Assembly: GCA_947589385.1 (NCBI GenBank)
Contig: CANPZW010000003.1
Location: 50,878 to 114,877 of the forward strand
DNA: 64,000 bases
Origin: an uncultured Clostridia bacterium
Lineage (GTDB): Bacteria; Bacillota; Clostridia; Christensenellales; Borkfalkiaceae
Reading direction: 5' to 3'
A program made the position numbers and the translations under genes. Positions 1 to 64,000 of the stretch are shown here, one piece after another. The notes under the pieces are model-generated. The model had not been told where the DNA came from, ran no database searches, and worked only from the letters and a program-made list of their open reading frames with translations. Positions within the stretch are counted from its first letter, which is position 1. Every line of letters starts with the position of its first letter.

Positions 1-494
1 CACGGATAATCGAAAATATCGATTTGACTGTCAAATACGAAAACGGCGAACAGAAAACCATGCTCGACGGCAAAGACGTTTCTGCGGAAATCCGTCGCCC
101 CGAAATTTCCATGCTTGCCTCTAAGGTTTCCGCGCTCGGTTGCGTGCGCGAGAAAATGGTCGGGTTACAGCGCAAAATTGCCGCAGAAACAAGCTGTATT
201 CTCGACGGCAGAGATATAGGCACGAACGTTCTGCCCAACGCTGGGTTTAAATTCTATCTGACGGCTTCGCCCGAAGTCCGCGCTCGGCGCAGATGCGAGG
301 AGAACAGGCAGAAAGGCTTTGATACTCCTTATGAAGAAATTCTCGAAGAGATAAAAAAGCGCGATTTTCAGGATAAAACACGCAAAATCGCACCTTTGAA
401 ACAGGCGGACGACGCAATTTTGGTGGATTCTTCGGAAATGAGTATAGACGAAGTCGTGCGGTTTATGGAAAGTAAAATACAGGAAAAGATATAA
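1..494 (+). CDS. cmk: Cytidylate kinase, C-terminal part (5' end is upstream of the window)
   Basis: The frame is open from the window edge; the M at 24 is an in-frame TTG. The translation (..ILDGRDIGTNVLP..KFYLTASPEVRARRR..) fits the Cmk family. TAATG overlap with the next gene. Confidence 0.85.
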   Translation, partial: RIIENIDLTVKYENGEQKTMLDGKDVSAEIRRPEISMLASKVSALGCVREKMVGLQRKIAAETSCILDGRDIGTNVLPNAGFKFYLTASPEVRARRRCEENRQKGFDTPYEEILEEIKKRDFQDKTRKIAPLKQADDAILVDSSEMSIDEVVRFMESKIQEKI

Positions 495-1177
495 TGGAAG
501 CAAACAAAACGGATAAAAAAAGCGGTAAAAAAGATAAAAAAGGCCGCACCAAGCTTGAAAAATGGTTTATAACCATGAAGCGCGTCCACGCTGTATTCAT
601 GCGACCTTTTTTCCCGTTTACAAAGCTTGGACATACCGAAAATTTCAACGACAGGGCGTATATCATAGTCGGCAACCACCGAAGCGTGCTGGACGTAGTT
701 CCCGCGGCGCTTTGCACGGACAATCCCGTGCATTATATGGCTAAAAAGGAGCTTGCCGAAAAAAGAATAGGCAGGTGGTTCACAAGGAAATGCGAATGTA
801 TCCTTGTCAGCCGCGACGGTACGGACGTCCGCGCCGTTATGCAGGCGATGAAGTATCTTAAAAACGGTGAAAACGTGTGTATATTTCCCGAGGGCACACG
901 CAACACGACCGAGGACGTTTTTCTGCCGTTCAAAAGCGGTGCGGCGGCGCTTTCCATAAAGACGAAAACGCCCATAATTCCCATGCTTCAATATACGAAA
1001 ATCAAGGCGTTTAAAAGGTCGTATATCTACTTCGGCGAACCGTTTGAATTTACCGATTTTTACGATAAAAAGCTTACCGACGAGGACATTAAAGCTGCCG
1101 ACGAACAGCTAAAACTTCATATGCTCGAAATTTTCGATATTTTAAAGGAATATGTTTTGAATCTTAAAAAGAAATGA
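494..1177 (+). CDS. plsC: 1-acyl-sn-glycerol-3-phosphate acyltransferase
   Basis: Has the HxxxxD acyltransferase motif (NHRSVLD) and FPEGTR motif. cmk-plsC-ispH order is typical of Clostridia. Confidence 0.85.
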   Translation: MEANKTDKKSGKKDKKGRTKLEKWFITMKRVHAVFMRPFFPFTKLGHTENFNDRAYIIVGNHRSVLDVVPAALCTDNPVHYMAKKELAEKRIGRWFTRKCECILVSRDGTDVRAVMQAMKYLKNGENVCIFPEGTRNTTEDVFLPFKSGAAALSIKTKTPIIPMLQYTKIKAFKRSYIYFGEPFEFTDFYDKKLTDEDIKAADEQLKLHMLEIFDILKEYVLNLKKK

Positions 1178-3279
1178 ATATCTTGGTGGCTGAACACAGC
1201 GGTTTTTGCAAGGGCGTGAAGTTTGCGGTAGATACCGCCATGACGATAGAAAATTCGAATACTTATGTTTTGGGCGAAATTATCCATAATGCCGACGTCG
1301 TAAAGGCGATAGCCGAAAGAGGGATAAAGGTCGTGCAAAGCCTCGGCGAAATCCCCGGCGGTGCTACCGTTATATTCCGTTCGCACGGAGTGCCGGAAAA
1401 TTTTTATTCGGAATGTGAAAGGCGCGGGATAAAGGTCGTGGACTGCACCTGCGGATTCGTAAAAAGGACGCAGAAAATAGTAAAAGAACAATATGCGCTC
1501 GGCAGGCAGATTGTGATAGTGGGTGAGCCGGGGCATCCCGAAGTAGAGGGCTTGACGGGTTGGTGTGATAAAAGCGCCGTTATTATAAACGACGAAAACA
1601 AAATTCCGCCCGAAATATCTTCAAAAGACCTTTCGGTGGTGTGCCAGACTACCTTTTCGGCTGAAAAATTTGAAAAAATAATAAAAAATATTAAAAAAGT
1701 CTGTGAAAAAACAGTTGCTGTTTTCAAGACGATTTGCTATACTACTATCGTACGGCAAAATGAAGTAGAGGAACTTTCGCAAAAGTGCGAAGCTATGCTT
1801 GTAATAGGCGGGCTGAACAGCAGCAACACCAACAAGCTTTACGAGCTGGCTTCAAAACATTGCGGGAACGTTTTCAGGCTTGCTTCTTCTGCCGATTTGG
1901 ATTTTTCCACATTAAAAAATTTTAAAAGTGTAGGTATTGCTTCGGGGGCGTCAACCCCGAATGCGCAAACCCGGGAGGTTCTCTTAAAGATGGCAGAAAA
2001 TACAGAAGGTAAGGCAACTAACACTATGGAAGAGGTAGTTGCTCAGATGGACAGCGAGCCGAAGCAGCCGTATAAGAAAGGTCAGATTGTGGTCGCGACT
2101 ATTTCTCAGGCAACGGACGAGGGATTGATGGTTCTTTTGCCCGGCGCGAAGAAAGAAATCGCTATAAGCAAGGAAGACCTTGACTGTGAAGAATACAACG
2201 CGGCGGATTACTTCGAAAAGATAGGCGATAATATCGATTTGCTTGTCGTCGAGCCCAGGCCTAACCTTAAACTTTCGCAGAAAATGATAAGACTGTTGCG
2301 GGAGGAGGAATCCAAGATTGCCGAAATTTCGGCGGGCAAGGAATTTACCGTAACCTGCACAGGCTTCAACAAGGGCGGTCTTGTAGCCGCTTTGGGAACC
2401 TATTCCGTATTTGTACCCGCAAAAGAAATCCGTCCGGGATTCGTAAAGGACCTTACAAAGTACGAGGGCAAGACTTTAAGGCTTCGCGCTTTGGAAATCA
2501 AGGATAAGGGCAGGAAAGAAATTATAGCTTCTCAGCGCGAAATTCTTCAAGAAGAGCGCGATGCGAGAGACGCGGCAAGAAAAGCTAAGGAAGATGAATT
2601 TTTCGCGAACATCGCAGAGGGCGACGTCGTTGAAGGCAAGGTTGAAAGAGCTACAAACTTCGGCGCTTTCGTTTCCGTAAACGGGTTCGATTGTCTTGCA
2701 CACATTTCCGATTTGGCATGGACGGGCGTGCGCAACGTGACCGACGTTCTTGAAATAGGCAAAACGTACCAATTCAAAGTTTTGAAAGTAGATGCCGAAA
2801 ACAGAAAGGTATCCATAGGCTATAAACAGCTTCAACCCCAGCCTTGGGACCTTGTGGCGGAAAAATATGCCGAGGGCGAAACCGTTCACGGCAAGGTCGT
2901 AAGAATTGTTCCTTTTGGAGCTTTCGTTGAAGTTGAAAAGGGAATCGACGGTCTTGTGCATGTTTCCCAGATAAGCAACGAGAGGATAGAAACTCCCGCG
3001 GCGGTTCTCAACGTCGGCGACGAAGTTGACGCCAAAATCGTTGCAATAGACCCTGTGGCAAGAAAGATGAATCTTTCCATAAAGGCATTATTGCCCGAGG
3101 GCGAAAGAAGAAAACCCCGCAGAACCGAAGGCGAAGACGGTGAAAAACCCGAACGCCGTTCCCGCGCACCCAGAAGGGCTAATGACGACGAGTTTTCCGA
3201 CTGGTCGGACAGCGGCAGCGGTTCGGTAGGAATTTCCATAGGCGATATCATTGCAAACGCCCAGAAAAACAACAAATAA
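1174..3279 (+). CDS. ispH: Bifunctional 4-hydroxy-3-methylbut-2-enyl diphosphate reductase (IspH/LytB) fused to ribosomal protein S1 repeats
   Basis: The N-terminal ~280 aa are IspH-like (GFCxGV, conserved Cys positions). The C-terminal ~400 aa carry repeated S1 domains (GxVxxxxxFGAFV). ATGA overlap with plsC. Confidence 0.9.
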   Translation: MNILVAEHSGFCKGVKFAVDTAMTIENSNTYVLGEIIHNADVVKAIAERGIKVVQSLGEIPGGATVIFRSHGVPENFYSECERRGIKVVDCTCGFVKRTQKIVKEQYALGRQIVIVGEPGHPEVEGLTGWCDKSAVIINDENKIPPEISSKDLSVVCQTTFSAEKFEKIIKNIKKVCEKTVAVFKTICYTTIVRQNEVEELSQKCEAMLVIGGLNSSNTNKLYELASKHCGNVFRLASSADLDFSTLKNFKSVGIASGASTPNAQTREVLLKMAENTEGKATNTMEEVVAQMDSEPKQPYKKGQIVVATISQATDEGLMVLLPGAKKEIAISKEDLDCEEYNAADYFEKIGDNIDLLVVEPRPNLKLSQKMIRLLREEESKIAEISAGKEFTVTCTGFNKGGLVAALGTYSVFVPAKEIRPGFVKDLTKYEGKTLRLRALEIKDKGRKEIIASQREILQEERDARDAARKAKEDEFFANIAEGDVVEGKVERATNFGAFVSVNGFDCLAHISDLAWTGVRNVTDVLEIGKTYQFKVLKVDAENRKVSIGYKQLQPQPWDLVAEKYAEGETVHGKVVRIVPFGAFVEVEKGIDGLVHVSQISNERIETPAAVLNVGDEVDAKIVAIDPVARKMNLSIKALLPEGERRKPRRTEGEDGEKPERRSRAPRRANDDEFSDWSDSGSGSVGISIGDIIANAQKNNK

Positions 3280-3297
3280 ACTTTATCGGTTAAATCG

Positions 3298-3328
3298 GAC
3301 TACGCGTGAAAACGCGTAGTCTTTTTTG
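3298..3328 (+). terminator. Intrinsic terminator of ispH/rpsA
   Basis: GACTACGCG-tgaaaa-CGCGTAGTC followed by TTTTTTG. Confidence 0.85.
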
Positions 3329-3402
3329 TGTTTTAGGTTATTTTGCGCTTTTCTTTCGCTTATTGAATGACCGTTGAATATGGGCGTTCATTGACCCTTT
3401 TT

Positions 3403-3718
3403 GTCATACCGAGGACTTTGTCCGAGAGTATCCCATTTCCCCAAACGGCCATACCGAGGGCGAATGCCCGAGCGTATCCCCATGGGCATAGCGGTAAAGC
3501 GAGGGGATTCCCTCGTCGCAAGCGTCTCGGAATGACGGGTTAAAGGGGGCGGTTCAATACCCCTTCTGTCATACCGAGGGCGCAGCCCGAGTGTATCCCT
3601 ATGGGCATAGCGGTAAAGCGAGGGGATTCCCTCGTCGCAAGCGGCTCGGAATGACGGGTTAAAGGGGGCGGCTCATTCACCACTTCGTCATACCGAAGGC
3701 GCAGCCCGAGCGTATCAC
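3403..3718 (+). repeat. Left array of a composite REP/MITE-like repeat (modules A-A-B-A-B-A; two full units with 120- and 119-bp periods)
   Basis: Module A is GTCATACCGAGGGCGnnGCCCGAGyGTATCCC (3403, 3448, 3568, 3687). Module B is GGGCATAGCGGTAAAGCGAGGGGATTCCCTCGTCGCAAGCGkCTCGGAATGAC (3484, 3602). B contains the hairpin CGAGGG-gatt-CCCTCG. The CTCGGAATGAC and GTCATACCGAG ends are near-inverted. Confidence 0.9.
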
Positions 3719-3729
3719 ATTTAAGAATG

Positions 3730-3762
3730 ACAAAAGCGGGGGCTGATAAAATCAGCCCCCGC
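3730..3762 (-). terminator. Intrinsic terminator, minus strand (end of pilin transcript)
   Basis: GCGGGGGCTGAT-ttt-ATCAGCCCCCGC followed by TTTTG on the minus strand, ~160 nt after the pilin stop. Confidence 0.7.
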
Positions 3763-3922
3763 CCGATGTCCAACCGTATCTTTACATCCCTGTCGGATAC
3801 GGATATGCAATGCGGCATACCCTTGCCAGTGATACCGCGTCGCTTTTTGATTAAATGGGCATTTCAGCCCGTTTTCTGCATCGTTTGTCCCGAACGTTGC
3901 GGAAAGTAATGGATTAATGAGG

Positions 3923-4372
3923 TTAGGGAGTAGGCATTTCAGGAATATCTGAAACACCTGTTTCAGTCAAGAGCAACGTGACCTTATAACTGCCATCCGG
4001 CTGCTTTTCCGCCTTACCTTCTGTTGTAAATCCTTCTTGGGTTGTTGTTTTAGCAGCAACACCATTTTCAACTGCTTTAACTTCCATATTGGAAAGCTCA
4101 CCGCTTTTGGAAGTTATAGCCGTCACAGTCCATGCCCTGATGTTATCCTTAGTGGGTTCAGCCCAAAGAGTTGCATCATTGGTTTTGTCAAGCAGATAAA
4201 CAACGGCTGCACCGCGGACGACACGTACATTGGCAGATTCAACATTCTTTTCTGCATTGCTTAAAGCTCCAACGAAAAGGGGAACCGCAATGGCGGTAAG
4301 TACGGCAATGATAGCTACAACTATCAGAAGTTCTGCAAGAGTGAAACCTTTCTTGCTTTTGAATTTTTGCAT
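3923..4372 (-). CDS. Type IV pilin / pseudopilin with prepilin-type N-terminal cleavage-methylation signal
   Basis: N-terminus is MQKFKSKKG|FTLAELLIVVAIIAVLTAIAVPLF, i.e. G/F cleavage site, Glu+5 and a hydrophobic helix. SD is AAAGGAG 9 nt upstream. Confidence 0.85.
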   Translation of the reverse strand: MQKFKSKKGFTLAELLIVVAIIAVLTAIAVPLFVGALSNAEKNVESANVRVVRGAAVVYLLDKTNDATLWAEPTKDNIRAWTVTAITSKSGELSNMEVKAVENGVAAKTTTQEGFTTEGKAEKQPDGSYKVTLLLTETGVSDIPEMPTP

Positions 4373-4403
4373 TGTTTTTTTACTCCTTTAAATCATGATT
4401 TTT

Positions 4404-4432
4404 TATATAATTACCGTGGGACGTAACGGCAA
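4404..4432 (-). promoter_or_regulatory. Possible resident sigma-A promoter of the pilin gene (TTGCCG-N17-TATATA)
   Basis: Hexamers with 17-nt spacing read on the minus strand, ~30 nt upstream of the pilin ATG. Confidence 0.4.
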
Positions 4433-4470
4433 AAATACCCCTTTTATGCCCCCTGGCAGGGCCTGGAAAA

Positions 4471-4499
4471 TGTTCATCTATTAGCATAATAGATGAACA
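4471..4499. repeat. IR-L: 29-bp dyad site TGTTCATCTATTA-GCA-TAATAGATGAACA
   Basis: Near-perfect palindrome with an asymmetric 3-nt centre. It is the exact reverse complement of the site at 4620-4648. Confidence 0.9.
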
Positions 4500-4578
4500 A
4501 AATTCCAAATCTGGAAAGGCAAAAACCTTGATTTTGGGAGAAAAATCGATAAAAAATAAAAAAATATCGTCAAAATGC

Positions 4579-4607
4579 TTGACGATAAATGGTAAAAATG
4601 TTATTGT
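4579..4607 (+). promoter_or_regulatory. Sigma-A-like promoter inside the IR-flanked segment (TTGACG-N17-TATTGT), firing rightward in this assembly
   Basis: Hexamers and 17-nt spacing read directly. No coding gene follows before a terminator. Confidence 0.5.
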
Positions 4608-4619
4608 ATATACAGAAAG

Positions 4620-4648
4620 TGTTCATCTATTATGCTAATAGATGAACA
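4620..4648. repeat. IR-R: 29-bp dyad site TGTTCATCTATTA-TGC-TAATAGATGAACA
   Basis: Identical arms to IR-L with the centre inverted (TGC vs GCA), so the two sites are in inverted orientation. Confidence 0.9.
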
Positions 4649-4651
4649 AAA

Positions 4652-4686
4652 TCGGCGGCAAATTTGTTGCCGATTTTTTGTTTTTT
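4652..4686 (+). terminator. Intrinsic terminator immediately right of IR-R
   Basis: CGGCAA-atttg-TTGCCG followed by ATTTTTTGTTTTTT. Confidence 0.7.
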
Positions 4687-4741
4687 ATGGGAATTTTTTG
4701 CGTTTTTTATATCAAAAACGCTATTTTTAGCCCATTATACA

Positions 4742-4950
4742 GGGGATACGCTCGGGCGCTTCGCCCTCGGTATGACGTAAGTAATGAACCGCTCATTTTT
4801 AACTGTCATTCCGAGCCGCTTGCGGCGAGGGAATCCCCCTGTTTTACCGTAACGCCATTGAAGATACACTCGGGCTTGCGCCCTCGGTATGACATAATAG
4901 AGAGAGCATTATGGAAAAAGTGGACACTCGGCTTCGCCCTCGGTAATAAC
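4742..4950 (-). repeat. Right array of the same composite repeat, inverted relative to 3403-3718
   Basis: Reverse complements of module A are at 4742-4776 and 4863-4893, with a degenerate copy at 4922-4950. The reverse complement of module B is at 4805-4849. Confidence 0.9.
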
Positions 4951-5053
4951 AAAAAAGGAATAGCGGGCTACGCCGAACCGCCTTGGTAGGAAAAAGGCTA
5001 TACATATTATAGAGAATTACGAAAATATTTCTTCGGGCGGTTTAATCTGCCTT

Positions 5054-5082
5054 TTGCGTGGGTATTAAATAACTGTTATAAA
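5054..5082 (+). promoter_or_regulatory. Candidate htpG promoter (TTGCGT-N17-TATAAA)
   Basis: Hexamers and spacing read directly, ~17 nt upstream of the htpG SD. Confidence 0.4.
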
Positions 5083-5098
5083 CATCGGAGGCATTAAA

Positions 5099-6973
5099 AT
5101 GCAAAAACAGGGGAACATAAAAATTTCAAGCGAAAACATGATGCCGATAATAAAAAAATGGCTGTATTCGGACAAGGATATATTCCTTCGCGAAATAGTG
5201 GCCAACGGCGTTGACGCTATTACCAAATATAAAAAGCTTGTGTCTATGAACGAAGCGCAAGAGGACGGTAACGGTTATTGGATTAAAATTTTCGTGGATA
5301 AAAAGGCTAAAACCTTGACGGTCGAGGACAACGGTATAGGAATGACCGCCGAAGAAGTGGAAAATTACATTACCCAAATAGCCTTTTCGGGCGCTTCCGA
5401 CTTCCTTGAAAAATACGAAAAGGCAGGCGGCGACGGAATTATAGGGCATTTCGGTTTGGGATTCTATTCGGTTTATATGGTTTCCGAAAATGTGGAAATA
5501 ATTACGAAATCCTATAAGGACGAGCCCGCCGTGCATTGGGAAAGCGACGGAAATTCAACTTATACCATAGAAGAATCGGATAAAGCCGAGCGCGGCACAA
5601 AGATAATAATGCACATTGCCGCGGAAGAAAAAGAATTTCTTGAAGAGGGCAACATAAAAAATCTTGTCAGAAAATATTGCTCTTTCATGCCATACAATAT
5701 TTATTTCAACTTCAAAGGCGACGGAAAGGACGAGCCGCTTAACACCACCGAACCTTTGTATATAAAAGCGCCCAAGGACTGCAAGGACGAGGATTACAAA
5801 AAATTCTATACCGACACTTTCATGGATTACAACGAGCCCATTTTCTGGGTTCACCTGAATATGGATTATCCTTTCAAAGTCAAGGGTATTTTATACTTCC
5901 CGAAAGTAAGGAATAAGTTGGAGCTTGAACGGGGAAAGGTCAAATTGTATTGTAACCAAGTGTTCATAGCGGACAACATAAAGGAAGTCATTCCCGAATT
6001 TTTAATGCTTCTGAACGGTGTTATCGACTGCCCCGACATTCCGCTTAACGTATCGCGCAGCTTCCTGCAAAACGATAAACAGGTGCAGAAGATAAGCAAG
6101 CATATAACCAAAAAGGTCGCGGACAAGCTTATATCTCTGTTCAAAACCGACAGACAGAAATTCGAAAGCTGTTGGGGCGATATAGCAAACTTTATCAAAT
6201 TCGGTTGCATAAAGGACAATGAATTTTACGATAAGGTCAAGGAAATCATTATATATAAGGATATAAACGGCAAATATCTGAGCTTGCCGGAACTTATGCC
6301 CGAAAATACCGCGGAGAAAACCGAAGAAGAAAATGAAACGGAAAGCCCCGAAAAATCCGAAGGCGAAACGAATGAAAATAAAGACGATAAGAAGGAAATA
6401 AAACCGAAAACGGTTTATTATGTATCTGACGAAGAACAGCAGGCGCAGTATATAAAACTTTTCAAAGACCAGAACCTCGACGCAATATCCTGCGACACCT
6501 TTATCGACCCGCATTTTTTAAGCTTCCTCGAATACAAAGCGCCCGATAAAATCAAGTTTATGCGCATAGACGCGGATATAGACGGGGCGCTGAAAGCCGA
6601 GGATAGCCAAAACGACGAAGTTATCATAGACATTTTTAAGAATGCTCTCGGCAACGATAAAATTACAATCAAGACAGAAAAACTGAAAAATTCCGAAGTC
6701 CCCGCTGTAATTGTCGTTGACGAATATATGAGAAGATACACAGAAATGGGTCAGTTTTACGGGATGAGCGACGGCGGACTGAACAAGACGGTAATCGTCA
6801 ACACCGCAAGCCCCGTAATAGAAAAGCTTAAACTTCTTGACGGCGACAAGCAGAAATTCGTGGCAGGTTACGTTTATTCGCTGGCGCTTGCTTCTTTCAA
6901 GAAACTTTCGCCCGACGAACAGGAAAAATTCAACGCCGACTGCGTAAAGCTTTTATCGGATTATGTTAAATAA
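5099..6973 (+). CDS. htpG: Molecular chaperone HtpG (Hsp90 family)
   Basis: GHKL ATPase motifs (REIVANGVDA, EDNGIGMT, GHFGLGFYS). Length is 624 aa. SD is GGAGG. Confidence 0.95.
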   Translation: MQKQGNIKISSENMMPIIKKWLYSDKDIFLREIVANGVDAITKYKKLVSMNEAQEDGNGYWIKIFVDKKAKTLTVEDNGIGMTAEEVENYITQIAFSGASDFLEKYEKAGGDGIIGHFGLGFYSVYMVSENVEIITKSYKDEPAVHWESDGNSTYTIEESDKAERGTKIIMHIAAEEKEFLEEGNIKNLVRKYCSFMPYNIYFNFKGDGKDEPLNTTEPLYIKAPKDCKDEDYKKFYTDTFMDYNEPIFWVHLNMDYPFKVKGILYFPKVRNKLELERGKVKLYCNQVFIADNIKEVIPEFLMLLNGVIDCPDIPLNVSRSFLQNDKQVQKISKHITKKVADKLISLFKTDRQKFESCWGDIANFIKFGCIKDNEFYDKVKEIIIYKDINGKYLSLPELMPENTAEKTEEENETESPEKSEGETNENKDDKKEIKPKTVYYVSDEEQQAQYIKLFKDQNLDAISCDTFIDPHFLSFLEYKAPDKIKFMRIDADIDGALKAEDSQNDEVIIDIFKNALGNDKITIKTEKLKNSEVPAVIVVDEYMRRYTEMGQFYGMSDGGLNKTVIVNTASPVIEKLKLLDGDKQKFVAGYVYSLALASFKKLSPDEQEKFNADCVKLLSDYVK

Positions 6974-7041
6974 ACCGTTGCAATAAATATAATCGCATAT
7001 TTTATAACCTGGACGTTATTTACAAGCATTTATGGCGTGTT

Positions 7042-7077
7042 TCAGCCCCCGAAGTTGCTTCGGGGGCTGAATTTTTT
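7042..7077 (+). terminator. Intrinsic terminator of htpG
   Basis: TCAGCCCCCGAAG-ttg-CTTCGGGGGCTGA followed by ATTTTTTG. Confidence 0.9.
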
Positions 7078-7143
7078 GATTTTTGTAAAAATTTTCAATT
7101 CGGTATTGAAATTATATCCATAATATGGTAAAATATAATAGAT

Positions 7144-9000
7144 GTGAAAGGTGAGAAGTCTCAAAAATCCCTGTTCGACAGATTTCATAGCGGAAAGGAA
7201 TATAAAGCGTACGGGTTTTTCGGCTGTCACAGAGCGGGAGATGGAAAATACGTTTTCCGCGTCTGGGCGCCTCATGCCGAAAGCGTTTTATTGGAAGGGT
7301 CGTTCAACGGCTTTACCGGACAGAAAATGAAAAGACTTTCCGACGGTGAATGTTTCGGATTGACTTTATCCGCCAAAAGCGGGGACAAATACCTTTACAG
7401 AATACTGACCCGTGACGGCAGGGAACTTTTGAAATGCGACCCTTACTCATTCCTATACGATATGCGGGGAGAGCCGTGTTCTGTCGTCTATGATTTGCCC
7501 GAACCTGCCGAATATAAGCCGATTTTTGAAAAATCAAGCTATTCAGAGCCGATAAATATCTATGAAGTAAACCTGCTTTCATGGAAAAGGCGGGCGGACG
7601 GCGGCTATCTCGGCTATTCAGGGCTTGAAAAGGAACTTGTGCCCTACGTGAAGAAAATGGGCTATACCCACGTGGAGTTTATGCCCGTCACGGAATTTCC
7701 CTACGACGGCTCGTGGGGGTATCAGGTAACGGGATATTTCTGTCCTACGTCGCGGCTTGGCGCACCCGAAGAATTTCAAAGCCTTATAAACGCCTTTCAT
7801 GCAGAGGGAATAAAGGTAATAATCGACTGGGTGCCCGCGCATTTTCCCAAAGACGATTTCGGGCTGTACGAATTTGACGGCGAGCCGCTTTATGAATCCC
7901 CTTTGTGGGACAGAATGGAACTCGGCGGCTGGGGAACGCGCAGATTCGATTTCGGCAGAGGGGAGATTGACAGCTTTTTACTTTCAAGCGCATACCTGTT
8001 TTTCGACATATACAGGGTTGACGGATTGCGGGTTGACGCCGTCGCTTCGATGCTTTACCTCGATTACGACAGAAAAAACGGAGATTTTACTCCAAACATA
8101 TACGGCGACAACCGTAATTTGCAGGCGATAGAATTTTTGAAAAAATTTAACGCGGTTATAAAGAAAGACTTTCCGGGAGCTTTAACGGTGGCGGAAGAAT
8201 CCACCGCGTTCGCAGGCGTAACCAAAAGCGTGGAAGAGGGCGGGCTCGGCTTCGACTTCAAATGGAATTTGGGCTGGATGAACGATACCCTGTTCTATTG
8301 CAGGCAGGACCCGTATTTCAGAAACCATCACCACGAAAAACTGACCTTTTCGCTTATGTACGCCTTTTCTGAGAGATATATTCTTCCCCTTTCCCACGAC
8401 GAAGTAGTGCACGTGAAAGGCTCTATTTTAAACAAAATGTGGGGGGAATATGCCGATAAATTTTCGGGCGAGAGGTTGTTGCTTGCCTATATGTACGCGC
8501 ACCCCGGCAAAAAACTGTGTTTTATGGGCTACGAAGTTGCGCAGTTTACTGAATGGAATTATAATTCGGGCGTGGAGTTTTTTCTGAAAAAATTCGAAAA
8601 ACACGCAAAAATGACCGTATTCGTACGTTTTCTTAACGTATTTTATAAGAGTTGCAGAGCTTTATATGAGTCCGACGACAGTTGGAAGGGCTTTGAATGG
8701 ATTTCCGTTGACGACAAATTCAACAATTTTCTCGCTTTTTACAGATACTCCGCCGACGGAAACGCGCTGATTTGCGCGGCTAATTTTTCGGGCGTCGATT
8801 TATTCGGCTACGAAATTGGAGTTGAGCGCGGAAAGTACAAGATTGTCCTTAACACCGACGATAAACGGTTCGGGGGTGCGGGAAAGCTGAAAAAAAGAAT
8901 TTTTGTCGCCCGCAATAATAAGGCAAGCCGCGGTAAAGGCTACGCTTTATATTTGGACATACCGAGGCTGACTTGTATGTATATGATAAAAGTAAAATAA
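7144..9000 (+). CDS. glgB: 1,4-alpha-glucan branching enzyme
   Basis: GH13 catalytic motifs ([26 protein letters not shown]). The GTG start has no SD and sits 4 nt after a TATAAT, so the start is uncertain. Confidence 0.92.
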
Positions 9001-9016
9001 ATGGGGGAATACCGCA

Positions 9017-10219
9017 ATGCTAAGAAAAAAGGAATGTGTCGCAATGCTGCTTGCCGGCGGACAGGGGTCAAGGCTGTACGCATTAACAAGCAATATTGCC
9101 AAACCCGCTGTGTCTTTCGGGTCAAAATACAGGATTATAGACTTTCCGCTGTCCAACTGCATAAATTCGGGCATAGATACGGTGGGCGTTCTCACGCAAT
9201 ATCAGCCTCTCGTTCTCAATGAGTACGTCGGCAACGGACAGCCCTGGGACCTTGACAGGACTTTCGGCGGCGTTCATATTCTTTCGCCCTACGAAGCCAA
9301 GACTGATACTTCGTGGTATAAGGGCACGGCTAACGCCATTTATCAGAATATACGGTTCATAAAGATGTACGACCCCGAATACGTACTGATTCTGTCGGGC
9401 GACCACATCTATAAAATGGACTACAATAAAATGCTCAACGCGCACAAGGCGGCAAAGGCGGACTGCACTATCGCGTGTATGCAAGTTCCCATAAAAGAGG
9501 CTTCGAGGTTCGGCATATTAAATACCAACGCCGACGGTTCGATTTACGAATTTGAAGAAAAGCCCAAAAAACCGAAGAGCGACCTCGCCTCCATGGGTAT
9601 ATATATTTTCACGGCTGAAAAGCTGTTCAAGTACCTTGAAGAGGACGACAAAGACCCTTCTTCCGAAAAGGACTTCGGAAAAAATATTCTGCCGAAGATG
9701 CTTGCAGCGGGCGAAAGAATGTTTTCGTACCGCTTCGAGGGCTATTGGAAGGACGTAGGAACGATTACATCGCTGTGGGAAGCGAATATGGATTTGCTCG
9801 GAGTTGTGCCCAACTTCGAACTTACGGACAGGGAAAACGTTATACATTCACGTAGCCCTCTCGCGCCGCCTGCATATGTGGAGGGGGAAGTTATAAATTC
9901 CATAGTCGCTACGGGTTGTGAGGTAGAAGGCAAAGTTTCCAATTCCGTAATAGGAACAAACTGCACTATCGAAAAGGGCGCGGAAGTCAACGACAGCGTG
10001 CTTATGGGCAACATTACGGTGAAATCGGGCGCGAAAATCAATTATTCGATTATAGACGAGGACGTAACCATATGCGAAAAAGCCGTAATCGGCGCGGCAA
10101 GGGAAGATGCGGAAAAGATTGAAAGCAAGACGTCGGGCATAACCGTACTCGGCAGGGGCATATCTGTCGGCAAAGGCGCAAAAGTGCCCGCAGGCGAAAT
10201 AGTGGATAGAAACGTATAG
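9017..10219 (+). CDS. glgC: Glucose-1-phosphate adenylyltransferase, catalytic subunit
   Basis: N-terminus is [11 protein letters not shown]; also [14 protein letters not shown] and a C-terminal left-handed beta-helix. SD is GGGGGAA. Confidence 0.95.
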
Positions 10220-10227
10220 GGGGTTAA

Positions 10228-11337
10228 GTGATGGTTTCCACAGTAGGCGTTATTTTTTCAAGTATAAACGAAGAAGACATCCCCGAGCTGACCAAAGTCC
10301 GCTCGACGGGTTCTATTCCTTTCGGCGGAAGATACCGTCTTGTTGATTTTGCGCTTTCGAATATGGTCAACTCGGGTATAACTACCGTCGGAATGATAAC
10401 CAAAAACAACTACCAGTCGCTTATGGACCATCTCGGTTCGGGCAAATATTGGGACCTTGCGAGAAAGGAGGGAGGTTTGATTTTACTTCCCCCGTACAGC
10501 GGCGAAACCGAAACTCTGTATAAGAACCGCCTCGAAGCGTTGAAAGGGGCGACTTCGTTCATAAAAAAAGCCAACGAGGATTTCGTCATTCTCGCAGACA
10601 GCGACGCCGTTTATAAACTCGATTACAGCAAAGTAATAGAGGCGCACATAAAAAACAACGCGGATATTACCCTTGTTTATCACGAGCACGAAATCGAACG
10701 GTCACATTATTATATTGTTCTCGAAACAGATAAAAACGACAAAATAACAGACGTACAGATTAACCCTACTGCTGGCGGCGTACAAAAGCACTATATGAAC
10801 GTAATGGTAGCGCGTACTTCTTTCCTTTTAAGGACGATACAGAACGCTTTCCAGCATGGCTATACAAGCTTCGGCAGGGACATTTTAAGTCCGGGAGTTA
10901 AAATGTACAATCTGTATGCTTATAAATTCGACGGTTATTATGCCAACATAAATTCCCTGAAAGCCTATTTCAACGCAAATATGGATTTGCTGAAAAAGGA
11001 AGTCCGCCACGAAATTTACGGCGACAGGTCGATTTATACGAAGGTCAACGACAGCGCGCCTGCCAAATTTGCCGATACCGCGGTCGTCAAAAACTCACTA
11101 GTGTCGGACGGCTGTATTATCGAGGGCACGGTTGAAAACTGCGTCCTTTTCCGCGGCGTCAAAATAGGCAAGGGCGCCGTCGTTAAAAATTGCGTGCTTA
11201 TGACAGACAATATCGTAGGCGAAAACTGCAATCTTTCATACGTAGTCAGCGACAAAAATTCCGTAATACGTGACAACAGGGTGCTTGCGGGATGCGAAAT
11301 CCAGCCTTATTTCATAAATAAAGGCTCGCTGATTTAA
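10228..11337 (+). CDS. glgD: Glucose-1-phosphate adenylyltransferase, GlgD regulatory subunit
   Basis: GlgC paralogue lacking the GGxGxRL loop (FGGRYRLVDFALSN). It sits in the glgC-glgD-glgA position as in Bacillus. ATG at 10231 is the more likely start. Confidence 0.85.
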   Translation: MMVSTVGVIFSSINEEDIPELTKVRSTGSIPFGGRYRLVDFALSNMVNSGITTVGMITKNNYQSLMDHLGSGKYWDLARKEGGLILLPPYSGETETLYKNRLEALKGATSFIKKANEDFVILADSDAVYKLDYSKVIEAHIKNNADITLVYHEHEIERSHYYIVLETDKNDKITDVQINPTAGGVQKHYMNVMVARTSFLLRTIQNAFQHGYTSFGRDILSPGVKMYNLYAYKFDGYYANINSLKAYFNANMDLLKKEVRHEIYGDRSIYTKVNDSAPAKFADTAVVKNSLVSDGCIIEGTVENCVLFRGVKIGKGAVVKNCVLMTDNIVGENCNLSYVVSDKNSVIRDNRVLAGCEIQPYFINKGSLI

Positions 11338-11358
11338 GAAAATTATCGGAGGAAGTTT

Positions 11359-12813
11359 ATGGCTTCAAAACAAGCTGCTTCGGCAATCAAGCCCGCGGAC
11401 AGAAAGAAAATCCTGTTCGTGGCGTCGGAATCAACGCCTTTTATCGCGACAGGCGGACTTGCCGAAGTCATAGGTTCTCTTTCAAAAACCCTCGCCGCGA
11501 CAGACAGATATGACGTAAGGGTGGTGATACCCCTGTATTCGGACATAAAAGCCGAGTATAGGGAGCATTTCAATTACCTCGGAAATCTCTATGTGCATCT
11601 CGCCTGGCGCAACCAGTATTGCGGCGTATTCGAATATGTGCAAGAGGGCGTAACGTTCTACTTTATCGACAACGAATTTTACTTCAAACGCCCCGGCTGC
11701 TATGGATATTTCGACGACGGCGAAAGATTTGCTTTCTTCTGCAAAAGCGTACTCGAAATAATGCCTTTCCTTAATTTTTATCCCGACGTCATGCACTGTC
11801 ACGACTGGCAGGCGGCGCTTGCGGCTATTTATTTAAAGACAAACTACTGTTTTAAACCCGAATATCAGTATATAAGGGCGCTTTTCACGATTCACAACAT
11901 AGAGTACCAGGGGCGATATTCGCTTGATTTACTCAACGATTTATTTGATATTTTCGGCGGTTACCGCAATATTGTAGAATACAATAACTGTATCAATCTG
12001 ATGAAAGGCGCCATAGAATGTTGCGAAAGGTTTTCTACGGTCAGTCCGAGATACGCGGAAGAAATCAAAAACGAATATTACGCTCACGGGCTCGACAGTA
12101 TCATAAGGAATAACGAGTTTAAGCTGACGGGAATTTTAAACGGCATAGACGAAAGCTACAATCCCAAAACCGATACGCATATTTTCGCGAATTTCTCGGC
12201 GGACGATTTTTCAAACAAAGCAATATGCAAGCGTGAATTACAGAAGATGCTGAATTTGCCCGAAAAACCGCGTACGCCCATTATTTCAATGGTATCGAGA
12301 CTTGTTTCCCATAAGGGATTGGACTTGGTTACGGCGGTTATAGAGGAACTGTTGCAGGACGACGTCCAGATTGTCGTTTTGGGCACGGGCGATTCGCACT
12401 TCGAAGGCTTCTTCCGGGATTTGGCTAACAGATATCCCGATAAATTCAGCGCGAACATTGTATTCAGCGGTGACTTGTCAAGAAAAATTTATTCCGGCTC
12501 GGATATTTTCCTTATGCCGTCAAAATCCGAACCGTGCGGACTGTCGCAAATGATAGCCTGCCGCTACGGAACAATACCCGTAGTCAGGGAAACGGGCGGT
12601 CTTTACGACAGCATCAAACCGTGCCAAAACGGCTATACTTTTGCAAACTACAACGCGCACGATATGCTGTATGTTATACGCGAGGCGTGTGCGGATTATC
12701 AAAACAAGGGAACTTGGGAAAAACTTATGTATAGGGCGGCAACAACCGATTTCAGTTGGATGCGTTCAGCAAAAGATTACGAAAATCTCTACTTAAATAT
12801 GCTTAAAAACTAA
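11359..12813 (+). CDS. glgA: Glycogen synthase (ADP-glucose type)
   Basis: ILFVASESTPFIATGGLAEV N-terminus, i.e. the KTGGL-type motif. Also PSKSEPCGLSQM. Confidence 0.95.
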   Translation: MASKQAASAIKPADRKKILFVASESTPFIATGGLAEVIGSLSKTLAATDRYDVRVVIPLYSDIKAEYREHFNYLGNLYVHLAWRNQYCGVFEYVQEGVTFYFIDNEFYFKRPGCYGYFDDGERFAFFCKSVLEIMPFLNFYPDVMHCHDWQAALAAIYLKTNYCFKPEYQYIRALFTIHNIEYQGRYSLDLLNDLFDIFGGYRNIVEYNNCINLMKGAIECCERFSTVSPRYAEEIKNEYYAHGLDSIIRNNEFKLTGILNGIDESYNPKTDTHIFANFSADDFSNKAICKRELQKMLNLPEKPRTPIISMVSRLVSHKGLDLVTAVIEELLQDDVQIVVLGTGDSHFEGFFRDLANRYPDKFSANIVFSGDLSRKIYSGSDIFLMPSKSEPCGLSQMIACRYGTIPVVRETGGLYDSIKPCQNGYTFANYNAHDMLYVIREACADYQNKGTWEKLMYRAATTDFSWMRSAKDYENLYLNMLKN

Positions 12814-12834
12814 ACTATAAACCGGAGAAAATAA

Positions 12835-15282
12835 ATGAGTAGCAGTTCAATTAACGAAAAAGAAGTCAAGGAACAGATAAACGGCAAGCTTGCAAGGTAT
12901 TTCGGCGTTTCGCCTTCCGAAGCTTCGAGAGACCAGATTTATAAATCTGTCGTTATGGTGGTAAGGGATATCTTGCTGCAAAAACGTCAGGAATTTCATA
13001 ATAAAGTCAAAGCTAAGCGCGCCAAAAGGGTTTATTACCTATGTATGGAATTTCTTCTCGGCCGCTCGCTTAAAAACAGTCTGTATAATCTGAATTTGGT
13101 TACCGTTTTTGAAAAGGCGGTATCTTCGTACGGACTTAAAATCGAAGATTTATACGAATCGGAACCTGACGCCGGACTCGGAAACGGTGGTTTGGGCAGG
13201 TTGGCGGCTTGTTATCTTGATGCGCTTGCAACGGGCAATTATCCCGCAATGGGATTTTCTCTCAGATACGAGTTTGGCTTATTCAAACAAAAAATAGTTG
13301 ACGGCTGGCAAATAGAACTGCCGGACGTTTGGCTTCCGGGCGGAGAAGTATGGCTTACCCAAAGGACGGACAAAAATTTCATAGTACGCTTTAACGGGCA
13401 GGTGAACGAACACTGGACCGAAAGCGGGCTGCAAACAAGCTATGTCAACTGCACCGAAATCCAAGCGGTGGCGTACGACTTAATGGTATCGGGCAAAAAC
13501 AGCGAAGCGGTGTCTGTTTTAAGGCTTTGGAAAGCGAAGGCGACGCAGGACTTCAACATGAAGCTGTTCTCGCAGGGGCAATACTACCAGGCGCTTACCA
13601 ACGATACGGACGCAGACCTTCTGACCAAAGTTCTATATCCTTCGGACAACCACAGCGCGGGTAAATCCCTGCGGCTCAAACAGCAGTATTTCCTGTGCTC
13701 GGCGTCGATTCAGAACATAGTGGAGGACCATAAGCACAGATACGGCGATTTGCGCGATTTGCCTAAATTCGCGGCAATCCATTTGAACGATACGCATCCC
13801 GCAATGGCAATCCCCGAGCTTATGAGGATTCTTATCGATGAATATTATTACGATTGGAACCAAGCTTGGGCGATTACGACTGCGACCTGCGCATATACAA
13901 ACCATACGGTGCTTGCGGAAGCGCTGGAAACCTGGAACCAGGATTTGGTGGAGAGAACGATTCCGAGAATCCATACGATTATAAAGGAAATCAACAGAAG
14001 GCTCTGCGAGGAGTTATGGACGAGATTTCCCGGCGAGTGGGCTAAAATTTCGCGTATGTCGATAATCGAGCACGACCGCATAAAGATGGCAAATTTAGCC
14101 GTATATGGCAGTCACAGCGTAAACGGAGTTTCAAAGCTACACAGCGAAATTATAAAGACGTCCATTTTTAAGGATTTTAACGACTTTACGCCGGAAAAAT
14201 TCAAAAACGTCACAAACGGCATTGCGCACAGGCGTTGGCTTAATCAATCCAACCCCGAGCTTGCAGGGCTTTTGAACGAATGTATTGGCGATTCTTATAT
14301 TCTGGACGCCGCAGCGCTTTCAGGATTTAAGAAATTCGAAAACGATAAATCTGTTCTGAACCGTCTTGAAGAAATAAAGCTTCTTAAAAAGAAACAATTT
14401 GCCGAATATGCAAAAAAGAAACAAGGCATAATCATAAATCCCGAAACTTTATTCGACGTGCAGGCAAAGCGCCTTCATGAGTACAAACGGCAGCTTCTCA
14501 ACGTTTTGAATATAATCGACGCATACCTCGATTTCCAGGATAATCCCGATATGAACGTTCTCCCGAAAACCTATATTTTCGGCGCTAAGGCGGCGGCGGG
14601 CTACGATATGGCTAAGAAAATTATCCAGCTAATCAATTATCTCGCCGAAGAAATCAAACAAAATCCCAAAATCAATGAAAAGCTGAATGTAGTCTATATG
14701 GAAGATTATAACGTCACCATGGCAGAAAAGCTGATGCCGGCGTCTGAGATTTCCGAACAAATTTCTCTTGCTGGCAAGGAAGCAAGCGGCACGGGCAATA
14801 TGAAGTTTATGATAAACGGAGCATTGACGATAGGCACGCTTGACGGGGCGAATGTTGAGATTGCCGAAGCGGTCGGTGAAGAAAATATCTTCATTTTCGG
14901 TTTAAAATCAAACGAAGTTGACGAAATTTGGCGCAACGGTTACAGTTCAAGCAAGTTCTATAACGAATCTCCCAAATTAAGAAGAATTATCGAGGCGTTG
15001 ATTATAGGCTTCAACGGAATGTCCTTTGCGGAAATCGCGAATTATCTTTTGACGGGTTCACCTGTCGCCGACCCGTATATGTGTATGGCTGATTTCGCGG
15101 CTTACACAAATAAACAGCACGAAATTTCCGAAATCTACCTGAAAGATAAATTCAGATGGAATCAAATGTCGCTCAGAAATATTGCCTCCGCAGGTTACTT
15201 TTCGGCAGACAGAAGTATAAGAGAATACGCGGAAAATATATGGAATCTTAAAAGCGTAGTCCAAAGAAACGAAAACAAATAA
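12835..15282 (+). CDS. glgP: Glycogen/maltodextrin phosphorylase
   Basis: GT35 family. Has the PLP-lysine motif EASGTGNMKFMINGA. Length is 815 aa. Confidence 0.95.
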   Translation: MSSSSINEKEVKEQINGKLARYFGVSPSEASRDQIYKSVVMVVRDILLQKRQEFHNKVKAKRAKRVYYLCMEFLLGRSLKNSLYNLNLVTVFEKAVSSYGLKIEDLYESEPDAGLGNGGLGRLAACYLDALATGNYPAMGFSLRYEFGLFKQKIVDGWQIELPDVWLPGGEVWLTQRTDKNFIVRFNGQVNEHWTESGLQTSYVNCTEIQAVAYDLMVSGKNSEAVSVLRLWKAKATQDFNMKLFSQGQYYQALTNDTDADLLTKVLYPSDNHSAGKSLRLKQQYFLCSASIQNIVEDHKHRYGDLRDLPKFAAIHLNDTHPAMAIPELMRILIDEYYYDWNQAWAITTATCAYTNHTVLAEALETWNQDLVERTIPRIHTIIKEINRRLCEELWTRFPGEWAKISRMSIIEHDRIKMANLAVYGSHSVNGVSKLHSEIIKTSIFKDFNDFTPEKFKNVTNGIAHRRWLNQSNPELAGLLNECIGDSYILDAAALSGFKKFENDKSVLNRLEEIKLLKKKQFAEYAKKKQGIIINPETLFDVQAKRLHEYKRQLLNVLNIIDAYLDFQDNPDMNVLPKTYIFGAKAAAGYDMAKKIIQLINYLAEEIKQNPKINEKLNVVYMEDYNVTMAEKLMPASEISEQISLAGKEASGTGNMKFMINGALTIGTLDGANVEIAEAVGEENIFIFGLKSNEVDEIWRNGYSSSKFYNESPKLRRIIEALIIGFNGMSFAEIANYLLTGSPVADPYMCMADFAAYTNKQHEISEIYLKDKFRWNQMSLRNIASAGYFSADRSIREYAENIWNLKSVVQRNENK

Positions 15283-15309
15283 AACATTTTAAAAGAACGT
15301 CGAGATTTA

Positions 15310-15343
15310 CGCAAAAACAAGGCAATTTTGCCTTGTTTTTGCG
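15310..15343 (+). terminator. Intrinsic terminator of the glg operon
   Basis: 16-bp stem CGCAAAAACAAGGCAA-tt-TTGCCTTGTTTTTGCG with a T-rich 3' side. Confidence 0.8.
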
Positions 15344-15395
15344 TATTATGTCAGACATAATACGTAGATTTTAATGTTTTATAGTTAAAATCTAC
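15342..15395. repeat. Two further back-to-back palindromes after the glg terminator
   Basis: CGTATTATGTC-a-GACATAATACG (15342-15364) and GTAGATTTTAA-n10-TTAAAATCTAC (15364-15395). Confidence 0.8.
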
Positions 15396-15648
15396 GGCTT
15401 GCGATATAAAAAGGCGACTGCAAAAACCTTAAAATTGTAAAATGACCTCTTAATACAAAAAATAACCGTTGCAGTTTATTAAAGTTTGTAATTTTGGCGT
15501 TTTTTCGGACTGTCAAAAATTACATTAAGAAATATTTTGAATGTAGATTTGATTTATTTCTAAAAACCTAATAGATAATTTACAGGTTATTTAAATATTT
15601 TAAGAAACGACCTAACAATTAAAAGCTTTAAAATTGCTAAAAAATAGC

Positions 15649-15694
15649 CCAACACTTCGTAAAAGCTGTGTTTTACGAAGTGTTGGATTTTTTT
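15649..15694 (+). terminator. Orphan strong terminator inside the AT-rich ORF-less island
   Basis: CCAACACTTCGTAAAA-gctgtg-TTTTACGAAGTGTTGG followed by ATTTTTTT. No annotated gene lies upstream of it. Confidence 0.7.
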
Positions 15695-15969
15695 AACCCA
15701 CCGCCATTAAACATTATTGGATGCATAAAAAGAAAACGACACGTAACATTTTACGCCTTCCATAGTGTAATTTTTATTTTAGTCCAACATTCTTTACTTT
15801 AACGGGAACTTATGTAGGTGGTATTTTTAAAATTATGTTTGTTGGGAAATGTTGCAGCAATTACTTCTTTTCGGTACTTAATCAAAACTAGTAATATTTA
15901 AATTGCTTAAAACCCTTGAAGCTAAAATGGATATTAAAAAAACGTTTGGGTATTACCCTTATTCTGCTG

Positions 15970-15998
15970 TTGACTAAAAAAAAATAATGATTTATAAT
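15970..15998 (+). promoter_or_regulatory. Consensus sigma-A promoter (TTGACT-N17-TATAAT) abutting the recombinase start codon
   Basis: The -10 ends 7 nt before ATG 16006 (4 nt before GTG 16003) and there is no SD. This implies a leaderless mRNA. Confidence 0.6.
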
Positions 15999-16002
15999 TT
16001 AT

Positions 16003-17058
16003 GTGATGAGTGCAAATTATTACGTTGACAGGAACAATAAAAATCTTGAAACAATCGAACGGCTTTTGGACGAATCTCTCCCACCGTTTTGCGGCGATTA
16101 TTTTCTTGCGATTGACAGTCAGACTTCTACCCTCACGCGGTTGAATTACGCCCATGATTTGAAGATTTTTTTCTATTTTTTGCAGGAAAAAAAGTTCAGA
16201 AAATCAAAATTCGTAAAAGATTTTACCCTCGACGACATGGAAACCGTAACAAGCACAGACATCGAGTATTTTTTAAGCTATCTGTCGCACTACGTTTACG
16301 ACGGCAAGGAACATTCCTGCAACGACCGTGCAAAGGCGCGTAAGCTGTCTTCGGTCCGCGCCTTGTTCAAATTTTTATTCAACAAAGGCTATATTTCGGT
16401 TGATAATTCCGCAAAGGTTTCAACGCCTAAACTTCATGAGAAGCCGATAATTCGCCTTGACGGCGATGAAGTGTTCGGCATAATCGACGTGGCGGAAAGC
16501 GGCTGCGGGCTTACCACCCACCAAAAAGCTTACCATGAAAAAACACGCGTGCGCGACAGCGCCATTCTGACATTGTTTTTGGGAACGGGAATACGTATAA
16601 GCGAGCTTGTCGGGCTTAACAATGAGGATATAAATTTTAAGGATAATTCCTTTATCGTTACCCGCAAGGGCGGCGGAAAATCCATACTTTATTTTGACGA
16701 CGTAGTTGCGGAAGCCCTTAAACGCTATATGGAATATAAAGAAAACAACGCCGAAAATCTTTCTGAAACTACGGCGCTGTTCGTATCCAACAATAAAAAG
16801 AGAATCACTGTGCGCGCGGTAGAAAATCTTGTGCAGAAATACGCTAAAATCGTATCCCCACTCAAAAAAATTTCCCCGCATAAATTACGTTCAACCTACG
16901 GCACGCAACTTTATAAAGCGACTGGCGATATCTACATAGTCGCCGACGTGCTGGGGCACAAGGACGTAAACACCACCCGCAAGCATTACGCCGCAATCTC
17001 AGACGACAACCGGCGCGGCGTGGTCGGAAAAGTAAAATTGAAGCGCGACGACGATTGA
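16003..17058 (+). CDS. Tyrosine site-specific recombinase, XerS/XerC-like
   Basis: C-terminal catalytic residues (..ISPHKLRSTYGTQLY.., LGHKDVNTTRKHY), TRKGGGK, and an N-terminal SAM-like domain. At 351 aa, its length and motif layout resemble single-recombinase XerS. Confidence 0.85.
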   Translation: MMSANYYVDRNNKNLETIERLLDESLPPFCGDYFLAIDSQTSTLTRLNYAHDLKIFFYFLQEKKFRKSKFVKDFTLDDMETVTSTDIEYFLSYLSHYVYDGKEHSCNDRAKARKLSSVRALFKFLFNKGYISVDNSAKVSTPKLHEKPIIRLDGDEVFGIIDVAESGCGLTTHQKAYHEKTRVRDSAILTLFLGTGIRISELVGLNNEDINFKDNSFIVTRKGGGKSILYFDDVVAEALKRYMEYKENNAENLSETTALFVSNNKKRITVRAVENLVQKYAKIVSPLKKISPHKLRSTYGTQLYKATGDIYIVADVLGHKDVNTTRKHYAAISDDNRRGVVGKVKLKRDDD

Positions 17059-17062
17059 ATGT

Positions 17063-17245
17063 TTAATTCTTGTCTTGGTCGATTATTATCTTATCTATCT
17101 TAATCACTGCGTCGTCGCGTATATCAAGACACTTTCCGCAGTTATCGCATATCTTGTTTGGGTCAAGGTCGCAGATTTCACATTCCATGCACCCTATACA
17201 TTTTCTGTCGTAAAGCACGCAGTCTTTCTCACCAAATTCTTTCAT
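17063..17245 (-). CDS. Small (60 aa) 8-cysteine protein, function unknown
   Basis: Cys pattern C-x6-CxxCxxCxxC-x7-CxxCxxC. Divergent from lexA. No SD; a TATAAT ends 6 nt before the ATG, so it may be leaderless. Confidence 0.45.
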   Translation of the reverse strand: MKEFGEKDCVLYDRKCIGCMECEICDLDPNKICDNCGKCLDIRDDAVIKIDKIIIDQDKN

Positions 17246-17291
17246 AATAATATTATATCACTTTTTTCAAAAATTTCAATGTAAATTTTAT

Positions 17292-17329
17292 GAACAGATG
17301 TTTGATTTTTATTTAAACATATGTTACAA
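17292..17329. promoter_or_regulatory. Two Cheo-type LexA boxes overlapping the lexA promoter
   Basis: GAACagatGTTT (17292-17303) and AAACatatGTTA (17315-17326) compared with the consensus GAAC-N4-GTTC. The promoter is TTGATT (17301)-N17-TACAAT (17324). Confidence 0.7.
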
Positions 17330-17358
17330 TAAAGTTACAGAAAAATTTGAGGAATTTT

Positions 17359-17946
17359 ATGAAAAGAATTGATAACGACGATAAAGTGTATCGATTTATC
17401 ACCGATTTTATAAATGCGCACGGCTACGCCCCCACCGTCCGCGAAATTTGTAAGGGTTGCGGAATAAAGTCCACAGCCACTCCCTATCAGATTATGAACA
17501 GGCTTGCCGAACGCGGTCTGATTAAAAAAACGGGCAACAGAAACCGCGCAGTTTCAATAGCTAACCAAGGACCAACCGTAAACGTTCCTCTTATAGGCAC
17601 GGTGGCTGCGGGCGAACCTATTTTCGCAAGCGAGAACTTTGAAGAGTTTTACTCTATCCCTGGAAACTTTTTCGAAGGCGAAGATTTATTTATGCTGAAC
17701 GTAAAAGGTACGTCGATGATAAATATCGGCATGCTGGACGGCGATAAAGTAATAGTAAAACGACAGGAAACCGCAAATAACGGCGATATTGTGGTTGCGC
17801 TTGTAGATGATTCCGCCACAGTCAAAAGGTTTTTTAAGCGGGGCGGAAAAATCGTTCTTCATCCTGAAAACGACGATATGGATGATTTTATATTCGATAA
17901 TGTACAAATTCTCGGTAAAGTCGTCGGCTTAATGAGAAACATTTAA
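17359..17946 (+). CDS. lexA: LexA repressor
   Basis: Winged-helix N-terminus (YAPTVREI), VPLIGTVAAGEPI cleavage region, and S24 motifs GTSM and GDIVVA..TVKR. ATG 17359 follows GAGGA; the track start 17347 is an upstream TTG. Confidence 0.93.
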   Translation: MKRIDNDDKVYRFITDFINAHGYAPTVREICKGCGIKSTATPYQIMNRLAERGLIKKTGNRNRAVSIANQGPTVNVPLIGTVAAGEPIFASENFEEFYSIPGNFFEGEDLFMLNVKGTSMINIGMLDGDKVIVKRQETANNGDIVVALVDDSATVKRFFKRGGKIVLHPENDDMDDFIFDNVQILGKVVGLMRNI

Positions 17947-18010
17947 GTTGTTTCTGTGCCGAAAACTACCGCTTTGGTTTACTTATACTACGGAAGGTTA
18001 GTTTTCAAAA

Positions 18011-18035
18011 GCCCATTGTAACAATGGGCTTTTTT
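18011..18035 (+). terminator. Intrinsic terminator of lexA
   Basis: GCCCATTG-taa-CAATGGGC followed by TTTTTT. Confidence 0.85.
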
Positions 18036-18071
18036 ATCAATTATTCAAAACTTAGGCGCCTTTCAATTCGG

Positions 18072-18117
18072 TATAAAGAAAAGATGTCGGCAATCCCTGT
18101 CAATGAGATTGCCGACA
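18072..18117 (-). terminator. Intrinsic terminator of tRNA-Thr
   Basis: TGTCGGCAATC-n11-GATTGCCGACA followed by TCTTTTCTTT on the minus strand. Confidence 0.75.
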
Positions 18118-18126
18118 ATCTTTGGT

Positions 18127-18202
<76 letters not shown>

Positions 18203-18221
18203 ATGCTCCAAATGCTCATAC

Positions 18222-18250
18222 ATTATATTTTAAAATAAGTGTATTGTCAA
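18222..18250 (-). promoter_or_regulatory. Perfect consensus promoter (TTGACA-N17-TATAAT) of tRNA-Thr
   Basis: Read on the minus strand, ~20 nt upstream of the tRNA 5' end. Confidence 0.75.
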
Positions 18251-18297
18251 TCCATTTTAGCGCACATAAAAAAATTTTAATATTTTTTGTAAAAAAT

Positions 18298-19221
18298 CTA
18301 TATTTCCTCCACATTTAGCGTAGATAAAATTTCCTCGTACTTGTCTTTGACAAAAGTCATACTGTCGGGAGTAGTTACCGAAGCCGTGCCCGCCGCCACG
18401 CCTTTACGCAAAATTTCCGAATCCGATTCGCCGGAAGTAAGCGCAAGGGCGGCCGCAGCCACCATAGCGTCGCCCGCTCCCACTGTGGAATTCATTGCTA
18501 CGTTCACGCTTCTGCAATAATAATTTTTTTCGCCGTCGGTAATAATTGCTCCGCTTTTCCCAAGCGATAAAAGTACCCTTTTCGCGCCGCGGCCGATAAG
18601 TTGTTTACAGCCCCAAAGCTGCTCGTCGCGCGTATCAAGCGATTTACCTAACGTTCTTTCAAGTTCTTCGAGGTTCGGCTTAATCAAATCCACGCCGCAT
18701 TTTAGCGCCTCGAAAAGCCTTTCCCCCTCCGTATCCACAATCTTTTTAATGTTTTGCGGAACAACATTCAGAATTTTTGCATAATAATCGGGCGACATCC
18801 CCCTTGCCAGCCCGCCGGATATAACTATGGCTTCGCATGAGGGAGAAATTTGTCCCACAAGATTTATAAGCGCTTCCTGTTTTGACTGCGGAACTTCGGG
18901 GCTTATGTCGTCGATTTCGGTCAGCATACTACGGCGATCGACAAACTTGTAATTTTCACGTACTCTGCCCTCGTTCCAGACGAATTTATATATTACGCTC
19001 TCTTTATGTAATTCCTTTTCGAATTGATGCCCGTTTTCTTCATACATAAACCCCGTTGCAAAGGAATCGGCTTTAAGCCTTGCAAGCCCAATAGCGACGT
19101 TGATTGCCTTTCCCGTAAAAAATACTCTTTTGCTTATTATCTTGTGCGTCATTCCCACATTGAGCGAATCGACTTCCATATTGACGTCGATGCATGGACT
19201 TAAACAAACGGTAAGTATCAT
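18298..19221 (-). CDS. PfkB-family sugar-phosphate kinase (1-phosphofructokinase / tagatose-6-phosphate kinase type)
   Basis: N-terminus is MILTVCLSPCIDV, with the C-terminal GAGDAMVAA anion-hole motif. Confidence 0.8.
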   Translation of the reverse strand: MILTVCLSPCIDVNMEVDSLNVGMTHKIISKRVFFTGKAINVAIGLARLKADSFATGFMYEENGHQFEKELHKESVIYKFVWNEGRVRENYKFVDRRSMLTEIDDISPEVPQSKQEALINLVGQISPSCEAIVISGGLARGMSPDYYAKILNVVPQNIKKIVDTEGERLFEALKCGVDLIKPNLEELERTLGKSLDTRDEQLWGCKQLIGRGAKRVLLSLGKSGAIITDGEKNYYCRSVNVAMNSTVGAGDAMVAAAALALTSGESDSEILRKGVAAGTASVTTPDSMTFVKDKYEEILSTLNVEEI

Positions 19222-19279
19222 TTATACGTTTCCTTGTAATATGAATTTTTAAAGAAAAAGCAACAAAATCGGGTTAAAG

Positions 19280-20242
19280 TTACATAGAAATCATTTGGAG
19301 CGTTTCGTAAAGTTCGTAGTTAAAGACTTTTTTCATGCTTACGGCTTCGATAATATCCATATCTATAATTTCGTTCTTGTGAATACCGACTACCCTGTTG
19401 CCTATTCCATCATTCAAAAGTCTTACCGCTTTATTTCCGAACTGGGCGGCAAGCATTCTGTCTGCCATTGTAGGCGAGCCGCCGCGCTGGATATGCCCTA
19501 TCGTCGTGGGGCGGACAGTATAAGTCGTAAGCGATTGAAGTTTTTTGCCAAAATCTTCCGCCGTGCAAACTCCTTCGGCGACGACGATTATGTTGGAATG
19601 TTTGCCGTTGGCGCGGGAACGGTTGATTTTCATTATGATTTCGTCGATATCGTAGGAAACCTCGGGCACGACGATAATTTCCGCGCCGCTCGCTATCCCC
19701 GCGTACAGCGCGATATCTCCGCAGCGCCTGCCCATGACTTCTACAACCGAAATTCTTTCGTGTGAAGTCATTGTATCGCGCAGTTTGTTGATTACGTCGA
19801 TACAGGTATTGACCGCCGTATCGAACCCCAAAGTATAGTCGGTATATTGAAGGTCGTTATCTATCGTGCCGGGGATGCCTATCGTGGGCACGCCATACTC
19901 TTCGGAAAGACACTTGGCGCCCCTGAACGAACCGTCGCCGCCTATGACGACCAGCCCTTCGATACCCCTTTTTTCAAGCGTTCCGACGGCTTTTTTCTGC
20001 CCCTCTTTCGTAAGCATTTCAAGGCACCTTGCGGTACGGAGCTTTGTGCCGCCTCTTTGAACTATATCCGAGACCGAGCGCATCTCCATTTTGACCATTT
20101 CGTCCTCTATGAGTCCCTGATAGCCGCGCTCAATCCCATATACTTCCATTCCGAAATAAATGGCGGAACGGACCACCGCCCTAATGCACGCATTCATTCC
20201 GGGAGCGTCGCCGCCGCTTGTAAGTAAGCCTATTCTCTTCAT
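19280..20242 (-). CDS. pfkA: ATP-dependent 6-phosphofructokinase
   Basis: MKRIGLLTSGGDAPGMNA, GGDGS and PGTIDND motifs. Confidence 0.95.
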   Translation of the reverse strand: MKRIGLLTSGGDAPGMNACIRAVVRSAIYFGMEVYGIERGYQGLIEDEMVKMEMRSVSDIVQRGGTKLRTARCLEMLTKEGQKKAVGTLEKRGIEGLVVIGGDGSFRGAKCLSEEYGVPTIGIPGTIDNDLQYTDYTLGFDTAVNTCIDVINKLRDTMTSHERISVVEVMGRRCGDIALYAGIASGAEIIVVPEVSYDIDEIIMKINRSRANGKHSNIIVVAEGVCTAEDFGKKLQSLTTYTVRPTTIGHIQRGGSPTMADRMLAAQFGNKAVRLLNDGIGNRVVGIHKNEIIDMDIIEAVSMKKVFNYELYETLQMISM

Positions 20243-20352
20243 AACACCTCCGAACGCCGATATTTAAAACGCCCCAACAGCGAATCTAAATCCAACGCCC
20301 CCATCTAATAGTATAACAAAATTATATATAAATTACAACACTTTTTAAAAAT

Positions 20353-23300
20353 TTATTTATTTTCCACATACTTAACGTCGCGCTGTTCGAGTATGGAATA
20401 AAGTTCGGCTAAAAGCCCCCTGCAATAATTTATGCCGACGGGATATTTATATCGCTTGTCGCCACGGACGATTTTGCATATAAGGTCGCCGGGGTAATTG
20501 CCCAAAATCGCAATAAGCTCGTCGAAAATTTCATCGGTCAGCGCACCCGCGTTAATCCAAAGCGCCGCTTCGGCAGGTTTTTTCGCCTCTTTTTGCTCAT
20601 TATTGCCCTCGTTTGTATCCACTTCTGATATTTCATCGACTATACATGAAACGCCCTTTTCGTCGTCTATATCAAGCTTGCCCTTTATAATAACTATTTT
20701 ATCGTTCACGACGGAAGCTTTTACCTTTTCATACACCGCAGGGAAACAAACACATTCCAAGCTTCCCTTGCCGTCTTCAAGATTGAAAAACGCCATACTT
20801 GCGCCTGTGCGCTTCGTTGTAGTACGCCTAAAACCCGATATTATGCCTGACATAGTAATATGCATACCGTCATTTATTGAGCTATAAGTGCGTATTCCGT
20901 CCTCGTCCTCGACGTAATCATTTAAAAATGAGCAGTCGAAATTACACTCGGGAAACGCATGCATATATTTTTCGAACGGGTGACCGCTTACGTAAACGCC
21001 TAAAACTTCCTTTTCAAGCGAAAGTTTTTCATGGTCGGCAAATTCGGGTATGTCAGGATAACTTACGTCCAGCTTTTCTTCTTCTATGACGTCGCCGAAA
21101 AAGCTCATCTGCGCGCTTGCGCGTTGTTTGCCAATTATTTTTGCTCGGGCGCACAGCGGCTCGTAAACTTTTGCAAGCTGTGAGCGTTTAACGCCCATTT
21201 CGTCGAACGCGCCCGAATAAATCAAGCCCTCCACAAGCCTTGAATTAAGCGTTCCCGCGCCCGCTCCGCTTTCCTGCACTTCGTTTAGTGCGTTCGTGCA
21301 GCGCAAAATGAAGTCGGGGAAATCCTTAAAGAGCCCGTGCGCGTTGCGCTCGGCGATTACGACGTCTATTACGCCCTGCCCTACGCCTTTAAGCGCGGAA
21401 AGCCCGAAACGCACGCCGTTCGCCTCGACCGTGAACGCCGATTTGCTTTTATTTATGTCCGGCGGATATACCTCGTAATGCTTATCTTTCAGATATAAAA
21501 CATATTTGGTAATTTCGTCTATTTTGTTCAGACGGTTATTTAAAAGCGCGCAGATAAATTCCTTGCAATAATATTTTTTCAGCCAGGCGGTTTGATATGC
21601 GAGCGTTCCGTAAGCCGCGGCGTGCGATTTATTGAACGCGTACGAGGCAAAACCCTCCATATCGGTAAAAATTTTATTCGCCACCTCTTCGGAAATGCCG
21701 TTGTTTATGCACCCGATTATCTTCGAACCGTTGATATCGCTTATTCCGCCGTTGACGAACTTTACTTTCTGCTCCATCAGCTTCTTTTTGTCTTTTTTGC
21801 TCATGGCGCGGCGGACAAGGTCGGCTTCCCCGAGCGAAAATCCGGCAAGGTCCTGGAATATCTGCATTACCTGCTCCTGATAAACGGTAACGCCGTAGGT
21901 TACTTTTAGAATTTTTTCTTCCTGCGGGCAGTGATAACTTATAGGTTCTTCGCCATGCTTTCTGCGGCAGAAAGAATCTATGAACCGCATCGGGCCCGGT
22001 CGGTACAGCGAAACGCCCGCAATCAGGTCTTCAAGACAGTCGGGCTTCAAATTTTTCATGAACCGCTTCATGCCGCCGGCTTCGAGCTGGAACACTCCGT
22101 CCGTATCTCCTTCGGAAATCAGCGAATAAGCGCCTTCGTCCTTATACCCAATTTCAGTGAAGTCGATGTCCCTGCCGTGCCCTTCCTTTATATAATCCTT
22201 GCACTTTTTGATATCGGTGAGAGTGACCAGCGCGAGAAAGTCCATTTTCAACATTCCCAGCGCTTCTATTTCTTTTGCGACGAACTGCGTGGTGATATCC
22301 TCGCCGTTTCTCGACAGCGGAACATTGTCTGCAATGCGCTTTTGGCATATAACGACGCCCGCCGCGTGCATACCCGTCTGTCGCGGCATGCCTTCGATTT
22401 TCAGCGCCATGTCGATAACCCGCTTCAACGTTTCGTCGGTTTCGTATATTTCGCAAAATTCCTTATTCCTCGCAGCTTTAAGGTCTGCGAGTTTCTGTTC
22501 GAGGTCGGTTTTTTTATCCTCGTCCGTTTCGGCGTTCAATTTTTCCTGCGCCGCGTCTATTCTCCTGCCCAAAAGGTCGCCTATGGAGGTCTTGCCGTCC
22601 ATTATTTTCGTCAGCCTGTCCGTCTCCGAATAGGGCACGCGCATAACCCTGCCCACATCCTTTATGGAGTTCTTCGCCGCCATTGTGCCGAAAGTGACTA
22701 TCTGGCACACGTTTTCACGCCCGTATTTCTGTCTTACATACTCTATTGTTTCCTCGCGCCTGTCGGTACAGAAGTCGATATCGAAGTCGGGCATGGAAAC
22801 GCGGTCGGGATTAAGAAATCTTTCGAAAAGCAAATCGTACTGCAAAGGCTCTACGTCAGTTATGCCTATCGCATAAGCCACGATTGAACCTACGCCCGAG
22901 CCTCTGCCCGGTCCTACGGGTATGCCGTGCTCTTTTGACCAATTTATAAAATCCCATACGACAAGATAGTAATCCGCATAGCCCATGGAACAGATTATGT
23001 GAAGTTCATATTCCGCCCTGTCAAGCTCACGTTTGGTAGGCGTACCGTAGCGCCTTTTCAAGCCTTCTGCGGCAAGATTTCTCAGGTATCGCTCCGCGGT
23101 AGAGCCGTCGGGCGTCGTATAAAGGGGAATCAGCGACGTATCGCGCACGGGATTTCCCTTTTTGTCGAGGTTGAAAGCCGGCTCCGTAACTTTGTCCGCT
23201 ATAACGCGGGTATTCGAAATAGCCTGTGGCAGGTTGGGAAACAGCTCCGCCATCTGGTCGCCCGTCTTGAAGTAAAATTCTTGCGTTTCGAATTTCATCC

Positions 23301-23988
23301 TCTTCGGGTCGTCGAGCTGTTTTTTCATCTGAATACACATCAGAACGTCCTGCATTTCGGCGTCGGCTTTTTCGATATAATGAACGTCGTTCGTCGCGAC
23401 GAGCTCGGTCTGCGTTTCGGCGGCGAGCTTTACGAGCATTGGAAGGATTCTTTTTTCTTCCTCTATGCCGTGGTTTTGTATTTCGATATAAAAATCCTCG
23501 CCGAAAACGCTTTTAAGGTAAAGCGCAAGCTCCTTCGCGCCGTCGTAATCATATTCGAGCAAGCGCCTCGGAATACCCCCTGCAAGACAGGCGGAAAGGC
23601 AAATCAAGCCCTCGGAGTGTTCTTTCAGAACTTTATAATCGATTTTCGGCTTGTAATAAAATCCTTCCACAAAAGCCATGGAATCGAGCTGAACGAGGTT
23701 TTTATATCCGATTTTATTCTTTGCAAGTAATATTAGGTGTTCGGCAGTGTTGGAAGTTTTATCGTGCATATCCTTTGTCATGTAAAACTCACAGCCGATT
23801 ATGTATTTGATGCCCGCAACCGACGCTTTTTCCGCAAGTTGCAGCGTACCGTACATATTGCCGTGGTCGGTGATACATACGGTGTCGATACCGTTTTTCT
23901 TGCAATAATCTATTAAATTGTCAATTTTGCATGCTCCGTCCAAAAGCGAGTATTCAGTGTGCAGATGCAGATGTACGAAATCCGTCAT
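20353..23988 (-). CDS. dnaE: DNA polymerase III alpha subunit (DnaE type)
   Basis: PHP N-terminus (HLHLHTEYSLLDG), polymerase core (DFDIDF), OB fold. Length is 1211 aa. Confidence 0.95.
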   Translation of the reverse strand: MTDFVHLHLHTEYSLLDGACKIDNLIDYCKKNGIDTVCITDHGNMYGTLQLAEKASVAGIKYIIGCEFYMTKDMHDKTSNTAEHLILLAKNKIGYKNLVQLDSMAFVEGFYYKPKIDYKVLKEHSEGLICLSACLAGGIPRRLLEYDYDGAKELALYLKSVFGEDFYIEIQNHGIEEEKRILPMLVKLAAETQTELVATNDVHYIEKADAEMQDVLMCIQMKKQLDDPKRMKFETQEFYFKTGDQMAELFPNLPQAISNTRVIADKVTEPAFNLDKKGNPVRDTSLIPLYTTPDGSTAERYLRNLAAEGLKRRYGTPTKRELDRAEYELHIICSMGYADYYLVVWDFINWSKEHGIPVGPGRGSGVGSIVAYAIGITDVEPLQYDLLFERFLNPDRVSMPDFDIDFCTDRREETIEYVRQKYGRENVCQIVTFGTMAAKNSIKDVGRVMRVPYSETDRLTKIMDGKTSIGDLLGRRIDAAQEKLNAETDEDKKTDLEQKLADLKAARNKEFCEIYETDETLKRVIDMALKIEGMPRQTGMHAAGVVICQKRIADNVPLSRNGEDITTQFVAKEIEALGMLKMDFLALVTLTDIKKCKDYIKEGHGRDIDFTEIGYKDEGAYSLISEGDTDGVFQLEAGGMKRFMKNLKPDCLEDLIAGVSLYRPGPMRFIDSFCRRKHGEEPISYHCPQEEKILKVTYGVTVYQEQVMQIFQDLAGFSLGEADLVRRAMSKKDKKKLMEQKVKFVNGGISDINGSKIIGCINNGISEEVANKIFTDMEGFASYAFNKSHAAAYGTLAYQTAWLKKYYCKEFICALLNNRLNKIDEITKYVLYLKDKHYEVYPPDINKSKSAFTVEANGVRFGLSALKGVGQGVIDVVIAERNAHGLFKDFPDFILRCTNALNEVQESGAGAGTLNSRLVEGLIYSGAFDEMGVKRSQLAKVYEPLCARAKIIGKQRASAQMSFFGDVIEEEKLDVSYPDIPEFADHEKLSLEKEVLGVYVSGHPFEKYMHAFPECNFDCSFLNDYVEDEDGIRTYSSINDGMHITMSGIISGFRRTTTKRTGASMAFFNLEDGKGSLECVCFPAVYEKVKASVVNDKIVIIKGKLDIDDEKGVSCIVDEISEVDTNEGNNEQKEAKKPAEAALWINAGALTDEIFDELIAILGNYPGDLICKIVRGDKRYKYPVGINYCRGLLAELYSILEQRDVKYVENK

Positions 23989-23997
23989 ATTTCTTCC

Positions 23998-24948
23998 TCA
24001 ATCCTGACTGAGCGATTGCGCTATGTCAAGAATTTTTCTCATTCTGTGGTTTAAGCAGCTTTTTGAAATTTTCAGCCTGTCCGAAAGCTCTTGCATAGAG
24101 GCGTTAGTGTCCGCAAGACGGCACATTGCAACGTCGAAAACGGGGCGGTCAAGGCTTTTAAGCCCTATCGTGTCGGCAATGATTTCAATCGCACGAACCT
24201 GTTTTACCGAGGCGGTAACCGTCTTGTCTATGTTTGACACCGAACAGTTGGTCACTCTGTTGGCGTTGTTCAGCCTGTCCTTTGTTTCGACAATTTTACC
24301 GAGCTTATCAAGACATTTATAGCAAGACATTATATTCAACAGGTCGGAAATCACCTCTTTGCTTTTGACGTAAACTACGGCGGAATCCTTACGGGAAACA
24401 AGTTTTGCAAGCACCTCGAATTCGGCAAGAATGTCGCAGAAATCCGCGGCGGCAATTTTACTTGAAAATACTATTTCGAAATGGTAACCCGTTCTGCTGT
24501 AACTGCCCTCGTCGGGAAGTGTACAGCTGCCTCCGCCCAAAAAAGCACCTTTAAGATAGTTAATCATCGAACTTTCGTCCGCGACAGACTTTTCGGAAAT
24601 TCCGAAATCGACGTATTTCCCGTCGTCATCTACGCCGATTATGCCGAGTTCGGTCAGAAGTTTTTCGGAAGCTTCGCTTACACATTCGAAAGCGAGCTTG
24701 TCCCTTCCGCTCAAAACGTCGAACTTAGCGCCGGACACCGTGACCTGTAAGCCGAAAACGCTTTCGAGAATATCGGTAAAAAATTCTGCGGTACGTTCGT
24801 TTTCGGTAACGATTTCAAATCCGTAAATCCCGCCCCGTGACAAAACGCTGCCGCTTGTGCGGATAAAAGCCGAAAGCATGCAAAGCGCCGCCGACCTTTC
24901 GGGGGCAGCGGAAATTATTTCGTTTTTGATTTCTTCGGTGAAGTTCAT
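23998..24948 (-). CDS. whiA: DNA-binding protein WhiA
   Basis: Degenerate LAGLIDADG-like domain (LKGAFLGGGS) plus a C-terminal HTH. Length is 316 aa. Confidence 0.9.
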   Translation of the reverse strand: MNFTEEIKNEIISAAPERSAALCMLSAFIRTSGSVLSRGGIYGFEIVTENERTAEFFTDILESVFGLQVTVSGAKFDVLSGRDKLAFECVSEASEKLLTELGIIGVDDDGKYVDFGISEKSVADESSMINYLKGAFLGGGSCTLPDEGSYSRTGYHFEIVFSSKIAAADFCDILAEFEVLAKLVSRKDSAVVYVKSKEVISDLLNIMSCYKCLDKLGKIVETKDRLNNANRVTNCSVSNIDKTVTASVKQVRAIEIIADTIGLKSLDRPVFDVAMCRLADTNASMQELSDRLKISKSCLNHRMRKILDIAQSLSQD

Positions 24949-24952
24949 AATA

Positions 24953-25729
24953 TTACAAATTTTTGGATTTATATTCGGAAAATCTGAATTTCGGAAGCCG
25001 CCCGTCTATGTTGTCTATCGACTCCAAAGGGATTTCGGCGTTCTTTAAAAGTTCTTCGGCAATTTTTGTATCCCCCACTCTGTCGGAAGAATGTGCGTCG
25101 GAATCGATAACGAATCTTACGCCCGTAGATGCCATTAAATTAAGTTCTTCTGCGGAAATATGCCGCTTTTTCGTATTGATTTCGATATAAGTACCGTAAT
25201 CCGCGCAGCATTTCGCCACTTCTTCAAGGTTGCAGTAACATTTATAATTTATATGCGTAAGTATGTCGATAGGATTGTTTTTGATTGCGTTAATATAGGC
25301 TTTTGTGGTATTTTCAATAACTTTTTTGGATGGTTTTTTGCCGAATTTATAAGCCGTATAATTTCTCATCATAAGGTTGTACATATCGGACAGTTTTCTG
25401 AATTTCAAGACCTCGTGAATTCCGCATAAAAATATGTCGAAGTATTGCAAATCATCCCTGCCCATATCCGTATCGCCGTCAAGGGAAATAAGATTGCTTT
25501 CCATTCCCATAAGAACTTTAACGCCCGTAAGTTTTTCCGCTTCTTCACATTCCCTGCGCAGGTCGGAAAGTTTTTTCCGCTTCAATCCGAAAAGCAAATG
25601 GTTAAAGCCGTGGTCGGTTATTGCAATTTCCTTTAAATAAAGTTTTTTAGCGGCTCGCGCGTTTTCCAAAACAGTATTTTTACCGTGCGAATACGGCGTA
25701 TGAGTATGGTAATCAGCCGAAAGTATCAT
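24953..25729 (-). CDS. PHP-domain metal-dependent phosphoesterase (HisJ-like)
   Basis: N-terminal DYHTHTPYSHG, then ITDHG and DSDAH motifs. Confidence 0.75.
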   Translation of the reverse strand: MILSADYHTHTPYSHGKNTVLENARAAKKLYLKEIAITDHGFNHLLFGLKRKKLSDLRRECEEAEKLTGVKVLMGMESNLISLDGDTDMGRDDLQYFDIFLCGIHEVLKFRKLSDMYNLMMRNYTAYKFGKKPSKKVIENTTKAYINAIKNNPIDILTHINYKCYCNLEEVAKCCADYGTYIEINTKKRHISAEELNLMASTGVRFVIDSDAHSSDRVGDTKIAEELLKNAEIPLESIDNIDGRLPKFRFSEYKSKNL

Positions 25730-26615
25730 TGAAATCTCCTATGTACACAACCTCTTCGTCAAGCAAAATCCCCTTCTTTATTCTTACGTTTTCCTTGACA
25801 AGCTTAATAAGATTATAGACGTCAAGCGCGGAATTACCACAATTTATTATAAAGTTTGCATGAATTTCGCTTACGCTCGCCCCGCCTAAGTTCACGCCTT
25901 TAAGCCCGCACTCCTCAATCAGCTTGCCCGCAGAAATTCCTTCGGGATTTTTAAATACGCAACCGCAGCTTTTTCCCTTGGGCTGACCGGCTCTTTTATT
26001 CAGATAAAAAGCAATTTTCTCTTCGACGTCTTCGCGCGACGTTCTTTCAACTTTTAGCATAACGCTTAAAATTACGCTATTTATGTCACGCATAGTACTA
26101 TGCTTATAGCCAAAACCGCATAAATTTTTGCTAAAATTGCGCAGTTTTCCGTCGTACAGAGCGACAGATTCAATAATATCGGACATAAATTTTCCGCCCG
26201 CGCCGCCGTTCATACAGGTTAAGCCGCCTATGCTTGCCGGTATTCCAGCAAGAAATTCAAGACCCGTCAGTCCCGCGGATTTACAATAATTAAGAAGTTC
26301 TCCTACCGTCGTGCCGCTTAAACAAGAAATAAACTTGCCGTCCGTCTTGAAAATACCTTTAAGCCAGTTGGTCGAAATTATATATCCGTCGTAAAATTTA
26401 TCTGACGCGAGAATATTCGAGCCGTTTCCGAGCACAAAAAATTTTTTCCCGCTGCATTTAAGCGCGTCGAAAGTTCTTATTGCTTCCTCTTCCGTTTTGG
26501 GAAAGAACGCCGCAATGCATTTACCGCCCAGACCGTACGTCGTATTTTTGGATAAGTCGAACCCGTCGGTCCGCTCGATATCTCCGAGTTTTGAAAACAG
26601 TTCCTTTCGGTCCAA
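25713..26615 (-). CDS. murB: UDP-N-acetylenolpyruvoylglucosamine reductase
   Basis: NTTYGLGG FAD-binding N-terminus, GGAGG, and a C-terminal MurB domain (SAGKLIE, VSEIHANFIIN). Confidence 0.92.
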   Translation of the reverse strand: MDRKELFSKLGDIERTDGFDLSKNTTYGLGGKCIAAFFPKTEEEAIRTFDALKCSGKKFFVLGNGSNILASDKFYDGYIISTNWLKGIFKTDGKFISCLSGTTVGELLNYCKSAGLTGLEFLAGIPASIGGLTCMNGGAGGKFMSDIIESVALYDGKLRNFSKNLCGFGYKHSTMRDINSVILSVMLKVERTSREDVEEKIAFYLNKRAGQPKGKSCGCVFKNPEGISAGKLIEECGLKGVNLGGASVSEIHANFIINCGNSALDVYNLIKLVKENVRIKKGILLDEEVVYIGDFNDTFG

Positions 26616-26658
26616 TCTGTTACCTTTCTATATTACCATTTTTTTATTGCTTTTACAA

Positions 26659-27582
26659 TTATTTAAGTAAACTTTTCAGTTTTTTTATGTCCGAATTTGC
26701 GATTGCCTGTAAAATTTCCGTTTTTGCGCTTCGGCTTACGGGAGAAGATATTTTGCAATCGTATTCAAGGTTTTCAAGCTCCCCCAATTCTCCGTCGTAA
26801 AGTTTTGTTGTGCCCATCAAGCCAATTTTTTTAAGTTCCGCGCTTTCAGAAAGCAGATATTTAATAAAATTCTCCGCATAGTGCTGTTTTTCGGCGATTT
26901 TAGATGTTACCGAAATATTCTGATACAAATCGTTAAATTCGTTTACAGGCTTTATTTTAAAACTTACGCCACGGGTATTCAGTCTGAAAACGTCTCTTTG
27001 CGTGCCGAGAAGATATTTGTATTTACCTGCGATAAGACTGACATACGCCCCCGTAGGTTTTTCAACGGCTGCGCCCGAAACCCCGCATAATAACCCCGCC
27101 GCGGACGATAAATTATCAATTCCTCCGTTAATTACCGTGTTTTCCGCGTGTATATCGGTAAAATCCGCACTTTCGTCAACCGTCAAAAAACAATATCCGC
27201 CGTGCGCCCAAATAAAATACGGCGTCTTTCCGACTATCAAACTTTCAAGCCCGCTCATCCCCGCGCCGTATGAAATCAAATCGGGAACGTTGCCCGCCCC
27301 GATATTTTCAAGCGCCGCGGACGAGGACAGGGAAGTTACGTTGATATAACAACCGTTTTCTTTTGAAAAACTGTTGCCTATGTTTTGCAGATAACCTGCT
27401 CTCGACCCCTTGCCACCCTCGAATCCGTCTATCTGCCATACGGAAAGCACGATGAGCTTCTTCGAGTTTCCGACGTCTTTTGAATTTTTAAATATTATCA
27501 TAAGCGGCGCGCTTATCAGAATTGCCGCGCACAGCACAAAAAATATTGCTCTTACAATAATTTGGTTCTTTTTTCGGGGCAT
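26659..27582 (-). CDS. Membrane-anchored extracytoplasmic protein of unknown function (possibly solute-binding-protein-like fold)
   Basis: N-terminal basic stretch plus one TM helix (IIVRAIFFVLCAAILISAPLMIIF). No recognisable motif and no SD. Confidence 0.55.
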   Translation of the reverse strand: MPRKKNQIIVRAIFFVLCAAILISAPLMIIFKNSKDVGNSKKLIVLSVWQIDGFEGGKGSRAGYLQNIGNSFSKENGCYINVTSLSSSAALENIGAGNVPDLISYGAGMSGLESLIVGKTPYFIWAHGGYCFLTVDESADFTDIHAENTVINGGIDNLSSAAGLLCGVSGAAVEKPTGAYVSLIAGKYKYLLGTQRDVFRLNTRGVSFKIKPVNEFNDLYQNISVTSKIAEKQHYAENFIKYLLSESAELKKIGLMGTTKLYDGELGELENLEYDCKISSPVSRSAKTEILQAIANSDIKKLKSLLK

Positions 27583-27776
27583 ATACTATTTTATTAAGAA
27601 TTTCGCCCGAAAATACCCCGAATTGCCCTGAAAATACATAGGGAGTATTCAATAAAATTGAATACTCCCCCGCTCATCCGCCAAAACGTAACAACGCTTT
27701 AACAAATAAGCTATATATTAAAGCGTTGCCGCTTGTAAAAATATCTTGCGCAACAATTATGTTTATATGCGCTATT

Positions 27777-28307
27777 TCATAATATTTTAGAAGTTCTTAA
27801 AATGTTCTTTTCAAACAGCCATTTATTGAACATAGTCGAAAAAATTGTTCTTAAATAGAAGCCAAAAGCCATAAAAAGCACGGCAGGGACGATTAAACCT
27901 AGAATAAGCGTTAAAATAAGCGTTATTACGTTTAAATTCAGATTAAACATAACTAATTGTACGAAAAGAAACACGGCGCAGTCTAAACATAGAGAACATA
28001 AAAAAAATAAAACGCAGGTCAAAATATAAATACCTTTATGTTTCGAAATAAATTGCCATACCAAAATATGTTTTTCCCGCCAGGGCAATTTTTTAAATAC
28101 GGTTAAATCACAGACCGAGCCGCCTATCAGATAATCCGCAGTTACGCCGAGCAATCCGCAAATCCTGCCCAAAGTCTGCAAATCCGGTTCCGAAGTGCCG
28201 CGCTCCCAGCGTGAAACCGCTTGTCTTGTTACATAAAGCTTTTCGGCAAGCTGTTCCTGCGTATAACCTTTATTTTTTCTCGCTTCTGTCAGTTTTTGTG
28301 AAAACAT
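27777..28307 (-). CDS. XRE-family HTH regulator with C-terminal transmembrane region
   Basis: The HTH is GYTQEQLAEKLYVTRQAVSRWERG. Three hydrophobic helices follow in the C-terminal half. Confidence 0.8.
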   Translation of the reverse strand: MFSQKLTEARKNKGYTQEQLAEKLYVTRQAVSRWERGTSEPDLQTLGRICGLLGVTADYLIGGSVCDLTVFKKLPWREKHILVWQFISKHKGIYILTCVLFFLCSLCLDCAVFLFVQLVMFNLNLNVITLILTLILGLIVPAVLFMAFGFYLRTIFSTMFNKWLFEKNILRTSKIL

Positions 28308-28363
28308 TTGCCACCTCTGAAAAGAATTATACTTTCATCGTCTTAAATTTTCAAGGAAAATAC

Positions 28364-28403
28364 AAAAAAATGCGGCGCAACCGTTTGTTGCGCCGCATTT
28401 TTA
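28364..28403. terminator. Bidirectional terminator (ends the yebC transcript)
   Basis: ATGCGGCGCAAC-cgttt-GTTGCGCCGCAT flanked by an A-run and a T-run. Confidence 0.85.
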
Positions 28404-28416
28404 TAATAGTTTACGA

Positions 28417-29154
28417 TTATTCTTCTTCGTCCTCAGGCAAATCAACGTTGTGATATACGTCCTGGACATCGTCCAGCTCGTTAAGTCTGTCGAGCATTTT
28501 AGTAAACTGTTCAAGTTTTTCGCCGTCGAGAGTAATATAATTCTGCGGAATCATCTTAATTTCCGCTTCAAGGAAAGTAACGCCCTTGCCCTCGAAGTAT
28601 TGACGGGCAGCCGACCACTTTTCAGGCGTTGTATAAACTTCATATACGTCCTCTTCGACGGTATAATCTTCGGCTTCGGCTTCAAGGCAGTATTCCATCA
28701 TAGTATCTTCGTCTAAGGAAACCGTCCTTTCAATCACAAAAATTCCTTTGTTATCGAACATGTATGAAACGCAGCCGGTATTGCCCATCTGACCGCCGCA
28801 CTTTGTCATTGCCGACCGTACGTCGCCTGCCGTTCTGTTTACGTTGTCCGTAAGCGTTTTTACTATTACCGCCGCGCCGCCCACGCCATAGCCTTCGTAG
28901 GTCAACTCCTTATATTCTTTACCTGCGAGTTCGCCCGCCGCCTTGGCTATCGAGCGTTTTATCGTATCATTGGGCATATTTGCGGCTTTCGCCTTGGCGA
29001 TTACGTCCGCAAGCTTTGAATTGGTTTCGGGGTTGGGATTATTTTTCGCCGCAACGGCGATTTCCCTGCCAAGTTTCGTAAACATTGCGCCGCGCGCAGC
29101 GTCCGTCTTGCCCTTTTTAGCCTGTATATTGTGCCATTTGGAATGTCCTGACAT
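28417..29154 (-). CDS. yebC: YebC/PmpR-family DNA-binding regulator
   Basis: MSGHSKWHNIQAKKGKTDAARG signature N-terminus. Confidence 0.93.
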   Translation of the reverse strand: MSGHSKWHNIQAKKGKTDAARGAMFTKLGREIAVAAKNNPNPETNSKLADVIAKAKAANMPNDTIKRSIAKAAGELAGKEYKELTYEGYGVGGAAVIVKTLTDNVNRTAGDVRSAMTKCGGQMGNTGCVSYMFDNKGIFVIERTVSLDEDTMMEYCLEAEAEDYTVEEDVYEVYTTPEKWSAARQYFEGKGVTFLEAEIKMIPQNYITLDGEKLEQFTKMLDRLNELDDVQDVYHNVDLPEDEEE

Positions 29155-29164
29155 ATTTTTTACC

Positions 29165-29890
29165 TCACTTAAACTCTTTTAAAACATACATTGCAATTCC
29201 CGCGGATACGGCTGCGTTAAGACTTTCGCAACTTTCCGACATGGGGATTCTGACCTTAAAATCCGCTTTTTTAATTATATCGCCGCAAATTCCCGAGCCC
29301 TCGTTGCCTATGCATAGACAAAATTTTTCGGGCGGACGGAATTTGAATATATTTTCCCCGTCCATGTCCGCGCAAACCAGCGAAACGCCTTTGAGCGCCG
29401 AAAAAATTTCAGTTTCCGAGCCTTGGTAAATTTCGGTGAAGAAAATTCCGCTCATACTCGCGCGCACGGCTTTGGGCGAATACGGGTCGGTACAGCCTAT
29501 CATATAAATTTCCCTGTAACCCGCCCCATTCGCAGTTCTTATTATTGTGCCTAAATTGCCCGGGTCTTGCAGTCTGTCGAGAAGAATACAACTTCCGGAA
29601 GGCGCTTTTAACTGCGTTTGGGGAATTTTTACGGTTGCTATAACGCCCTGCGGCGTCTTTTCGGAGGAAATGAACGAGAAAACATCCTCGCTGACGACAG
29701 TCGGGCCGACAAAATTCTCCGCAAGTTTTTCGGTACATATTACCAAATCTACTTCGCAGCCTGCGGCTATACATTCTGTTACGGGCTTTATGCCCTCGAC
29801 AAGATACAGACCGCTTTCTTTTCTGAATTTTTTATCGTTAAGCTTGGAAATTGCCTTGATTTTAGGGTTGGATTTCGACGTTATAACCAT
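29165..29890 (-). CDS. TrmH/SpoU-family RNA 2'-O-methyltransferase
   Basis: SPOUT motifs LQDPGNLGTIIRTANGAG, GNEGSG and ESLNAAVSAGI. Confidence 0.85.
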   Translation of the reverse strand: MVITSKSNPKIKAISKLNDKKFRKESGLYLVEGIKPVTECIAAGCEVDLVICTEKLAENFVGPTVVSEDVFSFISSEKTPQGVIATVKIPQTQLKAPSGSCILLDRLQDPGNLGTIIRTANGAGYREIYMIGCTDPYSPKAVRASMSGIFFTEIYQGSETEIFSALKGVSLVCADMDGENIFKFRPPEKFCLCIGNEGSGICGDIIKKADFKVRIPMSESCESLNAAVSAGIAMYVLKEFK

Positions 29891-29920
29891 AAAAAATTAA
29901 GCCTTTTTTAAAAGGCTTAA
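29891..29920 (-). terminator. Intrinsic terminator after rplT
   Basis: TTAAGCCTTTT-aa-AAAAGGCTTAA followed by TTTTTT on the minus strand. Confidence 0.8.
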
Positions 29921-29928
29921 AATTCGAC

Positions 29929-30279
29929 TTATAATGCCTGTTTAGCCTTTTCGGCAAGAGCCGCAAATGCCTGGGCGTCGTTTACGGCAAGGTCGGCAAG
30001 AACCTTTCTGTTAAGCGTTATGCCGGCGGTTTTAAGTCCGTGCATAAGTTTGGAATATGAAAGTCCGTTGACTCTTGCAGCCGCATTGATACGCGCAATC
30101 CACAGGCTGCGCATGTCGCGTTTACGAAGTCTTCTGCCTATAAAAGCATAGTTTAAGGACTTCATGACTGCCTGGCGGGCAATTCTGTAATTTTTGGATT
30201 TACATCCGCGGTAGCCCTTTGCAAGGCGTAATATCTTTCTGCGCTTCTTTAAAGCGTTTACTGTTCTCTTAATACGCAT
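29929..30279 (-). CDS. rplT: 50S ribosomal protein L20
   Basis: [25 protein letters not shown]. Confidence 0.97.
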
Positions 30280-30293
30280 TTTTCAGTCCTCCA

Positions 30294-30494
30294 TCAATCC
30301 TTATAGGGAATCATCGCTTTTACGTTAGATTCCGTAGCTTTGGAAACAAGCGTATTTTTACGCAAATTTCTCTTTCTCTTTCTGTTTTTGGTTTCAGCCT
30401 TGTGGTTTTTGCCGCCGTGAGGTCTTTTTACCTTGCCCGTGGCGGTAAGCCAGAAACGCTTTTTACTGCCGCTGTGTGATTTCTGCTTAGGCAT
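30294..30494 (-). CDS. rpmI: 50S ribosomal protein L35
   Basis: MPKQKSHSGSKKRF. Length is 66 aa. Confidence 0.95.
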   Translation of the reverse strand: MPKQKSHSGSKKRFWLTATGKVKRPHGGKNHKAETKNRKRKRNLRKNTLVSKATESNVKAMIPYKD

Positions 30495-30524
30495 TTATTT
30501 GTCCTCCAAATGATATTTTACAAA

Positions 30525-31043
30525 TTAAGATTTTGCGGGCGAAAGCATCATAATGATATTCCTGCCCTCGGTAGTAGGTTTTTTGTCCTGCACCGCTTTG
30601 CCGCCGAGCCCCTCGAAAAAGTCCTGCATTACCTTTACGCCTTGGTAGGAGCGCGCGTTTTCACGCCCTTTCATCCTTATGGAAACTTTGATTTTGTTCC
30701 CCGCTTCAAGGAATTTCAGACATTGCTTGGTTTTGACGGCGATGTCGCCCACGTCGATTGTCATGGAAAGCCTTATTTCCTTGATTTCGACGATAGTCTG
30801 ATTTTTACGGTTTTCTTTTTCGCGTTTTGACTGCTCGTACTTGAACTTGGAATAATCCATAATTTTACATACGGGCGGAATAGCGTTGGGTGAAATTTTC
30901 ACAAGGTCCAACTCCTGGTCGTCGGCAAGCCGTTGCGCCTGTGCGCTTGACATAACGCCTATCATCTGACCGTCGCTGCCGATTACCCTTACTTCCCTGT
31001 CGCGTATCGCTTCGTTTACGGAATATAAATCTTTTATAATCAA
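30525..31043 (-). CDS. infC: Translation initiation factor IF-3
   Basis: INEAIRDREVRVIG..DLVKISPNA. The first three codons are TTG-ATT-ATA directly after GAGG, so the true start is probably ATT (31040) or ATA (31037). Confidence 0.93.
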   Translation of the reverse strand: MIIKDLYSVNEAIRDREVRVIGSDGQMIGVMSSAQAQRLADDQELDLVKISPNAIPPVCKIMDYSKFKYEQSKREKENRKNQTIVEIKEIRLSMTIDVGDIAVKTKQCLKFLEAGNKIKVSIRMKGRENARSYQGVKVMQDFFEGLGGKAVQDKKPTTEGRNIIMMLSPAKS

Positions 31044-31067
31044 TACCTCTTAAAACGTTTTACCCGT

Positions 31068-31218
31068 AAAAAAATCGGGCTGCAAAAGCAACCCGAAATA
31101 ATGCAAAGCACAAAAATGCCATTTAACACATTATTTTGCCGGACAAAACTTCCGTACGGCGAAAGGGGTTACCTTTACTTGACTTTAATATATTACGCCT
31201 TTATCAGGCTTTTGTCAA
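31068..31218 (-). promoter_or_regulatory. infC operon promoter plus ~115-nt leader ending in a terminator (L20-leader-type attenuator candidate)
   Basis: TTGACA (31218-31213)-N17-TAATAT (31195-31190). The terminator TCGGGTTGC-tttt-GCAGCCCGA plus T7 (31096-31068) lies only ~25 nt before infC. Confidence 0.45.
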
Positions 31219-31228
31219 ACGATTTTCA

Positions 31229-33184
31229 TTAGAAAATGGTCTTTTTTGCTATTTCAAGCACAACTTTTGAAACAAACTCGTCAAATTTAACCGTTTCTTT
31301 TTCTTCTACGCCGCGTTTATTTACGTTTACGGTGCCTTCTTCCGCTTCTTTATCGCCCACAACCAGCACATAAGGAATTTTATCCATTTTGGCTTCGCGA
31401 ATCTTATAGCCTATCTTTTCGTTGCGCCTGTCAACTTCAACGCGCACGCCGAGATTTTGCAATTTTTCTGCGATTTCTTCCGCATATCCGAGAGTTCTGT
31501 CCGTTATAGGCAAAACTTTGACTTGCGTAGGGCACATCCACAGGGGGAACGCGCCAGCATATTTTTCGATAAGGAATGCCAGCGTTCTTTCATAGCAGCC
31601 TATTGAACTGCGGTGAATGACGTAAGGCGTCTGCTTCGTTCCGTCAACGTCAACGTACTGCATTTCGAAACTTTGCCCCGCGGCAAAATCGATTTGGATT
31701 GTTATAAGCGTATCCTCTTTGCCGTGCACGTTTTTAATCTGCACGTCGAGTTTTGGTCCGTAAAATGCCGCCTCGTCGTCCGCCTCGACATAATCAAGTT
31801 TCAAATCGTCGAGGATTTTTTTCATCATAGCTTCGGTATTGTTCCAGGCTTCGTCGTTATCTATATATTTATCCGACTTTGACGCGCCGCGCTTGGAAAA
31901 CCGGAAAGTTACGTCGTTTCTCATTCCGAGGGCGTCGAGGAGATAGTAGCTTAAATCGAGACAGCGTTTAAATTCGTCCTCGACCTGCTCTTTTGTACAG
32001 ATAATATGCCCGTCCGAGAGAGTAAACTGTCTTACGCGGATAAGCCCGTGCATTTCGCCCGAAGCTTCCTTTCTGAATTCGGTAGCCGTTTCGGAATAGC
32101 GGCAGGGCAAGTCGCGGTAGCTCTTCAATCCGTTTTTGTAAATCTGGTATTGGAACGGGCAGGTCATAGGGCGCAAAGCCATAATTTCATCGCCGTTTTT
32201 GCTTTCGCCTTTGTCGTCGATTTCGCCCAAAATAAACATCTTGTCGCGGTAGTGGTTCCAATGCCCCGATATTTTATAGAGGTCGGACTTCGCCATAAGC
32301 GGAGTTTTGGTTATCTGGAAACCGCGTTTTTCCTCCTCGTCCTCGACGAATCGGGAAAGAATCTGAATCATTTTGGCGCCCTTCGGCATAAGAATGGGCA
32401 AGCCCTGCCCTATTACGTCCGAAGTCATAAATATGCCCAAATCGCGCCCGATTTTATTGTGGTCGCGCTTTTTTGCCTCTTCAACGGCAACAAGGTATTC
32501 ATCAAGCTGAGCCTTCTTTTCGAACGCCGTGCCGTAGATTCTGGCAAGCATCTTGTTTTTCTCGTTGCCGCGCCAATACGCGCCCGTAAGCGACGTGAGC
32601 TTAAACGCTTTGATTTTACCCGTGTTGGGCAGGTGAGGACCACGGCAGAGGTCTGTAAAAGAGCCCTGCTTATAGAAAGAAATTACGGCGTCCTCCGGCA
32701 AATCGTTTATAAGTTCAACCTTATATTTTTCGCCGTATTCCTGCATCAGTTTAAGCGCTTCCTCGCGCGGGAGCTCGAACCGCTGTATGGGGGTTTTGGA
32801 TTTAATGATTTTCTCCATCTCCATTTCGATTTTGGGGAAATCATCCTGCGTTATCGGGGTTTTAAAGTCAATATCGTAATAAAAACCGTTGTCGATTACA
32901 GGTCCTATCGCAAGGTTGCAGGTAGGATAAATATTTTTTACCGCCTGGGCGAGCACATGCGCGCAGGTATGGCGATAAACTTCAAGTCCCTCTTTATCTT
33001 TCAACGTAACGATTTCAAGCGAATCGCCGTCGTTCAGCGTAGCTGCAAGGTCGCAAAGTTTTCCGTTGATTTTTGCGGCGACAGCGTTTCTCGAAAGCGC
33101 TTCGCTTATCTTCGCCGCGGCGTCTGAACATGTAGCGCCGTTATCAAGTTGAATTTTTTCGCCGTTTTTAAGTAAAATTTCCAT
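31229..33184 (-). CDS. thrS: Threonyl-tRNA synthetase
   Basis: TGS domain, editing domain (HTCAHVLAQA), class II core. Length is 651 aa. Confidence 0.97.
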   Translation of the reverse strand: MEILLKNGEKIQLDNGATCSDAAAKISEALSRNAVAAKINGKLCDLAATLNDGDSLEIVTLKDKEGLEVYRHTCAHVLAQAVKNIYPTCNLAIGPVIDNGFYYDIDFKTPITQDDFPKIEMEMEKIIKSKTPIQRFELPREEALKLMQEYGEKYKVELINDLPEDAVISFYKQGSFTDLCRGPHLPNTGKIKAFKLTSLTGAYWRGNEKNKMLARIYGTAFEKKAQLDEYLVAVEEAKKRDHNKIGRDLGIFMTSDVIGQGLPILMPKGAKMIQILSRFVEDEEEKRGFQITKTPLMAKSDLYKISGHWNHYRDKMFILGEIDDKGESKNGDEIMALRPMTCPFQYQIYKNGLKSYRDLPCRYSETATEFRKEASGEMHGLIRVRQFTLSDGHIICTKEQVEDEFKRCLDLSYYLLDALGMRNDVTFRFSKRGASKSDKYIDNDEAWNNTEAMMKKILDDLKLDYVEADDEAAFYGPKLDVQIKNVHGKEDTLITIQIDFAAGQSFEMQYVDVDGTKQTPYVIHRSSIGCYERTLAFLIEKYAGAFPLWMCPTQVKVLPITDRTLGYAEEIAEKLQNLGVRVEVDRRNEKIGYKIREAKMDKIPYVLVVGDKEAEEGTVNVNKRGVEEKETVKFDEFVSKVVLEIAKKTIF

Positions 33185-33196
33185 AAAACCTCCAAT

Positions 33197-33400
33197 AAAA
33201 AAATCCTTAAACGAAAAAATTATCGTTTAAGGACGCAAATAACGATTTTTGCGCGGTTCCACCTTAATTGCTTTAAAAAGCCGCTTTTATCGCCCGAATG
33301 TTTACGAAAGCGGTTTCCCGTTCTCTCCGGAATTATGCGCTTCCCAGCTGCCGCGCACTCTCTGAAAATTCCTCGGCGGTACTTGTCTTTCATTCAAGCA
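33197..33400 (-). promoter_or_regulatory. T-box leader (Thr, specifier ACC) controlling thrS
   Basis: On the minus strand: AGAGAG bulge, GAA-ACC-G specifier context, and T-box sequence AATTAAGGTGGAACCGCG (33269-33252). Terminator is TCCTTAAACGA-n9-TCGTTTAAGGA plus T7 (33234-33197). Promoter is TTGACA-N17-TAAAAT at 33435-33407. Confidence 0.85.
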
Positions 33401-33464
33401 AGGCTTATTTTAATACAATATCGGGCATTTGTCAAGAAGTTTAAAAGGTTTACGCCGAAATTAT

Positions 33465-33493
33465 TTGCCATTTGTCATATAAATCTGTATAAT
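33465..33493 (+). promoter_or_regulatory. leuS promoter (TTGCCA-N17-TATAAT)
   Basis: Hexamers and spacing read directly, ~32 nt upstream of the leuS ATG. Confidence 0.6.
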
Positions 33494-33525
33494 TGATTTG
33501 AATTATATTTATAAGGTAAAGAAAT

Positions 33526-35934
33526 ATGGCTTATACGACCTTCAACGAAGTTGAAAAAAAATGGAGCGGATATTGGGAAGAACATAAGACCTTCCATACC
33601 GACCTGCACGACTTTTCAAAACCCAAATATTACGTGCTTGATATGTTCCCCTATCCTTCGGGCGCGGGACTGCACGTAGGTCACCCCGAGGGCTACACGG
33701 CGACAGACATTCTTGCCAGAATGAAGAGAATGCAAGGCTTTAACGTGCTTCACCCGATAGGCTTTGACAGTTTCGGTCTGCCCGCCGAGCAGTACGCCAT
33801 AAGAACGGGCAGAAATCCCGACGGTTTCACTCAGGAAAACATTAAGACGTTTACCGCGCAGCTTAAAATGCTGGGGCTTTCATACGATTGGGACCAGACC
33901 ATTTCCACCTGCGACCCCTCATATTATAAATGGACGCAATGGATTTTCAAGCGTTTATACGAAGCGGGGCTTGCAAGATACGTGGAAACGCCCGTAAACT
34001 GGTGCGAGGAACTCGGCACGGTGCTTGCAAACGATGAAATCATCGACGGAAAAAGCGAGCGCGGCGGCTATCCCGTTGTCCGCAAAAATATGAAGCAATG
34101 GGTCATCGACATAAATAAGTATGCCGAAAGATTGTTGGAAGGGCTTGAAGAACTTGATTGGCCCGAAGCTTCGAAAGTCGCCCAAAGGAATTGGATTGGA
34201 AAGTCCGTCGGCGCGAACGTAGATTTCAAGGTTGACGGCACAGACAAAAAATTCACCGTTTTCACCACCCGTTGCGACACTCTTTTCGGCGCAACTTACT
34301 GCGTGCTTGCGCCCGAACACAAGCTTGTCGGGGAAATAACTACGCCCGATAAGCGCGCCGAAGTCGAGGCATATAAGAAGGTTTGCGCAAGCAAATCCGA
34401 CCTCGAACGCACCGAACTCAACAAGGAAAAAACGGGCGCTTTTACAGGCGCGTACGCCGTAAATCCCGTCAACGGCGCTAAAATCCCCATTTATATTTCA
34501 GACTACGTGCTTACCTCTTACGGAACGGGCGCGATTATGGCAGTCCCCGCGCACGACCAGCGCGACTATGAATTTGCAAAAAAATTCAATATTCCAATCA
34601 TTCAGGTACTCGACGGCGGCGACATATCAAAAGAAGCCTGGACGCAGGACGGACTTCATATAAATTCCGGCTTTTTGGACGGACTGAACAAGCAACAGGC
34701 AATAGACAAAATGGCAAAATGGCTGGAAGAACGCGGCTGCGGCAAAAAAACCGTGACATACAAGCTGCGCGAATGGATTTTCGCCCGCCAAAGGTATTGG
34801 GGCGAACCACTTCCCGTAATTCACCTTGAAAACGGTGAAATCGCGCTTTTGGACGACAGTCAGCTCCCCCTCGTCCTTCCGCCCATGACGGACTATAAGG
34901 CGCACGGCGGAAACGCTCCTCTTGAAAACGCAAAGGAATGGGTGAACGTAGAAGTCGGCGGAATCAAAGGCAAGCGCGAAACCACTACAATGCCGGGCTC
35001 TGCGGGTTCAAGCTGGTATTTCTTGCGCTACTGCGACCCCCATAACGATAAGGAATTTGCAAATTACGAACTTTTGAAACATTGGCTGCCCGTCGATTTC
35101 TATCTCGGCGGCAAGGAACACCTTGTCGGTCACCTTTTGTACTCGCGTTTCTTTATGAACTTTCTCTACGACAAGGGCTACGTTCCGTATAAAGAGCCGT
35201 TCAAAAAATTGTTCCACCAGGGAATGATTTTGGGCGAGGACGGCAACAAAATGTCCAAAAGTTGCGGCAACGTAATTAATCCCAACGATATCGTGCGCGA
35301 CTACGGCGCGGACGTTATGAGAATGTACGAAATGTTTATGGGTCCCGTTCAGGACACAAAGCCGTGGAACACCGCCAATATCGAGGGCGTAAAGAAATTC
35401 ATAGATAAAATTTACCGCATTTACTGCGAAAGCGATTCAATATCCCCCGCCCCCAACAAAAATCTCGAAAAAATCTATAACCAAACAGTCAAAAAAGTTA
35501 CGGAAGATTACGAGGCTATGAAAATCAACACGGCGATTTCGCAGATGATGATTTTCTTTAACGCTGTCGGCAAAGAGCTTTCCGAAGGCAGAAAAATGCC
35601 AAAAGATTACGCCGAAGGGCTTATAAAATTGCTCAATCCGATAATCCCCTTCCTTACCGAAGAAATCTGGAATACAGTTTTGGGGCACAACGGCACTATC
35701 GCATACGAAAGCTGGCCTGCGTTCGACCCCGCAAAATGCGGCGAGGACGACTTCGAATACGCCGTGCAGATAAACAGCAAAATCAAGGCGAAAATAGTAT
35801 TACCCGCCGATATGCCCGCCGCCGAAATAGAAAAAACGGTTAAAGCCCATGCGGACATTGCTCCCCTTATCGAAGGAAAACAAATCAAAAAATTCATTTT
35901 CGTTCCCAAACGGCTTATTAACATTATCATATAA
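33526..35934 (+). CDS. leuS: Leucyl-tRNA synthetase
   Basis: HVGHPEGY (HIGH) and KMSKS motifs. Length is 802 aa. Confidence 0.97.
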
Positions 35935-35955
35935 TATATAGATACATTATTATTT

Positions 35956-35989
35956 AAAAATCCCCGCGCGGCGCGCGGGGATTTTAGTT
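35956..35989. terminator. Bidirectional terminator between leuS and the TM2 gene
   Basis: AAAATCCCCGCGCG/CGCGCGGGGATTTT GC-rich palindrome flanked by A and T runs. Confidence 0.85.
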
Positions 35990-35997
35990 TTATTAAA

Positions 35998-36372
35998 TCA
36001 AACTTCATACGGGTCGGGTTTACCGAGAATTACGAATAAATCGATAAACCAACCGATGGCAAACAGCCCCATTGTAAACATATAAAGAATACCCAACCCG
36101 CTCTTTCCTTCGTAGAATTTATGTACGCCCAGCCAACCCAACGTCAGACACAACGCGAACGAAGCCCATTTGCTCACTGTTTTAGTACCTTTCCCGCCCT
36201 TTGCCGTGCTGCTTGAAGCTGCCGAAGCCGCCGAATTTGCAACGTTGTTTATTACAATATTCTCTTTGCCCGACGCGCCCAAATTTTCCACCTGCCGTCC
36301 GCACTTGGTACATACTACGGCGTCAAACGGTATTTTTTCACCGCAAAATTTGCAAAATTTAGTTTCTTCCAT
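35998..36372 (-). CDS. Zinc-ribbon plus TM2-domain membrane protein
   Basis: N-terminal CKFCG..CTKCG zinc ribbon. C-terminal TM2 signature (LGWLGVHKFYEGK..GWFIDLF). Confidence 0.8.
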   Translation of the reverse strand: MEETKFCKFCGEKIPFDAVVCTKCGRQVENLGASGKENIVINNVANSAASAASSSTAKGGKGTKTVSKWASFALCLTLGWLGVHKFYEGKSGLGILYMFTMGLFAIGWFIDLFVILGKPDPYEV

Positions 36373-36407
36373 ATTTAATCTCCTTTGTTGCCATATAAAT
36401 TATTGTA

Positions 36408-36456
36408 TTCTAATTATAATTAGAAGTCAAGTAAAACATACTAATTATCGTTAGAA
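36408..36456. promoter_or_regulatory. Operator-like palindromes in the divergent TM2/XRE intergenic region
   Basis: Perfect 18-bp palindrome TTCTAATTATAATTAGAA (36408-36425). A 15/18 copy TACTAATTATCGTTAGAA is at 36439-36456. Confidence 0.6.
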
Positions 36457-36463
36457 TTTTTTT

Positions 36464-36691
36464 GTGAATGAATTTAGCAGAAATGTTTTAGGGGAAAGAT
36501 TAAAAGCTCTGCGGGCAGAAAAAAATATCGGTCAAAATCTTTTGGCAAAAGAATTGGGTTTATCCAACGCATCTATAAGCTATTGGGAAACGGGCAAGCA
36601 AGAACCTACCGCGGAAGCCATTTTTAAACTTGCAAAATATTTTAACGTATCTTCCGATTACATTCTCGGACTTACCGACGACTGGCAATAA
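36464..36691 (+). CDS. XRE-family HTH transcriptional regulator (75 aa)
   Basis: The HTH is IGQNLLAKELGLSNASISYWETGKQEP. GTG start. Confidence 0.8.
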   Translation: MNEFSRNVLGERLKALRAEKNIGQNLLAKELGLSNASISYWETGKQEPTAEAIFKLAKYFNVSSDYILGLTDDWQ

Positions 36692-36756
36692 CGTCATTGC
36701 TTCATTATGGGGCGGCAAATTAAAATTTGCCGCCCCATAAAAATAAATTTGCGTAA

Positions 36757-36786
36757 ACAAAAAGGCGGCTTATGCCGCCTTTTTAA
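36757..36786. terminator. Bidirectional terminator (XRE gene / acpP)
   Basis: AAAAGGCGGC-ttat-GCCGCCTTTT. Confidence 0.85.
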
Positions 36787-36814
36787 TACTAAATTTCAAT
36801 ATTTTTACCGAATT

Positions 36815-37036
36815 TTATAAAGCTTCAAGCATATTTACCACGTCGCCCACAGTTTTAAGGTCGGTGACCTTGTCCTCGGGAATTGTTTTGCCCGTGTTGT
36901 CTTCAAGAGTCATCAACAGCTCTACGACGTCAAGAGAATCGGCGCCGAGGTCCTTAACAATATCGCTTTCCATAGTGATTTTGGATTGGGGTATGCCAAG
37001 CTGTTCGGCAAGTATTTTTGCAATTTCTTCAAACAT
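36815..37036 (-). CDS. acpP: Acyl carrier protein
   Basis: LGADSLDVVELLM phosphopantetheine-attachment motif. Length is 73 aa. Confidence 0.9.
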   Translation of the reverse strand: MFEEIAKILAEQLGIPQSKITMESDIVKDLGADSLDVVELLMTLEDNTGKTIPEDKVTDLKTVGDVVNMLEAL

Positions 37037-37094
37037 TCAGGGAATCCTCCTATATTTACCGAAATTTTACTACTTTTTTAGTCATTTTGTCAAG

Positions 37095-39260
37095 TTAATT
37101 AGCCGCCTTTTTGACCTGCTTAATGGAAAGTCCTATTCTGTGTTTGGCTTTGTCTAATGAAATTATAACGGCTTTTACCTGCTGCCCCACCGCGAGGGCT
37201 TCCAAAGGATGCCTTATATATCTGTCGGTTATTTCGGAAATGTGGACAAGCCCGTCCTCGTGCACGCCTATATCTATGAACGCGCCGAAATCGATAACGT
37301 TTCTTACAGTGCCCTCGACTTCCATTCCCACCGATAAATCATCTATGCTTAAAATATCCTTCCTGAGTTTTCTTTGAGGCAAGCTGTCGCGTATATCCCT
37401 GCCGGGCTTTACAAGTTCGGCGATAATGTCGTTCATTGTGGCTTTGTCAAGCCCGCAATATTCGGCAGCCTTTTCCGCGCCGTATTTTTTTACCTTATCG
37501 GGCAGCTCGGAAAGTCTTCTCTCCTTTACATCCTCGTCCGTATAGCCGAACAGGGCAAGCAATTTTTCCGCTTTTTGGTATGATTCTGGATGAACGGCAG
37601 TGTTGTCGAGAATATTTTTTGCACCGGGGATACGGAGGAAACCCGCGCATTGCTCGTAGGCTTTTGGTCCGAGTTTTGAAACCTTTAAAAGCTGTTCGCG
37701 GGAAGTAAATTTTCCGTTTTCTTCACGGTAAGTAACGATATTTTTTGCAATTCCCGAGTTCAACCCCGCCACATATCTGAGAAGCGAAACGCTTGCCGTG
37801 TTCAAATCGACGCCGACGCTGTTTACGCAGTCTTCGAGAACGCCGCCCAAAGCGCTGTCCAGCCTTTTAGGGTCCATATCGTGCTGATACTGTCCAACGC
37901 CTATCGACTTGGGGTCGATTTTAATAAGCTCTGCAAGCGGGTCTTGAAGCCGCCGCGCGATTGATACGGCGGAACGCTGGGTTACGTCGAAATCGGGAAA
38001 TTCCTCTACCGCGATTTTGCTTGCCGAATAAACGCTTGCGCCCGCTTCGCTTACAACCGCGTAGCTAACCGAGCTGTCGCCTAATTCTTTCAGCAAATCG
38101 GCAACGAAAATTTCCGTTTCTTTGCTCGCCGTGCCGTTTCCTATTGAAATTATATCCACTTTATACTTTTCGATAAGGTTTTTAATGATTATTTTCGAGC
38201 CTTCGATATCGTTTTTAGGCGGAACGGGATAAATTACGGAAGTATCGAGGACTTTGCCCGTTTCGTCAACGACCGCGACCTTGCAACCCGTTCTGAAACC
38301 CGGGTCAAGCCCCAGCGTTACCTTTCCCTTTACGGGCGGCTGCAAAAGCAAGGGGCGCAGGTTAGCTTCGAACATTTTAACCGACTGTTCGCTTGCGCGG
38401 TCTGTAAGTACAGCCCTGACTTCCCGCTCTACCGAGGGCTCGATAAGCCTGTCGTAACCGTCGTCGGCAGCCTCTTCGATAAGCTTTTTGCAGTCGGGAT
38501 TGCCCGAGGGCTTTATATATTTTGCAACGCAAATGCGCTTTGCGATATCGGGGTTGAAGTAAATTTTGGCTTTAAGGCACTCCTCTTTTTCGCCCCTGTT
38601 TATCGCAAGCACTCGGTGATTTTTGATTTCGGGCAGAATTTCGGCGTAGTCGGCGTACATGGCATAGGTGCCTTTTTCGTCGTCCTTGACCATTTTGACC
38701 TGCATTTCGCCGTTCTTTTCAAGCATGGAACGCAGCTTTTTGCGGAGCTCTGCGTTGTCCGAAATTATCTCCGCAATAATGTCTTTCGCGCCGTTAATCG
38801 CTTCTTTTTCATCGGCAACTTCCTTTTCTACGTCTATGTATTTTTCGGCTTCTTTGTAGGGGTCTCCCTCCTGCGCGAGAATAAAATCGGCAAGCGGCTG
38901 CAAACCCTTGGCGATTGCGACGGAAGCCCTCGTCTTTTTCTTCTGCTTGTAGGGGCGGTAGATATCCTCGACTTCCGTCATAGTCTGCGCGGCGTCGATG
39001 GCAGCCTGAATTTCTCCCGTCATCTTGCCTTGCTCGGTAATCGAATTCGTAATCTCCTGCTTACGCTTATTGAGATTTTGCAGGTATTCGTACCTGTCGT
39101 TAAATTCGCGCAGAACCTGGTCGTCGATAGCGCCCGTCATTTCCTTTCTGTAACGGGCGATAAAGGGAATGGTGTTTCCCTCGTCCAATAATTTCAAAAT
39201 GTTTTCCGCATGGTCGGGTCTGAGGTTAAATTCCTCCGTCAGCTGTTGTTTGATGTCCAT
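37095..39260 (-). CDS. tex: Tex-like transcription accessory protein (S1 domain)
   Basis: N-terminal Tex domain (NTIPFIARYRKE), YqgF-like and HhH domains, C-terminal S1 (GAFIDIGVHEDGLVHISE). Confidence 0.92.
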   Translation of the reverse strand: MDIKQQLTEEFNLRPDHAENILKLLDEGNTIPFIARYRKEMTGAIDDQVLREFNDRYEYLQNLNKRKQEITNSITEQGKMTGEIQAAIDAAQTMTEVEDIYRPYKQKKKTRASVAIAKGLQPLADFILAQEGDPYKEAEKYIDVEKEVADEKEAINGAKDIIAEIISDNAELRKKLRSMLEKNGEMQVKMVKDDEKGTYAMYADYAEILPEIKNHRVLAINRGEKEECLKAKIYFNPDIAKRICVAKYIKPSGNPDCKKLIEEAADDGYDRLIEPSVEREVRAVLTDRASEQSVKMFEANLRPLLLQPPVKGKVTLGLDPGFRTGCKVAVVDETGKVLDTSVIYPVPPKNDIEGSKIIIKNLIEKYKVDIISIGNGTASKETEIFVADLLKELGDSSVSYAVVSEAGASVYSASKIAVEEFPDFDVTQRSAVSIARRLQDPLAELIKIDPKSIGVGQYQHDMDPKRLDSALGGVLEDCVNSVGVDLNTASVSLLRYVAGLNSGIAKNIVTYREENGKFTSREQLLKVSKLGPKAYEQCAGFLRIPGAKNILDNTAVHPESYQKAEKLLALFGYTDEDVKERRLSELPDKVKKYGAEKAAEYCGLDKATMNDIIAELVKPGRDIRDSLPQRKLRKDILSIDDLSVGMEVEGTVRNVIDFGAFIDIGVHEDGLVHISEITDRYIRHPLEALAVGQQVKAVIISLDKAKHRIGLSIKQVKKAAN

Positions 39261-39261
39261 T

Positions 39262-39930
39262 TTAACGTTTAATACCTTTTAAATAATTTTTTTCGTCGCC
39301 GGAAAGCCTGCGGCTTTCCAACGCCTTTTGAATTGCCTTGTTGTGAGTTCTTTTATCGAGCGAGTTTTCCATTAAATACCCCCTCGCCCGAGGGTAAAAT
39401 TTAACAAGCGTTTCGGCTATAAGCCATGCCGCCGCCATATGAACGTAGTATTTGGAAGTGTCGCACCTGTCAACTATCGCAAAAATAGTTTCAAGATACC
39501 TTTCCTCCATATAAAAGCGCAGCAACACAGTAAGCGCAAATCGCTGTTCAAACTCCCCGTCGCGTGCGGCGTATTCCCTTATGTACGGAAGAAATTCCTC
39601 TTTGCGGTCGGCAATGCATGCGGGCGAAAAGCAATCGCAAGCCGCCCAGTTGTCCATAAGTTTCACGCATTTATCGAGCCGCTTAATAAATTCGTCGTAG
39701 CCGAGCATGGAGACAGCCGTAAGTTTTATGAAAGTGATTTCGTAGTATTCGTCGGGAAAAGCCAAAAGTTCGTCAACGTTCGATACGTACTTTTTCGCTA
39801 ACTTCCTTAGAACGGGCACCCGTACTCCGAGGACGTTGATTTTGTCGTTTTTAAGAAGCTTTTTGTGAAAATCGCGGTAGTTTTCTTCCGCATAACTTTC
39901 AACTTCGGTTAAAAACCCGCGATAATCCAC
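39262..39930 (-). CDS. DNA alkylation repair protein (AlkD-like HEAT-repeat family)
   Basis: Family-typical N-terminus (YRDFHKKLL..LGVRVPVLRKLAKKY) and length of 222 aa. Confidence 0.78.
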   Translation of the reverse strand: MDYRGFLTEVESYAEENYRDFHKKLLKNDKINVLGVRVPVLRKLAKKYVSNVDELLAFPDEYYEITFIKLTAVSMLGYDEFIKRLDKCVKLMDNWAACDCFSPACIADRKEEFLPYIREYAARDGEFEQRFALTVLLRFYMEERYLETIFAIVDRCDTSKYYVHMAAAWLIAETLVKFYPRARGYLMENSLDKRTHNKAIQKALESRRLSGDEKNYLKGIKR

Positions 39931-40384
39931 GAAACCATTCCTCCTTTGAAAACCTTGTGTTGGCGGGGCTTGTTGACGGCAATTTTATGTACGGAACGGA
40001 AATATCCGAAAAATTATCCAAAAAAATTTCCTCCGCCTTACCGCCGTTTAAAATTATAAGCCGAACGTCGATTTTTTGCAACAGATTTTCAACGTCCGCG
40101 ACCTTAAAATTGCAAATTGTCGAATCCCGCGAGCCTTCAATTTCACATTCGGCGACGACGTCCCACAGCGCTACCTTGTTTTTCAAAAGGAATTGTTTTT
40201 TATCGTCAACAGTATGCGGCAGATTGTCACCGAAAAATTCCGCCAGCACGCGCCAAAATCTGTTTTGGCTGTTACCGTAGTAAAATTCGGTTTTTCGGCT
40301 CTTCACCGACGGAAAACTGCCTAAAACCAAAAGCCGCGCGTCCCGCCCGTAAAAGGGCGCGAACCCGTATTTTATTTCCGACAT
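39899..40384 (-). CDS. DNA-deoxyinosine (hypoxanthine) glycosylase, UDG superfamily
   Basis: LVLGSFPSVKSRKTEFYYGNSQNRFWRVL motif. Overlaps the downstream alkD-like gene by 32 nt. Confidence 0.75.
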   Translation of the reverse strand: MSEIKYGFAPFYGRDARLLVLGSFPSVKSRKTEFYYGNSQNRFWRVLAEFFGDNLPHTVDDKKQFLLKNKVALWDVVAECEIEGSRDSTICNFKVADVENLLQKIDVRLIILNGGKAEEIFLDNFSDISVPYIKLPSTSPANTRFSKEEWFRGLSRVFNRS

Positions 40385-40408
40385 ATCGATATCTCATTAA
40401 AAAGCTTA

Positions 40409-41641
40409 TTATAAAGGTTTGTCCGCCGCGCCTACAAGCGAAAGCGCTTTGCCCTTTTCGTCAAAGTTCAAATCAATCGCATCCATTACGTCGTCGTAAG
40501 TGACGGAAGATATCCTTTTTACCCTGTCTTCGAAGTTATATACGCGGTCTCTGTAAATAAGCTCCTTACCGAACAGAAGCATCTGCGAGCTGGTGCTCTC
40601 CTGCGAGAATATAGAGGACGAAATAAGCTGTTCCTTCCCGCGTTCGAATTCTTCACGCGTAATGTCCTTTTTCTTCAAATCGGAAATACAATTATAAATC
40701 GCTTCAACCGATTGAAGATATTTCGAGGCGTTTACGCCGGCATAAACCGACAGCGCGCCAGTTTCCTCGTAAGCAGTGACATACGAATAGACCGTATAAG
40801 CAAGCCCCAGCTTTTCGCGCACAGTCTGGAAAAGCCGCGACGACATACTCCCGCCGAGTACCGCGTTCATAATCTGCGTGGCGTCAAACATTTTATCGTA
40901 CCGTTTAACCGAGGGATAAGCAATACCAATGTGTACCTGTTCAATTTCTTTCTTTTTCAACAGCGATTTAGCTTTTAACTCGATTTCGACAGGTTTTCGG
41001 TCGCAACAGCGCCTGTTATGTGTGGCGAAGTACTTCGCAACCATATCTTCCGCAAGGTTTATATCGATGTTTCCCGCCATGGACACGACAATATTCTGCG
41101 GAGAATAATGCTTGTCCATATAATTTTTTATGTCGGCGACTGTAAATCCCTCTACATTTTTGCGCGGACCGAGAATGTTTCTGCCATAGCCGCTGTTGCC
41201 GAAATACGCGCTTGCGAGAAGGTCAAGGCAAAGGTCGTCGGGCGTATCCTCGTTCATGTTTATCTCTTCGACGATTACGCCCTTTTCCCTCTCCATTTCG
41301 TCCTCGGGGAAAGTGCTTTCAAGGAATAAGTCCGCAAGGACTTCAAACGCTTCTGCGGCGTGTCCCGTCGTCGATTTGGCATAGTAACAGGTTATATCCT
41401 TCGCGGTGAACGCGTTCACTTGCGCGCCAATCCTGTCCATATCGTCCGAAATCCCGAAAGCCGACCTCCTTTTCGTGCCTTTGAACATCATGTGCTCGAT
41501 AAAGTGCGAAATGCCGTCCTCGCCGTCGCTTTCCTGCGAAGCGCCGGTGTGCACGATAATTCCCATCGTCACCGACATAAGGGAATCCATTTTGTTTACC
41601 ACAAGTCTTAATCCGTTGTCAAATTGTTTAAAGTGTACCAT
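40409..41641 (-). CDS. M16-family zinc peptidase (YmxG/MlpA-like)
   Basis: HFIEHMMFKGT (HxxEH) motif. Length is 410 aa. Confidence 0.88.
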   Translation of the reverse strand: MVHFKQFDNGLRLVVNKMDSLMSVTMGIIVHTGASQESDGEDGISHFIEHMMFKGTKRRSAFGISDDMDRIGAQVNAFTAKDITCYYAKSTTGHAAEAFEVLADLFLESTFPEDEMEREKGVIVEEINMNEDTPDDLCLDLLASAYFGNSGYGRNILGPRKNVEGFTVADIKNYMDKHYSPQNIVVSMAGNIDINLAEDMVAKYFATHNRRCCDRKPVEIELKAKSLLKKKEIEQVHIGIAYPSVKRYDKMFDATQIMNAVLGGSMSSRLFQTVREKLGLAYTVYSYVTAYEETGALSVYAGVNASKYLQSVEAIYNCISDLKKKDITREEFERGKEQLISSSIFSQESTSSQMLLFGKELIYRDRVYNFEDRVKRISSVTYDDVMDAIDLNFDEKGKALSLVGAADKPL

Positions 41642-42345
41642 TATTCTCCTAAATTTTCAGAGACGGTAACGGCTTTAAGACCGCTGTCTCTTATGTAAGA
41701 AAGTATTTGCGGAAGCGCATTAACCGTCTGTTTTTTCGGGTGCATAAGGATAATTTCCCCCGCTTTTAAATTTAAAGTGGCGCGCCGCACGAGAAGGCTT
41801 ATATCGCTGTCCCGCCAATCAATCGTGTCCCTGCTCCACATTATTACCTTTAAATCAAGTGCCTCGCAAGCCGAAAGCGTACTCTCCGAAAAAGCGCCCG
41901 AAGGCGGTGCGAAAAGTGAAATTTTCTGCCCGCATATCATCTCCAAAAGCTTAATGCTCGGTCTGATTTCCTCTAAGTTCCCCTCATACGAAAGTTTTTC
42001 GTGGTCTTTATGGAAATAGCCGTGGCTGCCCAGCTCGTGTCCGCGCCTGAAAATCTCGCGCACGCAGTCTATATTGTCGTCCGCCCAGCTTCCGCCTATA
42101 AAAAAGGTCGCTTTTGCGCCGTATTCGTCCAACAAATCCAAAATTTCGAGAACTTGCCCCGTGCCTTCGTAAACGTTGAACGTCAAGCTGACGCCCCCCC
42201 CGTTCTCGTTGCCGCCGTAAAATAGATTGTCGCCTTTGTATGATACCGCGGCGGCGCTTCCGCCCAAAAACCCGACAAGACTAACCGCCGCAATCACAAC
42301 CGCAATCACAAGGTTGGTCGCCGCCGTCAAAGCTTTACCTTTCAA
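41641..42345 (-). CDS. Polysaccharide deacetylase (NodB domain, YlxY-like), N-terminal membrane anchor
   Basis: TFNVYEG..ATFFIGG..ELGSHGYFH NodB motifs. The ymxG-ylxY-type pairing occurs in Bacillus. Confidence 0.85.
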   Translation of the reverse strand: MKGKALTAATNLVIAVVIAAVSLVGFLGGSAAAVSYKGDNLFYGGNENGGGVSLTFNVYEGTGQVLEILDLLDEYGAKATFFIGGSWADDNIDCVREIFRRGHELGSHGYFHKDHEKLSYEGNLEEIRPSIKLLEMICGQKISLFAPPSGAFSESTLSACEALDLKVIMWSRDTIDWRDSDISLLVRRATLNLKAGEIILMHPKKQTVNALPQILSYIRDSGLKAVTVSENLGE

Positions 42346-42405
42346 TAGTTTGCCCCTAAAAACAATTACTATTTATATAATATTAAGGTTCGGGCGGATT
42401 ATTGA

Positions 42406-44766
42406 CTATTTAAGCTTTATAAACGTTACTCCCGTTTCGCCTTCGCCGTATTTACCCGAGCGGAAGCTTTCCACGTTTTTATGTTTTTTTAAGTGTTCGG
42501 CAATGGCGCTTCTCAGTTTGCCCGTGCCTACGCCGTGTATGACCTTTATTTCTTCGAGGTTGTCCGTCACGGCTCTGTCTATAAAGTTATCCACCTCGTA
42601 CAGAGCCTCGCCTACGGTCAACCCAAGAACGTTAATTTCGAGAACGGGCTGCGCCGCGGGAATTTTTTTGACGATTTTTACCTTTGTAGTTTCGGGTTTT
42701 TCACCTTCGACGACCTGCAAATCCTTTAATTTCAGGTGCATCTTTATACTTCCGCACCGTACTTCGGCTTCGCCTTTCGCCCTGTTGAAACTTACCACCC
42801 GACCGACCGTTTCCATTTTTTTGACATAAACGGAAACACCGTCGCGTACATTTTCGGCAGTCGCCTCGACATATGAAGTGACTTTCGCGCTCTTCTCGCC
42901 GTCCTCTTCGAAAGCCGAATCCTTCAACTTGTTTTTAAGCGTCCTCGCATTTATCAAATCGGTTTCGTTTATATTTTCTTCTTCGAAAATCTTTTCTATT
43001 TCCGAAAGAAGTTCTTCCGCGCGCTCCGTGCGCTCGGCTATAATCCGCCTGCTTTCGCTTCGGGCGTTTTTTGCTATTTTTTCCCGTTCTTTGTTTAAAT
43101 CGTCCGTTAATTTATTGACTTCGACGATTTTTTTCTGCCATTCGGCGTTCATTTTTTCGGCTTCTTTAAGTTTAGCCTCCGCCGCAACTCGGCTATCTTC
43201 GGCGCGGCGGACGATATTTTCAAAGCTTCGCGCACCTTCGGAAAGAAATCCGACAGCGTCGTCCAGAATTTTTTCGTCCATGCCCAGCCTTCGGGCAATC
43301 GCTATGGCGTTGCTTGCGCCCGGAAGTCCGATTTTTATTCTGTAAAGCGGTTTTAACGTATTGGAATCAAATTCCATGCTCGCATTTTCGATTCCTTCAA
43401 CCGAATAAGCAAATTCTTTAAGCGGCGTAAAGTGCGTAGTTACTATCCCCCTGCAACCGCTCTCCAAAAGGCGTTTGACAACTGCTTTCGCAAGCGCCTG
43501 ACCTTCGTCGGGATTGGTTCCGCCGCCCAGCTCGTCCATTAAAACAAGACAGTTTTCCCCTACATTTTCCGTAATTTTTATAATATTGGAAAGGTGCGAC
43601 GAAAACGTCGAAAGACTTTCCTCTATGCTTTGGCTGTCCCCGATATCGCAGAAAATTTCGTTAAAGACAGCCACCGAGCTTCCCGAAGCCGCGGGAATAA
43701 ACAATCCGCACGCCGCCATAAGGCAGAAAAGTCCGCACATCTTCATTGTGACTGTTTTTCCGCCCGTATTTGCGCCGCTCAACAGCAGAAATCTGTAATC
43801 GGAGCCAAGTTCTATCGAAACGGGCACAACCGTATCCTTATCTATTAGCGGATGACGGCCTTTTATTATATTGATATAACCTCGGTTATTTACTTTGGGC
43901 TCGGCGCATTTCAAGCAATACCCAAATTCCGCGCCCGCAAACAACCCGTCGAGTTCGCGCAAAATCGAAATGTCGGATTTCAACGCTTCCGAACAAGCGC
44001 CGACCCGTGCGGAAAGCGACTTCAAAATAGCTTCGACCTCTTCCTTTTCGTCAATATTGAGAGCAATCAGTTCGTTATTCAGTTCCAGAACATATTCGGG
44101 TTCGATGAAGAACGTCGCGCCGGTCTTGGAACGGTCGTGTACAAATCCGCGCACGCGGCTCTTGTGCTCGGCCTTGACGGGGATAACGTATCTGTCGTTT
44201 CGTATCGTCACAATGGCGTCCTGCAAGTATTCGGCGTTTTTCCCCGTGACGTATTCCGACAGCTTTTCCCTGATTCTTTCGTTGAGATTTTTGATTTTAG
44301 ACCTTATGGAAAACAGTTTTTCGCTTGCATAATCGCTTACGGCTTCGTCGGATATGATTTTCTGCCCTATATCCTCTTCGAGCGAGGCGTCAAAATATAT
44401 GTTGTTCGCCAAAGACCTTATAAGTGAAATTTCGCCGTCCTCGATTTTGGCAATCGAAGAAAACGCTGTCCTTGCTGCGCGGATAAGCGCGGCGACTTCC
44501 AAAAGTTCGCCGCAGGAAAGTGTAGAACCCTTCGCGGCGCGGATAAGAACTTCCTCGTCCTCGGTAAATTGCTCTATTTTCCCCACCCCGTAGGTATAGA
44601 GAAGTTTGTCGCACTCCCGCGTGAGGGCAAGTCTGCGGCGAACCTCCTCCAAATCGGTCGAAGGCGTCCGGTCGAGAATAAGGCGTTTGCCGCCTTCCAG
44701 GACCGCGCAATCCGCTACCGAAGCGAGAATTTTATTAAGTTCAAGTTTTTCGATACTGTTTTGCAT
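42406..44766 (-). CDS. mutS2: Endonuclease MutS2 (Smr domain)
   Basis: GANTGGKT Walker A, long coiled coil, C-terminal Smr (IHGVGTGKLR). Confidence 0.95.
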   Translation of the reverse strand: MQNSIEKLELNKILASVADCAVLEGGKRLILDRTPSTDLEEVRRRLALTRECDKLLYTYGVGKIEQFTEDEEVLIRAAKGSTLSCGELLEVAALIRAARTAFSSIAKIEDGEISLIRSLANNIYFDASLEEDIGQKIISDEAVSDYASEKLFSIRSKIKNLNERIREKLSEYVTGKNAEYLQDAIVTIRNDRYVIPVKAEHKSRVRGFVHDRSKTGATFFIEPEYVLELNNELIALNIDEKEEVEAILKSLSARVGACSEALKSDISILRELDGLFAGAEFGYCLKCAEPKVNNRGYINIIKGRHPLIDKDTVVPVSIELGSDYRFLLLSGANTGGKTVTMKMCGLFCLMAACGLFIPAASGSSVAVFNEIFCDIGDSQSIEESLSTFSSHLSNIIKITENVGENCLVLMDELGGGTNPDEGQALAKAVVKRLLESGCRGIVTTHFTPLKEFAYSVEGIENASMEFDSNTLKPLYRIKIGLPGASNAIAIARRLGMDEKILDDAVGFLSEGARSFENIVRRAEDSRVAAEAKLKEAEKMNAEWQKKIVEVNKLTDDLNKEREKIAKNARSESRRIIAERTERAEELLSEIEKIFEEENINETDLINARTLKNKLKDSAFEEDGEKSAKVTSYVEATAENVRDGVSVYVKKMETVGRVVSFNRAKGEAEVRCGSIKMHLKLKDLQVVEGEKPETTKVKIVKKIPAAQPVLEINVLGLTVGEALYEVDNFIDRAVTDNLEEIKVIHGVGTGKLRSAIAEHLKKHKNVESFRSGKYGEGETGVTFIKLK

Positions 44767-44769
44767 AAT

Positions 44770-46977
44770 TCAAAGCACGGGCGAAACCGAGTGTCCGCGC
44801 GTATAATTTTTATAAAAAATCCGCTGTTTTTGTATGTCTTTGCATATTTCAACCGCCTTGCGCGCGTCTTGCAACGTCGTACAATCTATCAATGTGCCTG
44901 TAACGGACTTACCTACAAGATTTGCGCAATTATAGACTTCAAACCGACATTCGCCAGTTTTATAACGCGCTAATGTAAACCGCCGCCCCTCTTCGTCCGT
45001 CAAAGAGTATAAATGCCTTTTATCGCAGGAAGAACACCGTTTTTCGAACGGGCAGTAAATCAAGTCCATAACCTTTAATGAGCCCGACGACAGCGCGAAA
45101 GTTTTTTCCGTCGAAAGTTGCCTTTGCTCTGTTTCCGTCAGTTCTTTGGAAAGCGCAACGTATTCGGCAGGACATTCATTTAAATCCACGCGGTTGGAAA
45201 TATTCATTCCGCAACCCGCGAAAAGCGGCTTTTTTAGCTTTGCGCACAGCTTGACAGCCCAAACCCCGTCGCAATATACTCCGTCCGCCGGCGCGATTAA
45301 AGGCAAAACGCGTTCAATTTCTTCGCCCGACATAAAAGACGGCAAATACAGATATTTTTGCCCGGAAACATCTTTTTTAGTGAATTTTTCGGAAAGTTTT
45401 TCGTTCGGGTCGAAATAATCCCGCGGCTTTAAAACGATAATATCGGCGGAAATCCCATAAGCGTCGCCTACGATTGCCGCGATTTTGCCGTTTTCGGCTG
45501 TTTTCGGTCGAGGCAGAACATGATTTTTAACGACTTGCGCATTTTTGTTTTCCGATAAAATCCCGAAAATTCCGTCGTAAGCCTTTCTACGTAAACCGTT
45601 GAGAACGCTTTTGGGCAGAAAAACGCCGTCCGTATCAACTTCGCCGAAAACAATTTCAAAGGGATATTTGTCAACCCTTTTCAGACATTCCTCTATTTCT
45701 TCAACTTTCAAAGGGCTGTTTTTTGCATGTTCAAGCGGATTATCCCCGTAAAATTTATGTCCGTCAACCGAAATTTCCGCTCTTTCCCCCGCAAAAAACC
45801 GCGCGGAAACTTTCAACGTCAGCTTGCGTTCTTTATCCAAAAGACGTTTATTGGCGGCAGAGTCCGTGGTGACGAAAACCTTGTCGCCCGAACGTAGTGC
45901 GGCTTTCGAAGTAAAGGCAAACCCGCCCTCAGAATCGCCCGAAAAATCCGCGCCGCCCACTTCCTTGCCTTCGCGAAGAATTTTGAACGAATCGCCTTTT
46001 GAAAAACGCTGCCTGCTTATGCAGATAAATTTGCCGTTTTCGACCTTTATTACGCCGACAAACTCGCCTATATGACCCTGGACAGCGGAAGAAATAAAGT
46101 CTTTATCCTGCCCGAAAGCCAGCCCCGACGTATAATTCCCGCGGTTAAAAGTGCGTTTTAAATCGGAAAAATCTTCTTCCCCCGAACAACCGTTCAATAA
46201 ATTTTTATAGTACTTGACTGCCGCGGCGACGTATTCGGGGCGTCGCATGCGTCCTTCGATTTTAAACGAACTTACGCCAGCTTCTCTCAGAATTTCTATC
46301 TTCCTACCCACGCACAAATCGGCAAGGGAAAGCCTGTACGCGGGTTCTTCGAAACCTTTTCTGTCGATTGAATATTTTTTTCTGCAAGGCTGTTTGCACC
46401 TTCCCCTGTTGCCGCTGTTGCCGCCCGCAAACGACGAAAGATAACATTGCCCGGAAAAACAAGTGCAGAGCGCACCTTGAACAAAAACTTCGGTTTCGAT
46501 AATTTTCGAAATTTCCGCAATATCGGAAAGTTTGGTTTCACGGGATAGAATTACCCTGTCAAAACCGTAGTCTTTTGCAAGCTCGGCGCCGTATGCGTTG
46601 CATATCCCCGCCTGCGTGGAAAGATGAAGTTTAATTTGCGGATAACTGCGCTTTATAAATCTGCCGAGAAATATATCCGACAAAATTACAGCGTCGGCGC
46701 CAGCATTTTGCACATCTATTATAAGATTTAAAAATTTGTCGAGTTCGGCGTCCTTGACAAGGGTATTCATCGCAACATATACTTTTACGCCGAATAAGCG
46801 CGCCAAAGAAGAAATTTCTTTGAAATCCTCCGCGCCGAAATTCTCGGCGGACTTCCTTGCGGAAAATTCGGGTAGCCCCAAATATATGGCGTCCGCGCCC
46901 GAGTTTATAGCCGCCAACGCGCTGTTTTTACCGCCCGCAGGGGCTAATATTTCACACATAGTACTATGCAAATCCAA
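44770..46977 (-). CDS. Peptidase U32-family protein (long form)
   Basis: ILAPAGG..GADAIYLG N-terminus and the E..R..CC..C region typical of U32. Length is 735 aa. Confidence 0.88.
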   Translation of the reverse strand: MDLHSTMCEILAPAGGKNSALAAINSGADAIYLGLPEFSARKSAENFGAEDFKEISSLARLFGVKVYVAMNTLVKDAELDKFLNLIIDVQNAGADAVILSDIFLGRFIKRSYPQIKLHLSTQAGICNAYGAELAKDYGFDRVILSRETKLSDIAEISKIIETEVFVQGALCTCFSGQCYLSSFAGGNSGNRGRCKQPCRKKYSIDRKGFEEPAYRLSLADLCVGRKIEILREAGVSSFKIEGRMRRPEYVAAAVKYYKNLLNGCSGEEDFSDLKRTFNRGNYTSGLAFGQDKDFISSAVQGHIGEFVGVIKVENGKFICISRQRFSKGDSFKILREGKEVGGADFSGDSEGGFAFTSKAALRSGDKVFVTTDSAANKRLLDKERKLTLKVSARFFAGERAEISVDGHKFYGDNPLEHAKNSPLKVEEIEECLKRVDKYPFEIVFGEVDTDGVFLPKSVLNGLRRKAYDGIFGILSENKNAQVVKNHVLPRPKTAENGKIAAIVGDAYGISADIIVLKPRDYFDPNEKLSEKFTKKDVSGQKYLYLPSFMSGEEIERVLPLIAPADGVYCDGVWAVKLCAKLKKPLFAGCGMNISNRVDLNECPAEYVALSKELTETEQRQLSTEKTFALSSGSLKVMDLIYCPFEKRCSSCDKRHLYSLTDEEGRRFTLARYKTGECRFEVYNCANLVGKSVTGTLIDCTTLQDARKAVEICKDIQKQRIFYKNYTRGHSVSPVL

Positions 46978-47785
46978 ATTTTTTGATTATTTGCGCTACC
47001 GCGCCCTCATTATTCGAAGCCGAAACGAAATCCGCGGCAGCTTTCAATTCTTCCGCGGCGTTGCCTACCGCACAGCCAATGCCCGCCGCAAGAATCATAG
47101 GCAAATCGTTCAGATTATCCCCTACGGCAACGGTTTTTTCAATGGGGATGCCGTAATGTTCGGCTAAAAATTTAAGGGCTTCCCCTTTATTATCACCCAA
47201 AGGCGACACTTCTACAAGCACGGTTGCGCTGCAAGTTACGTCAAACCTGTCGCCCAGCCGACGGGAAAGTTCGTCATAGACCTTCTTACGTTCGTTTTCA
47301 GGGACCAGCGTAAGCACTTTTTGGCAGAAAAGTTTGTTTTCAGTAACAAACTCCGACATTTTTCGGTCGAGGTGAGTAGCTTTTACGCCTATTATCCGCT
47401 CGTAACGGCTTATGTAAACGTTATCCTCGGGATAATCGGTATAAATTTTATCGTCGCAATAAACGTTCACGCCCAGCCCGAGTTCTTCTATATTCTTGCA
47501 TATTTCAGCTACGGCATAATGGTCCATACCGCCGTTTCTTATGATTTTTCCCGTTTCGATATCGGCGATAACCGTCCCCTGATAGGCGATGACAAGCCCT
47601 TTTAAACCGAGAGAGCGCACCTGCGGAAGTATTGAATTCAACATTCTGCCCGTGCAAACGGCAAATATTCCGCCCGCGCGCACATAATCGTTTATCGCTT
47701 CCCTAACTTCGGGCAAAATTCTTTGATTATCGTCTATCAAAGTGCCGTCAAAGTCGGATACAATCAGTCCGCAATTTATTTTCAT
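46964..47785 (-). CDS. Cof-type HAD-IIB phosphatase
   Basis: DFDGTL motif I, GDNLNDLPM motif III. Confidence 0.88.
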   Translation of the reverse strand: MKINCGLIVSDFDGTLIDDNQRILPEVREAINDYVRAGGIFAVCTGRMLNSILPQVRSLGLKGLVIAYQGTVIADIETGKIIRNGGMDHYAVAEICKNIEELGLGVNVYCDDKIYTDYPEDNVYISRYERIIGVKATHLDRKMSEFVTENKLFCQKVLTLVPENERKKVYDELSRRLGDRFDVTCSATVLVEVSPLGDNKGEALKFLAEHYGIPIEKTVAVGDNLNDLPMILAAGIGCAVGNAAEELKAAADFVSASNNEGAVAQIIKKFGFA

Positions 47786-49593
47786 AGATTGTTTTCCAGA
47801 TATTCCTTGATGTTTTTAGCTATGGCGGGACTGATGCCCTCACATTCCGAAAGTTCAGCCTCGGTTGCATTCAGAATTTTGTCCAAAGTGCCGAATTTTT
47901 CCATAAGCGCCGCCCGTCTTACCTTTCCGACGCCCGCTATTTCGGACAAAACCGAGCTTAAATTCCGTTTTGAATGAAGATTTCTGAAATAAGTTATGGC
48001 GAATCTGTGCGCTTCGTCGCGTATCCGCTGCAACATTTTAAGCGAATAATCCCTGTGGGAGATTTTGACGCTTTCGTCGGAATACAGCGTGAAAACCTCT
48101 TCCTCGCGCTTGGCAAGCGAAATAAGTTCTATCCCTTCGATTCCTTTATCCGCAAAAATTTCATTTACCGCGGAAAGCTGTCCTTTGCCGCCGTCGATAA
48201 TTATCAGGTTGGGCTTGGGAAATTTTTCCTCTTCGTCCGTACCCAACTTATCCAGCCGCCTTGAAAGCACTTCTTGAAGCGAAGCAAAATCGTTTGCGCC
48301 CTCTACGGTTTTTATTTTAAATCTCCTATAACTGTTTCTGTCCGCTTCGCCGTCGATAAAAACGACCATCGAACCGACTTTATCCACGCCGCTGATATTT
48401 GAAATATCGTAACATTCCATTCTGCGCGGGTAGCTTTTGAGTTTAAGGATTTCCTGCAAACGCTTGCAGGCGTTCACGGTCATATCGTCTTTGTGACGGA
48501 TTTTATCAACCGATTTTTCAAGATATTCTGCGGCGTTCTGCTTTGCCATCTGCAAAAGTTTGAATTTATCCCCTTGTTTCGCCAAAGTCACTTCAACTGA
48601 TTTGCCGAATTTTTCCTTGAAATAGCTCTGTATAAGTTCCTTTTCGCAAAATTCTTCGACAATTATTTCGGAAGGCACTTCGTGGTGGGAATAATATTGC
48701 GCGATAAAGCTGGTCACCGCCTCTCCGTCGGAAATGTGCGCTTCATCCAAAGCAAAACTGCTGCCGCCCTGCATAATCCCCTTTCGCGTGATTAAAATAT
48801 TGACCGCCGAATACAGGTCGTTTGTGGCATAGGCTATAATATCGGCGTCAATCGCCTTATTAAGCGACGGCAGACGTTTAGCTTCGAGCTTGGAAAGCAT
48901 GGACAGTTTGTTTTTGTAGTCGAGCGCCAACTCGAAATTTTCGCTTTCTGCGGCAGAAAGCATCTTGGAATTGAGTAATTCCTCGGCTTCTTTAAGGTTT
49001 CCGTCCAAAAAATTCAAAGCCTTTTTAACCTGTACGGCGTATTCCTCTTTTGAAATTTTTCCCGCGCAAGGCGCCGTGCAGCGCCCGATATGATAATTAA
49101 GACATTCGCGCTTGGGCTTTGAATTGATTGCCGTATGGCACAGCCGCACGCAAAATGTAAGTTGTAGCGTATCTAAAATATCGTTGCAGTTTATGCCGCC
49201 CATAAAAGGTCCGAAATATCTGCAACCGTCCTTTTTTATTCTTCTCGTTATATAAAAATTCGGGAAATCTTCCCTTAAATCCGCTTTAATATACGGATAA
49301 GTCTTGTCGTCCTTTAAAAGAATGTTGTATTTGGGCTTGTATTTTTTTATCAGGTTGTTTTCAAGCGCCAGCGCGTCGATTTCCGACGACGTGATAATAT
49401 AGTTGAAATCGGCAATATTTTCAACCATTTTCGAAACTTTTTCCGGTTTTGGGCTGTTGTGGAAATACTGCCTTACCCTATTTTTCAGAACCCTCGCCTT
49501 CCCCACGTAAATAACGTTGGAATTGCTGTCAAGCATTATATATACTCCGGGATTGTCCGGCAGAAGTTTAAGCTTTTCCTTGATTACGTCCAT
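47782..49593 (-). CDS. uvrC: Excinuclease ABC subunit C
   Basis: GIY-YIG (GVYIMLD..VIYVGKA), UVR domain, RNase H-like and HhH C-terminus. Confidence 0.96.
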   Translation of the reverse strand: MDVIKEKLKLLPDNPGVYIMLDSNSNVIYVGKARVLKNRVRQYFHNSPKPEKVSKMVENIADFNYIITSSEIDALALENNLIKKYKPKYNILLKDDKTYPYIKADLREDFPNFYITRRIKKDGCRYFGPFMGGINCNDILDTLQLTFCVRLCHTAINSKPKRECLNYHIGRCTAPCAGKISKEEYAVQVKKALNFLDGNLKEAEELLNSKMLSAAESENFELALDYKNKLSMLSKLEAKRLPSLNKAIDADIIAYATNDLYSAVNILITRKGIMQGGSSFALDEAHISDGEAVTSFIAQYYSHHEVPSEIIVEEFCEKELIQSYFKEKFGKSVEVTLAKQGDKFKLLQMAKQNAAEYLEKSVDKIRHKDDMTVNACKRLQEILKLKSYPRRMECYDISNISGVDKVGSMVVFIDGEADRNSYRRFKIKTVEGANDFASLQEVLSRRLDKLGTDEEEKFPKPNLIIIDGGKGQLSAVNEIFADKGIEGIELISLAKREEEVFTLYSDESVKISHRDYSLKMLQRIRDEAHRFAITYFRNLHSKRNLSSVLSEIAGVGKVRRAALMEKFGTLDKILNATEAELSECEGISPAIAKNIKEYLENNL

Positions 49594-49640
49594 ATTACCG
49601 ATATTATTTTACCACAACCATGAATGTTTTGCAATTCCCT

Positions 49641-49684
49641 AAACTAAAAGAACCCGCCTTTTGAAAAAAATTTACGGCAGGTTC
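49641..49684 (-). terminator. Intrinsic terminator after the repeat lipoprotein gene
   Basis: GAACCTGCC-n17-GGCGGGTTC (one G-U pair) followed by TTTTAGTTT on the minus strand. Confidence 0.6.
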
Positions 49685-49690
49685 GCATAT

Positions 49691-51793
49691 TTAATTTTTG
49701 TGTACGCCCGCAAGCGCTTGGAGCGCCTCCTTTAACTCCTGCGGGCTGTTCATTACCTCTACCGCCGATTTATGAAAATACTCGTCATAGTAGAAAACTT
49801 TGTTATCGGTATCAAAAAATTCATATGCAGACGGAAATTTATCCTCCCGCGATTCGGCTGAAAAAATCCCGCTATCCGGAAGGTCGGCGCAATTTTCAAA
49901 AAGACAATTCCAGATTTTGACAAATGAATTTTCAAGCCGTAACGGCGAAATCCGGCAATCGCTAAAAAGACAATTTTCCATGAACGTGGAAGTTTTTACG
50001 CTTAAACAAAGCGGACTTTCATAATTATCCGCGGCAAGAAACAAATCGTTGTAAAGGTGCAGATTGATATTCCCTTCCGCCGAACTTACGGAGTTTTTGT
50101 AAATATTATGGTGCGACGTGAAAAATTCGGGCGAGCCGACGGCATTTTCAATTTTTTCCGCAAGACGACATTCAAAGATGTTATACGAAAGAGTAACAAA
50201 ATCTGCATTTTGAAAATGCAAAGCATAATTCTTTTCTGTATTTCCGTCTGCTTCGCCCATAAATTCGTTGTTATGAACCCATATGCGGGAATTTTCTCCT
50301 AAAAACCCGCATGCCGCGCTTTTATACCCCGAAAAAGTTAAATTTCTTATTTCCAGACTGCTGCAATCTTTGAATTTTAAATTGCCGACGATTTCGGCGT
50401 TATCGCCTAAGCCCTCGATAGTAATATCGCTTGCACCCGCCAAAGTCAGGTTTTCAACCGCAATTCTGCCTGTTATCCTGACGATTAGCGGAACTCCGTT
50501 AAACTTTTCCGCAGCTCTGAAAATATTTTCTATACCTTTATATACGCTTTTATCGATTTCGAGCTGAACGGAATTTTTTGTTGGTTCGGAAACATAAATA
50601 ATTTTTGAATTTTCTTTCGGCGTTCCGTCGGCGGAATATGCGCCGAAGCCATTGACCTTGTAATTGTAGTGCGCATAACCCGAACGGTCGAAAGAAGTTA
50701 CCGAAATTTCCGAAACTCCGGCAGACTTACCGCGGGCGAAGACCCTGACGTCGTAATTGCCCGCCGCAATCCCCAAAATATCTATGCGCACAAAATCGCC
50801 GCATAAACGTAATAATTCTTTGTCGGCCGCTTTCCATTCCGAAAGACTATCCGCACGGCGGTATTCGGCAGAATATTCGGAAATATCCGAATTCGGCAGA
50901 GCCGCGACCTCTACGAAAGCTCCTTCTTCATAGCCTGCGGAACGAAGAATTTTCAAGGTATCTTCTTCCTTTTTCTCCCATTTCGCATAGAGATTTAAAT
51001 CGCCGGAAAAAGTTTCGCTGATTTCAAGCAGTGCGTTGCCGTAAAATTTCTCATTATCAAACCAGCCGCAAAAGACATATCCGTCATAGACGGGAACGGG
51101 CAATTTAAGCACTTCGCCTTTGACGTATTCTATGGGGAAATCTCCTGCGAAAGCTCCGCCGTTCAAATTGTAGTTGATTTTAAATCTTTCGGCTTCGTCG
51201 GGAATGGTTATCCATTTGGCGTAAAAAATTTTGTCGCCCGAAGAATCTTCTGTAATTTCCGTAACTCTTTCGCCGTTAAATTCAATATTATCGTACCACC
51301 CGCCGAAAATATATCCGAATTTATAGGGCTCGGGCAGAACAACCTTTTTCCCGGCGGCGTAGCTTTCGGGAACTTCGCCGTCGATAGAACCGCCGTAGAG
51401 TATAAGAATAATTTTAAATATTTCGGGGGTCTTAGGCTCGGAAGTATCCTTTTCTTCCCATTTTGCCCAAAAAAACTTATCGCAGTTCGCGTATTCCCCT
51501 TCGAGTATTATATACTTTGCCCCGTCGAAATCAGCATTGTCATACCAGCCCCCGAAATTATATCCCTCTCTTTCGGGAACGGGAAGTTCCACGCTTTCGC
51601 CGGCATAAAATTCTTTGGGAAACTCGCCTTGAAATGAGCCGCCGTTTAAGTAGAACGTTATACTGTATTTTGTCTGTTGCTGCGGTCCGCCTGCGCCGTT
51701 ATCCTTGTCGGGATTATAACACGCACTGCCGAAAATCAAAAATACCGCCGCAAAAGCCGCAAAAAATTTGAAAACCGAACTGCGGAACTTCAT
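49691..51793 (-). CDS. Lipoprotein with three Listeria-Bacteroides (InlB B-repeat/Flg_new-type) repeats and a C-terminal beta-helix-like region
   Basis: Lipobox is IFGSAC. Three copies of the ~70-aa unit (..Y.I.F.LNGG....P..Y..G..V.LP.P.R.GY.F.GW(Y/F)DN..F.G..). The C-terminal ~330 aa have repetitive N/G-turn beta-helix character. Confidence 0.75.
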   Translation of the reverse strand: MKFRSSVFKFFAAFAAVFLIFGSACYNPDKDNGAGGPQQQTKYSITFYLNGGSFQGEFPKEFYAGESVELPVPEREGYNFGGWYDNADFDGAKYIILEGEYANCDKFFWAKWEEKDTSEPKTPEIFKIILILYGGSIDGEVPESYAAGKKVVLPEPYKFGYIFGGWYDNIEFNGERVTEITEDSSGDKIFYAKWITIPDEAERFKINYNLNGGAFAGDFPIEYVKGEVLKLPVPVYDGYVFCGWFDNEKFYGNALLEISETFSGDLNLYAKWEKKEEDTLKILRSAGYEEGAFVEVAALPNSDISEYSAEYRRADSLSEWKAADKELLRLCGDFVRIDILGIAAGNYDVRVFARGKSAGVSEISVTSFDRSGYAHYNYKVNGFGAYSADGTPKENSKIIYVSEPTKNSVQLEIDKSVYKGIENIFRAAEKFNGVPLIVRITGRIAVENLTLAGASDITIEGLGDNAEIVGNLKFKDCSSLEIRNLTFSGYKSAACGFLGENSRIWVHNNEFMGEADGNTEKNYALHFQNADFVTLSYNIFECRLAEKIENAVGSPEFFTSHHNIYKNSVSSAEGNINLHLYNDLFLAADNYESPLCLSVKTSTFMENCLFSDCRISPLRLENSFVKIWNCLFENCADLPDSGIFSAESREDKFPSAYEFFDTDNKVFYYDEYFHKSAVEVMNSPQELKEALQALAGVHKN

Positions 51794-51880
51794 ATTTTTG
51801 CCTCAAAATGCCATATTTTACCAAAAATATAACATTATTCGACAAAAAACGCAACTGTTTGAAAAAAGTTTCACAATTTA

Positions 51881-51908
51881 AAAACGGGAGCCAACTGACT
51901 CCCGTTTT
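51881..51908 (-). terminator. Intrinsic terminator of the arsR-family gene
   Basis: AAAACGGGAG-n8-CTCCCGTTTT directly after the stop codon. Confidence 0.75.
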
Positions 51909-52247
51909 TCAATATCCCAAAAATTCTACACCCTTTAACATTACGTCGTTGACGAGGTCGTTTACAAGGGAATAAAAAATTATCTTGCCGTTCCGCTCGC
52001 ATTTTACGATTCCAAGGTTTTTCAAAAGCCGAAGCTGGTGTGAAACCGTCGTTTGGTTGATACTCAAAACGCGCGAAAGGTCTGTTACGCACATTGCGGA
52101 AATCGCAAGCGCGGATAACATTCTAACCCGAGTATGGTCGGCAAATATAGAAAAAAAGCATACTATGCTGTCGAGAACGTCGCCCTCGGGAACATACTCG
52201 CGCACCAAATCCTTAGTACGTCTGTCTAAAAGCATTGTGTCCTGCAC
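51909..52247 (-). CDS. ArsR/SmtB-family metalloregulator
   Basis: The HTH is FADHTRVRMLSAL..MCVTDLS..NQTTVSHQLRLLK. GTG start after GGAGGTG. Confidence 0.88.
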   Translation of the reverse strand: MQDTMLLDRRTKDLVREYVPEGDVLDSIVCFFSIFADHTRVRMLSALAISAMCVTDLSRVLSINQTTVSHQLRLLKNLGIVKCERNGKIIFYSLVNDLVNDVMLKGVEFLGY

Positions 52248-52338
52248 AGGTCCACCTCCGCTTTTAATTATAATGCCCTGTATGCAAATATGTCAAAGCG
52301 TTATATTAACGTATATTGTCACAAAATGATTTTGTTTG

Positions 52339-52554
52339 TCACTTCGTTTCAATGTTCGTCACTGAGTAACCCGCATCGGTCACAAGCGACCTTATTTCCT
52401 CATCGGAAACTTCCTCGCGACTGCGGATTACTGCGGTTTTTTTCTTGAATTTGACGTCAACCGAAACAGCGTTTTTCGCCGTCGAAAGTTTATCCTCAAC
52501 GCGTTTCGCGCAGCGCTCGCAACACATTCCGTCTATTGTCACGATTTTCTTCAT
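52339..52554 (-). CDS. copZ: Heavy-metal-associated (HMA) domain metallochaperone, CopZ-like
   Basis: GMCCERC (MxCxxC) motif. Length is 71 aa. Confidence 0.85.
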   Translation of the reverse strand: MKKIVTIDGMCCERCAKRVEDKLSTAKNAVSVDVKFKKKTAVIRSREEVSDEEIRSLVTDAGYSVTNIETK

Positions 52555-52633
52555 ATATTCTCCATAAAAATAAGTATAAGCCCCAATTCCCGCGTCTGCG
52601 GGAATCAGGGCAGCATAATTTAATTAAAATTTT

Positions 52634-53656
52634 TTACTCGCCGTGGATTTTTTCAAAGAAATTGTTCTTTTTCAGCTCGGTTTCGATATCTTTATCCTCT
52701 CCGAGCGCAAGCATAACCTTTATCACGGTCATTTCAAAACTCGTATCATATGCGAGTATGCACTTGTCTTTCAATTCGAACGCGCTGGCATAGACCCTCG
52801 CCTTGCTATCGACGGGCGACAAAATAACGCTTATGCCCAGCTTTCCGCAATAGTCTATGAATTTAAGGACGTTCGTTTCCTCTCCCGCCGTGCAAATCGT
52901 TCCGCTGTGATACAGTTCGATAATAACCGCGCGGGGTTTTTTCTGTCCAAAGTTATAATAGCTGAAATCGAGGAATGAACGTGCCCTTATTGTGACGATG
53001 TCCTTGCAAAGCGAATACCTGCCATAGGGCTGGCGGGGCTTAGAAATCTCCTCTTTTTTGGGGAGATAAGGGCTTTCGGAATAGACGAATTTACCATCTA
53101 CCAACTCGCAAAGCGGCGCGCCCATGACGCTTGAAAAGTTGCCGCTTATCTGTTCGGCGACGGTTATTCTGCTTGCAAGGTGGATTTGCAGATTTTCGTT
53201 ATCGTTGGTAAAGGAAACGAAAACTCCGCTCAACCCCTCGTTTTCTATGAACGAAACCGCGCCGGCAAAATTCTCAACGCCCTTACTGCGGCCGTCGTTC
53301 AAAGGATAAAGCGCCGAAACGAATACTACGGGAATAGGCACGTCGCAGAAAATTTGGCTGAAAAGCGTCGCGGTAAAACTAAGCGTATCCGTGCCGTGCG
53401 TTAGAATTATGCCGTCGTACTTGGACTTATTTACCGCGCGCAGGCATGCAGCCATGGCGTCGAGGTCGGTAAACTGTATATTCTCGCTGAGAATATCAAG
53501 GGGACGCAAGACGTCGAATTTCACGTCGCCGCCATAGCGTTTTTTATATTCTTCTATCAACGCGGCTTTGTTTTCAACCGTAAGATCGACCGTATTGCCG
53601 CTGGCGTACGAACCTATCGTTCCGCCCGTAAATATAACGCAAATTTTATTTTTCAT
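52634..53656 (-). CDS. ansA: L-asparaginase, type I family
   Basis: VIFTGGTIGS and THGTDTL catalytic threonine motifs. Confidence 0.88.
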   Translation of the reverse strand: MKNKICVIFTGGTIGSYASGNTVDLTVENKAALIEEYKKRYGGDVKFDVLRPLDILSENIQFTDLDAMAACLRAVNKSKYDGIILTHGTDTLSFTATLFSQIFCDVPIPVVFVSALYPLNDGRSKGVENFAGAVSFIENEGLSGVFVSFTNDNENLQIHLASRITVAEQISGNFSSVMGAPLCELVDGKFVYSESPYLPKKEEISKPRQPYGRYSLCKDIVTIRARSFLDFSYYNFGQKKPRAVIIELYHSGTICTAGEETNVLKFIDYCGKLGISVILSPVDSKARVYASAFELKDKCILAYDTSFEMTVIKVMLALGEDKDIETELKKNNFFEKIHGE

Positions 53657-53667
53657 ATCGTAAAACC

Positions 53668-55044
53668 TTAAAGGCTACCTACCGTTCTGGGGAACAAAAG
53701 CGTATCCCTTATATTCTGCACGCCCGTGACGTACATCATAATTCTTTCAAGTCCGAGACCGAACCCGCTGTGCGGAACAGACCCGAATTTACGCAAATCC
53801 AAATACTCGCCGTACGCTTCGAGAGGCATATTGCGAATCTTCATAGCGTTTACAAGCTTGTTAAGGTCAGCTTCGCGTTCGCTGCAACCTATTATTTCTC
53901 CTATGCCCGGCACAAGTAGGTCTGTCGCGGCTACGGTCTTTCCGTCGGGATTTTGCTTCATATAGAACGACTTGATTTCCGCGGGATAATCTACGACGAA
54001 AACGGGCTTTTTAAAGTATTCTTCGGTCAGATACCTTTCATGTTCTGTCTGTAAGTCGCAACCCCAATTAACGGGGAACTTAAATTCCCTGCCCGACTTT
54101 TTAAGAATTTCAACGGCCTCCGTATAGGTAACCTTGGCAAAATCACTGGAAATTACGTGATTAAGTTTATCAATAAGTCCTTTTTCCACGCGCTCGTCGA
54201 AGTATGCAAGCTCCTCCGAGCAATGTTCGAGAACATATTTTATTATATATTTGATAAATTCTTCGGCAATTTCGATAATATCGTGAATGTCGGCGAAGCT
54301 GACTTCCGGCTCAATCTGCCAAAATTCCGCGGCGTGCCTTGTCGTGTTGCTATGCTCCGCACGGAATGTGGGTCCAAAAGTATAAATCTTCCCCAGCCCC
54401 ATTGCCGCCATTTCACCTTCGAGCTGACCCGAAACGGTCAAATTCGCCCGCCTGCCGAAAAAGTCCTGCGCGAAATATTCCTGCTCAGTTTTACTGCCCA
54501 GATTCCACGGCATTGTGGTAACCCTGAACATCTCGCCCGCGCCTTCGCAGTCGCTGCCCGTAATTATGGGAGTATGCACATATTTATAGCCGTGTTCCTG
54601 AAAATAATTGTGAATCGCAAAAGAAAGCTTGTTGCGGACGGCAAAAACAGCCTCGAAATACTTCGTGCGCGGTCTTAAATGAGGAATCGTACGCAAAAAT
54701 TCAAGCGTATGATGTTTCTTTTGCAGGGGATAATCCTGCGGGCATCCTCCGAGAACGGTTACAGACTTGACAAGCATTTCAAAGCCGTTCCTCTCCGACG
54801 GGATAAATTCTCCCTCAACCTGCAAAGCCGCGCCGACAACAAGCGCATCCTTAAACGAATCGGCGCTCAGTTTTTCCTTGTCGAATACAAGTTGGAGATT
54901 TTTAAGGCACGTGCCGTCGTTCAGTTCTATAAAAGCAATGCTTTTGGAGTCCCGCCAGGTTCTGACCCAGCCGCAGACAGTCTGAACGGCGTTCAAATAT
55001 TTTTCGGATTTTTCGAATAATTCTTTTATATCGGTATGCTTCAT
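53668..55044 (-). CDS. asnS: Asparaginyl-tRNA synthetase
   Basis: Class IIb core (FRAEHSNTTRHAAEFWQIEPE, GFGLGLER) and an N-terminal OB fold. Confidence 0.95.
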   Translation of the reverse strand: MKHTDIKELFEKSEKYLNAVQTVCGWVRTWRDSKSIAFIELNDGTCLKNLQLVFDKEKLSADSFKDALVVGAALQVEGEFIPSERNGFEMLVKSVTVLGGCPQDYPLQKKHHTLEFLRTIPHLRPRTKYFEAVFAVRNKLSFAIHNYFQEHGYKYVHTPIITGSDCEGAGEMFRVTTMPWNLGSKTEQEYFAQDFFGRRANLTVSGQLEGEMAAMGLGKIYTFGPTFRAEHSNTTRHAAEFWQIEPEVSFADIHDIIEIAEEFIKYIIKYVLEHCSEELAYFDERVEKGLIDKLNHVISSDFAKVTYTEAVEILKKSGREFKFPVNWGCDLQTEHERYLTEEYFKKPVFVVDYPAEIKSFYMKQNPDGKTVAATDLLVPGIGEIIGCSEREADLNKLVNAMKIRNMPLEAYGEYLDLRKFGSVPHSGFGLGLERIMMYVTGVQNIRDTLLFPRTVGSL

Positions 55045-55062
55045 TTAGATTTCCTCGATTTT

Positions 55063-55095
55063 CACGAAAATACGGACTGCCCGCAGGCAGTCCGT
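55063..55095 (-). terminator. Hairpin/terminator between rpmF and asnS
   Basis: ACGGACTGCC-tgcg-GGCAGTCCGT followed by ATTTTCGTG on the minus strand. It lies only ~20 nt before the asnS SD. Confidence 0.6.
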
Positions 55096-55104
55096 AAAAA
55101 GCTT

Positions 55105-55293
55105 TTAATCCTTTTTTGCGTCTTGGGGAACTACTTCCGTTTTATCGTAGTATCCGCAGTTGCCGCAAACCCTGTGAGCCTGCATCATCTGATGGCAATG
55201 AGGGCACTCCACAAGCGTGGGAGCTTTTGCCTTGTAATTTGCAAACCTGCTGTTGGTTCTGCTTTTCGATTGTTTACCCTTGGGTACTGCCAT
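55105..55293 (-). CDS. rpmF: 50S ribosomal protein L32
   Basis: MAVPKGKQSKSR; CPHC..CGNCG zinc ribbon. ATG 55293 has correct SD spacing; the track start is an upstream TTG. Confidence 0.93.
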   Translation of the reverse strand: MAVPKGKQSKSRTNSRFANYKAKAPTLVECPHCHQMMQAHRVCGNCGYYDKTEVVPQDAKKD

Positions 55294-55309
55294 AATCAAA
55301 CACCTCTTT

Positions 55310-55717
55310 TTAATTATTAGTTACGTCAATACCCTCGCAGTCCTCCCTGCAAAGCAGTATATGGGGCTGGCTTATAAGTATTGCATCGTCAACGGCGGAT
55401 TTCAAGTTAATCTTTATTCCGTCGTAAATATAATTTTCGTCGTCTTCTTCGGCTACATATAAAATTTCCGAAGTAAAAGTTACGTCCTTTTGCGCGTCTT
55501 TAAGGCAATAAGAACACTGCCCGACTATTTTATACTCCACCGTAAGCGTGACTTCCACGCTGTCGTCGTCGCATAAAACATATTTGCCGCAAACTTTAAC
55601 CTTCCCCTCTATTCTGCACAGCGGGATAAGGCAAACATCCGCGGGCGGGTCGTAGTCGAATGTAAATTCGCCTTCGTACTTCTTTAACGCCAAAAGTTTT
55701 CTTACTTCTATTTCCAT
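55310..55717 (-). CDS. YceD/DUF177-family protein
   Basis: Conserved position immediately upstream of rpmF. CxxC..C..C C-terminal region. Length is 135 aa. Confidence 0.8.
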   Translation of the reverse strand: MEIEVRKLLALKKYEGEFTFDYDPPADVCLIPLCRIEGKVKVCGKYVLCDDDSVEVTLTVEYKIVGQCSYCLKDAQKDVTFTSEILYVAEEDDENYIYDGIKINLKSAVDDAILISQPHILLCREDCEGIDVTNN

Positions 55718-55791
55718 TCTCAGCCGACTATCAAATTATATTACAAGGGTATAGCTTTGTCAACTTGTTTTGCGGCCGATAAATATATTTT

Positions 55792-56988
55792 TTATAAAAG
55801 TTCGGCAGTTTCCCTTGCGATTACCAGCTCTTCGTTTGTGGGAATCACAAGCACCTTTACCTTGGAATTTTTTGCGGAAATTTCAAGAATTTTGCCGTTC
55901 GCTTTGGCACTGTTGGCACGTTTGTTGAATTTTACGCCGAGGAATTTCAGATTTTCGCAGACTGCTTCACGCACGGTGGGCGTATTTTCGCCGATGCCTG
56001 CCGTGAATACTATACAGTCAAGTCCGCCCATAGCCGCAGCATATGCGCCGACGTACTTCAAAGTTTGGTAAGCGAACATATCGAGGGCGAGCGTGCAGCG
56101 CTCATTGCCGGCTTCCTGCCCTGCAAGCAAATCTCTGAAATCGCTTGAAACTCCCGAAATGCCTGCGACGCCGCACTTTTTGTTAAGATAATTTATTACT
56201 TCGGCATGGGTCATGCCCTTCTTCCTTGCAAGAAATTCAACCGCCGAAGCGTCGATATCGCCCGAACGCGTACCCATAAGGATTCCCGCCAAAGGCGTGA
56301 AACCCATGGAAGTATCGATGCATTTTCCGCCGTCAACTGCCGATATGGACGAACCGTTGCCGAGGTGGCAGGTCACAATTTTAAGCTCCGAAGGGTCTTT
56401 ACCGAGGTATTTCGCGGCTTCGGAAGATACAAATTTATGGCTTGTGCCGTGGAAGCCGTACTTTCTTACGCCGTATTTTTTATAATCCTCATAATCTATG
56501 CCATAGAGATAAGCCTTTTCGGGCATGGTTGCGTGGAAAGACGTATCGAACACAAGCGCCATAGGCGTATGGGGCATAACCTCCATGCAAGCGCGCACGC
56601 CCGTCGCCGCCGCGGGATTGTGCAGGGGAGCAAGTTCGAAAGTCTTTTCTTCGAGAGTTTTCATAACTTCTTCGGTGACAAGGGTAGTCTTATTGAAGAA
56701 CTCGCCGCTGGCGACCATTCTGTGACCTACCGCGCCGATTTCGTCCATAGATTTGATAACGCCTATGCCTTTATCCTGCAACGCATGGAGCACAAGTTCA
56801 ATCGCCACCTTATGGTCGGGCATATCCTGCTCATAGACCTTTTCCTGACCGTTTCCTTTTGCTTTGAGAAGCGAGCCTTTAATACCTATTCTTTCGCAGC
56901 CGCCCTTTGCGATGACCTTTTCGGTCTCCATATCTATAAGCTGATATTTAAGTGATGAACTGCCTGCGTTTACAACGAGAATTTTCAT
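55792..56988 (-). CDS. ackA: Acetate kinase
   Basis: MKILVVNAGSSSLKYQL; HLGNGSS; FTAGIGEN. Confidence 0.97.
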   Translation of the reverse strand: MKILVVNAGSSSLKYQLIDMETEKVIAKGGCERIGIKGSLLKAKGNGQEKVYEQDMPDHKVAIELVLHALQDKGIGVIKSMDEIGAVGHRMVASGEFFNKTTLVTEEVMKTLEEKTFELAPLHNPAAATGVRACMEVMPHTPMALVFDTSFHATMPEKAYLYGIDYEDYKKYGVRKYGFHGTSHKFVSSEAAKYLGKDPSELKIVTCHLGNGSSISAVDGGKCIDTSMGFTPLAGILMGTRSGDIDASAVEFLARKKGMTHAEVINYLNKKCGVAGISGVSSDFRDLLAGQEAGNERCTLALDMFAYQTLKYVGAYAAAMGGLDCIVFTAGIGENTPTVREAVCENLKFLGVKFNKRANSAKANGKILEISAKNSKVKVLVIPTNEELVIARETAELL

Positions 56989-57035
56989 AATTTATATTCC
57001 TTATTATTTTAATAATTCGATAATTTACGGGGAAA

Positions 57036-58040
57036 TCAATCAGCCTGCAAAGCCGTTACGGCAACCGTAGCAACTATATCTTCAACGTTGCAACCCCTCG
57101 AAAGGTCGTTCAAAGGCTTTGCAAAACCTTGGCAAATAGGACCTATCGCCATATACCCGCCGAAGCGCTGGGCGATTTTATAGCCTATGTTACCCGCGTT
57201 TATGTTGGGGAATACGAATACGTTCGCATGGCCCGCAACCTTGGAATCGGGAGCTTTAAGCGCGCCCACTTCGGGAGCGACGGCGGCGTCAAACTGGAAC
57301 TCGCCGTCAAGCGCAAGTTCGGGAGCTTTTGTCTTTGCTATGCTTACCGCATTCTGCATCTTCGGAACGGTCTGATAGAATTTATCGTCGTTGCCGCTGC
57401 CCTTTGTGGAGAAAGAAAGCATAGCAACCCTCGGCTCGATTCCCGCAATGGATTTAGCCGTTTTAGCCGAAGAAATCGCAATGTCAGCAAGCTGTTCGGC
57501 GGTGGGTTCGATATTTATAGCGCAGTCCGCAAAAACCGCAACGCCGTCGGGATTATAGGGATTGCCGCCCTTCGGGGCAATCATGATAAAGCAGCTCGAT
57601 ACGGTTTGTATTCCGGGAGCCGTCTTTACTACCTGCAACCCGGGACGGAGAGTATTCGCCGTGGAATGGCACGCGCCCGAAACATAGCCGTCAACGTCGC
57701 CCGCTTTAAGCATAAGCGCGCCGAACATCGTTCTGTCCTTCGCCTGTTCCATAGCCTGTTCCAAAGTCATACCCTTAGCTTTTCTTGCTTCATAGAGAAT
57801 ATTCGCATACTCTGCGGTTTTGTCGGAAGTAAGCGGGTCAACCAAAGTAATTCCTTTAAGCTCGACGCCGGGGGCAACCCTGTTGCACTCTTCCTTATTG
57901 CCGATAAGAACGATTTTGGCTATCCCCTCTTTGGTGATTTTTGCGGCAGCTTCAACAACCCGCTTGTCCTCACCCTCGCAAAGCACGATAGTCTTTTTAC
58001 GGGAAGCCGCTTTCGCCTTGATTTCATCAAGTAATGACAT
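57036..58040 (-). CDS. pta: Phosphate acetyltransferase
   Basis: Short-form Pta (334 aa): VLCEGEDKRV, and the SxGC..DL C-terminus. Confidence 0.95.
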   Translation of the reverse strand: MSLLDEIKAKAASRKKTIVLCEGEDKRVVEAAAKITKEGIAKIVLIGNKEECNRVAPGVELKGITLVDPLTSDKTAEYANILYEARKAKGMTLEQAMEQAKDRTMFGALMLKAGDVDGYVSGACHSTANTLRPGLQVVKTAPGIQTVSSCFIMIAPKGGNPYNPDGVAVFADCAINIEPTAEQLADIAISSAKTAKSIAGIEPRVAMLSFSTKGSGNDDKFYQTVPKMQNAVSIAKTKAPELALDGEFQFDAAVAPEVGALKAPDSKVAGHANVFVFPNINAGNIGYKIAQRFGGYMAIGPICQGFAKPLNDLSRGCNVEDIVATVAVTALQAD

Positions 58041-58154
58041 TTCAATTTCTCCTTAATTTGCTTTATTTTTCCGCCGAATACGTGTATAATTGAATTGACG
58101 GATTTTTAATCTCCGTATATTATATAACAGTTTTTCAAGATTGTAAAGTTTAAA

Positions 58155-59315
58155 ATGACCTTTTGCGCGATAATTTGTGAATTTAATCCCTTCCATAACG
58201 GGCATAAATACCTGTTGGAACAGGCGAAAAAGCTTTCGGGCTGTGATTTTGTGCTTTGCATTATGAGCGGCAGTTTCACCCAGCGCGGCGAAATATGTAT
58301 AATGGACAAACATACGCGAGCGCGCCACGCCATAATGAACGGCGCAGATTGCGTAATCGAGCTGCCAGTCTCCTTTACGGTCGCGCCTGCCGAAATCTTC
58401 GCGAAAGGGGCTGTAAAAATTTTAAACGCCATACCGAATGTCGCCGCGCTTGCTTTCGGGTGCGAGGACGAAAATTCGGATTTTTTTGGCATTTCCAAAA
58501 AAATTATTTCGGAAAGCGCAGATTTCAAAAAAATTTTACGCCGTAATCTCGAAAGCGGACAAAGCTACATAAAAAGTTTTGCCGCGGCATTTACCGCTTG
58601 CGGCGGAAACGGCGAAGCCATTTCGAAACCCAACAATATTCTCGGCATAGAGTATTCCAAAGCTGCTATAAAATGCGGCGCGCGCTTTAAGATAATTCCT
58701 ATACGCAGGGTCGGAAGCGGCTTTAACGACGGCATGCTTAAAGAAAATTTTTCTTCCGCCGCCGCAATAAGGGAAGACCCTTTAAATCCCGACGTTAAAA
58801 ACAACGTTCCCGCCGCAGTCTGTGCGGACCTACGCGATTTTTCCGCAGAAAAGGCGCGTTTCGAAGAACTTATGCGCTTTAAACTGTTGTGCACCCCGCC
58901 AAAGACGCTGAAAAGAATTATCGGCTGTACCGAGGGGCTTGAAAATAATCTTAAAAGCCGCGTAGGACTGCCCTACGGCGAACTGATTTCCGCAGTGGGC
59001 GGCAAGCGGTATTCCTGTTCGCGTATAAAGCGGATACTTCTCGCCAATCTCCTCGACCTGTACGAGGATGAGTGCAAGGAATTTCTTAAATCCCCACTCT
59101 ATCTGAAACCGCTTGCCGTAAAAAAACAGAGGTCGGACGAAATTCTATCCGCCCTTTCCCAAGCGGAATTTCCGCTTTTGCTGAAAAAGAAAAATATCGG
59201 ATTATTAAAAGAAACCGCCGAAAAATGCCTTGAAAAAGACTTAAATGCGGGCAAAATCCGTGATTTTATTTTCAATTTACCCGTGCGTGACTTCGATTAT
59301 CCTAAATTTATCTGA
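58155..59315 (+). CDS. tmcAL: tRNA(Met) cytidine acetate ligase (YlbM/TmcAL family nucleotidyltransferase)
   Basis: IICEFNPFHNGHKYLL motif. Length is 386 aa. Confidence 0.85.
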   Translation: MTFCAIICEFNPFHNGHKYLLEQAKKLSGCDFVLCIMSGSFTQRGEICIMDKHTRARHAIMNGADCVIELPVSFTVAPAEIFAKGAVKILNAIPNVAALAFGCEDENSDFFGISKKIISESADFKKILRRNLESGQSYIKSFAAAFTACGGNGEAISKPNNILGIEYSKAAIKCGARFKIIPIRRVGSGFNDGMLKENFSSAAAIREDPLNPDVKNNVPAAVCADLRDFSAEKARFEELMRFKLLCTPPKTLKRIIGCTEGLENNLKSRVGLPYGELISAVGGKRYSCSRIKRILLANLLDLYEDECKEFLKSPLYLKPLAVKKQRSDEILSALSQAEFPLLLKKKNIGLLKETAEKCLEKDLNAGKIRDFIFNLPVRDFDYPKFI

Positions 59316-59352
59316 TTTTTCTAATCGTATCTCAACTATCTGTCGCTTTCTC

Positions 59353-59381
59353 AAACAAAAAGACGCCCCTTTGAAGGGGCG
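59353..59381 (-). terminator. Intrinsic terminator of the Cys-rich repeat gene
   Basis: CGCCCC-ttcaaa-GGGGCG followed by TCTTTTTGTTTG on the minus strand, ~20 nt after the stop at 59401. Confidence 0.75.
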
Positions 59382-59400
59382 CCCGTAATTAAGGCTTTAA

Positions 59401-59889
59401 TCAAAAATTGCAGCCGCAGGAGTTGCAGGAATTGCAGGAATTACATCCGCAACCCGAACGGTTATTACCGCAAGAATTGCATCCGCAGCCCGAACGGTTA
59501 TTACCGCAGGAATTGCATCCGCAGCCCGAGCGGTTATTGCCGCAGGAACTGCAACCCCAGAAATTCCCGTTCCAGAAAACGGTATTGCCGTTGTTCGCAA
59601 TATTCGCGCTTGCAGGGCTGACACCGTTGTTATTGCCGCAACCGCAGCCGCAGGAATTGCAGGAATTGCAAGAATTACAGGAATTACAGGAATTGCAACC
59701 GCAATTACTTGTCAAAGCATATTGAGCGGCATAATAAGCGTCATAGCAACCGCAGTTATTGTTGTTTCCGCAGCGGTTGCACGCATTTCCGCAAGAACAA
59801 CCGTTGCCACAGCAGCAGGAAGAACGACCCGATAACAGATTTAAAAGCCCGGGCCAGTTGTTGTTACAATTATTACACATATTGTACAT
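59401..59889 (-). CDS. Cys/Asn/Gly/Ser-rich tandem-repeat protein (162 aa, ~50 Cys), no recognisable family
   Basis: It is the longest of three overlapping repeat-frame ORFs and the only one with its own downstream terminator and upstream AAAGGA. Repeats are (CNS)x5, (CNS)x3 and (CGNNRSGCGCNS)x3. No signal peptide. Confidence 0.6.
   Translation of the reverse strand: MYNMCNNCNNNWPGLLNLLSGRSSCCCGNGCSCGNACNRCGNNNNCGCYDAYYAAQYALTSNCGCNSCNSCNSCNSCNSCGCGCGNNNGVSPASANIANNGNTVFWNGNFWGCSSCGNNRSGCGCNSCGNNRSGCGCNSCGNNRSGCGCNSCNSCNSCGCNF
59437..59544. repeat. 3 x 36-bp tandem repeat inside the Cys-rich gene
   Basis: Units at 59437-59472, 59473-59508 and 59509-59544 differ at only a few positions. Confidence 0.9.
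59651..59695. repeat. 5 x 9-bp tandem repeat (CAGGAATTG-type) inside the Cys-rich gene
   Basis: Read directly. A further 3 x 9-bp block is at 59417-59443. Confidence 0.9.
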
Positions 59890-59948
59890 CGTTCCTTTAT
59901 CGTAAGTTTCAGCAAGGGTTTTCCCCCTTGCTTATATATTCATAATAT

Positions 59949-59982
59949 GAAACCGCGACCGAAAAGTTTCGGTCGCGGTTTC
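59949..59982. terminator. Terminator after rubrerythrin (16-bp-arm palindrome)
   Basis: GAAACCGCGACCGAAA-ag-TTTCGGTCGCGGTTTC. Confidence 0.75.
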
Positions 59983-60010
59983 TGTTGTTTTTCGAATTTT
60001 ACTGTTTGAA

Positions 60011-60544
60011 TTATTTGCCGAAGTATCTCTTCAAAAGTCCGGCAAAACCGGCGCCGTGGCGAGCCTCGTCCTTCGCCATCTCGTGTACGGTATCGTGAAT
60101 AGCGTCATAGCCGAGCTGCTTTGCGCGTTTTGCTATTGCAAGCTTGCCCTCGCAAGCGCCTGCTTCCGCCGCCGCGCGGAGTTCCAGATTTTTCTTTGTG
60201 GAAGGAGTAACCACTTCGCCCAAAAGCTCGGCAAATTTTGCGGCATGCTCAGCTTCTTCAAACGCGTAACGCTTAAATGCCTCGGCAACTTCGGGATAAC
60301 CCTCTCTTTCGGCTGCCCTTGACATAGCCAGATACATACCGACCTCGGTGCATTCCCCGTTGAAATGGGCGCGTAATCCGTCCATAATTTCCTTATCCTC
60401 GACAACGCCGTCGCCAATCACGTGCTCGCAAGCATAAGCCGCCTTTTTACCCTCTTCGACCGGCTCGAATTTTTTAGCCTTGCAAACGGGGCAAACTTCT
60501 ACGTCGTCCTCTACGATTTCACCGCAAACAACACATCTTTTCAT
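60011..60544 (-). CDS. rbr: Reverse rubrerythrin (N-terminal rubredoxin-like CxxC pairs plus ferritin-like diiron domain)
   Basis: CVVCG..CPVC at the N-terminus. ExxH diiron motifs ([17 protein letters not shown]). Confidence 0.9.
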
Positions 60545-60573
60545 AGTTAAACACTCCTGAAATTTTTAATTTA

Positions 60574-60609
60574 TTATGATAATTATATCACATTTAAAAA
60601 AAATTACAA
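60574..60609 (-). promoter_or_regulatory. Rubrerythrin promoter (TTGTAA-N16-TGaTATAAT) overlapped by a PerR/Fur-type 7-1-7 box
   Basis: The minus strand reads ATATAAT-T-ATCATAA (60588-60574), a 13/15 match to TTATAAT-N-ATTATAA. It overlaps the -10. Confidence 0.5.
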
Positions 60610-60657
60610 TAGAAAAAAGGAAAAATATGTAAATAATTTTATTTTAAAACATACCTT

Positions 60658-61302
60658 TCAAGTCAAAATAAATCTTTCAAGTTCGCGGAAATTTTCCGCA
60701 AAATCCGTCGCGCCGGCTGCCGAAAGTTCTTCCCTGCTTCTGTATCCCCACAGCGCGGAAACGCATTTTATTCCCGCAGCCTTCGCCGTTAAAATATCCG
60801 TTTCCCCGTCGCCAACGAAAACGCAGTCCCCTTTTTTAACGTTCAATTTGCTAATAATCGCCTCTGTTGAAGCGGGATTTGGCTTTAAAGGGTAGTACTC
60901 TGTCTGACCAAGTACTATGTTAAAGTCAAAATTTCTAAGATATTTGGCATAAACATTGTCTGTCGCGCGCTGAGGCTTGTTTGTGATTATGGCAAGCGAC
61001 AGCCCTGACTCTTTGAATTTTTTCAGCGCTTCACATTCATACGGGAAAAGCTTTGTATGTGAATTGTCGCAATTTGAAAATCTTTCAAAGTATAATTCAT
61101 AAACCTTTTCAGAAAGTTCCGCTCTTTCCCCCACCGCTCTTTCCACAAGTCTTTTTGCGCCGTTTCCAACGAATTTTTCGGTGGTTTCATAGCTTAACAT
61201 GGGAAGCGAAAATTCCGCAAGGCAACTGTTCAACACAATTTGAATATCCGGCAAAGTATCTAAAAGCGTTCCGTCCAAATCAAAAATTATTGCTTTTTTC
61301 AT
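60658..61302 (-). CDS. HAD-IA phosphatase (phosphoglycolate phosphatase-like)
   Basis: IIFDLDGTLLDT motif I, GDGETD motif III. Confidence 0.85.
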   Translation of the reverse strand: MKKAIIFDLDGTLLDTLPDIQIVLNSCLAEFSLPMLSYETTEKFVGNGAKRLVERAVGERAELSEKVYELYFERFSNCDNSHTKLFPYECEALKKFKESGLSLAIITNKPQRATDNVYAKYLRNFDFNIVLGQTEYYPLKPNPASTEAIISKLNVKKGDCVFVGDGETDILTAKAAGIKCVSALWGYRSREELSAAGATDFAENFRELERFILT

Positions 61303-61303
61303 A

Positions 61304-62983
61304 TTACATTTTTTCGGGCACGCCTATTCCCAATACAGACAAAGCGTTTTTAAGCGTCTGCAAAGTTGCTTTCGTCAGGGCGAGCCTGAACGCCTTAGCG
61401 TCCCCTTCCGCAGTGAGTATTTTGCAATCGATATAAAATTTATTGTATTTCTGCGCAAGATTGACGGCATATCTGGCGACATAGGAAGGCTCGTATTTTT
61501 CCGCCGCGTTTAAAAGCGCGTCTGGGAAAGCCGCCAATTCCTTGACGACCTCTGATTCCTGCGCGTTCGGCGCATAATTTCCATAGTCAAACGTTAAGTT
61601 TCCGCTTTTCAAAAGCACGGAATTTGCGCGTGCGCATGTGTATTGCACATAGACGCTGGTTTCGCCTTCGAATGACAGCACCTTGTCGTACGAAAAGACG
61701 ATATCTTTGATTTTATTGTTATACAGCGCGCTGAAAATGACCGCACCCAAACCGACTGTTTCCGCCGTCTGCTTCTTGTTTTCGAGTTCGGGATTTTTCT
61801 CGTCAATTACGGCGTAAGCCTTTTCAATGCACTTGGAAATCACATCTTCGAGCCATACGACTTTGCCTTTTCTTGTTGACATCGCGCCGTCTTCCAGCGA
61901 AACCATACCATACGCAACGTGCACAAGGTCTTTCGCCCAATCCTTGCCCATAAGTTCAAGCACCTTGAAAATCTGTTTGAAATGCAGATTTTGCTGGTAT
62001 GCGACGACGTACAGGCATTTATAAAAATCGTATGTCTTTTTGCGATAGAGCGCCGCGGCCAAATCGCGCGTAGCGTAAAGCGAAGCGCCGTCAGAGCGCA
62101 AAATCAGGCACGGTGGCATTCCGTAGGGCTCCAAATCGACTATTTGCGCGCCCTCGCTCTCTTTCAAAAGATTTTTCTCGCGAAGTTCGTCTATAACGGG
62201 CTGCATTTTATCAGTATAAAAGCGCTCGCCCGCATAACTGTCGAAAGTGATATTCAGTTTATCGTAAATGCTCTTTACGTAGTTTAACGTCAAAGATTTG
62301 AACCAGTCGAAAAGCGCGTTCGCTTCTTTATCTCCGTTTTCTATCAGGCGGAAATTCTCTCGCGCTTCTTCCTGCATAGCCTCGTCCGCCTCGTTATTGA
62401 AACGCACATATAAATCGTTTATGGCATGGATTCCGCCCTTTTCGACTTCTTCCCTAACTCCCCAACGCTTGTAAGCCGAAATCAATTTGCCGAATTGCGT
62501 GCCGTAGTCGCCTAAATGGTTTATCCCGACTACGTTGTACCCGAGAAATTTATAGATTTTATAAAGAGCCCCGCCGATTACAGTCGTTGAAAGATGCCCT
62601 ATGTGGAAAGGCTTGGCGATATTCACCGAAGAATAATCTATGCAGATGGTTTTGCCCACGCCCGTATCGGACGAACCGTAGCGGTCGCCCTCTTTCAAAA
62701 TCCTGCCGATTACTCCCTCGGCAAGCCCCGACTTGTTCACTTTGAAGTTAAGATACCCGTTAACCGCGGAAACCTCGCTTACCACGCCGTCCGTTTGATA
62801 GGCGTTTTTAAGTTCTTCTGCGATAGATATGGGGCTTTTCCTTAATATTTTTGCAAATTTGAAACAGGGCAGCGCATAATCGCCCATTTCCGAGTTGGGC
62901 GGAAGCGCGATAGTGGCGTAAACTTCTTCTTGTGTAACGCCGTCGAGTTTGATTTTTTCGGAAATATATTTTTTATAGTCCAT
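61304..62983 (-). CDS. argS: Arginyl-tRNA synthetase
   Basis: NIAKPFHIGHL (HIGH) motif and a DALR anticodon-binding C-terminus. Length is 559 aa. Confidence 0.96.
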   Translation of the reverse strand: MDYKKYISEKIKLDGVTQEEVYATIALPPNSEMGDYALPCFKFAKILRKSPISIAEELKNAYQTDGVVSEVSAVNGYLNFKVNKSGLAEGVIGRILKEGDRYGSSDTGVGKTICIDYSSVNIAKPFHIGHLSTTVIGGALYKIYKFLGYNVVGINHLGDYGTQFGKLISAYKRWGVREEVEKGGIHAINDLYVRFNNEADEAMQEEARENFRLIENGDKEANALFDWFKSLTLNYVKSIYDKLNITFDSYAGERFYTDKMQPVIDELREKNLLKESEGAQIVDLEPYGMPPCLILRSDGASLYATRDLAAALYRKKTYDFYKCLYVVAYQQNLHFKQIFKVLELMGKDWAKDLVHVAYGMVSLEDGAMSTRKGKVVWLEDVISKCIEKAYAVIDEKNPELENKKQTAETVGLGAVIFSALYNNKIKDIVFSYDKVLSFEGETSVYVQYTCARANSVLLKSGNLTFDYGNYAPNAQESEVVKELAAFPDALLNAAEKYEPSYVARYAVNLAQKYNKFYIDCKILTAEGDAKAFRLALTKATLQTLKNALSVLGIGVPEKM

Positions 62984-63108
62984 AAAATTCCTCTAAAACG
63001 GTAATATTTTAACACAAGCACAAAATTTTAGCAAGTTAAGCCGCTATTCGTTTTGATTTTTATTCAAATTATATTATAATTTTGTAAAAAGATTTAAAGG
63101 AAGTCATC

Positions 63109-64000
63109 ATGAAATTAGGTGTAGTCGGATTGCCCAACGTAGGCAAATCCACCCTGTTTAACGCCATAACCCACGCGGGCGCGGAAGCCGCAAATTATCC
63201 CTTTTGCACAATAGAGCCTAACGTCGGAGTAGTCAGCGTGCCCGACGAACGTCTGGACAAGCTTGCCGCGCTCTATTCAAGCAAAAAAGTCACTCCCGCC
63301 ATTGTTGAATTTGTGGATATTGCGGGACTTGTAAAAGGCGCGTCGCAAGGCGAAGGGCTGGGAAACAAATTCCTTTCCCATATCCGCGAATGTGACGCGA
63401 TAGTGCATGTGGTGCGCTGTTTCGAGGACGCGAATATCACCCACGTAAACAACAAAATCGACCCTGTTGACGATATAAAGACGATTACTTTGGAGCTTAT
63501 TCTTGCCGATATCGAGGCTGTGAATAAGCGGCAGGACAGAATCAGAAACGTCGCGAGGGGCGGTTCTAACAAAGAAGCCGCGGCTGAATACGCGTTTTTG
63601 GAAAAGTTGGAAAAGTTTTTAAGCGAGGAAAAGCCCGCAAGGCTTTTCGAATGTACCGACGAAGAAAAACCGTTGCTTGAAAACTTGTTTCTACTCACGG
63701 CGAAGCCCGTTATTTATGCCGCGAATATTTCGGAATTTGACATGGGCAAACCCGAGGACGACATACCGCTTGTCAAAGCCGTAAAGGATTACGCGGCAGC
63801 CGAGGGCAGCGAGGTGCTTGTGATTTGCGCCAAGACCGAGGAAGAACTTTCCCAAATGCCGCCCGAAGAAGCCGATGAATTTTTAAAGGAGCTGGGGCTG
63901 GAAGAAAGCGGGTTAAACCGCCTTATCAAAAAGAGCTATGCGCTTTTGGGATTGATATCCTACCTGACCGCAGGCGAAAAAGAGACGCGGGCATGGACGA
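63109..64000 (+). CDS. ychF: Ribosome-binding ATPase YchF (3' end beyond the window)
   Basis: Translated by eye: MKLGVVGLPNVGKSTLFNAIT..ANYPFCTIEPNVG..VEFVDIAGLVKGAS. Not in the ORF track because no stop occurs before the window end. Confidence 0.93.
   Translation, partial: MKLGVVGLPNVGKSTLFNAITHAGAEAANYPFCTIEPNVGVVSVPDERLDKLAALYSSKKVTPAIVEFVDIAGLVKGASQGEGLGNKFLSHIRECDAIVHVVRCFEDANITHVNNKIDPVDDIKTITLELILADIEAVNKRQDRIRNVARGGSNKEAAAEYAFLEKLEKFLSEEKPARLFECTDEEKPLLENLFLLTAKPVIYAANISEFDMGKPEDDIPLVKAVKDYAAAEGSEVLVICAKTEEELSQMPPEEADEFLKELGLEESGLNRLIKKSYALLGLISYLTAGEKETRAWT

Follow-up and report, generated by a model that had tools for sequence, protein, structure and literature searches.

Is the promoter segment enclosed by two inverted 29-bp repeats, next to a pilin gene of an uncultured Clostridia bacterium, a DNA switch that could turn this gene on and off? 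The question is raised by a locus in the 64-kb stretch of DNA analysed here as a whole (the window), for which a first-pass annotation had proposed a candidate invertible switch. Invertible promoters represent an established route for surface variation in gut bacteria, and those characterised come, to our knowledge, almost entirely from Bacteroidota, Enterobacteria, and C. difficile. In the literature, no paper was found on promoter inversion before type IV pilins in Clostridia; the type of switch is well known, and its placement before a pilin in gut Clostridia is new. From comparison of sequences, we consider a functional invertible promoter upstream of the orphan pilin gene to be the probable explanation (roughly 75%), which for the copy in the window falls short of proof.

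Repeat pair and enclosed segment

The left, pilin-proximal putative recombination site occupies positions 4471-4499 (TGTTCATCTATTA-GCA-TAATAGATGAACA), and the right one positions 4620-4648 (TGTTCATCTATTA-TGC-TAATAGATGAACA), neither being assigned to a strand. As initially described, the two are exact reverse complements (29/29 positions as an inverted pair, with 120 bp in between), and each is a near-perfect dyad, the asymmetry of which is confined to the central 3 nt. The distance from site to site, around the promoter, is 149 bp. The left site can be divided into an 11-bp arm TGTTCATCTAT, a 7-bp spacer TAGCATA, and a second 11-bp arm ATAGATGAACA; the spacer of the right site, TATGCTA, is the reverse complement of the left one. 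Since the two spacers are mutually inverted, recombination between the sites would flip the segment instead of excising it.

Allowing up to three mismatches, the two sites are the sole matches to the 29-mer in 64 kb, and none of 100 dinucleotide-preserving shuffles contained any match (chance expectation 0). The pair is also the longest inverted repeat of the whole window among pairs up to 600 bp apart, the remaining inverted repeats of at least 16 nt being local hairpins or shorter imperfect pairs.

The predicted invertible segment bounded by the sites (4500-4619, 120 bp, without strand) is rich in A-tracts and shows no homology to the corresponding segments at other loci (see below). It carries a sigma-70-type promoter, TTGACG-N17-(TG)TATTGT, on the plus strand (4579-4607). 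This is a consensus prediction, and it agrees with the first-pass annotation in sequence and in direction, away from the pilin gene, to which a TG extension can be added. The right site begins 12 nt past the end of the -10 hexamer. At the level of consensus, the layout is also such that the promoter would face the pilin gene once the segment is inverted. The same arrangement, with a promoter inside the segment, exists in eight further locus types, and the promoter match with the highest score is in all nine types an internal one, near one of the sites.

Directly past the right repeat, on the plus strand, starts a predicted intrinsic terminator (4648-4687, with the stem at 4648-4677 followed by a T run), a feature absent from the first-pass annotation. 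The predicted transcript of about 70 nt would consist of two adjacent hairpins (4620-4648 and 4648-4677; -30.3 kcal/mol). Judged by these predicted signals, the window copy is the OFF state, in which the promoter reads into the right repeat and then into the terminator. Locus L009 also has an equivalent terminator, outside the promoter-proximal site, and so does L001, where it lies on the side away from the gene.

Pilin gene, its leader and genomic surroundings

The gene that the switch would control is probably the orphan type IV pilin-like gene on the minus strand (3923-4372, ATG at 4372). It codes for 149 aa with the prepilin N-terminal methylation motif PF07963, and the protein P0001 is a 100% match to it. 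An intrinsic terminator is predicted 3' of the gene (3734-3764, minus strand; a 14-pair stem with nine G-C pairs and a T-rich tail). Using machinery proteins of locus L007 as tblastn queries, no type IV pilus machinery was detected in the window, and the pilin itself as a query matched nothing in it apart from its own gene.

In an ON-state transcript, the pilin leader (4373-4470, minus strand) would account for most of a 5' UTR of about 133 nt. The leader includes, on the same strand, the ribosome-binding site AAGGAG (4383-4388), a palindrome AAATCATGATTT (4390-4401), and a conserved hairpin (4412-4430) with compensatory changes at three stem pairs in an alignment of six pilin loci. A caveat raised earlier was a plausible fixed pilin promoter at 4404-4432. 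Its sequence, TTGCCG (4427-4432)-N17-TATATA (4404-4409), is indeed present, but it was not listed by the promoter scan and it overlaps the conserved hairpin. Conservation of structure suggests that the leader is transcribed, and this weakens, without excluding, a promoter placed within it. If the fixed promoter is real, the switch may modulate rather than gate expression of the pilin.

Gene order in the window is that of an ordinary chromosome: cmk, plsC, ispH-S1, the pilin, htpG, a glycogen operon, and then an Xer-like gene by lexA. Further genes include dnaE, tRNA synthetases, uvrC, mutS2, and pta-ackA; the glgD/glgA/glgP-like, pfkA-like and dnaE-like ORFs were identified by translation only. 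Inverted copies of a REP/MITE-like repeat flank the cassette formed by the pilin and the switch, in a neighbourhood rich in such repeats.

Site motif in other loci and spacer covariation

The 29-mer with the central triplet left free was used to scan 185,579 species-representative genomes and the JGI metagenome collection. Besides the window, this disclosed three loci, all in gut Clostridia and each with a diverged partner, the centres of the two sites being 137-167 bp apart and the strongest promoter match located in between. In L001, from a Christensenella MAG, the promoter is directed toward the gene of a long membrane protein. In L002, from an Eubacteriales MAG, a 312-aa tyrosine recombinase gene stands directly before the pair and the promoter is oriented toward it. 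On the metagenome contig L003, the gene directly before the pair likewise codes for a 312-aa tyrosine recombinase, toward which the promoter is oriented, and a 1,105-aa Big_2 surface protein is encoded after the pair. No match to the 29-mer was found in viral contigs.

The first-pass annotation had pointed out that a 29-mer recurring singly upstream of many unrelated genes would indicate a repressor operator. We observed the motif in pairs only, and the presence of a partner site at every scan match removes the scenario of a singly recurring operator. A pair of repressor operators was set aside as well, given that just three other loci exist in two large collections, each paired, and that the centres of the sites covary within pairs.

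This covariation is seen when the left site is aligned to the reverse complement of its partner. The family can be described by the motif TGTTCATCTAT-TANNNTA-ATAGATGAACA, and in nine of nine locus types the central 7 bp are reverse complements within the pair, even when the arms have diverged, while their sequence differs between loci. The spacers are TAGCATA in the window, TATACTA in L001, TAGTGTA in L002 and L003, TATAGTA at the P0127 locus (L021), TACTATA at the P0221 locus, TAGGTTG in L006 and L039, and TAAATTG in L009. In diverged pairs, the perfectly shared block is reduced to the 7-bp spacer itself in L002, while L001 retains 9 nt, the P0221 locus 11 nt, and L003 15 nt. Across locus types, the centre-to-centre spacing ranges from 137 to 167 bp.

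A spacer that is free in sequence and yet matches that of its partner behaves as the strand-exchange region of tyrosine recombinases does, which argues for 11-7-11 sites over a hix-like core of 2 bp. Of the two readings of the sites offered at first, the tyrosine-type one is therefore favoured, and the hix-like one is disfavoured by the shared block of 7 bp together with the neighbouring enzymes, which are tyrosine recombinases. For the same reasons a serine invertase of the Hin/hix type was rejected: the scanned ORFs of the window include no Resolvase-domain protein, the enzymes at sister loci are of the tyrosine type, and the shared block has 7 bp, not 2. A Xer/dif site was rejected too, considering that two inverted copies stand 149 bp apart around a promoter and that homologous pairs before surface-protein genes flip.

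Could the pair instead be the remnant of a MITE, with the 29-bp repeats as its terminal inverted repeats and the outward promoter arising by chance? Terminal inverted repeats do bound a unit of about 180 bp, and REP/MITE-like repeats are abundant nearby. Inner segments are, however, dissimilar between loci, the ends are not accompanied by a target-site duplication, and the motif is limited to three loci across the genome and metagenome collections, to zero viral contigs, and to one pair per 64 kb. A mobile-element origin is accordingly extremely improbable.

Recombinases and segment inversion at sister loci

A tyrosine recombinase of 305-312 aa, comprised of Phage_int_SAM_3 and Phage_integrase domains, adjoins the pair at the L002, L003, P0127, and P0221 loci. 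Homologues of the L003 recombinase number more than 6,900 proteins at E <= 1e-40; among the matches listed, most members of the family are 305-312 aa long, with Clostridia, Christensenellales, and Anaeroplasma among the source names. Of the solved structures, that of the Tn1549 integrase (6EN0; E = 2e-15) is the closest to a switch-linked recombinase. Two members of the family found on many contigs define the P0127 and P0221 loci, which were retrieved for comparison. At the P0221 locus, a large serine recombinase is located upstream of the tyrosine recombinase, beside a TnpW-like ORF; this is the sole locus with such an enzyme nearby.

Both of these loci occur in public metagenome assemblies in two orientations with identical flanks. 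The sites of the P0127 locus carry the window's own motif (TGTTCATCTATTA-TAG-TAATAGATGA / TTCATCTATTA-CTA-TAATAGATGAACA), and the pair is situated between the recombinase gene and the gene of a surface protein of 3,700-4,000 aa. The inner segment of 141 bp is in one orientation on six contigs. In contig L027 it is inverted, being 135/141 identical as the reverse complement, and the flanks of this contig are identical to those of the other contigs of the locus in 1000/1000 positions upstream and 549/550 downstream. Another contig of the locus, L029, ends inside the inverted junction.

At the P0221 locus, the sites of which have a related motif, four contigs and five contigs display inner segments that are exact reverse complements (134/134) between identical flanks. 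Comparison of exchanged and unexchanged parts confines the crossover to an 11-nt block that includes the 7-bp spacer. In both loci the flip carries a TG-extended promoter from the recombinase-facing to the gene-facing strand. Segments bounded by the site motif of the window therefore demonstrably invert in nature at the sister locus P0127.

These flipped states also bear on the possibility that the window unit is a small RNA gene, in which the promoter at 4579-4607 yields an RNA of about 70 nt and the left palindrome acts as its target or decoy in the pilin leader. The unit of promoter, hairpin, and terminator folds well, with the energy given above, and the order of promoter, site, and terminator is repeated in L009 and L003. 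On the other hand, an Rfam search of positions 3000-6000 (E <= 1) gave no family match beyond two sub-threshold chance matches, and outward transcripts of the two sites would have loops that are identical, not complementary. At sister loci the promoter-site unit is found flipped toward the long surface-protein gene, which makes the terminator-facing state one of a pair, and a small RNA would leave the second site and the flipped states unaccounted for. Such an RNA is compatible with the switch and can coexist with it, but it does not replace it, and in its own right it is very improbable.

Which enzyme might act on the window copy can be considered from its recombinase content. Pfam scans covered unassigned ORFs of at least 110 aa, the pilin, and the gene at 16003, with several others assessed via Pfam hits on syntenic contigs. 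As stated in the first-pass annotation, the only recombinase that they found is the Xer-like gene at 16003-17058, adjoining lexA. It would be the obvious candidate for an invertase, all the more as tyrosine recombinases can work in trans, RecV of C. difficile being an example (PMC5903667). Its protein is, however, 24% identical to the switch-adjacent recombinases over 170 aa and differs from them in the N-terminal domain (SAM_1 versus SAM_3), and in NCBIfam it matches XerS best, with a score under the curated cut-off. Homologues of the 16003 protein form at least 120 clusters, 80-100% identical among the matches listed, some of them on hundreds of contigs. Widespread orthologues and the lexA neighbour correspond to the pattern of a housekeeping dimer-resolution gene. 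The partner role implied for it at first is thus doubtful, and we regard it as quite unlikely that this gene flips the switch.

A tblastn search with the switch-linked recombinases detected no homologue in the 64-kb window. The enzyme acting on this copy would consequently have to work in trans, from outside the window, as RecV does on switches in C. difficile (PMC5903667).

Putative switches before other orphan pilins

A sister strain, the pilin of which is 82% identical, shares synteny and sites with the window. Its inner segment, seen in two samples, is 114/120 identical and has the same orientation. The pilin is hence fast-diverging whereas the switch segment is conserved.

The orphan pilin homologues L006, L039, and L040 have one switch in common, and L009 has a related one. 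Sites of the L006/L009 type differ from the window motif and can be written as (G)TACATAGAA-N7-TTCTATGTAC, with the core CATAGAA-N7-TTCTATG, and read either as 10-7-10 or as 11-7-11. In these cassettes (L006/L039/L040 and L009), 132-138 bp separate the sites, the spacers of which are inverted and matching, and the promoter inside, with 12/12 consensus positions in L006 and 11/12 in L009, faces away from the pilin. In L006 and L039, the one switch precedes different pilins. Switch repeats were not found at pilins inside pilus operons (L007, L041). Both situations are present in a single assembly, GCA_947598585, with an operon pilin lacking a switch (L041) and an orphan pilin preceded by one (L009).

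Switch-controlled orphan pilins thus appear to recur across genomes, with all seven contigs in the presumed OFF state. Among these seven contigs of three locus types, no flipped pilin-linked switch was found; the promoter is directed away from the pilin throughout. A broader proposal is that orphan pilins, dispersed over the chromosomes of these uncultured gut Clostridia, each stand behind their own insulated invertible promoter, flipped in trans by a member of the ~309-aa family, and that the operon pilin goes without; we put this forward tentatively, as a possibility with the odds against it. The two kinds of pilin in GCA_947598585, the one switch of L006 and L039, and the fast divergence of the pilin next to a conserved switch segment are hints in its favour.

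Orientation of the window locus in public assemblies

The opposite orientation of the window locus was not found, the three assemblies that span it (the window, L004, and L005) all being alike. Inversion would create the junctions CTGGAAAA-site-CTTTCTGT and GGAATTT-site-AAATCGG, and a search of viral contigs for the predicted flipped junction gave no match. The reading as an invertible switch is in this way supported by comparison with sister loci, but inversion is unseen in the three assemblies of the window locus itself.

The exact HtpG of this strain was found in samples ERZ27249206, ERZ27249211, and ERZ27249221, and in runs ERR10663674-77. Three independent SPAdes metagenome contigs with the exact window HtpG start at position 4618, 2 nt before the right site. 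Assemblies of the sister strain, from the same accession series and with similar coverage, pass straight through an identical repeat structure. A break is thus not an inevitable outcome of the repeat, and the sequence to the left of 4618 is probably heterogeneous. A pure mixture of inverted and uninverted molecules would place the break at 4620 rather than at 4618, and a strain variant on the left side explains the breaks equally well; we take them as suggestive only.

Other contig ends were noted in the surroundings. Four Logan contigs with HtpG end in REP-like repeats near 4865, and contigs with IspH-S1 stop in REP-like repeats near 3642, never reaching the switch. Breaks just before the ATG of the pilin P0011 (L010-L012) were considered as evidence of inversion and set aside, being about 113 nt beyond the site. 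They fall inside the leader common to pilin paralogues, and a repeat-induced break is therefore the simpler reading.

The single orientation brings forward a rival reading, according to which the repeats are static palindromes, either operators of a dimeric DNA-binding protein or a locked switch that has lost its recombinase, with a fixed promoter and no inversion. Near-perfect dyads are indeed usual for operators, all seven pilin-linked contigs are in one orientation, and the cognate recombinase is absent from the 64-kb window by tblastn. Against this, the same motif flanks segments that are present in both orientations elsewhere, and the conserved neighbour at sister loci is a recombinase and not a transcription factor. 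In addition, spacers vary between loci and still match their partners, which is needless for an operator, and the promoter as assembled reads solely into a terminator. Static palindromes are in our estimation unlikely, and an invertible promoter is retained as the preferred reading.

Proposed mechanism and its implications

We propose a phase-variation switch in which a tyrosine recombinase, encoded at another place in the genome, would flip a 120-bp promoter cassette. In each 29-bp site, strand exchange would take place in the 7-bp spacer TA-GCA-TA, and the recombinase would bind the 11-bp arm on either side of it. In the OFF state, as assembled, transcription from the promoter at 4579-4607 would run through the right site into the terminator and give a short, insulated transcript. 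In the predicted ON state, recombination within the TA-GCA-TA spacers would place the promoter about 12 nt from the left site. The transcript would then pass from the left site through the conserved leader of about 100 nt into the orphan pilin gene, with a 5' UTR of the length given above. Flipping of the window copy, a recombinase of the ~309-aa family encoded outside the window, and the control of pilin transcription by the flip are the parts of this scheme that we infer.

The site grammar may be summarised as 11-bp arms, a free 7-bp spacer matching that of the partner, site centres about 150 bp apart, and a promoter close to one of the two sites. It could serve to annotate such switches by sequence alone. 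A very large family of ~309-aa tyrosine recombinases from uncultured gut Clostridia is linked to these sites, with flips visible in public assemblies, and the genes that such sites would control now extend to orphan type IV pilins. Variation in pilus composition or expression in the gut by these organisms becomes a testable idea. If every orphan pilin has its own switch, a cell could pick alternative pilin subunits for one pilus machine. A Gram-positive type IV pilus would in this way undergo phase and antigenic variation through inversion of promoters, much as capsules are switched in Bacteroides, and the same family of loxP-like sites would also gate giant adhesins.

Comparison with known systems

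The arrangement resembles fimS of E. coli, a short invertible segment with the promoter of a major-subunit gene of a pilus or fimbria that is switched ON or OFF by the tyrosine recombinases FimB and FimE; the adjacent position of the recombinase gene, as in fimB/fimE, is repeated at sister loci. fimS has 314 bp, 9-bp repeats, and accessory IHF/Lrp sites. The segment described here differs in having 120 bp, 29-bp loxP-like dyads, and, at sister loci, ~309-aa recombinases with SAM_3. In the window there is also no nearby recombinase, and the gene to be controlled is a type IV pilin and not a chaperone-usher subunit.

With Cre/loxP and Flp/FRT the sites share symmetric arms and a short asymmetric spacer that sets inversion versus excision and has to match between partners. 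loxP and FRT are organised as 13-8-13, unlike the 11-7-11 sites in which the central 3 nt alone are asymmetric, and the proteins are not close. Xer/dif is similar in its 11-bp arms, spacer of 6-8 bp, and tyrosine recombinases, and an Xer-like gene is present in the window. dif is, however, a single site near the replication terminus, as opposed to paired inverted sites with homologous pairs elsewhere before surface-protein genes. The Piv system of Moraxella is comparable in that DNA inversion governs expression of a type IV pilin. Piv, a recombinase of the DEDD type, swaps pilin alleles by inverting some 2 kb of pilin coding sequence, whereas in the window the promoter cassette alone would flip.

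Compared by description, the RecV switches of C. difficile (cwpV, flgB, cmrRST; Cdi1-7) are likewise short intergenic invertible elements in a clostridial host. Those of cwpV and flgB act after transcription initiation, not by moving a promoter. The tyrosine recombinase RecV can be encoded far from its invertible elements, and the repeat pairs are mostly unrelated to each other (PMC5903667). In the hCom2 study, read-verified invertons are reported from gut Clostridia, with a recombinase of the tyrosine type no more than 5 kb away (inverton group 139 and invertase group 35; PMC11892184). Judged by the coordinates of example invertons in that study, the repeats have 14-26 nt and enclose segments of about 205-230 bp, and the main text of that paper makes no mention of pilin or pili (PMC11892184). 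The comparison of the TGTTCATCTAT-N7 family to this group is drawn from these descriptions. By analogy, fimS/FimBE and the clostridial tyrosine-recombinase invertons appear to be the closest in function to the switch proposed here.

Conserved leader of the pilin gene

The region directly upstream of the orphan pilin gene (window 4373-4440, minus strand) is a conserved leader that also precedes the pilin ATGs of the sister-strain locus L004 and of three other switch-linked orphan pilins (L006, L009, and L039). The same leader is found ahead of the pilin of L007, which is located in a pilus operon and has no switch. Comparison of the pilin leaders disclosed a hairpin of 6-7 bp (window 4412-4430), whose stem has three compensatory pairs and whose loop is conserved as YCRTCCCR. 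Next come ATATAAAAAATCATGATTT, with a palindrome at 4390-4401, and the ribosome-binding site. The leader overlaps the segment 4404-4432, read as a plausible fixed promoter in the first-pass annotation. No Rfam family matching the leader was found. It may act at the RNA level, in stability, processing or regulation.

Repeats and contig ends around the cassette

The pilin-plus-switch cassette is bracketed by REP/MITE-like repeats of ~100 nt each (window 3500-3716 and 4738-4950), placed in inverted orientation (94 nt, 80%) and described by the pattern GTCATACCGAGGGCG..CCCGAG.GTATCCCC / GGGGATTCCCTCG.CGCAAGCG.CTCGGAATGAC. Similar repeat motifs adjoin the pilin genes in L004-L007 and L039, and public assemblies of the window locus end inside these repeats. 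Three independent SPAdes contigs of the window strain (L013, L014, and L016) start at window position 4618, exactly with AG followed by the right site, whereas an inversion should break 2 nt away. A mixture of orientations, a variant strain, or recombination with a third partner may account for this break.

Other genes in the window

The Xer-like tyrosine recombinase gene (window 16003-17058), adjoining lexA (17347-17946), has XerS as its top match, under the cut-off, and is extremely conserved, with 80-100% identity across the 120 homologue clusters listed. It probably encodes the dimer-resolution enzyme of the window lineage. On the minus strand, the gene at 49691-51793 encodes a protein of 700 aa that combines Listeria-Bacteroides repeats (Flg_new) with a beta-helix; no inverted-repeat pair was found upstream of it within the window. 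Its domain class is common to giant switch-controlled adhesins elsewhere.

Neighbourhoods of related switches

Close upstream of the switch in L001, a Christensenella MAG locus with the same site motif, an apparent diversity-generating retroelement module (L001 3742-6060) was assigned by reading translations only. Its first ORF (3742-4833) is reverse-transcriptase-like, and a second (4674-5354) resembles helical bundle proteins of the Avd type; an Asn-rich stretch similar to a template repeat follows at 5817-6059. The target of this putative retroelement could be the switch-controlled downstream protein (DUF6273). At the P0221 locus (L030-L036, 320-2082), both a large serine recombinase (Resolvase, Recombinase, and Zn_ribbon domains) and a TnpW-like ORF lie directly upstream of the tyrosine invertase; the switch-plus-adhesin unit may be carried on a mobile element. 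In the Hadza-gut contig L028 (~3455-3562), the P0127 switch has a left site that carries a SNP in its spacer (TTTTAGTAA) and is fused to unrelated sequence in place of the usual inner segment. This junction could represent a strain rearrangement or a third recombination partner, as in a shufflon-like arrangement.

Follow-up and report, generated by a model that had tools for sequence, protein, structure and literature searches.

Spore surfaces are built in part from lineage-specific, fast-evolving, Cys-rich proteins of low complexity. The closest described parallel to the gene treated here is CdeM (CD1581) of C. difficile, a Cys-rich, domain-free protein of 161 aa that features NGNNGGNNNNC and CNCCNCCRK repeats; it is a species-restricted exosporium morphogenetic protein, and its monocistronic gene is controlled by sigma-K (PMC6101409). 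In a sigK mutant, the expression of CD1581 was 0.01 of that in the wild type (PMC3789822). CotY and CotZ of the B. subtilis crust, ExsY and CotY of the exosporium in the B. cereus group, and CdeC of C. difficile are also Cys-rich, made in the mother cell, and devoid of a signal peptide (PMC6101409). CotY/CotZ, ExsY, and CdeC self-assemble into disulfide-cross-linked layers on the spore surface (PMC6101409).

The mapped sigma-K promoters of C. difficile have AC at -35 and CATATAAT at -10; the sigma-E promoters of that organism have the same -10 box as those of sigma-K, but they have ATA at -35 (PMC3789822). The Christensenellales, in which the present gene is found, are a gut group that is associated with health and is usually taken not to sporulate. 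The cultured Christensenellaceae are described as unable to form spores, and for most MAGs of the Christensenellales, some Christensenellaceae excepted, published surveys predict no sporulation (PMC12536801, PMC11536998).

The stretch of DNA analyzed in this study (64 kb; hereafter “the window”) carries a gene for a protein rich in Cys, Asn, Gly, and Ser. Coordinates are positions in the window, and the gene and the elements described with it are read from the minus strand unless otherwise stated.

Results

The gene and its product

The open reading frame at 59401..59889 (minus strand) was present in the window as the first-pass annotation had described it, and its translation was confirmed to be a repeat-containing product of 162 aa that includes (CNS)5, CGCGCG, (CGNNRSGCGCNS)3, and (CNS)2CGCNF. 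Asn was the commonest residue (25%), with Cys at 21% (34/162), Gly at 15%, and Ser at 14%; these four made up 76% of the 162-aa product. The earlier estimate of “about 30%” Cys was therefore too high. The length of 162 aa given in the same annotation holds for the open reading frame, but its start codon does not appear to be the one used. All homologues begin with MCNNCN, which corresponds to a second ATG at 59880, and on four independent metagenome contigs, gene callers likewise predicted the 159-aa product. This second ATG is probably the true start of the window gene, and the coding sequence would then occupy 59401..59880 (minus strand, stop codon included) and specify 159 aa.

Repeats were located with Tandem Repeats Finder, which bore out the repetitive character noted at first pass. 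A 36-bp unit present in 3.5 copies (59434..59560, minus strand; 90% matches, score 198) encodes (CGNNRSGCGCNS)3, and a 9-bp unit present in 5.3 copies (59650..59697, minus strand) encodes (CNS)5 and varies in copy number by strain; another 9-bp unit is repeated three times at 59416-59442. Alleles of 159, 158, and 155 aa were found in the window's own species, and they differed only by in-frame copies of the CNS or CG repeats.

Three non-repeat features are common to the members of the family: an N-terminal MCN(N/S)CN, a hydrophobic GLLNLLFG, and a central CGCYDAYYAAQY(A/G)L. The stretches between them are filled by CGC, CNSC, and GNNRSG modules that are variable in number. In the window, the part of the hydrophobic motif that reads (P)GLLNL is encoded at 59836..59850 (minus strand), and its L12 and N14 are invariant. 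The central motif, GCYDAYYAAQYAL, is encoded at 59710..59748 (minus strand); here, D, Y, A, A, Q, Y, and L are invariant, and most of the variation falls on third codon positions. AlphaFold2, supplied with an 8-sequence alignment, returned a pLDDT of 28, and the model was unusable as a fold. A short helix near the GLLNL motif (residues 13-16) had very low confidence, and a helix in the central motif (residues 48-57) had low confidence. The window protein is predicted to be largely disordered.

No hydrophobic segment was detected in the window protein (the highest 19-residue Kyte-Doolittle mean was 0.62), in agreement with the earlier statement that a signal peptide and a TM segment are lacking. 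The same was true of the family: no signal peptide or membrane anchor was evident in 23 members (highest 19-residue hydropathy ≤1.36), all of which contained 16-26% Cys. The 159-aa protein has 10 Tyr/Phe/Trp residues, including those of the conserved YDAYYAAQY, along with 10 C-X-C and 13 C-X-X-C motifs. It has no Lys, and Lys accounted for 3 of 2903 residues in the family, compared to 8.5% of residues in the window's other proteins. Asn codons are a single transversion away from Lys codons. Because Asn codons are so abundant in these genes, the near-absence of Lys points to selection, perhaps against cleavage by trypsin-like enzymes in the gut.

Distribution and coding status of the family

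About 25 homologues, with lengths of 74-177 aa, were identified in all. Seven relatives were retrieved from a set of 5.8 billion clustered proteins, 20 loci from a genome scan in which each GTDB species was represented once, and one further locus from a metagenome scan. When 1.84 billion representatives were searched with a profile, only 14 true clusters were returned, all of them the family's own members. The hosts were all uncultured gut MAGs (from rabbit, mouse, and others) labeled as Clostridia, Christensenellaceae, Christensenella, or Borkfalkiaceae; in the GTDB species scan, the family was found in MAGs and in no cultured isolate. The window protein had no match in Pfam or NCBIfam at E-values up to 10, nor in a sequence search of the PDB at the same limit. 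No protein name for the family was present in any database searched, and a literature search on Cys/Asn-rich spore proteins yielded nothing on this family. Judging from the sequences recovered, the family is small, previously unannotated, and restricted to one clade of Christensenellales-like Clostridia that are uncultured and live in the gut.

The sense frame contained no stops in 20/20 homologues, and the other five frames totaled 38-254 stops. A plus-strand open reading frame with QPQEL repeats (59408-59725), which the first-pass annotation had entertained as the frame that might prove to be conserved, was rejected as a real gene because stops break it in the homologues; the sense frame alone is open. 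Within the YDAYYAAQY block, the non-consensus fractions at codon positions 1, 2, and 3 were 0.088, 0.085, and 0.423, respectively, i.e. the third positions were ca. fivefold more variable than the first and second. That this is a real protein family is nearly certain.

Promoter architecture

The 110 nt located 5' of the gene were unusually conserved across loci. In a 20-sequence alignment, this region featured a -10 box of the mother-cell sigma-factor type, CATAT(A/T)AT, in which C, A, T, A, T, and the last T were invariant; the element in the window is CATATTAT (59942..59949, minus strand). The dinucleotide AC at 59966..59967 (minus strand), 16 nt 5' of the -10 box, is the putative -35 element of a sigma-K-type promoter, and its spacing is kept across loci: AC was located 16-18 nt 5' of CATAT(A/T)AT in 20/21 loci, with a spacing of 17 nt in 14. 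The spacing held in loci with unrelated upstream DNA (L013, L017, L018, L020, L022, and L025). This arrangement of AC and CATAT(A/T)AT is the published pattern of clostridial sigma-K promoters. In the same genomes, the adjacent rubrerythrin genes have TTGxxx-17-TGnTATAAT promoters of the sigma-A class; the CATA/AC architecture is thus specific to the family gene and not genome-wide. On these grounds, it is fairly probable that the family gene has a sporulation-type promoter, and we infer from the match to the published pattern that sigma-K uses it.

A TATAAT, perfect or nearly so, is embedded in the -10 box, and sigma-A could therefore also use this box. In the window, the -35 AC falls within the loop/3' arm of the rubrerythrin terminator. 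The -35 AC is often found in the loop of an upstream terminator, and GAAAC-like loops there may recur for other reasons.

A scan of 455 kb of DNA from the clade for sigma-K-like promoters was also carried out. Almost all matches belonged to the family gene; one lay at a gene for a ferritin/Mn-catalase-like (CotJC-like) protein in L010.

Leader hairpin, ribosome-binding site, and terminator

A conserved TA ca. 7 nt past the -10 box is the putative transcription start. A 5'-proximal RNA hairpin (59911..59932, minus strand) with an 8-bp stem and a GGAAAA loop begins ca. 3 nt past this point. In the alignment, 98% of the cells were paired, compensatory changes occurred in 4 of the 8 pairs, and none of 500 shuffles was as good; the folding energy was -14.9 kcal/mol (z = -3.1). 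At one position of the hairpin, G-U was the commonest pair, which points to an RNA on the sense strand. Rfam returned no family for the 5' region, only sub-threshold chance matches. The motif occurred once in the window, and in the loci it was found only 5' of the family gene. Stem-loops at the 5' termini of Firmicute mRNAs protect them from 5'-end-dependent decay, as in the aprE and ermC leaders and the STAB-SD of cry3A. By analogy with these leaders, the hairpin may stabilize the family mRNA.

The Shine-Dalgarno sequence, AAAGGAA (59892..59898, minus strand), is positioned 11 nt before the conserved ATG. Its AAAGGA core was conserved across loci at 10-12 nt before the ATG, and it was followed by a conserved TACAA-ATG context. 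An intrinsic terminator (59353..59384, minus strand) lies 16 nt past the stop codon; its 10-bp stem (59384-59361) has 7 GC pairs, and its T run extends to about 59353. An equivalent terminator was located directly 3' of the gene in every locus examined, and the family gene is therefore considered to be monocistronic. The rubrerythrin terminator is found upstream at 59949-59982. Both terminators had been recognized in the first-pass annotation.

Genomic neighborhood

The ancestral gene order is ychF< argS> HAD> rubrerythrin> FAMILY> brkB/yihY-like> <degV <ridA. Rubrerythrin is the immediate upstream neighbor in most loci, and it is missing beside the gene in L017, L018, L019, L025, and L026. 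A BrkB-like gene is next downstream in almost every locus. The window is an exception, with tmcAL (HIGH_NTase1) following the family gene on the opposite strand; in a sister contig, a transposase is situated at the junction downstream of the family gene. Two functional associations were considered and rejected. A shared operon with the gene for the BrkB/YihY membrane protein downstream is contradicted by the terminator that lies between the two genes in all loci and by the absence of the BrkB/YihY gene from the window. A link to rubrerythrin is contradicted by the different promoter class, by the terminator of its own that rubrerythrin has, and by the loss of adjacency in several loci.

Genes for peptide maturation were also sought. 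No member of the YcaO or radical-SAM families was found among the window ORFs of ≥120 aa, as had been noted previously for the surroundings of the gene. In about 25 loci, no YcaO protein, dehydrogenase, peptidase, or ABC exporter was a conserved neighbor; the same was true of radical-SAM proteins, with one CxxxCxxC protein located 6 kb away in L016 alone. From the locus order and the lack of a conserved maturase nearby, the linkage of the family gene to its neighbors looks like inherited synteny among housekeeping genes. The cdeM gene has likewise been described as residing among housekeeping/metabolic genes (PMC6101409).

Sporulation genes in family-carrying genomes

Sporulation proteins were used as tblastn queries against family-carrying DNA, and the sigE, sigG, and Spo0A hits were then confirmed with NCBIfam models. 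In L017, the genes directly upstream of the family gene were a weak match to spoIIGA, sigE (346 bits against a cut-off of 339), and sigG (371.7 bits against a cut-off of 372). In L025, Spo0A (245 bits; cut-off 200) was located 6.5 kb from the family gene. These matches place sporulation regulators, and with them the sigma cascade of mother cell and forespore, in at least two family-carrying genomes. No sigK was seen in the limited family-carrying DNA available. Neither the 64-kb window nor ca. 20 kb of flanking contigs contained an unambiguous sporulation gene; only housekeeping genes were present there.

Discussion

Proposed function and alternatives

The function that we favor, with modest confidence, is a structural one at the spore surface: on the evidence of sequence and analogy, the product would be a late mother-cell protein of the spore coat or exosporium that is capable of disulfide cross-linking. 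This assignment draws on the sigma-K-type promoter, the monocistronic and apparently stabilized mRNA, the lack of an export signal, the predicted disorder, the Cys content of 16-26%, the repeat polymorphism, and the narrow lineage. Among the analogies offered in the first-pass annotation, that to Cys-rich coat and exosporium proteins is accordingly the one retained, and it gains from the sporulation regulators in family-carrying genomes and the parallel with CdeM. According to the proposed scheme, the gene would be transcribed alone from the sigma-K-type promoter in the mother cell, late in sporulation. Its mRNA, with a stabilizing 5' stem-loop, a good ribosome-binding site, and a strong terminator, would bear the signals of high expression. 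The product would be deposited from the mother-cell cytoplasm on the outer spore layers (coat, crust, or exosporium), and its ca. 34 cysteines, in CGC and CNSC motifs, would form intermolecular disulfides once the spore was out of the reducing cytoplasm. The resulting network would be an insoluble, keratin-like matrix in which GLLNLLFG and YDAYYAAQYAL might serve as docking or self-assembly modules and the variable repeats as cross-linkable filler.

The cysteine motifs would suit metal binding equally well, because the spacings of the 10 C-X-C and 13 C-X-X-C are typical of metallothioneins. The gene could thus be a vegetative one, transcribed by sigma-A via the TATAAT or TATTAT inside the conserved -10 box, and its product a metallothionein-like thiol, redox, or metal buffer of the cytoplasm, perhaps acting alongside rubrerythrin; the likeness to sigma-K promoters would then be coincidental. 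The position of rubrerythrin directly upstream in most loci, the window's lack of a sporulation gene, and the non-sporulating habit of cultured relatives (PMC11536998) are all in keeping with such a buffer. We nevertheless regard it as unlikely. The CA before TAT(A/T)AT is invariant, and the promoter has neither a TTG at -35 nor a TGn extension, whereas the rubrerythrin promoters of the same genomes have both. Further, AC is found at the sigma-K spacing even where the upstream DNA is unrelated, and rubrerythrin, cut off by its own terminator and served by a sigma-A promoter, is not adjacent in the five loci named above. The ca. 10 aromatic residues and the conserved Tyr-rich predicted helix are unlike metallothioneins, and no metallothionein family was matched even at E = 10. 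The metallothionein-like, rubrerythrin-linked role suggested at first pass is hence not upheld. A RiPP-type precursor, another of the early suggestions, is more doubtful still, and we consider it highly improbable. In that case, the Cys/Ser/Gly/Asn-rich repeats, which resemble TOMM cores and could represent multiple cores, would be converted to thiazoles/oxazoles (as in TOMM, heterocycloanthracin, or microcin B17) or to ranthipeptide-like Cys-Asn thioethers by maturases encoded elsewhere. Against this are the about 25 loci without a conserved YcaO, dehydrogenase, peptidase, or ABC exporter, the occurrence of a single radical-SAM-like protein, 6 kb away, in one locus, and the absence of a leader, with Cys/Asn present from residue 2 and the conserved motifs internal. 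In addition, no NCBIfam precursor model was matched even at E = 10, and proteins of ~100-180 aa are long for such precursors.

The evidence from the promoter and the regulators applies with equal force to a spore-associated protein that is not structural. Made by the mother cell at the sigma-K stage and kept in or on the spore, it would be a sacrificial thiol, an oxidant scavenger, a metal sink, or a reserve of Asn and Cys (N, S) for germination. The extreme composition (25% Asn, 21% Cys) would befit such a protein, and C. difficile spores hold several proteins that detoxify oxidants (PMC3789822). We view this role as quite unlikely, given that the family has no linked protease or germination gene. 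Moreover, the known spore storage proteins (SASPs) are forespore products expressed from sigma-G rather than sigma-K-type promoters. The structural and the scavenger/reserve roles are not separable on present data, and both could coexist.

If the structural spore-surface role is correct, the promoter and the gene together would be a compact marker by which late sporulation could be recognized in an uncultured Christensenellales branch. Such a marker would therefore bear on passage from host to host and on culturing (e.g. by ethanol selection of spores). The family would also be an extreme case among spore-surface proteins (21% Cys, 25% Asn, no Lys), and the sigma-K-type promoter with its covarying 5' hairpin would constitute a natural test set for the function of mother-cell promoters and mRNA stabilizers in Clostridia. 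A bolder extension, to which we assign a low probability, is that this gut clade forms endospores whose outermost layer is largely a Lys-free polymer of Asn, Cys, Gly, and Ser with a new coat chemistry. This could be a disulfide, polysulfide, or metal-thiolate network, or it could be cross-linked through heterocyclization or thioethers by unlinked enzymes; in either form, it would be a protease- and oxidant-resistant armor for host-to-host transmission. Should the spore-surface role prove wrong, the family would still be real, conserved, wholly unannotated, and unusual in composition.

Comparison with known systems

The TOMM precursors, i.e. those of heterocycloanthracin/sonorensin and microcin B17, share runs of Cys-Xaa-Xaa and Gly/Ser/Cys/Asn with the window protein, but the latter has no leader peptide, no linked cyclodehydratase/dehydrogenase, and no NCBIfam match. 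The leader-then-core layout of such precursors is not seen: Cys is found at residue 2, and repeats flank the conserved motifs on both sides. A linked YcaO cyclodehydratase and FMN dehydrogenase were found neither in the window nor among the conserved neighbors of about 25 loci, and no adjacent radical-SAM/SPASM maturase, the hallmark of SCIFF/ranthipeptides and sactipeptides, was found in the loci examined. The fungal and plant metallothioneins (CGC/C-X-X-C) are similar to the window protein in that they have high Cys in C-X-C/C-X-X-C, low complexity, and a richness in Gly/Ser/Asn. The window protein, however, is two to three times longer, has conserved motifs that are aromatic-rich and hydrophobic, and has no metallothionein match in Pfam; the promoter of the family is of the sporulation type by sequence, with no metal-responsive regulator nearby.

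Among the Cys-rich proteins of spore surfaces, CotY/CotZ, ExsY, and CdeC are folded, contain 5-10% Cys, and belong to defined families, whereas the window protein is predicted to be disordered and matches none of them. No homology to the CotZ/CotY/ExsY or CdeC/CdeM families was detected with Pfam/NCBIfam (E up to 10) or in the profile search.

The resemblance to CdeM is closer. The two proteins are of similar size (161 aa for CdeM and 159 aa for the window protein), and neither has recognized domains. Both have short repeats rich in Asn, Gly, and Cys, a narrow lineage, and a monocistronic gene with a sigma-K promoter (sigma-K-type by sequence in the present case). The differences are also clear. 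The window protein contains 21% Cys compared to 8.7% in CdeM, and it has no Lys, whereas CdeM has CHK and CRK repeats; MCNNCN, GLLNLLFG, YDAYYAAQYAL, and the 5' hairpin are specific to the family and are not features of CdeM. Localization and function are proven for CdeM and inferred for the window family. There is no detectable homology between them (the profile search of 1.84 billion representatives returned the family only), and the family is for this reason treated as an analogue of CdeM rather than as a member of its family. By this analogy, the family most likely adds a new, non-homologous type to the Cys-rich proteins of spore surfaces.

Gene order downstream of the family gene

In a comparison of window 59250-59360 to the regions L006:4548-4700 and L001:3248-4400 (two of the loci from other genomes or contigs that carry the gene), gene order diverged right past the terminator of the family gene. 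In nearly all relatives, the 98%-identical L006 included, the next gene encoded a BrkB/YihY-like membrane protein, whereas in the window this slot was occupied by tmcAL (HIGH_NTase1), on the opposite strand; a rve-type transposase was located at the same junction in L001, a sister contig. Given these differences between such close relatives, the sequences suggest a recent, strain-level rearrangement at the family gene's downstream junction.

Where present, the BrkB/YihY-like genes began just ~20-30 nt past the family terminator (L003, L004, L008, L011, L012, L014, L016, L024, and L025). When the 20-40 nt upstream of the BrkB-like ATG were examined at these loci, no obvious Shine-Dalgarno sequence was present, and a conserved TTGCAAAAAATA(N4-5)ATG was found at the start codon. 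The mRNA may lack a leader altogether or carry just a very short one.

Variant members and composition

Lysine accounted for only 3 of the 2903 residues in the 23 non-redundant family members, compared to 8.5% in the window's other proteins, and arginine was the sole common charged residue. Selection against trypsin-like cleavage is one possible explanation for the scarcity of lysine.

One member, in a metagenome-assembled genome (L017:7319-10213), had the variant N-terminus MWFNCNSCN, and a spoIIGA-sigE-sigG cluster was located directly upstream of its gene. The L024 member (9968-10342) lacked the otherwise universal YDAYYAAQY, with CGCSDNDDNWFNW at that place; the promoter, hairpin, and N-terminal motifs were all retained. 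For P0016, the most divergent member (L026:2040-2125), AC-17-CATAGGATA was retained, and the inverted repeat was of another sequence (AAGGGAA/TTCCCTT, loop GGGAAA). This stem started just 1-2 nt past the -10 box, so the transcript may not have it at its very 5' end.

Other genes and promoter matches

A tyrosine-recombinase (phage integrase family) gene was located at window 16003-17058 (region 15300-17950), preceded by the glycogen operon glgB, glgC, glgD, glgA, glgP (7144-15282) and adjoined by lexA (17347-17946); the recombinase gene may be the leftover of an integrated element. A presumed surface protein of 700 aa, with a beta-helix region and Listeria-Bacteroides repeats (Flg_new), is encoded at 49691-51793 (-). 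No Pfam match was obtained for the 307-aa ORF at 26659-27582 (-).

The sigma-K-type pattern AC-N17-CATAT(A/T)AT also matched two intergenic sites in the window: 7119-7145 (-), between htpG and glgB and directed at the htpG terminator, and 35910-35936 (+), directly past leuS. Neither had an obvious gene downstream. CATATWATR occurred six times in the window (1.7 expected). At L010:18021-18583, AC-N-CATATCTT was located 26 nt upstream of a gene for a 169-aa ferritin-like/Mn-catalase-like protein, which may be a further mother-cell-expressed gene of the clade; its product is of the same type as the spore coat protein CotJC.
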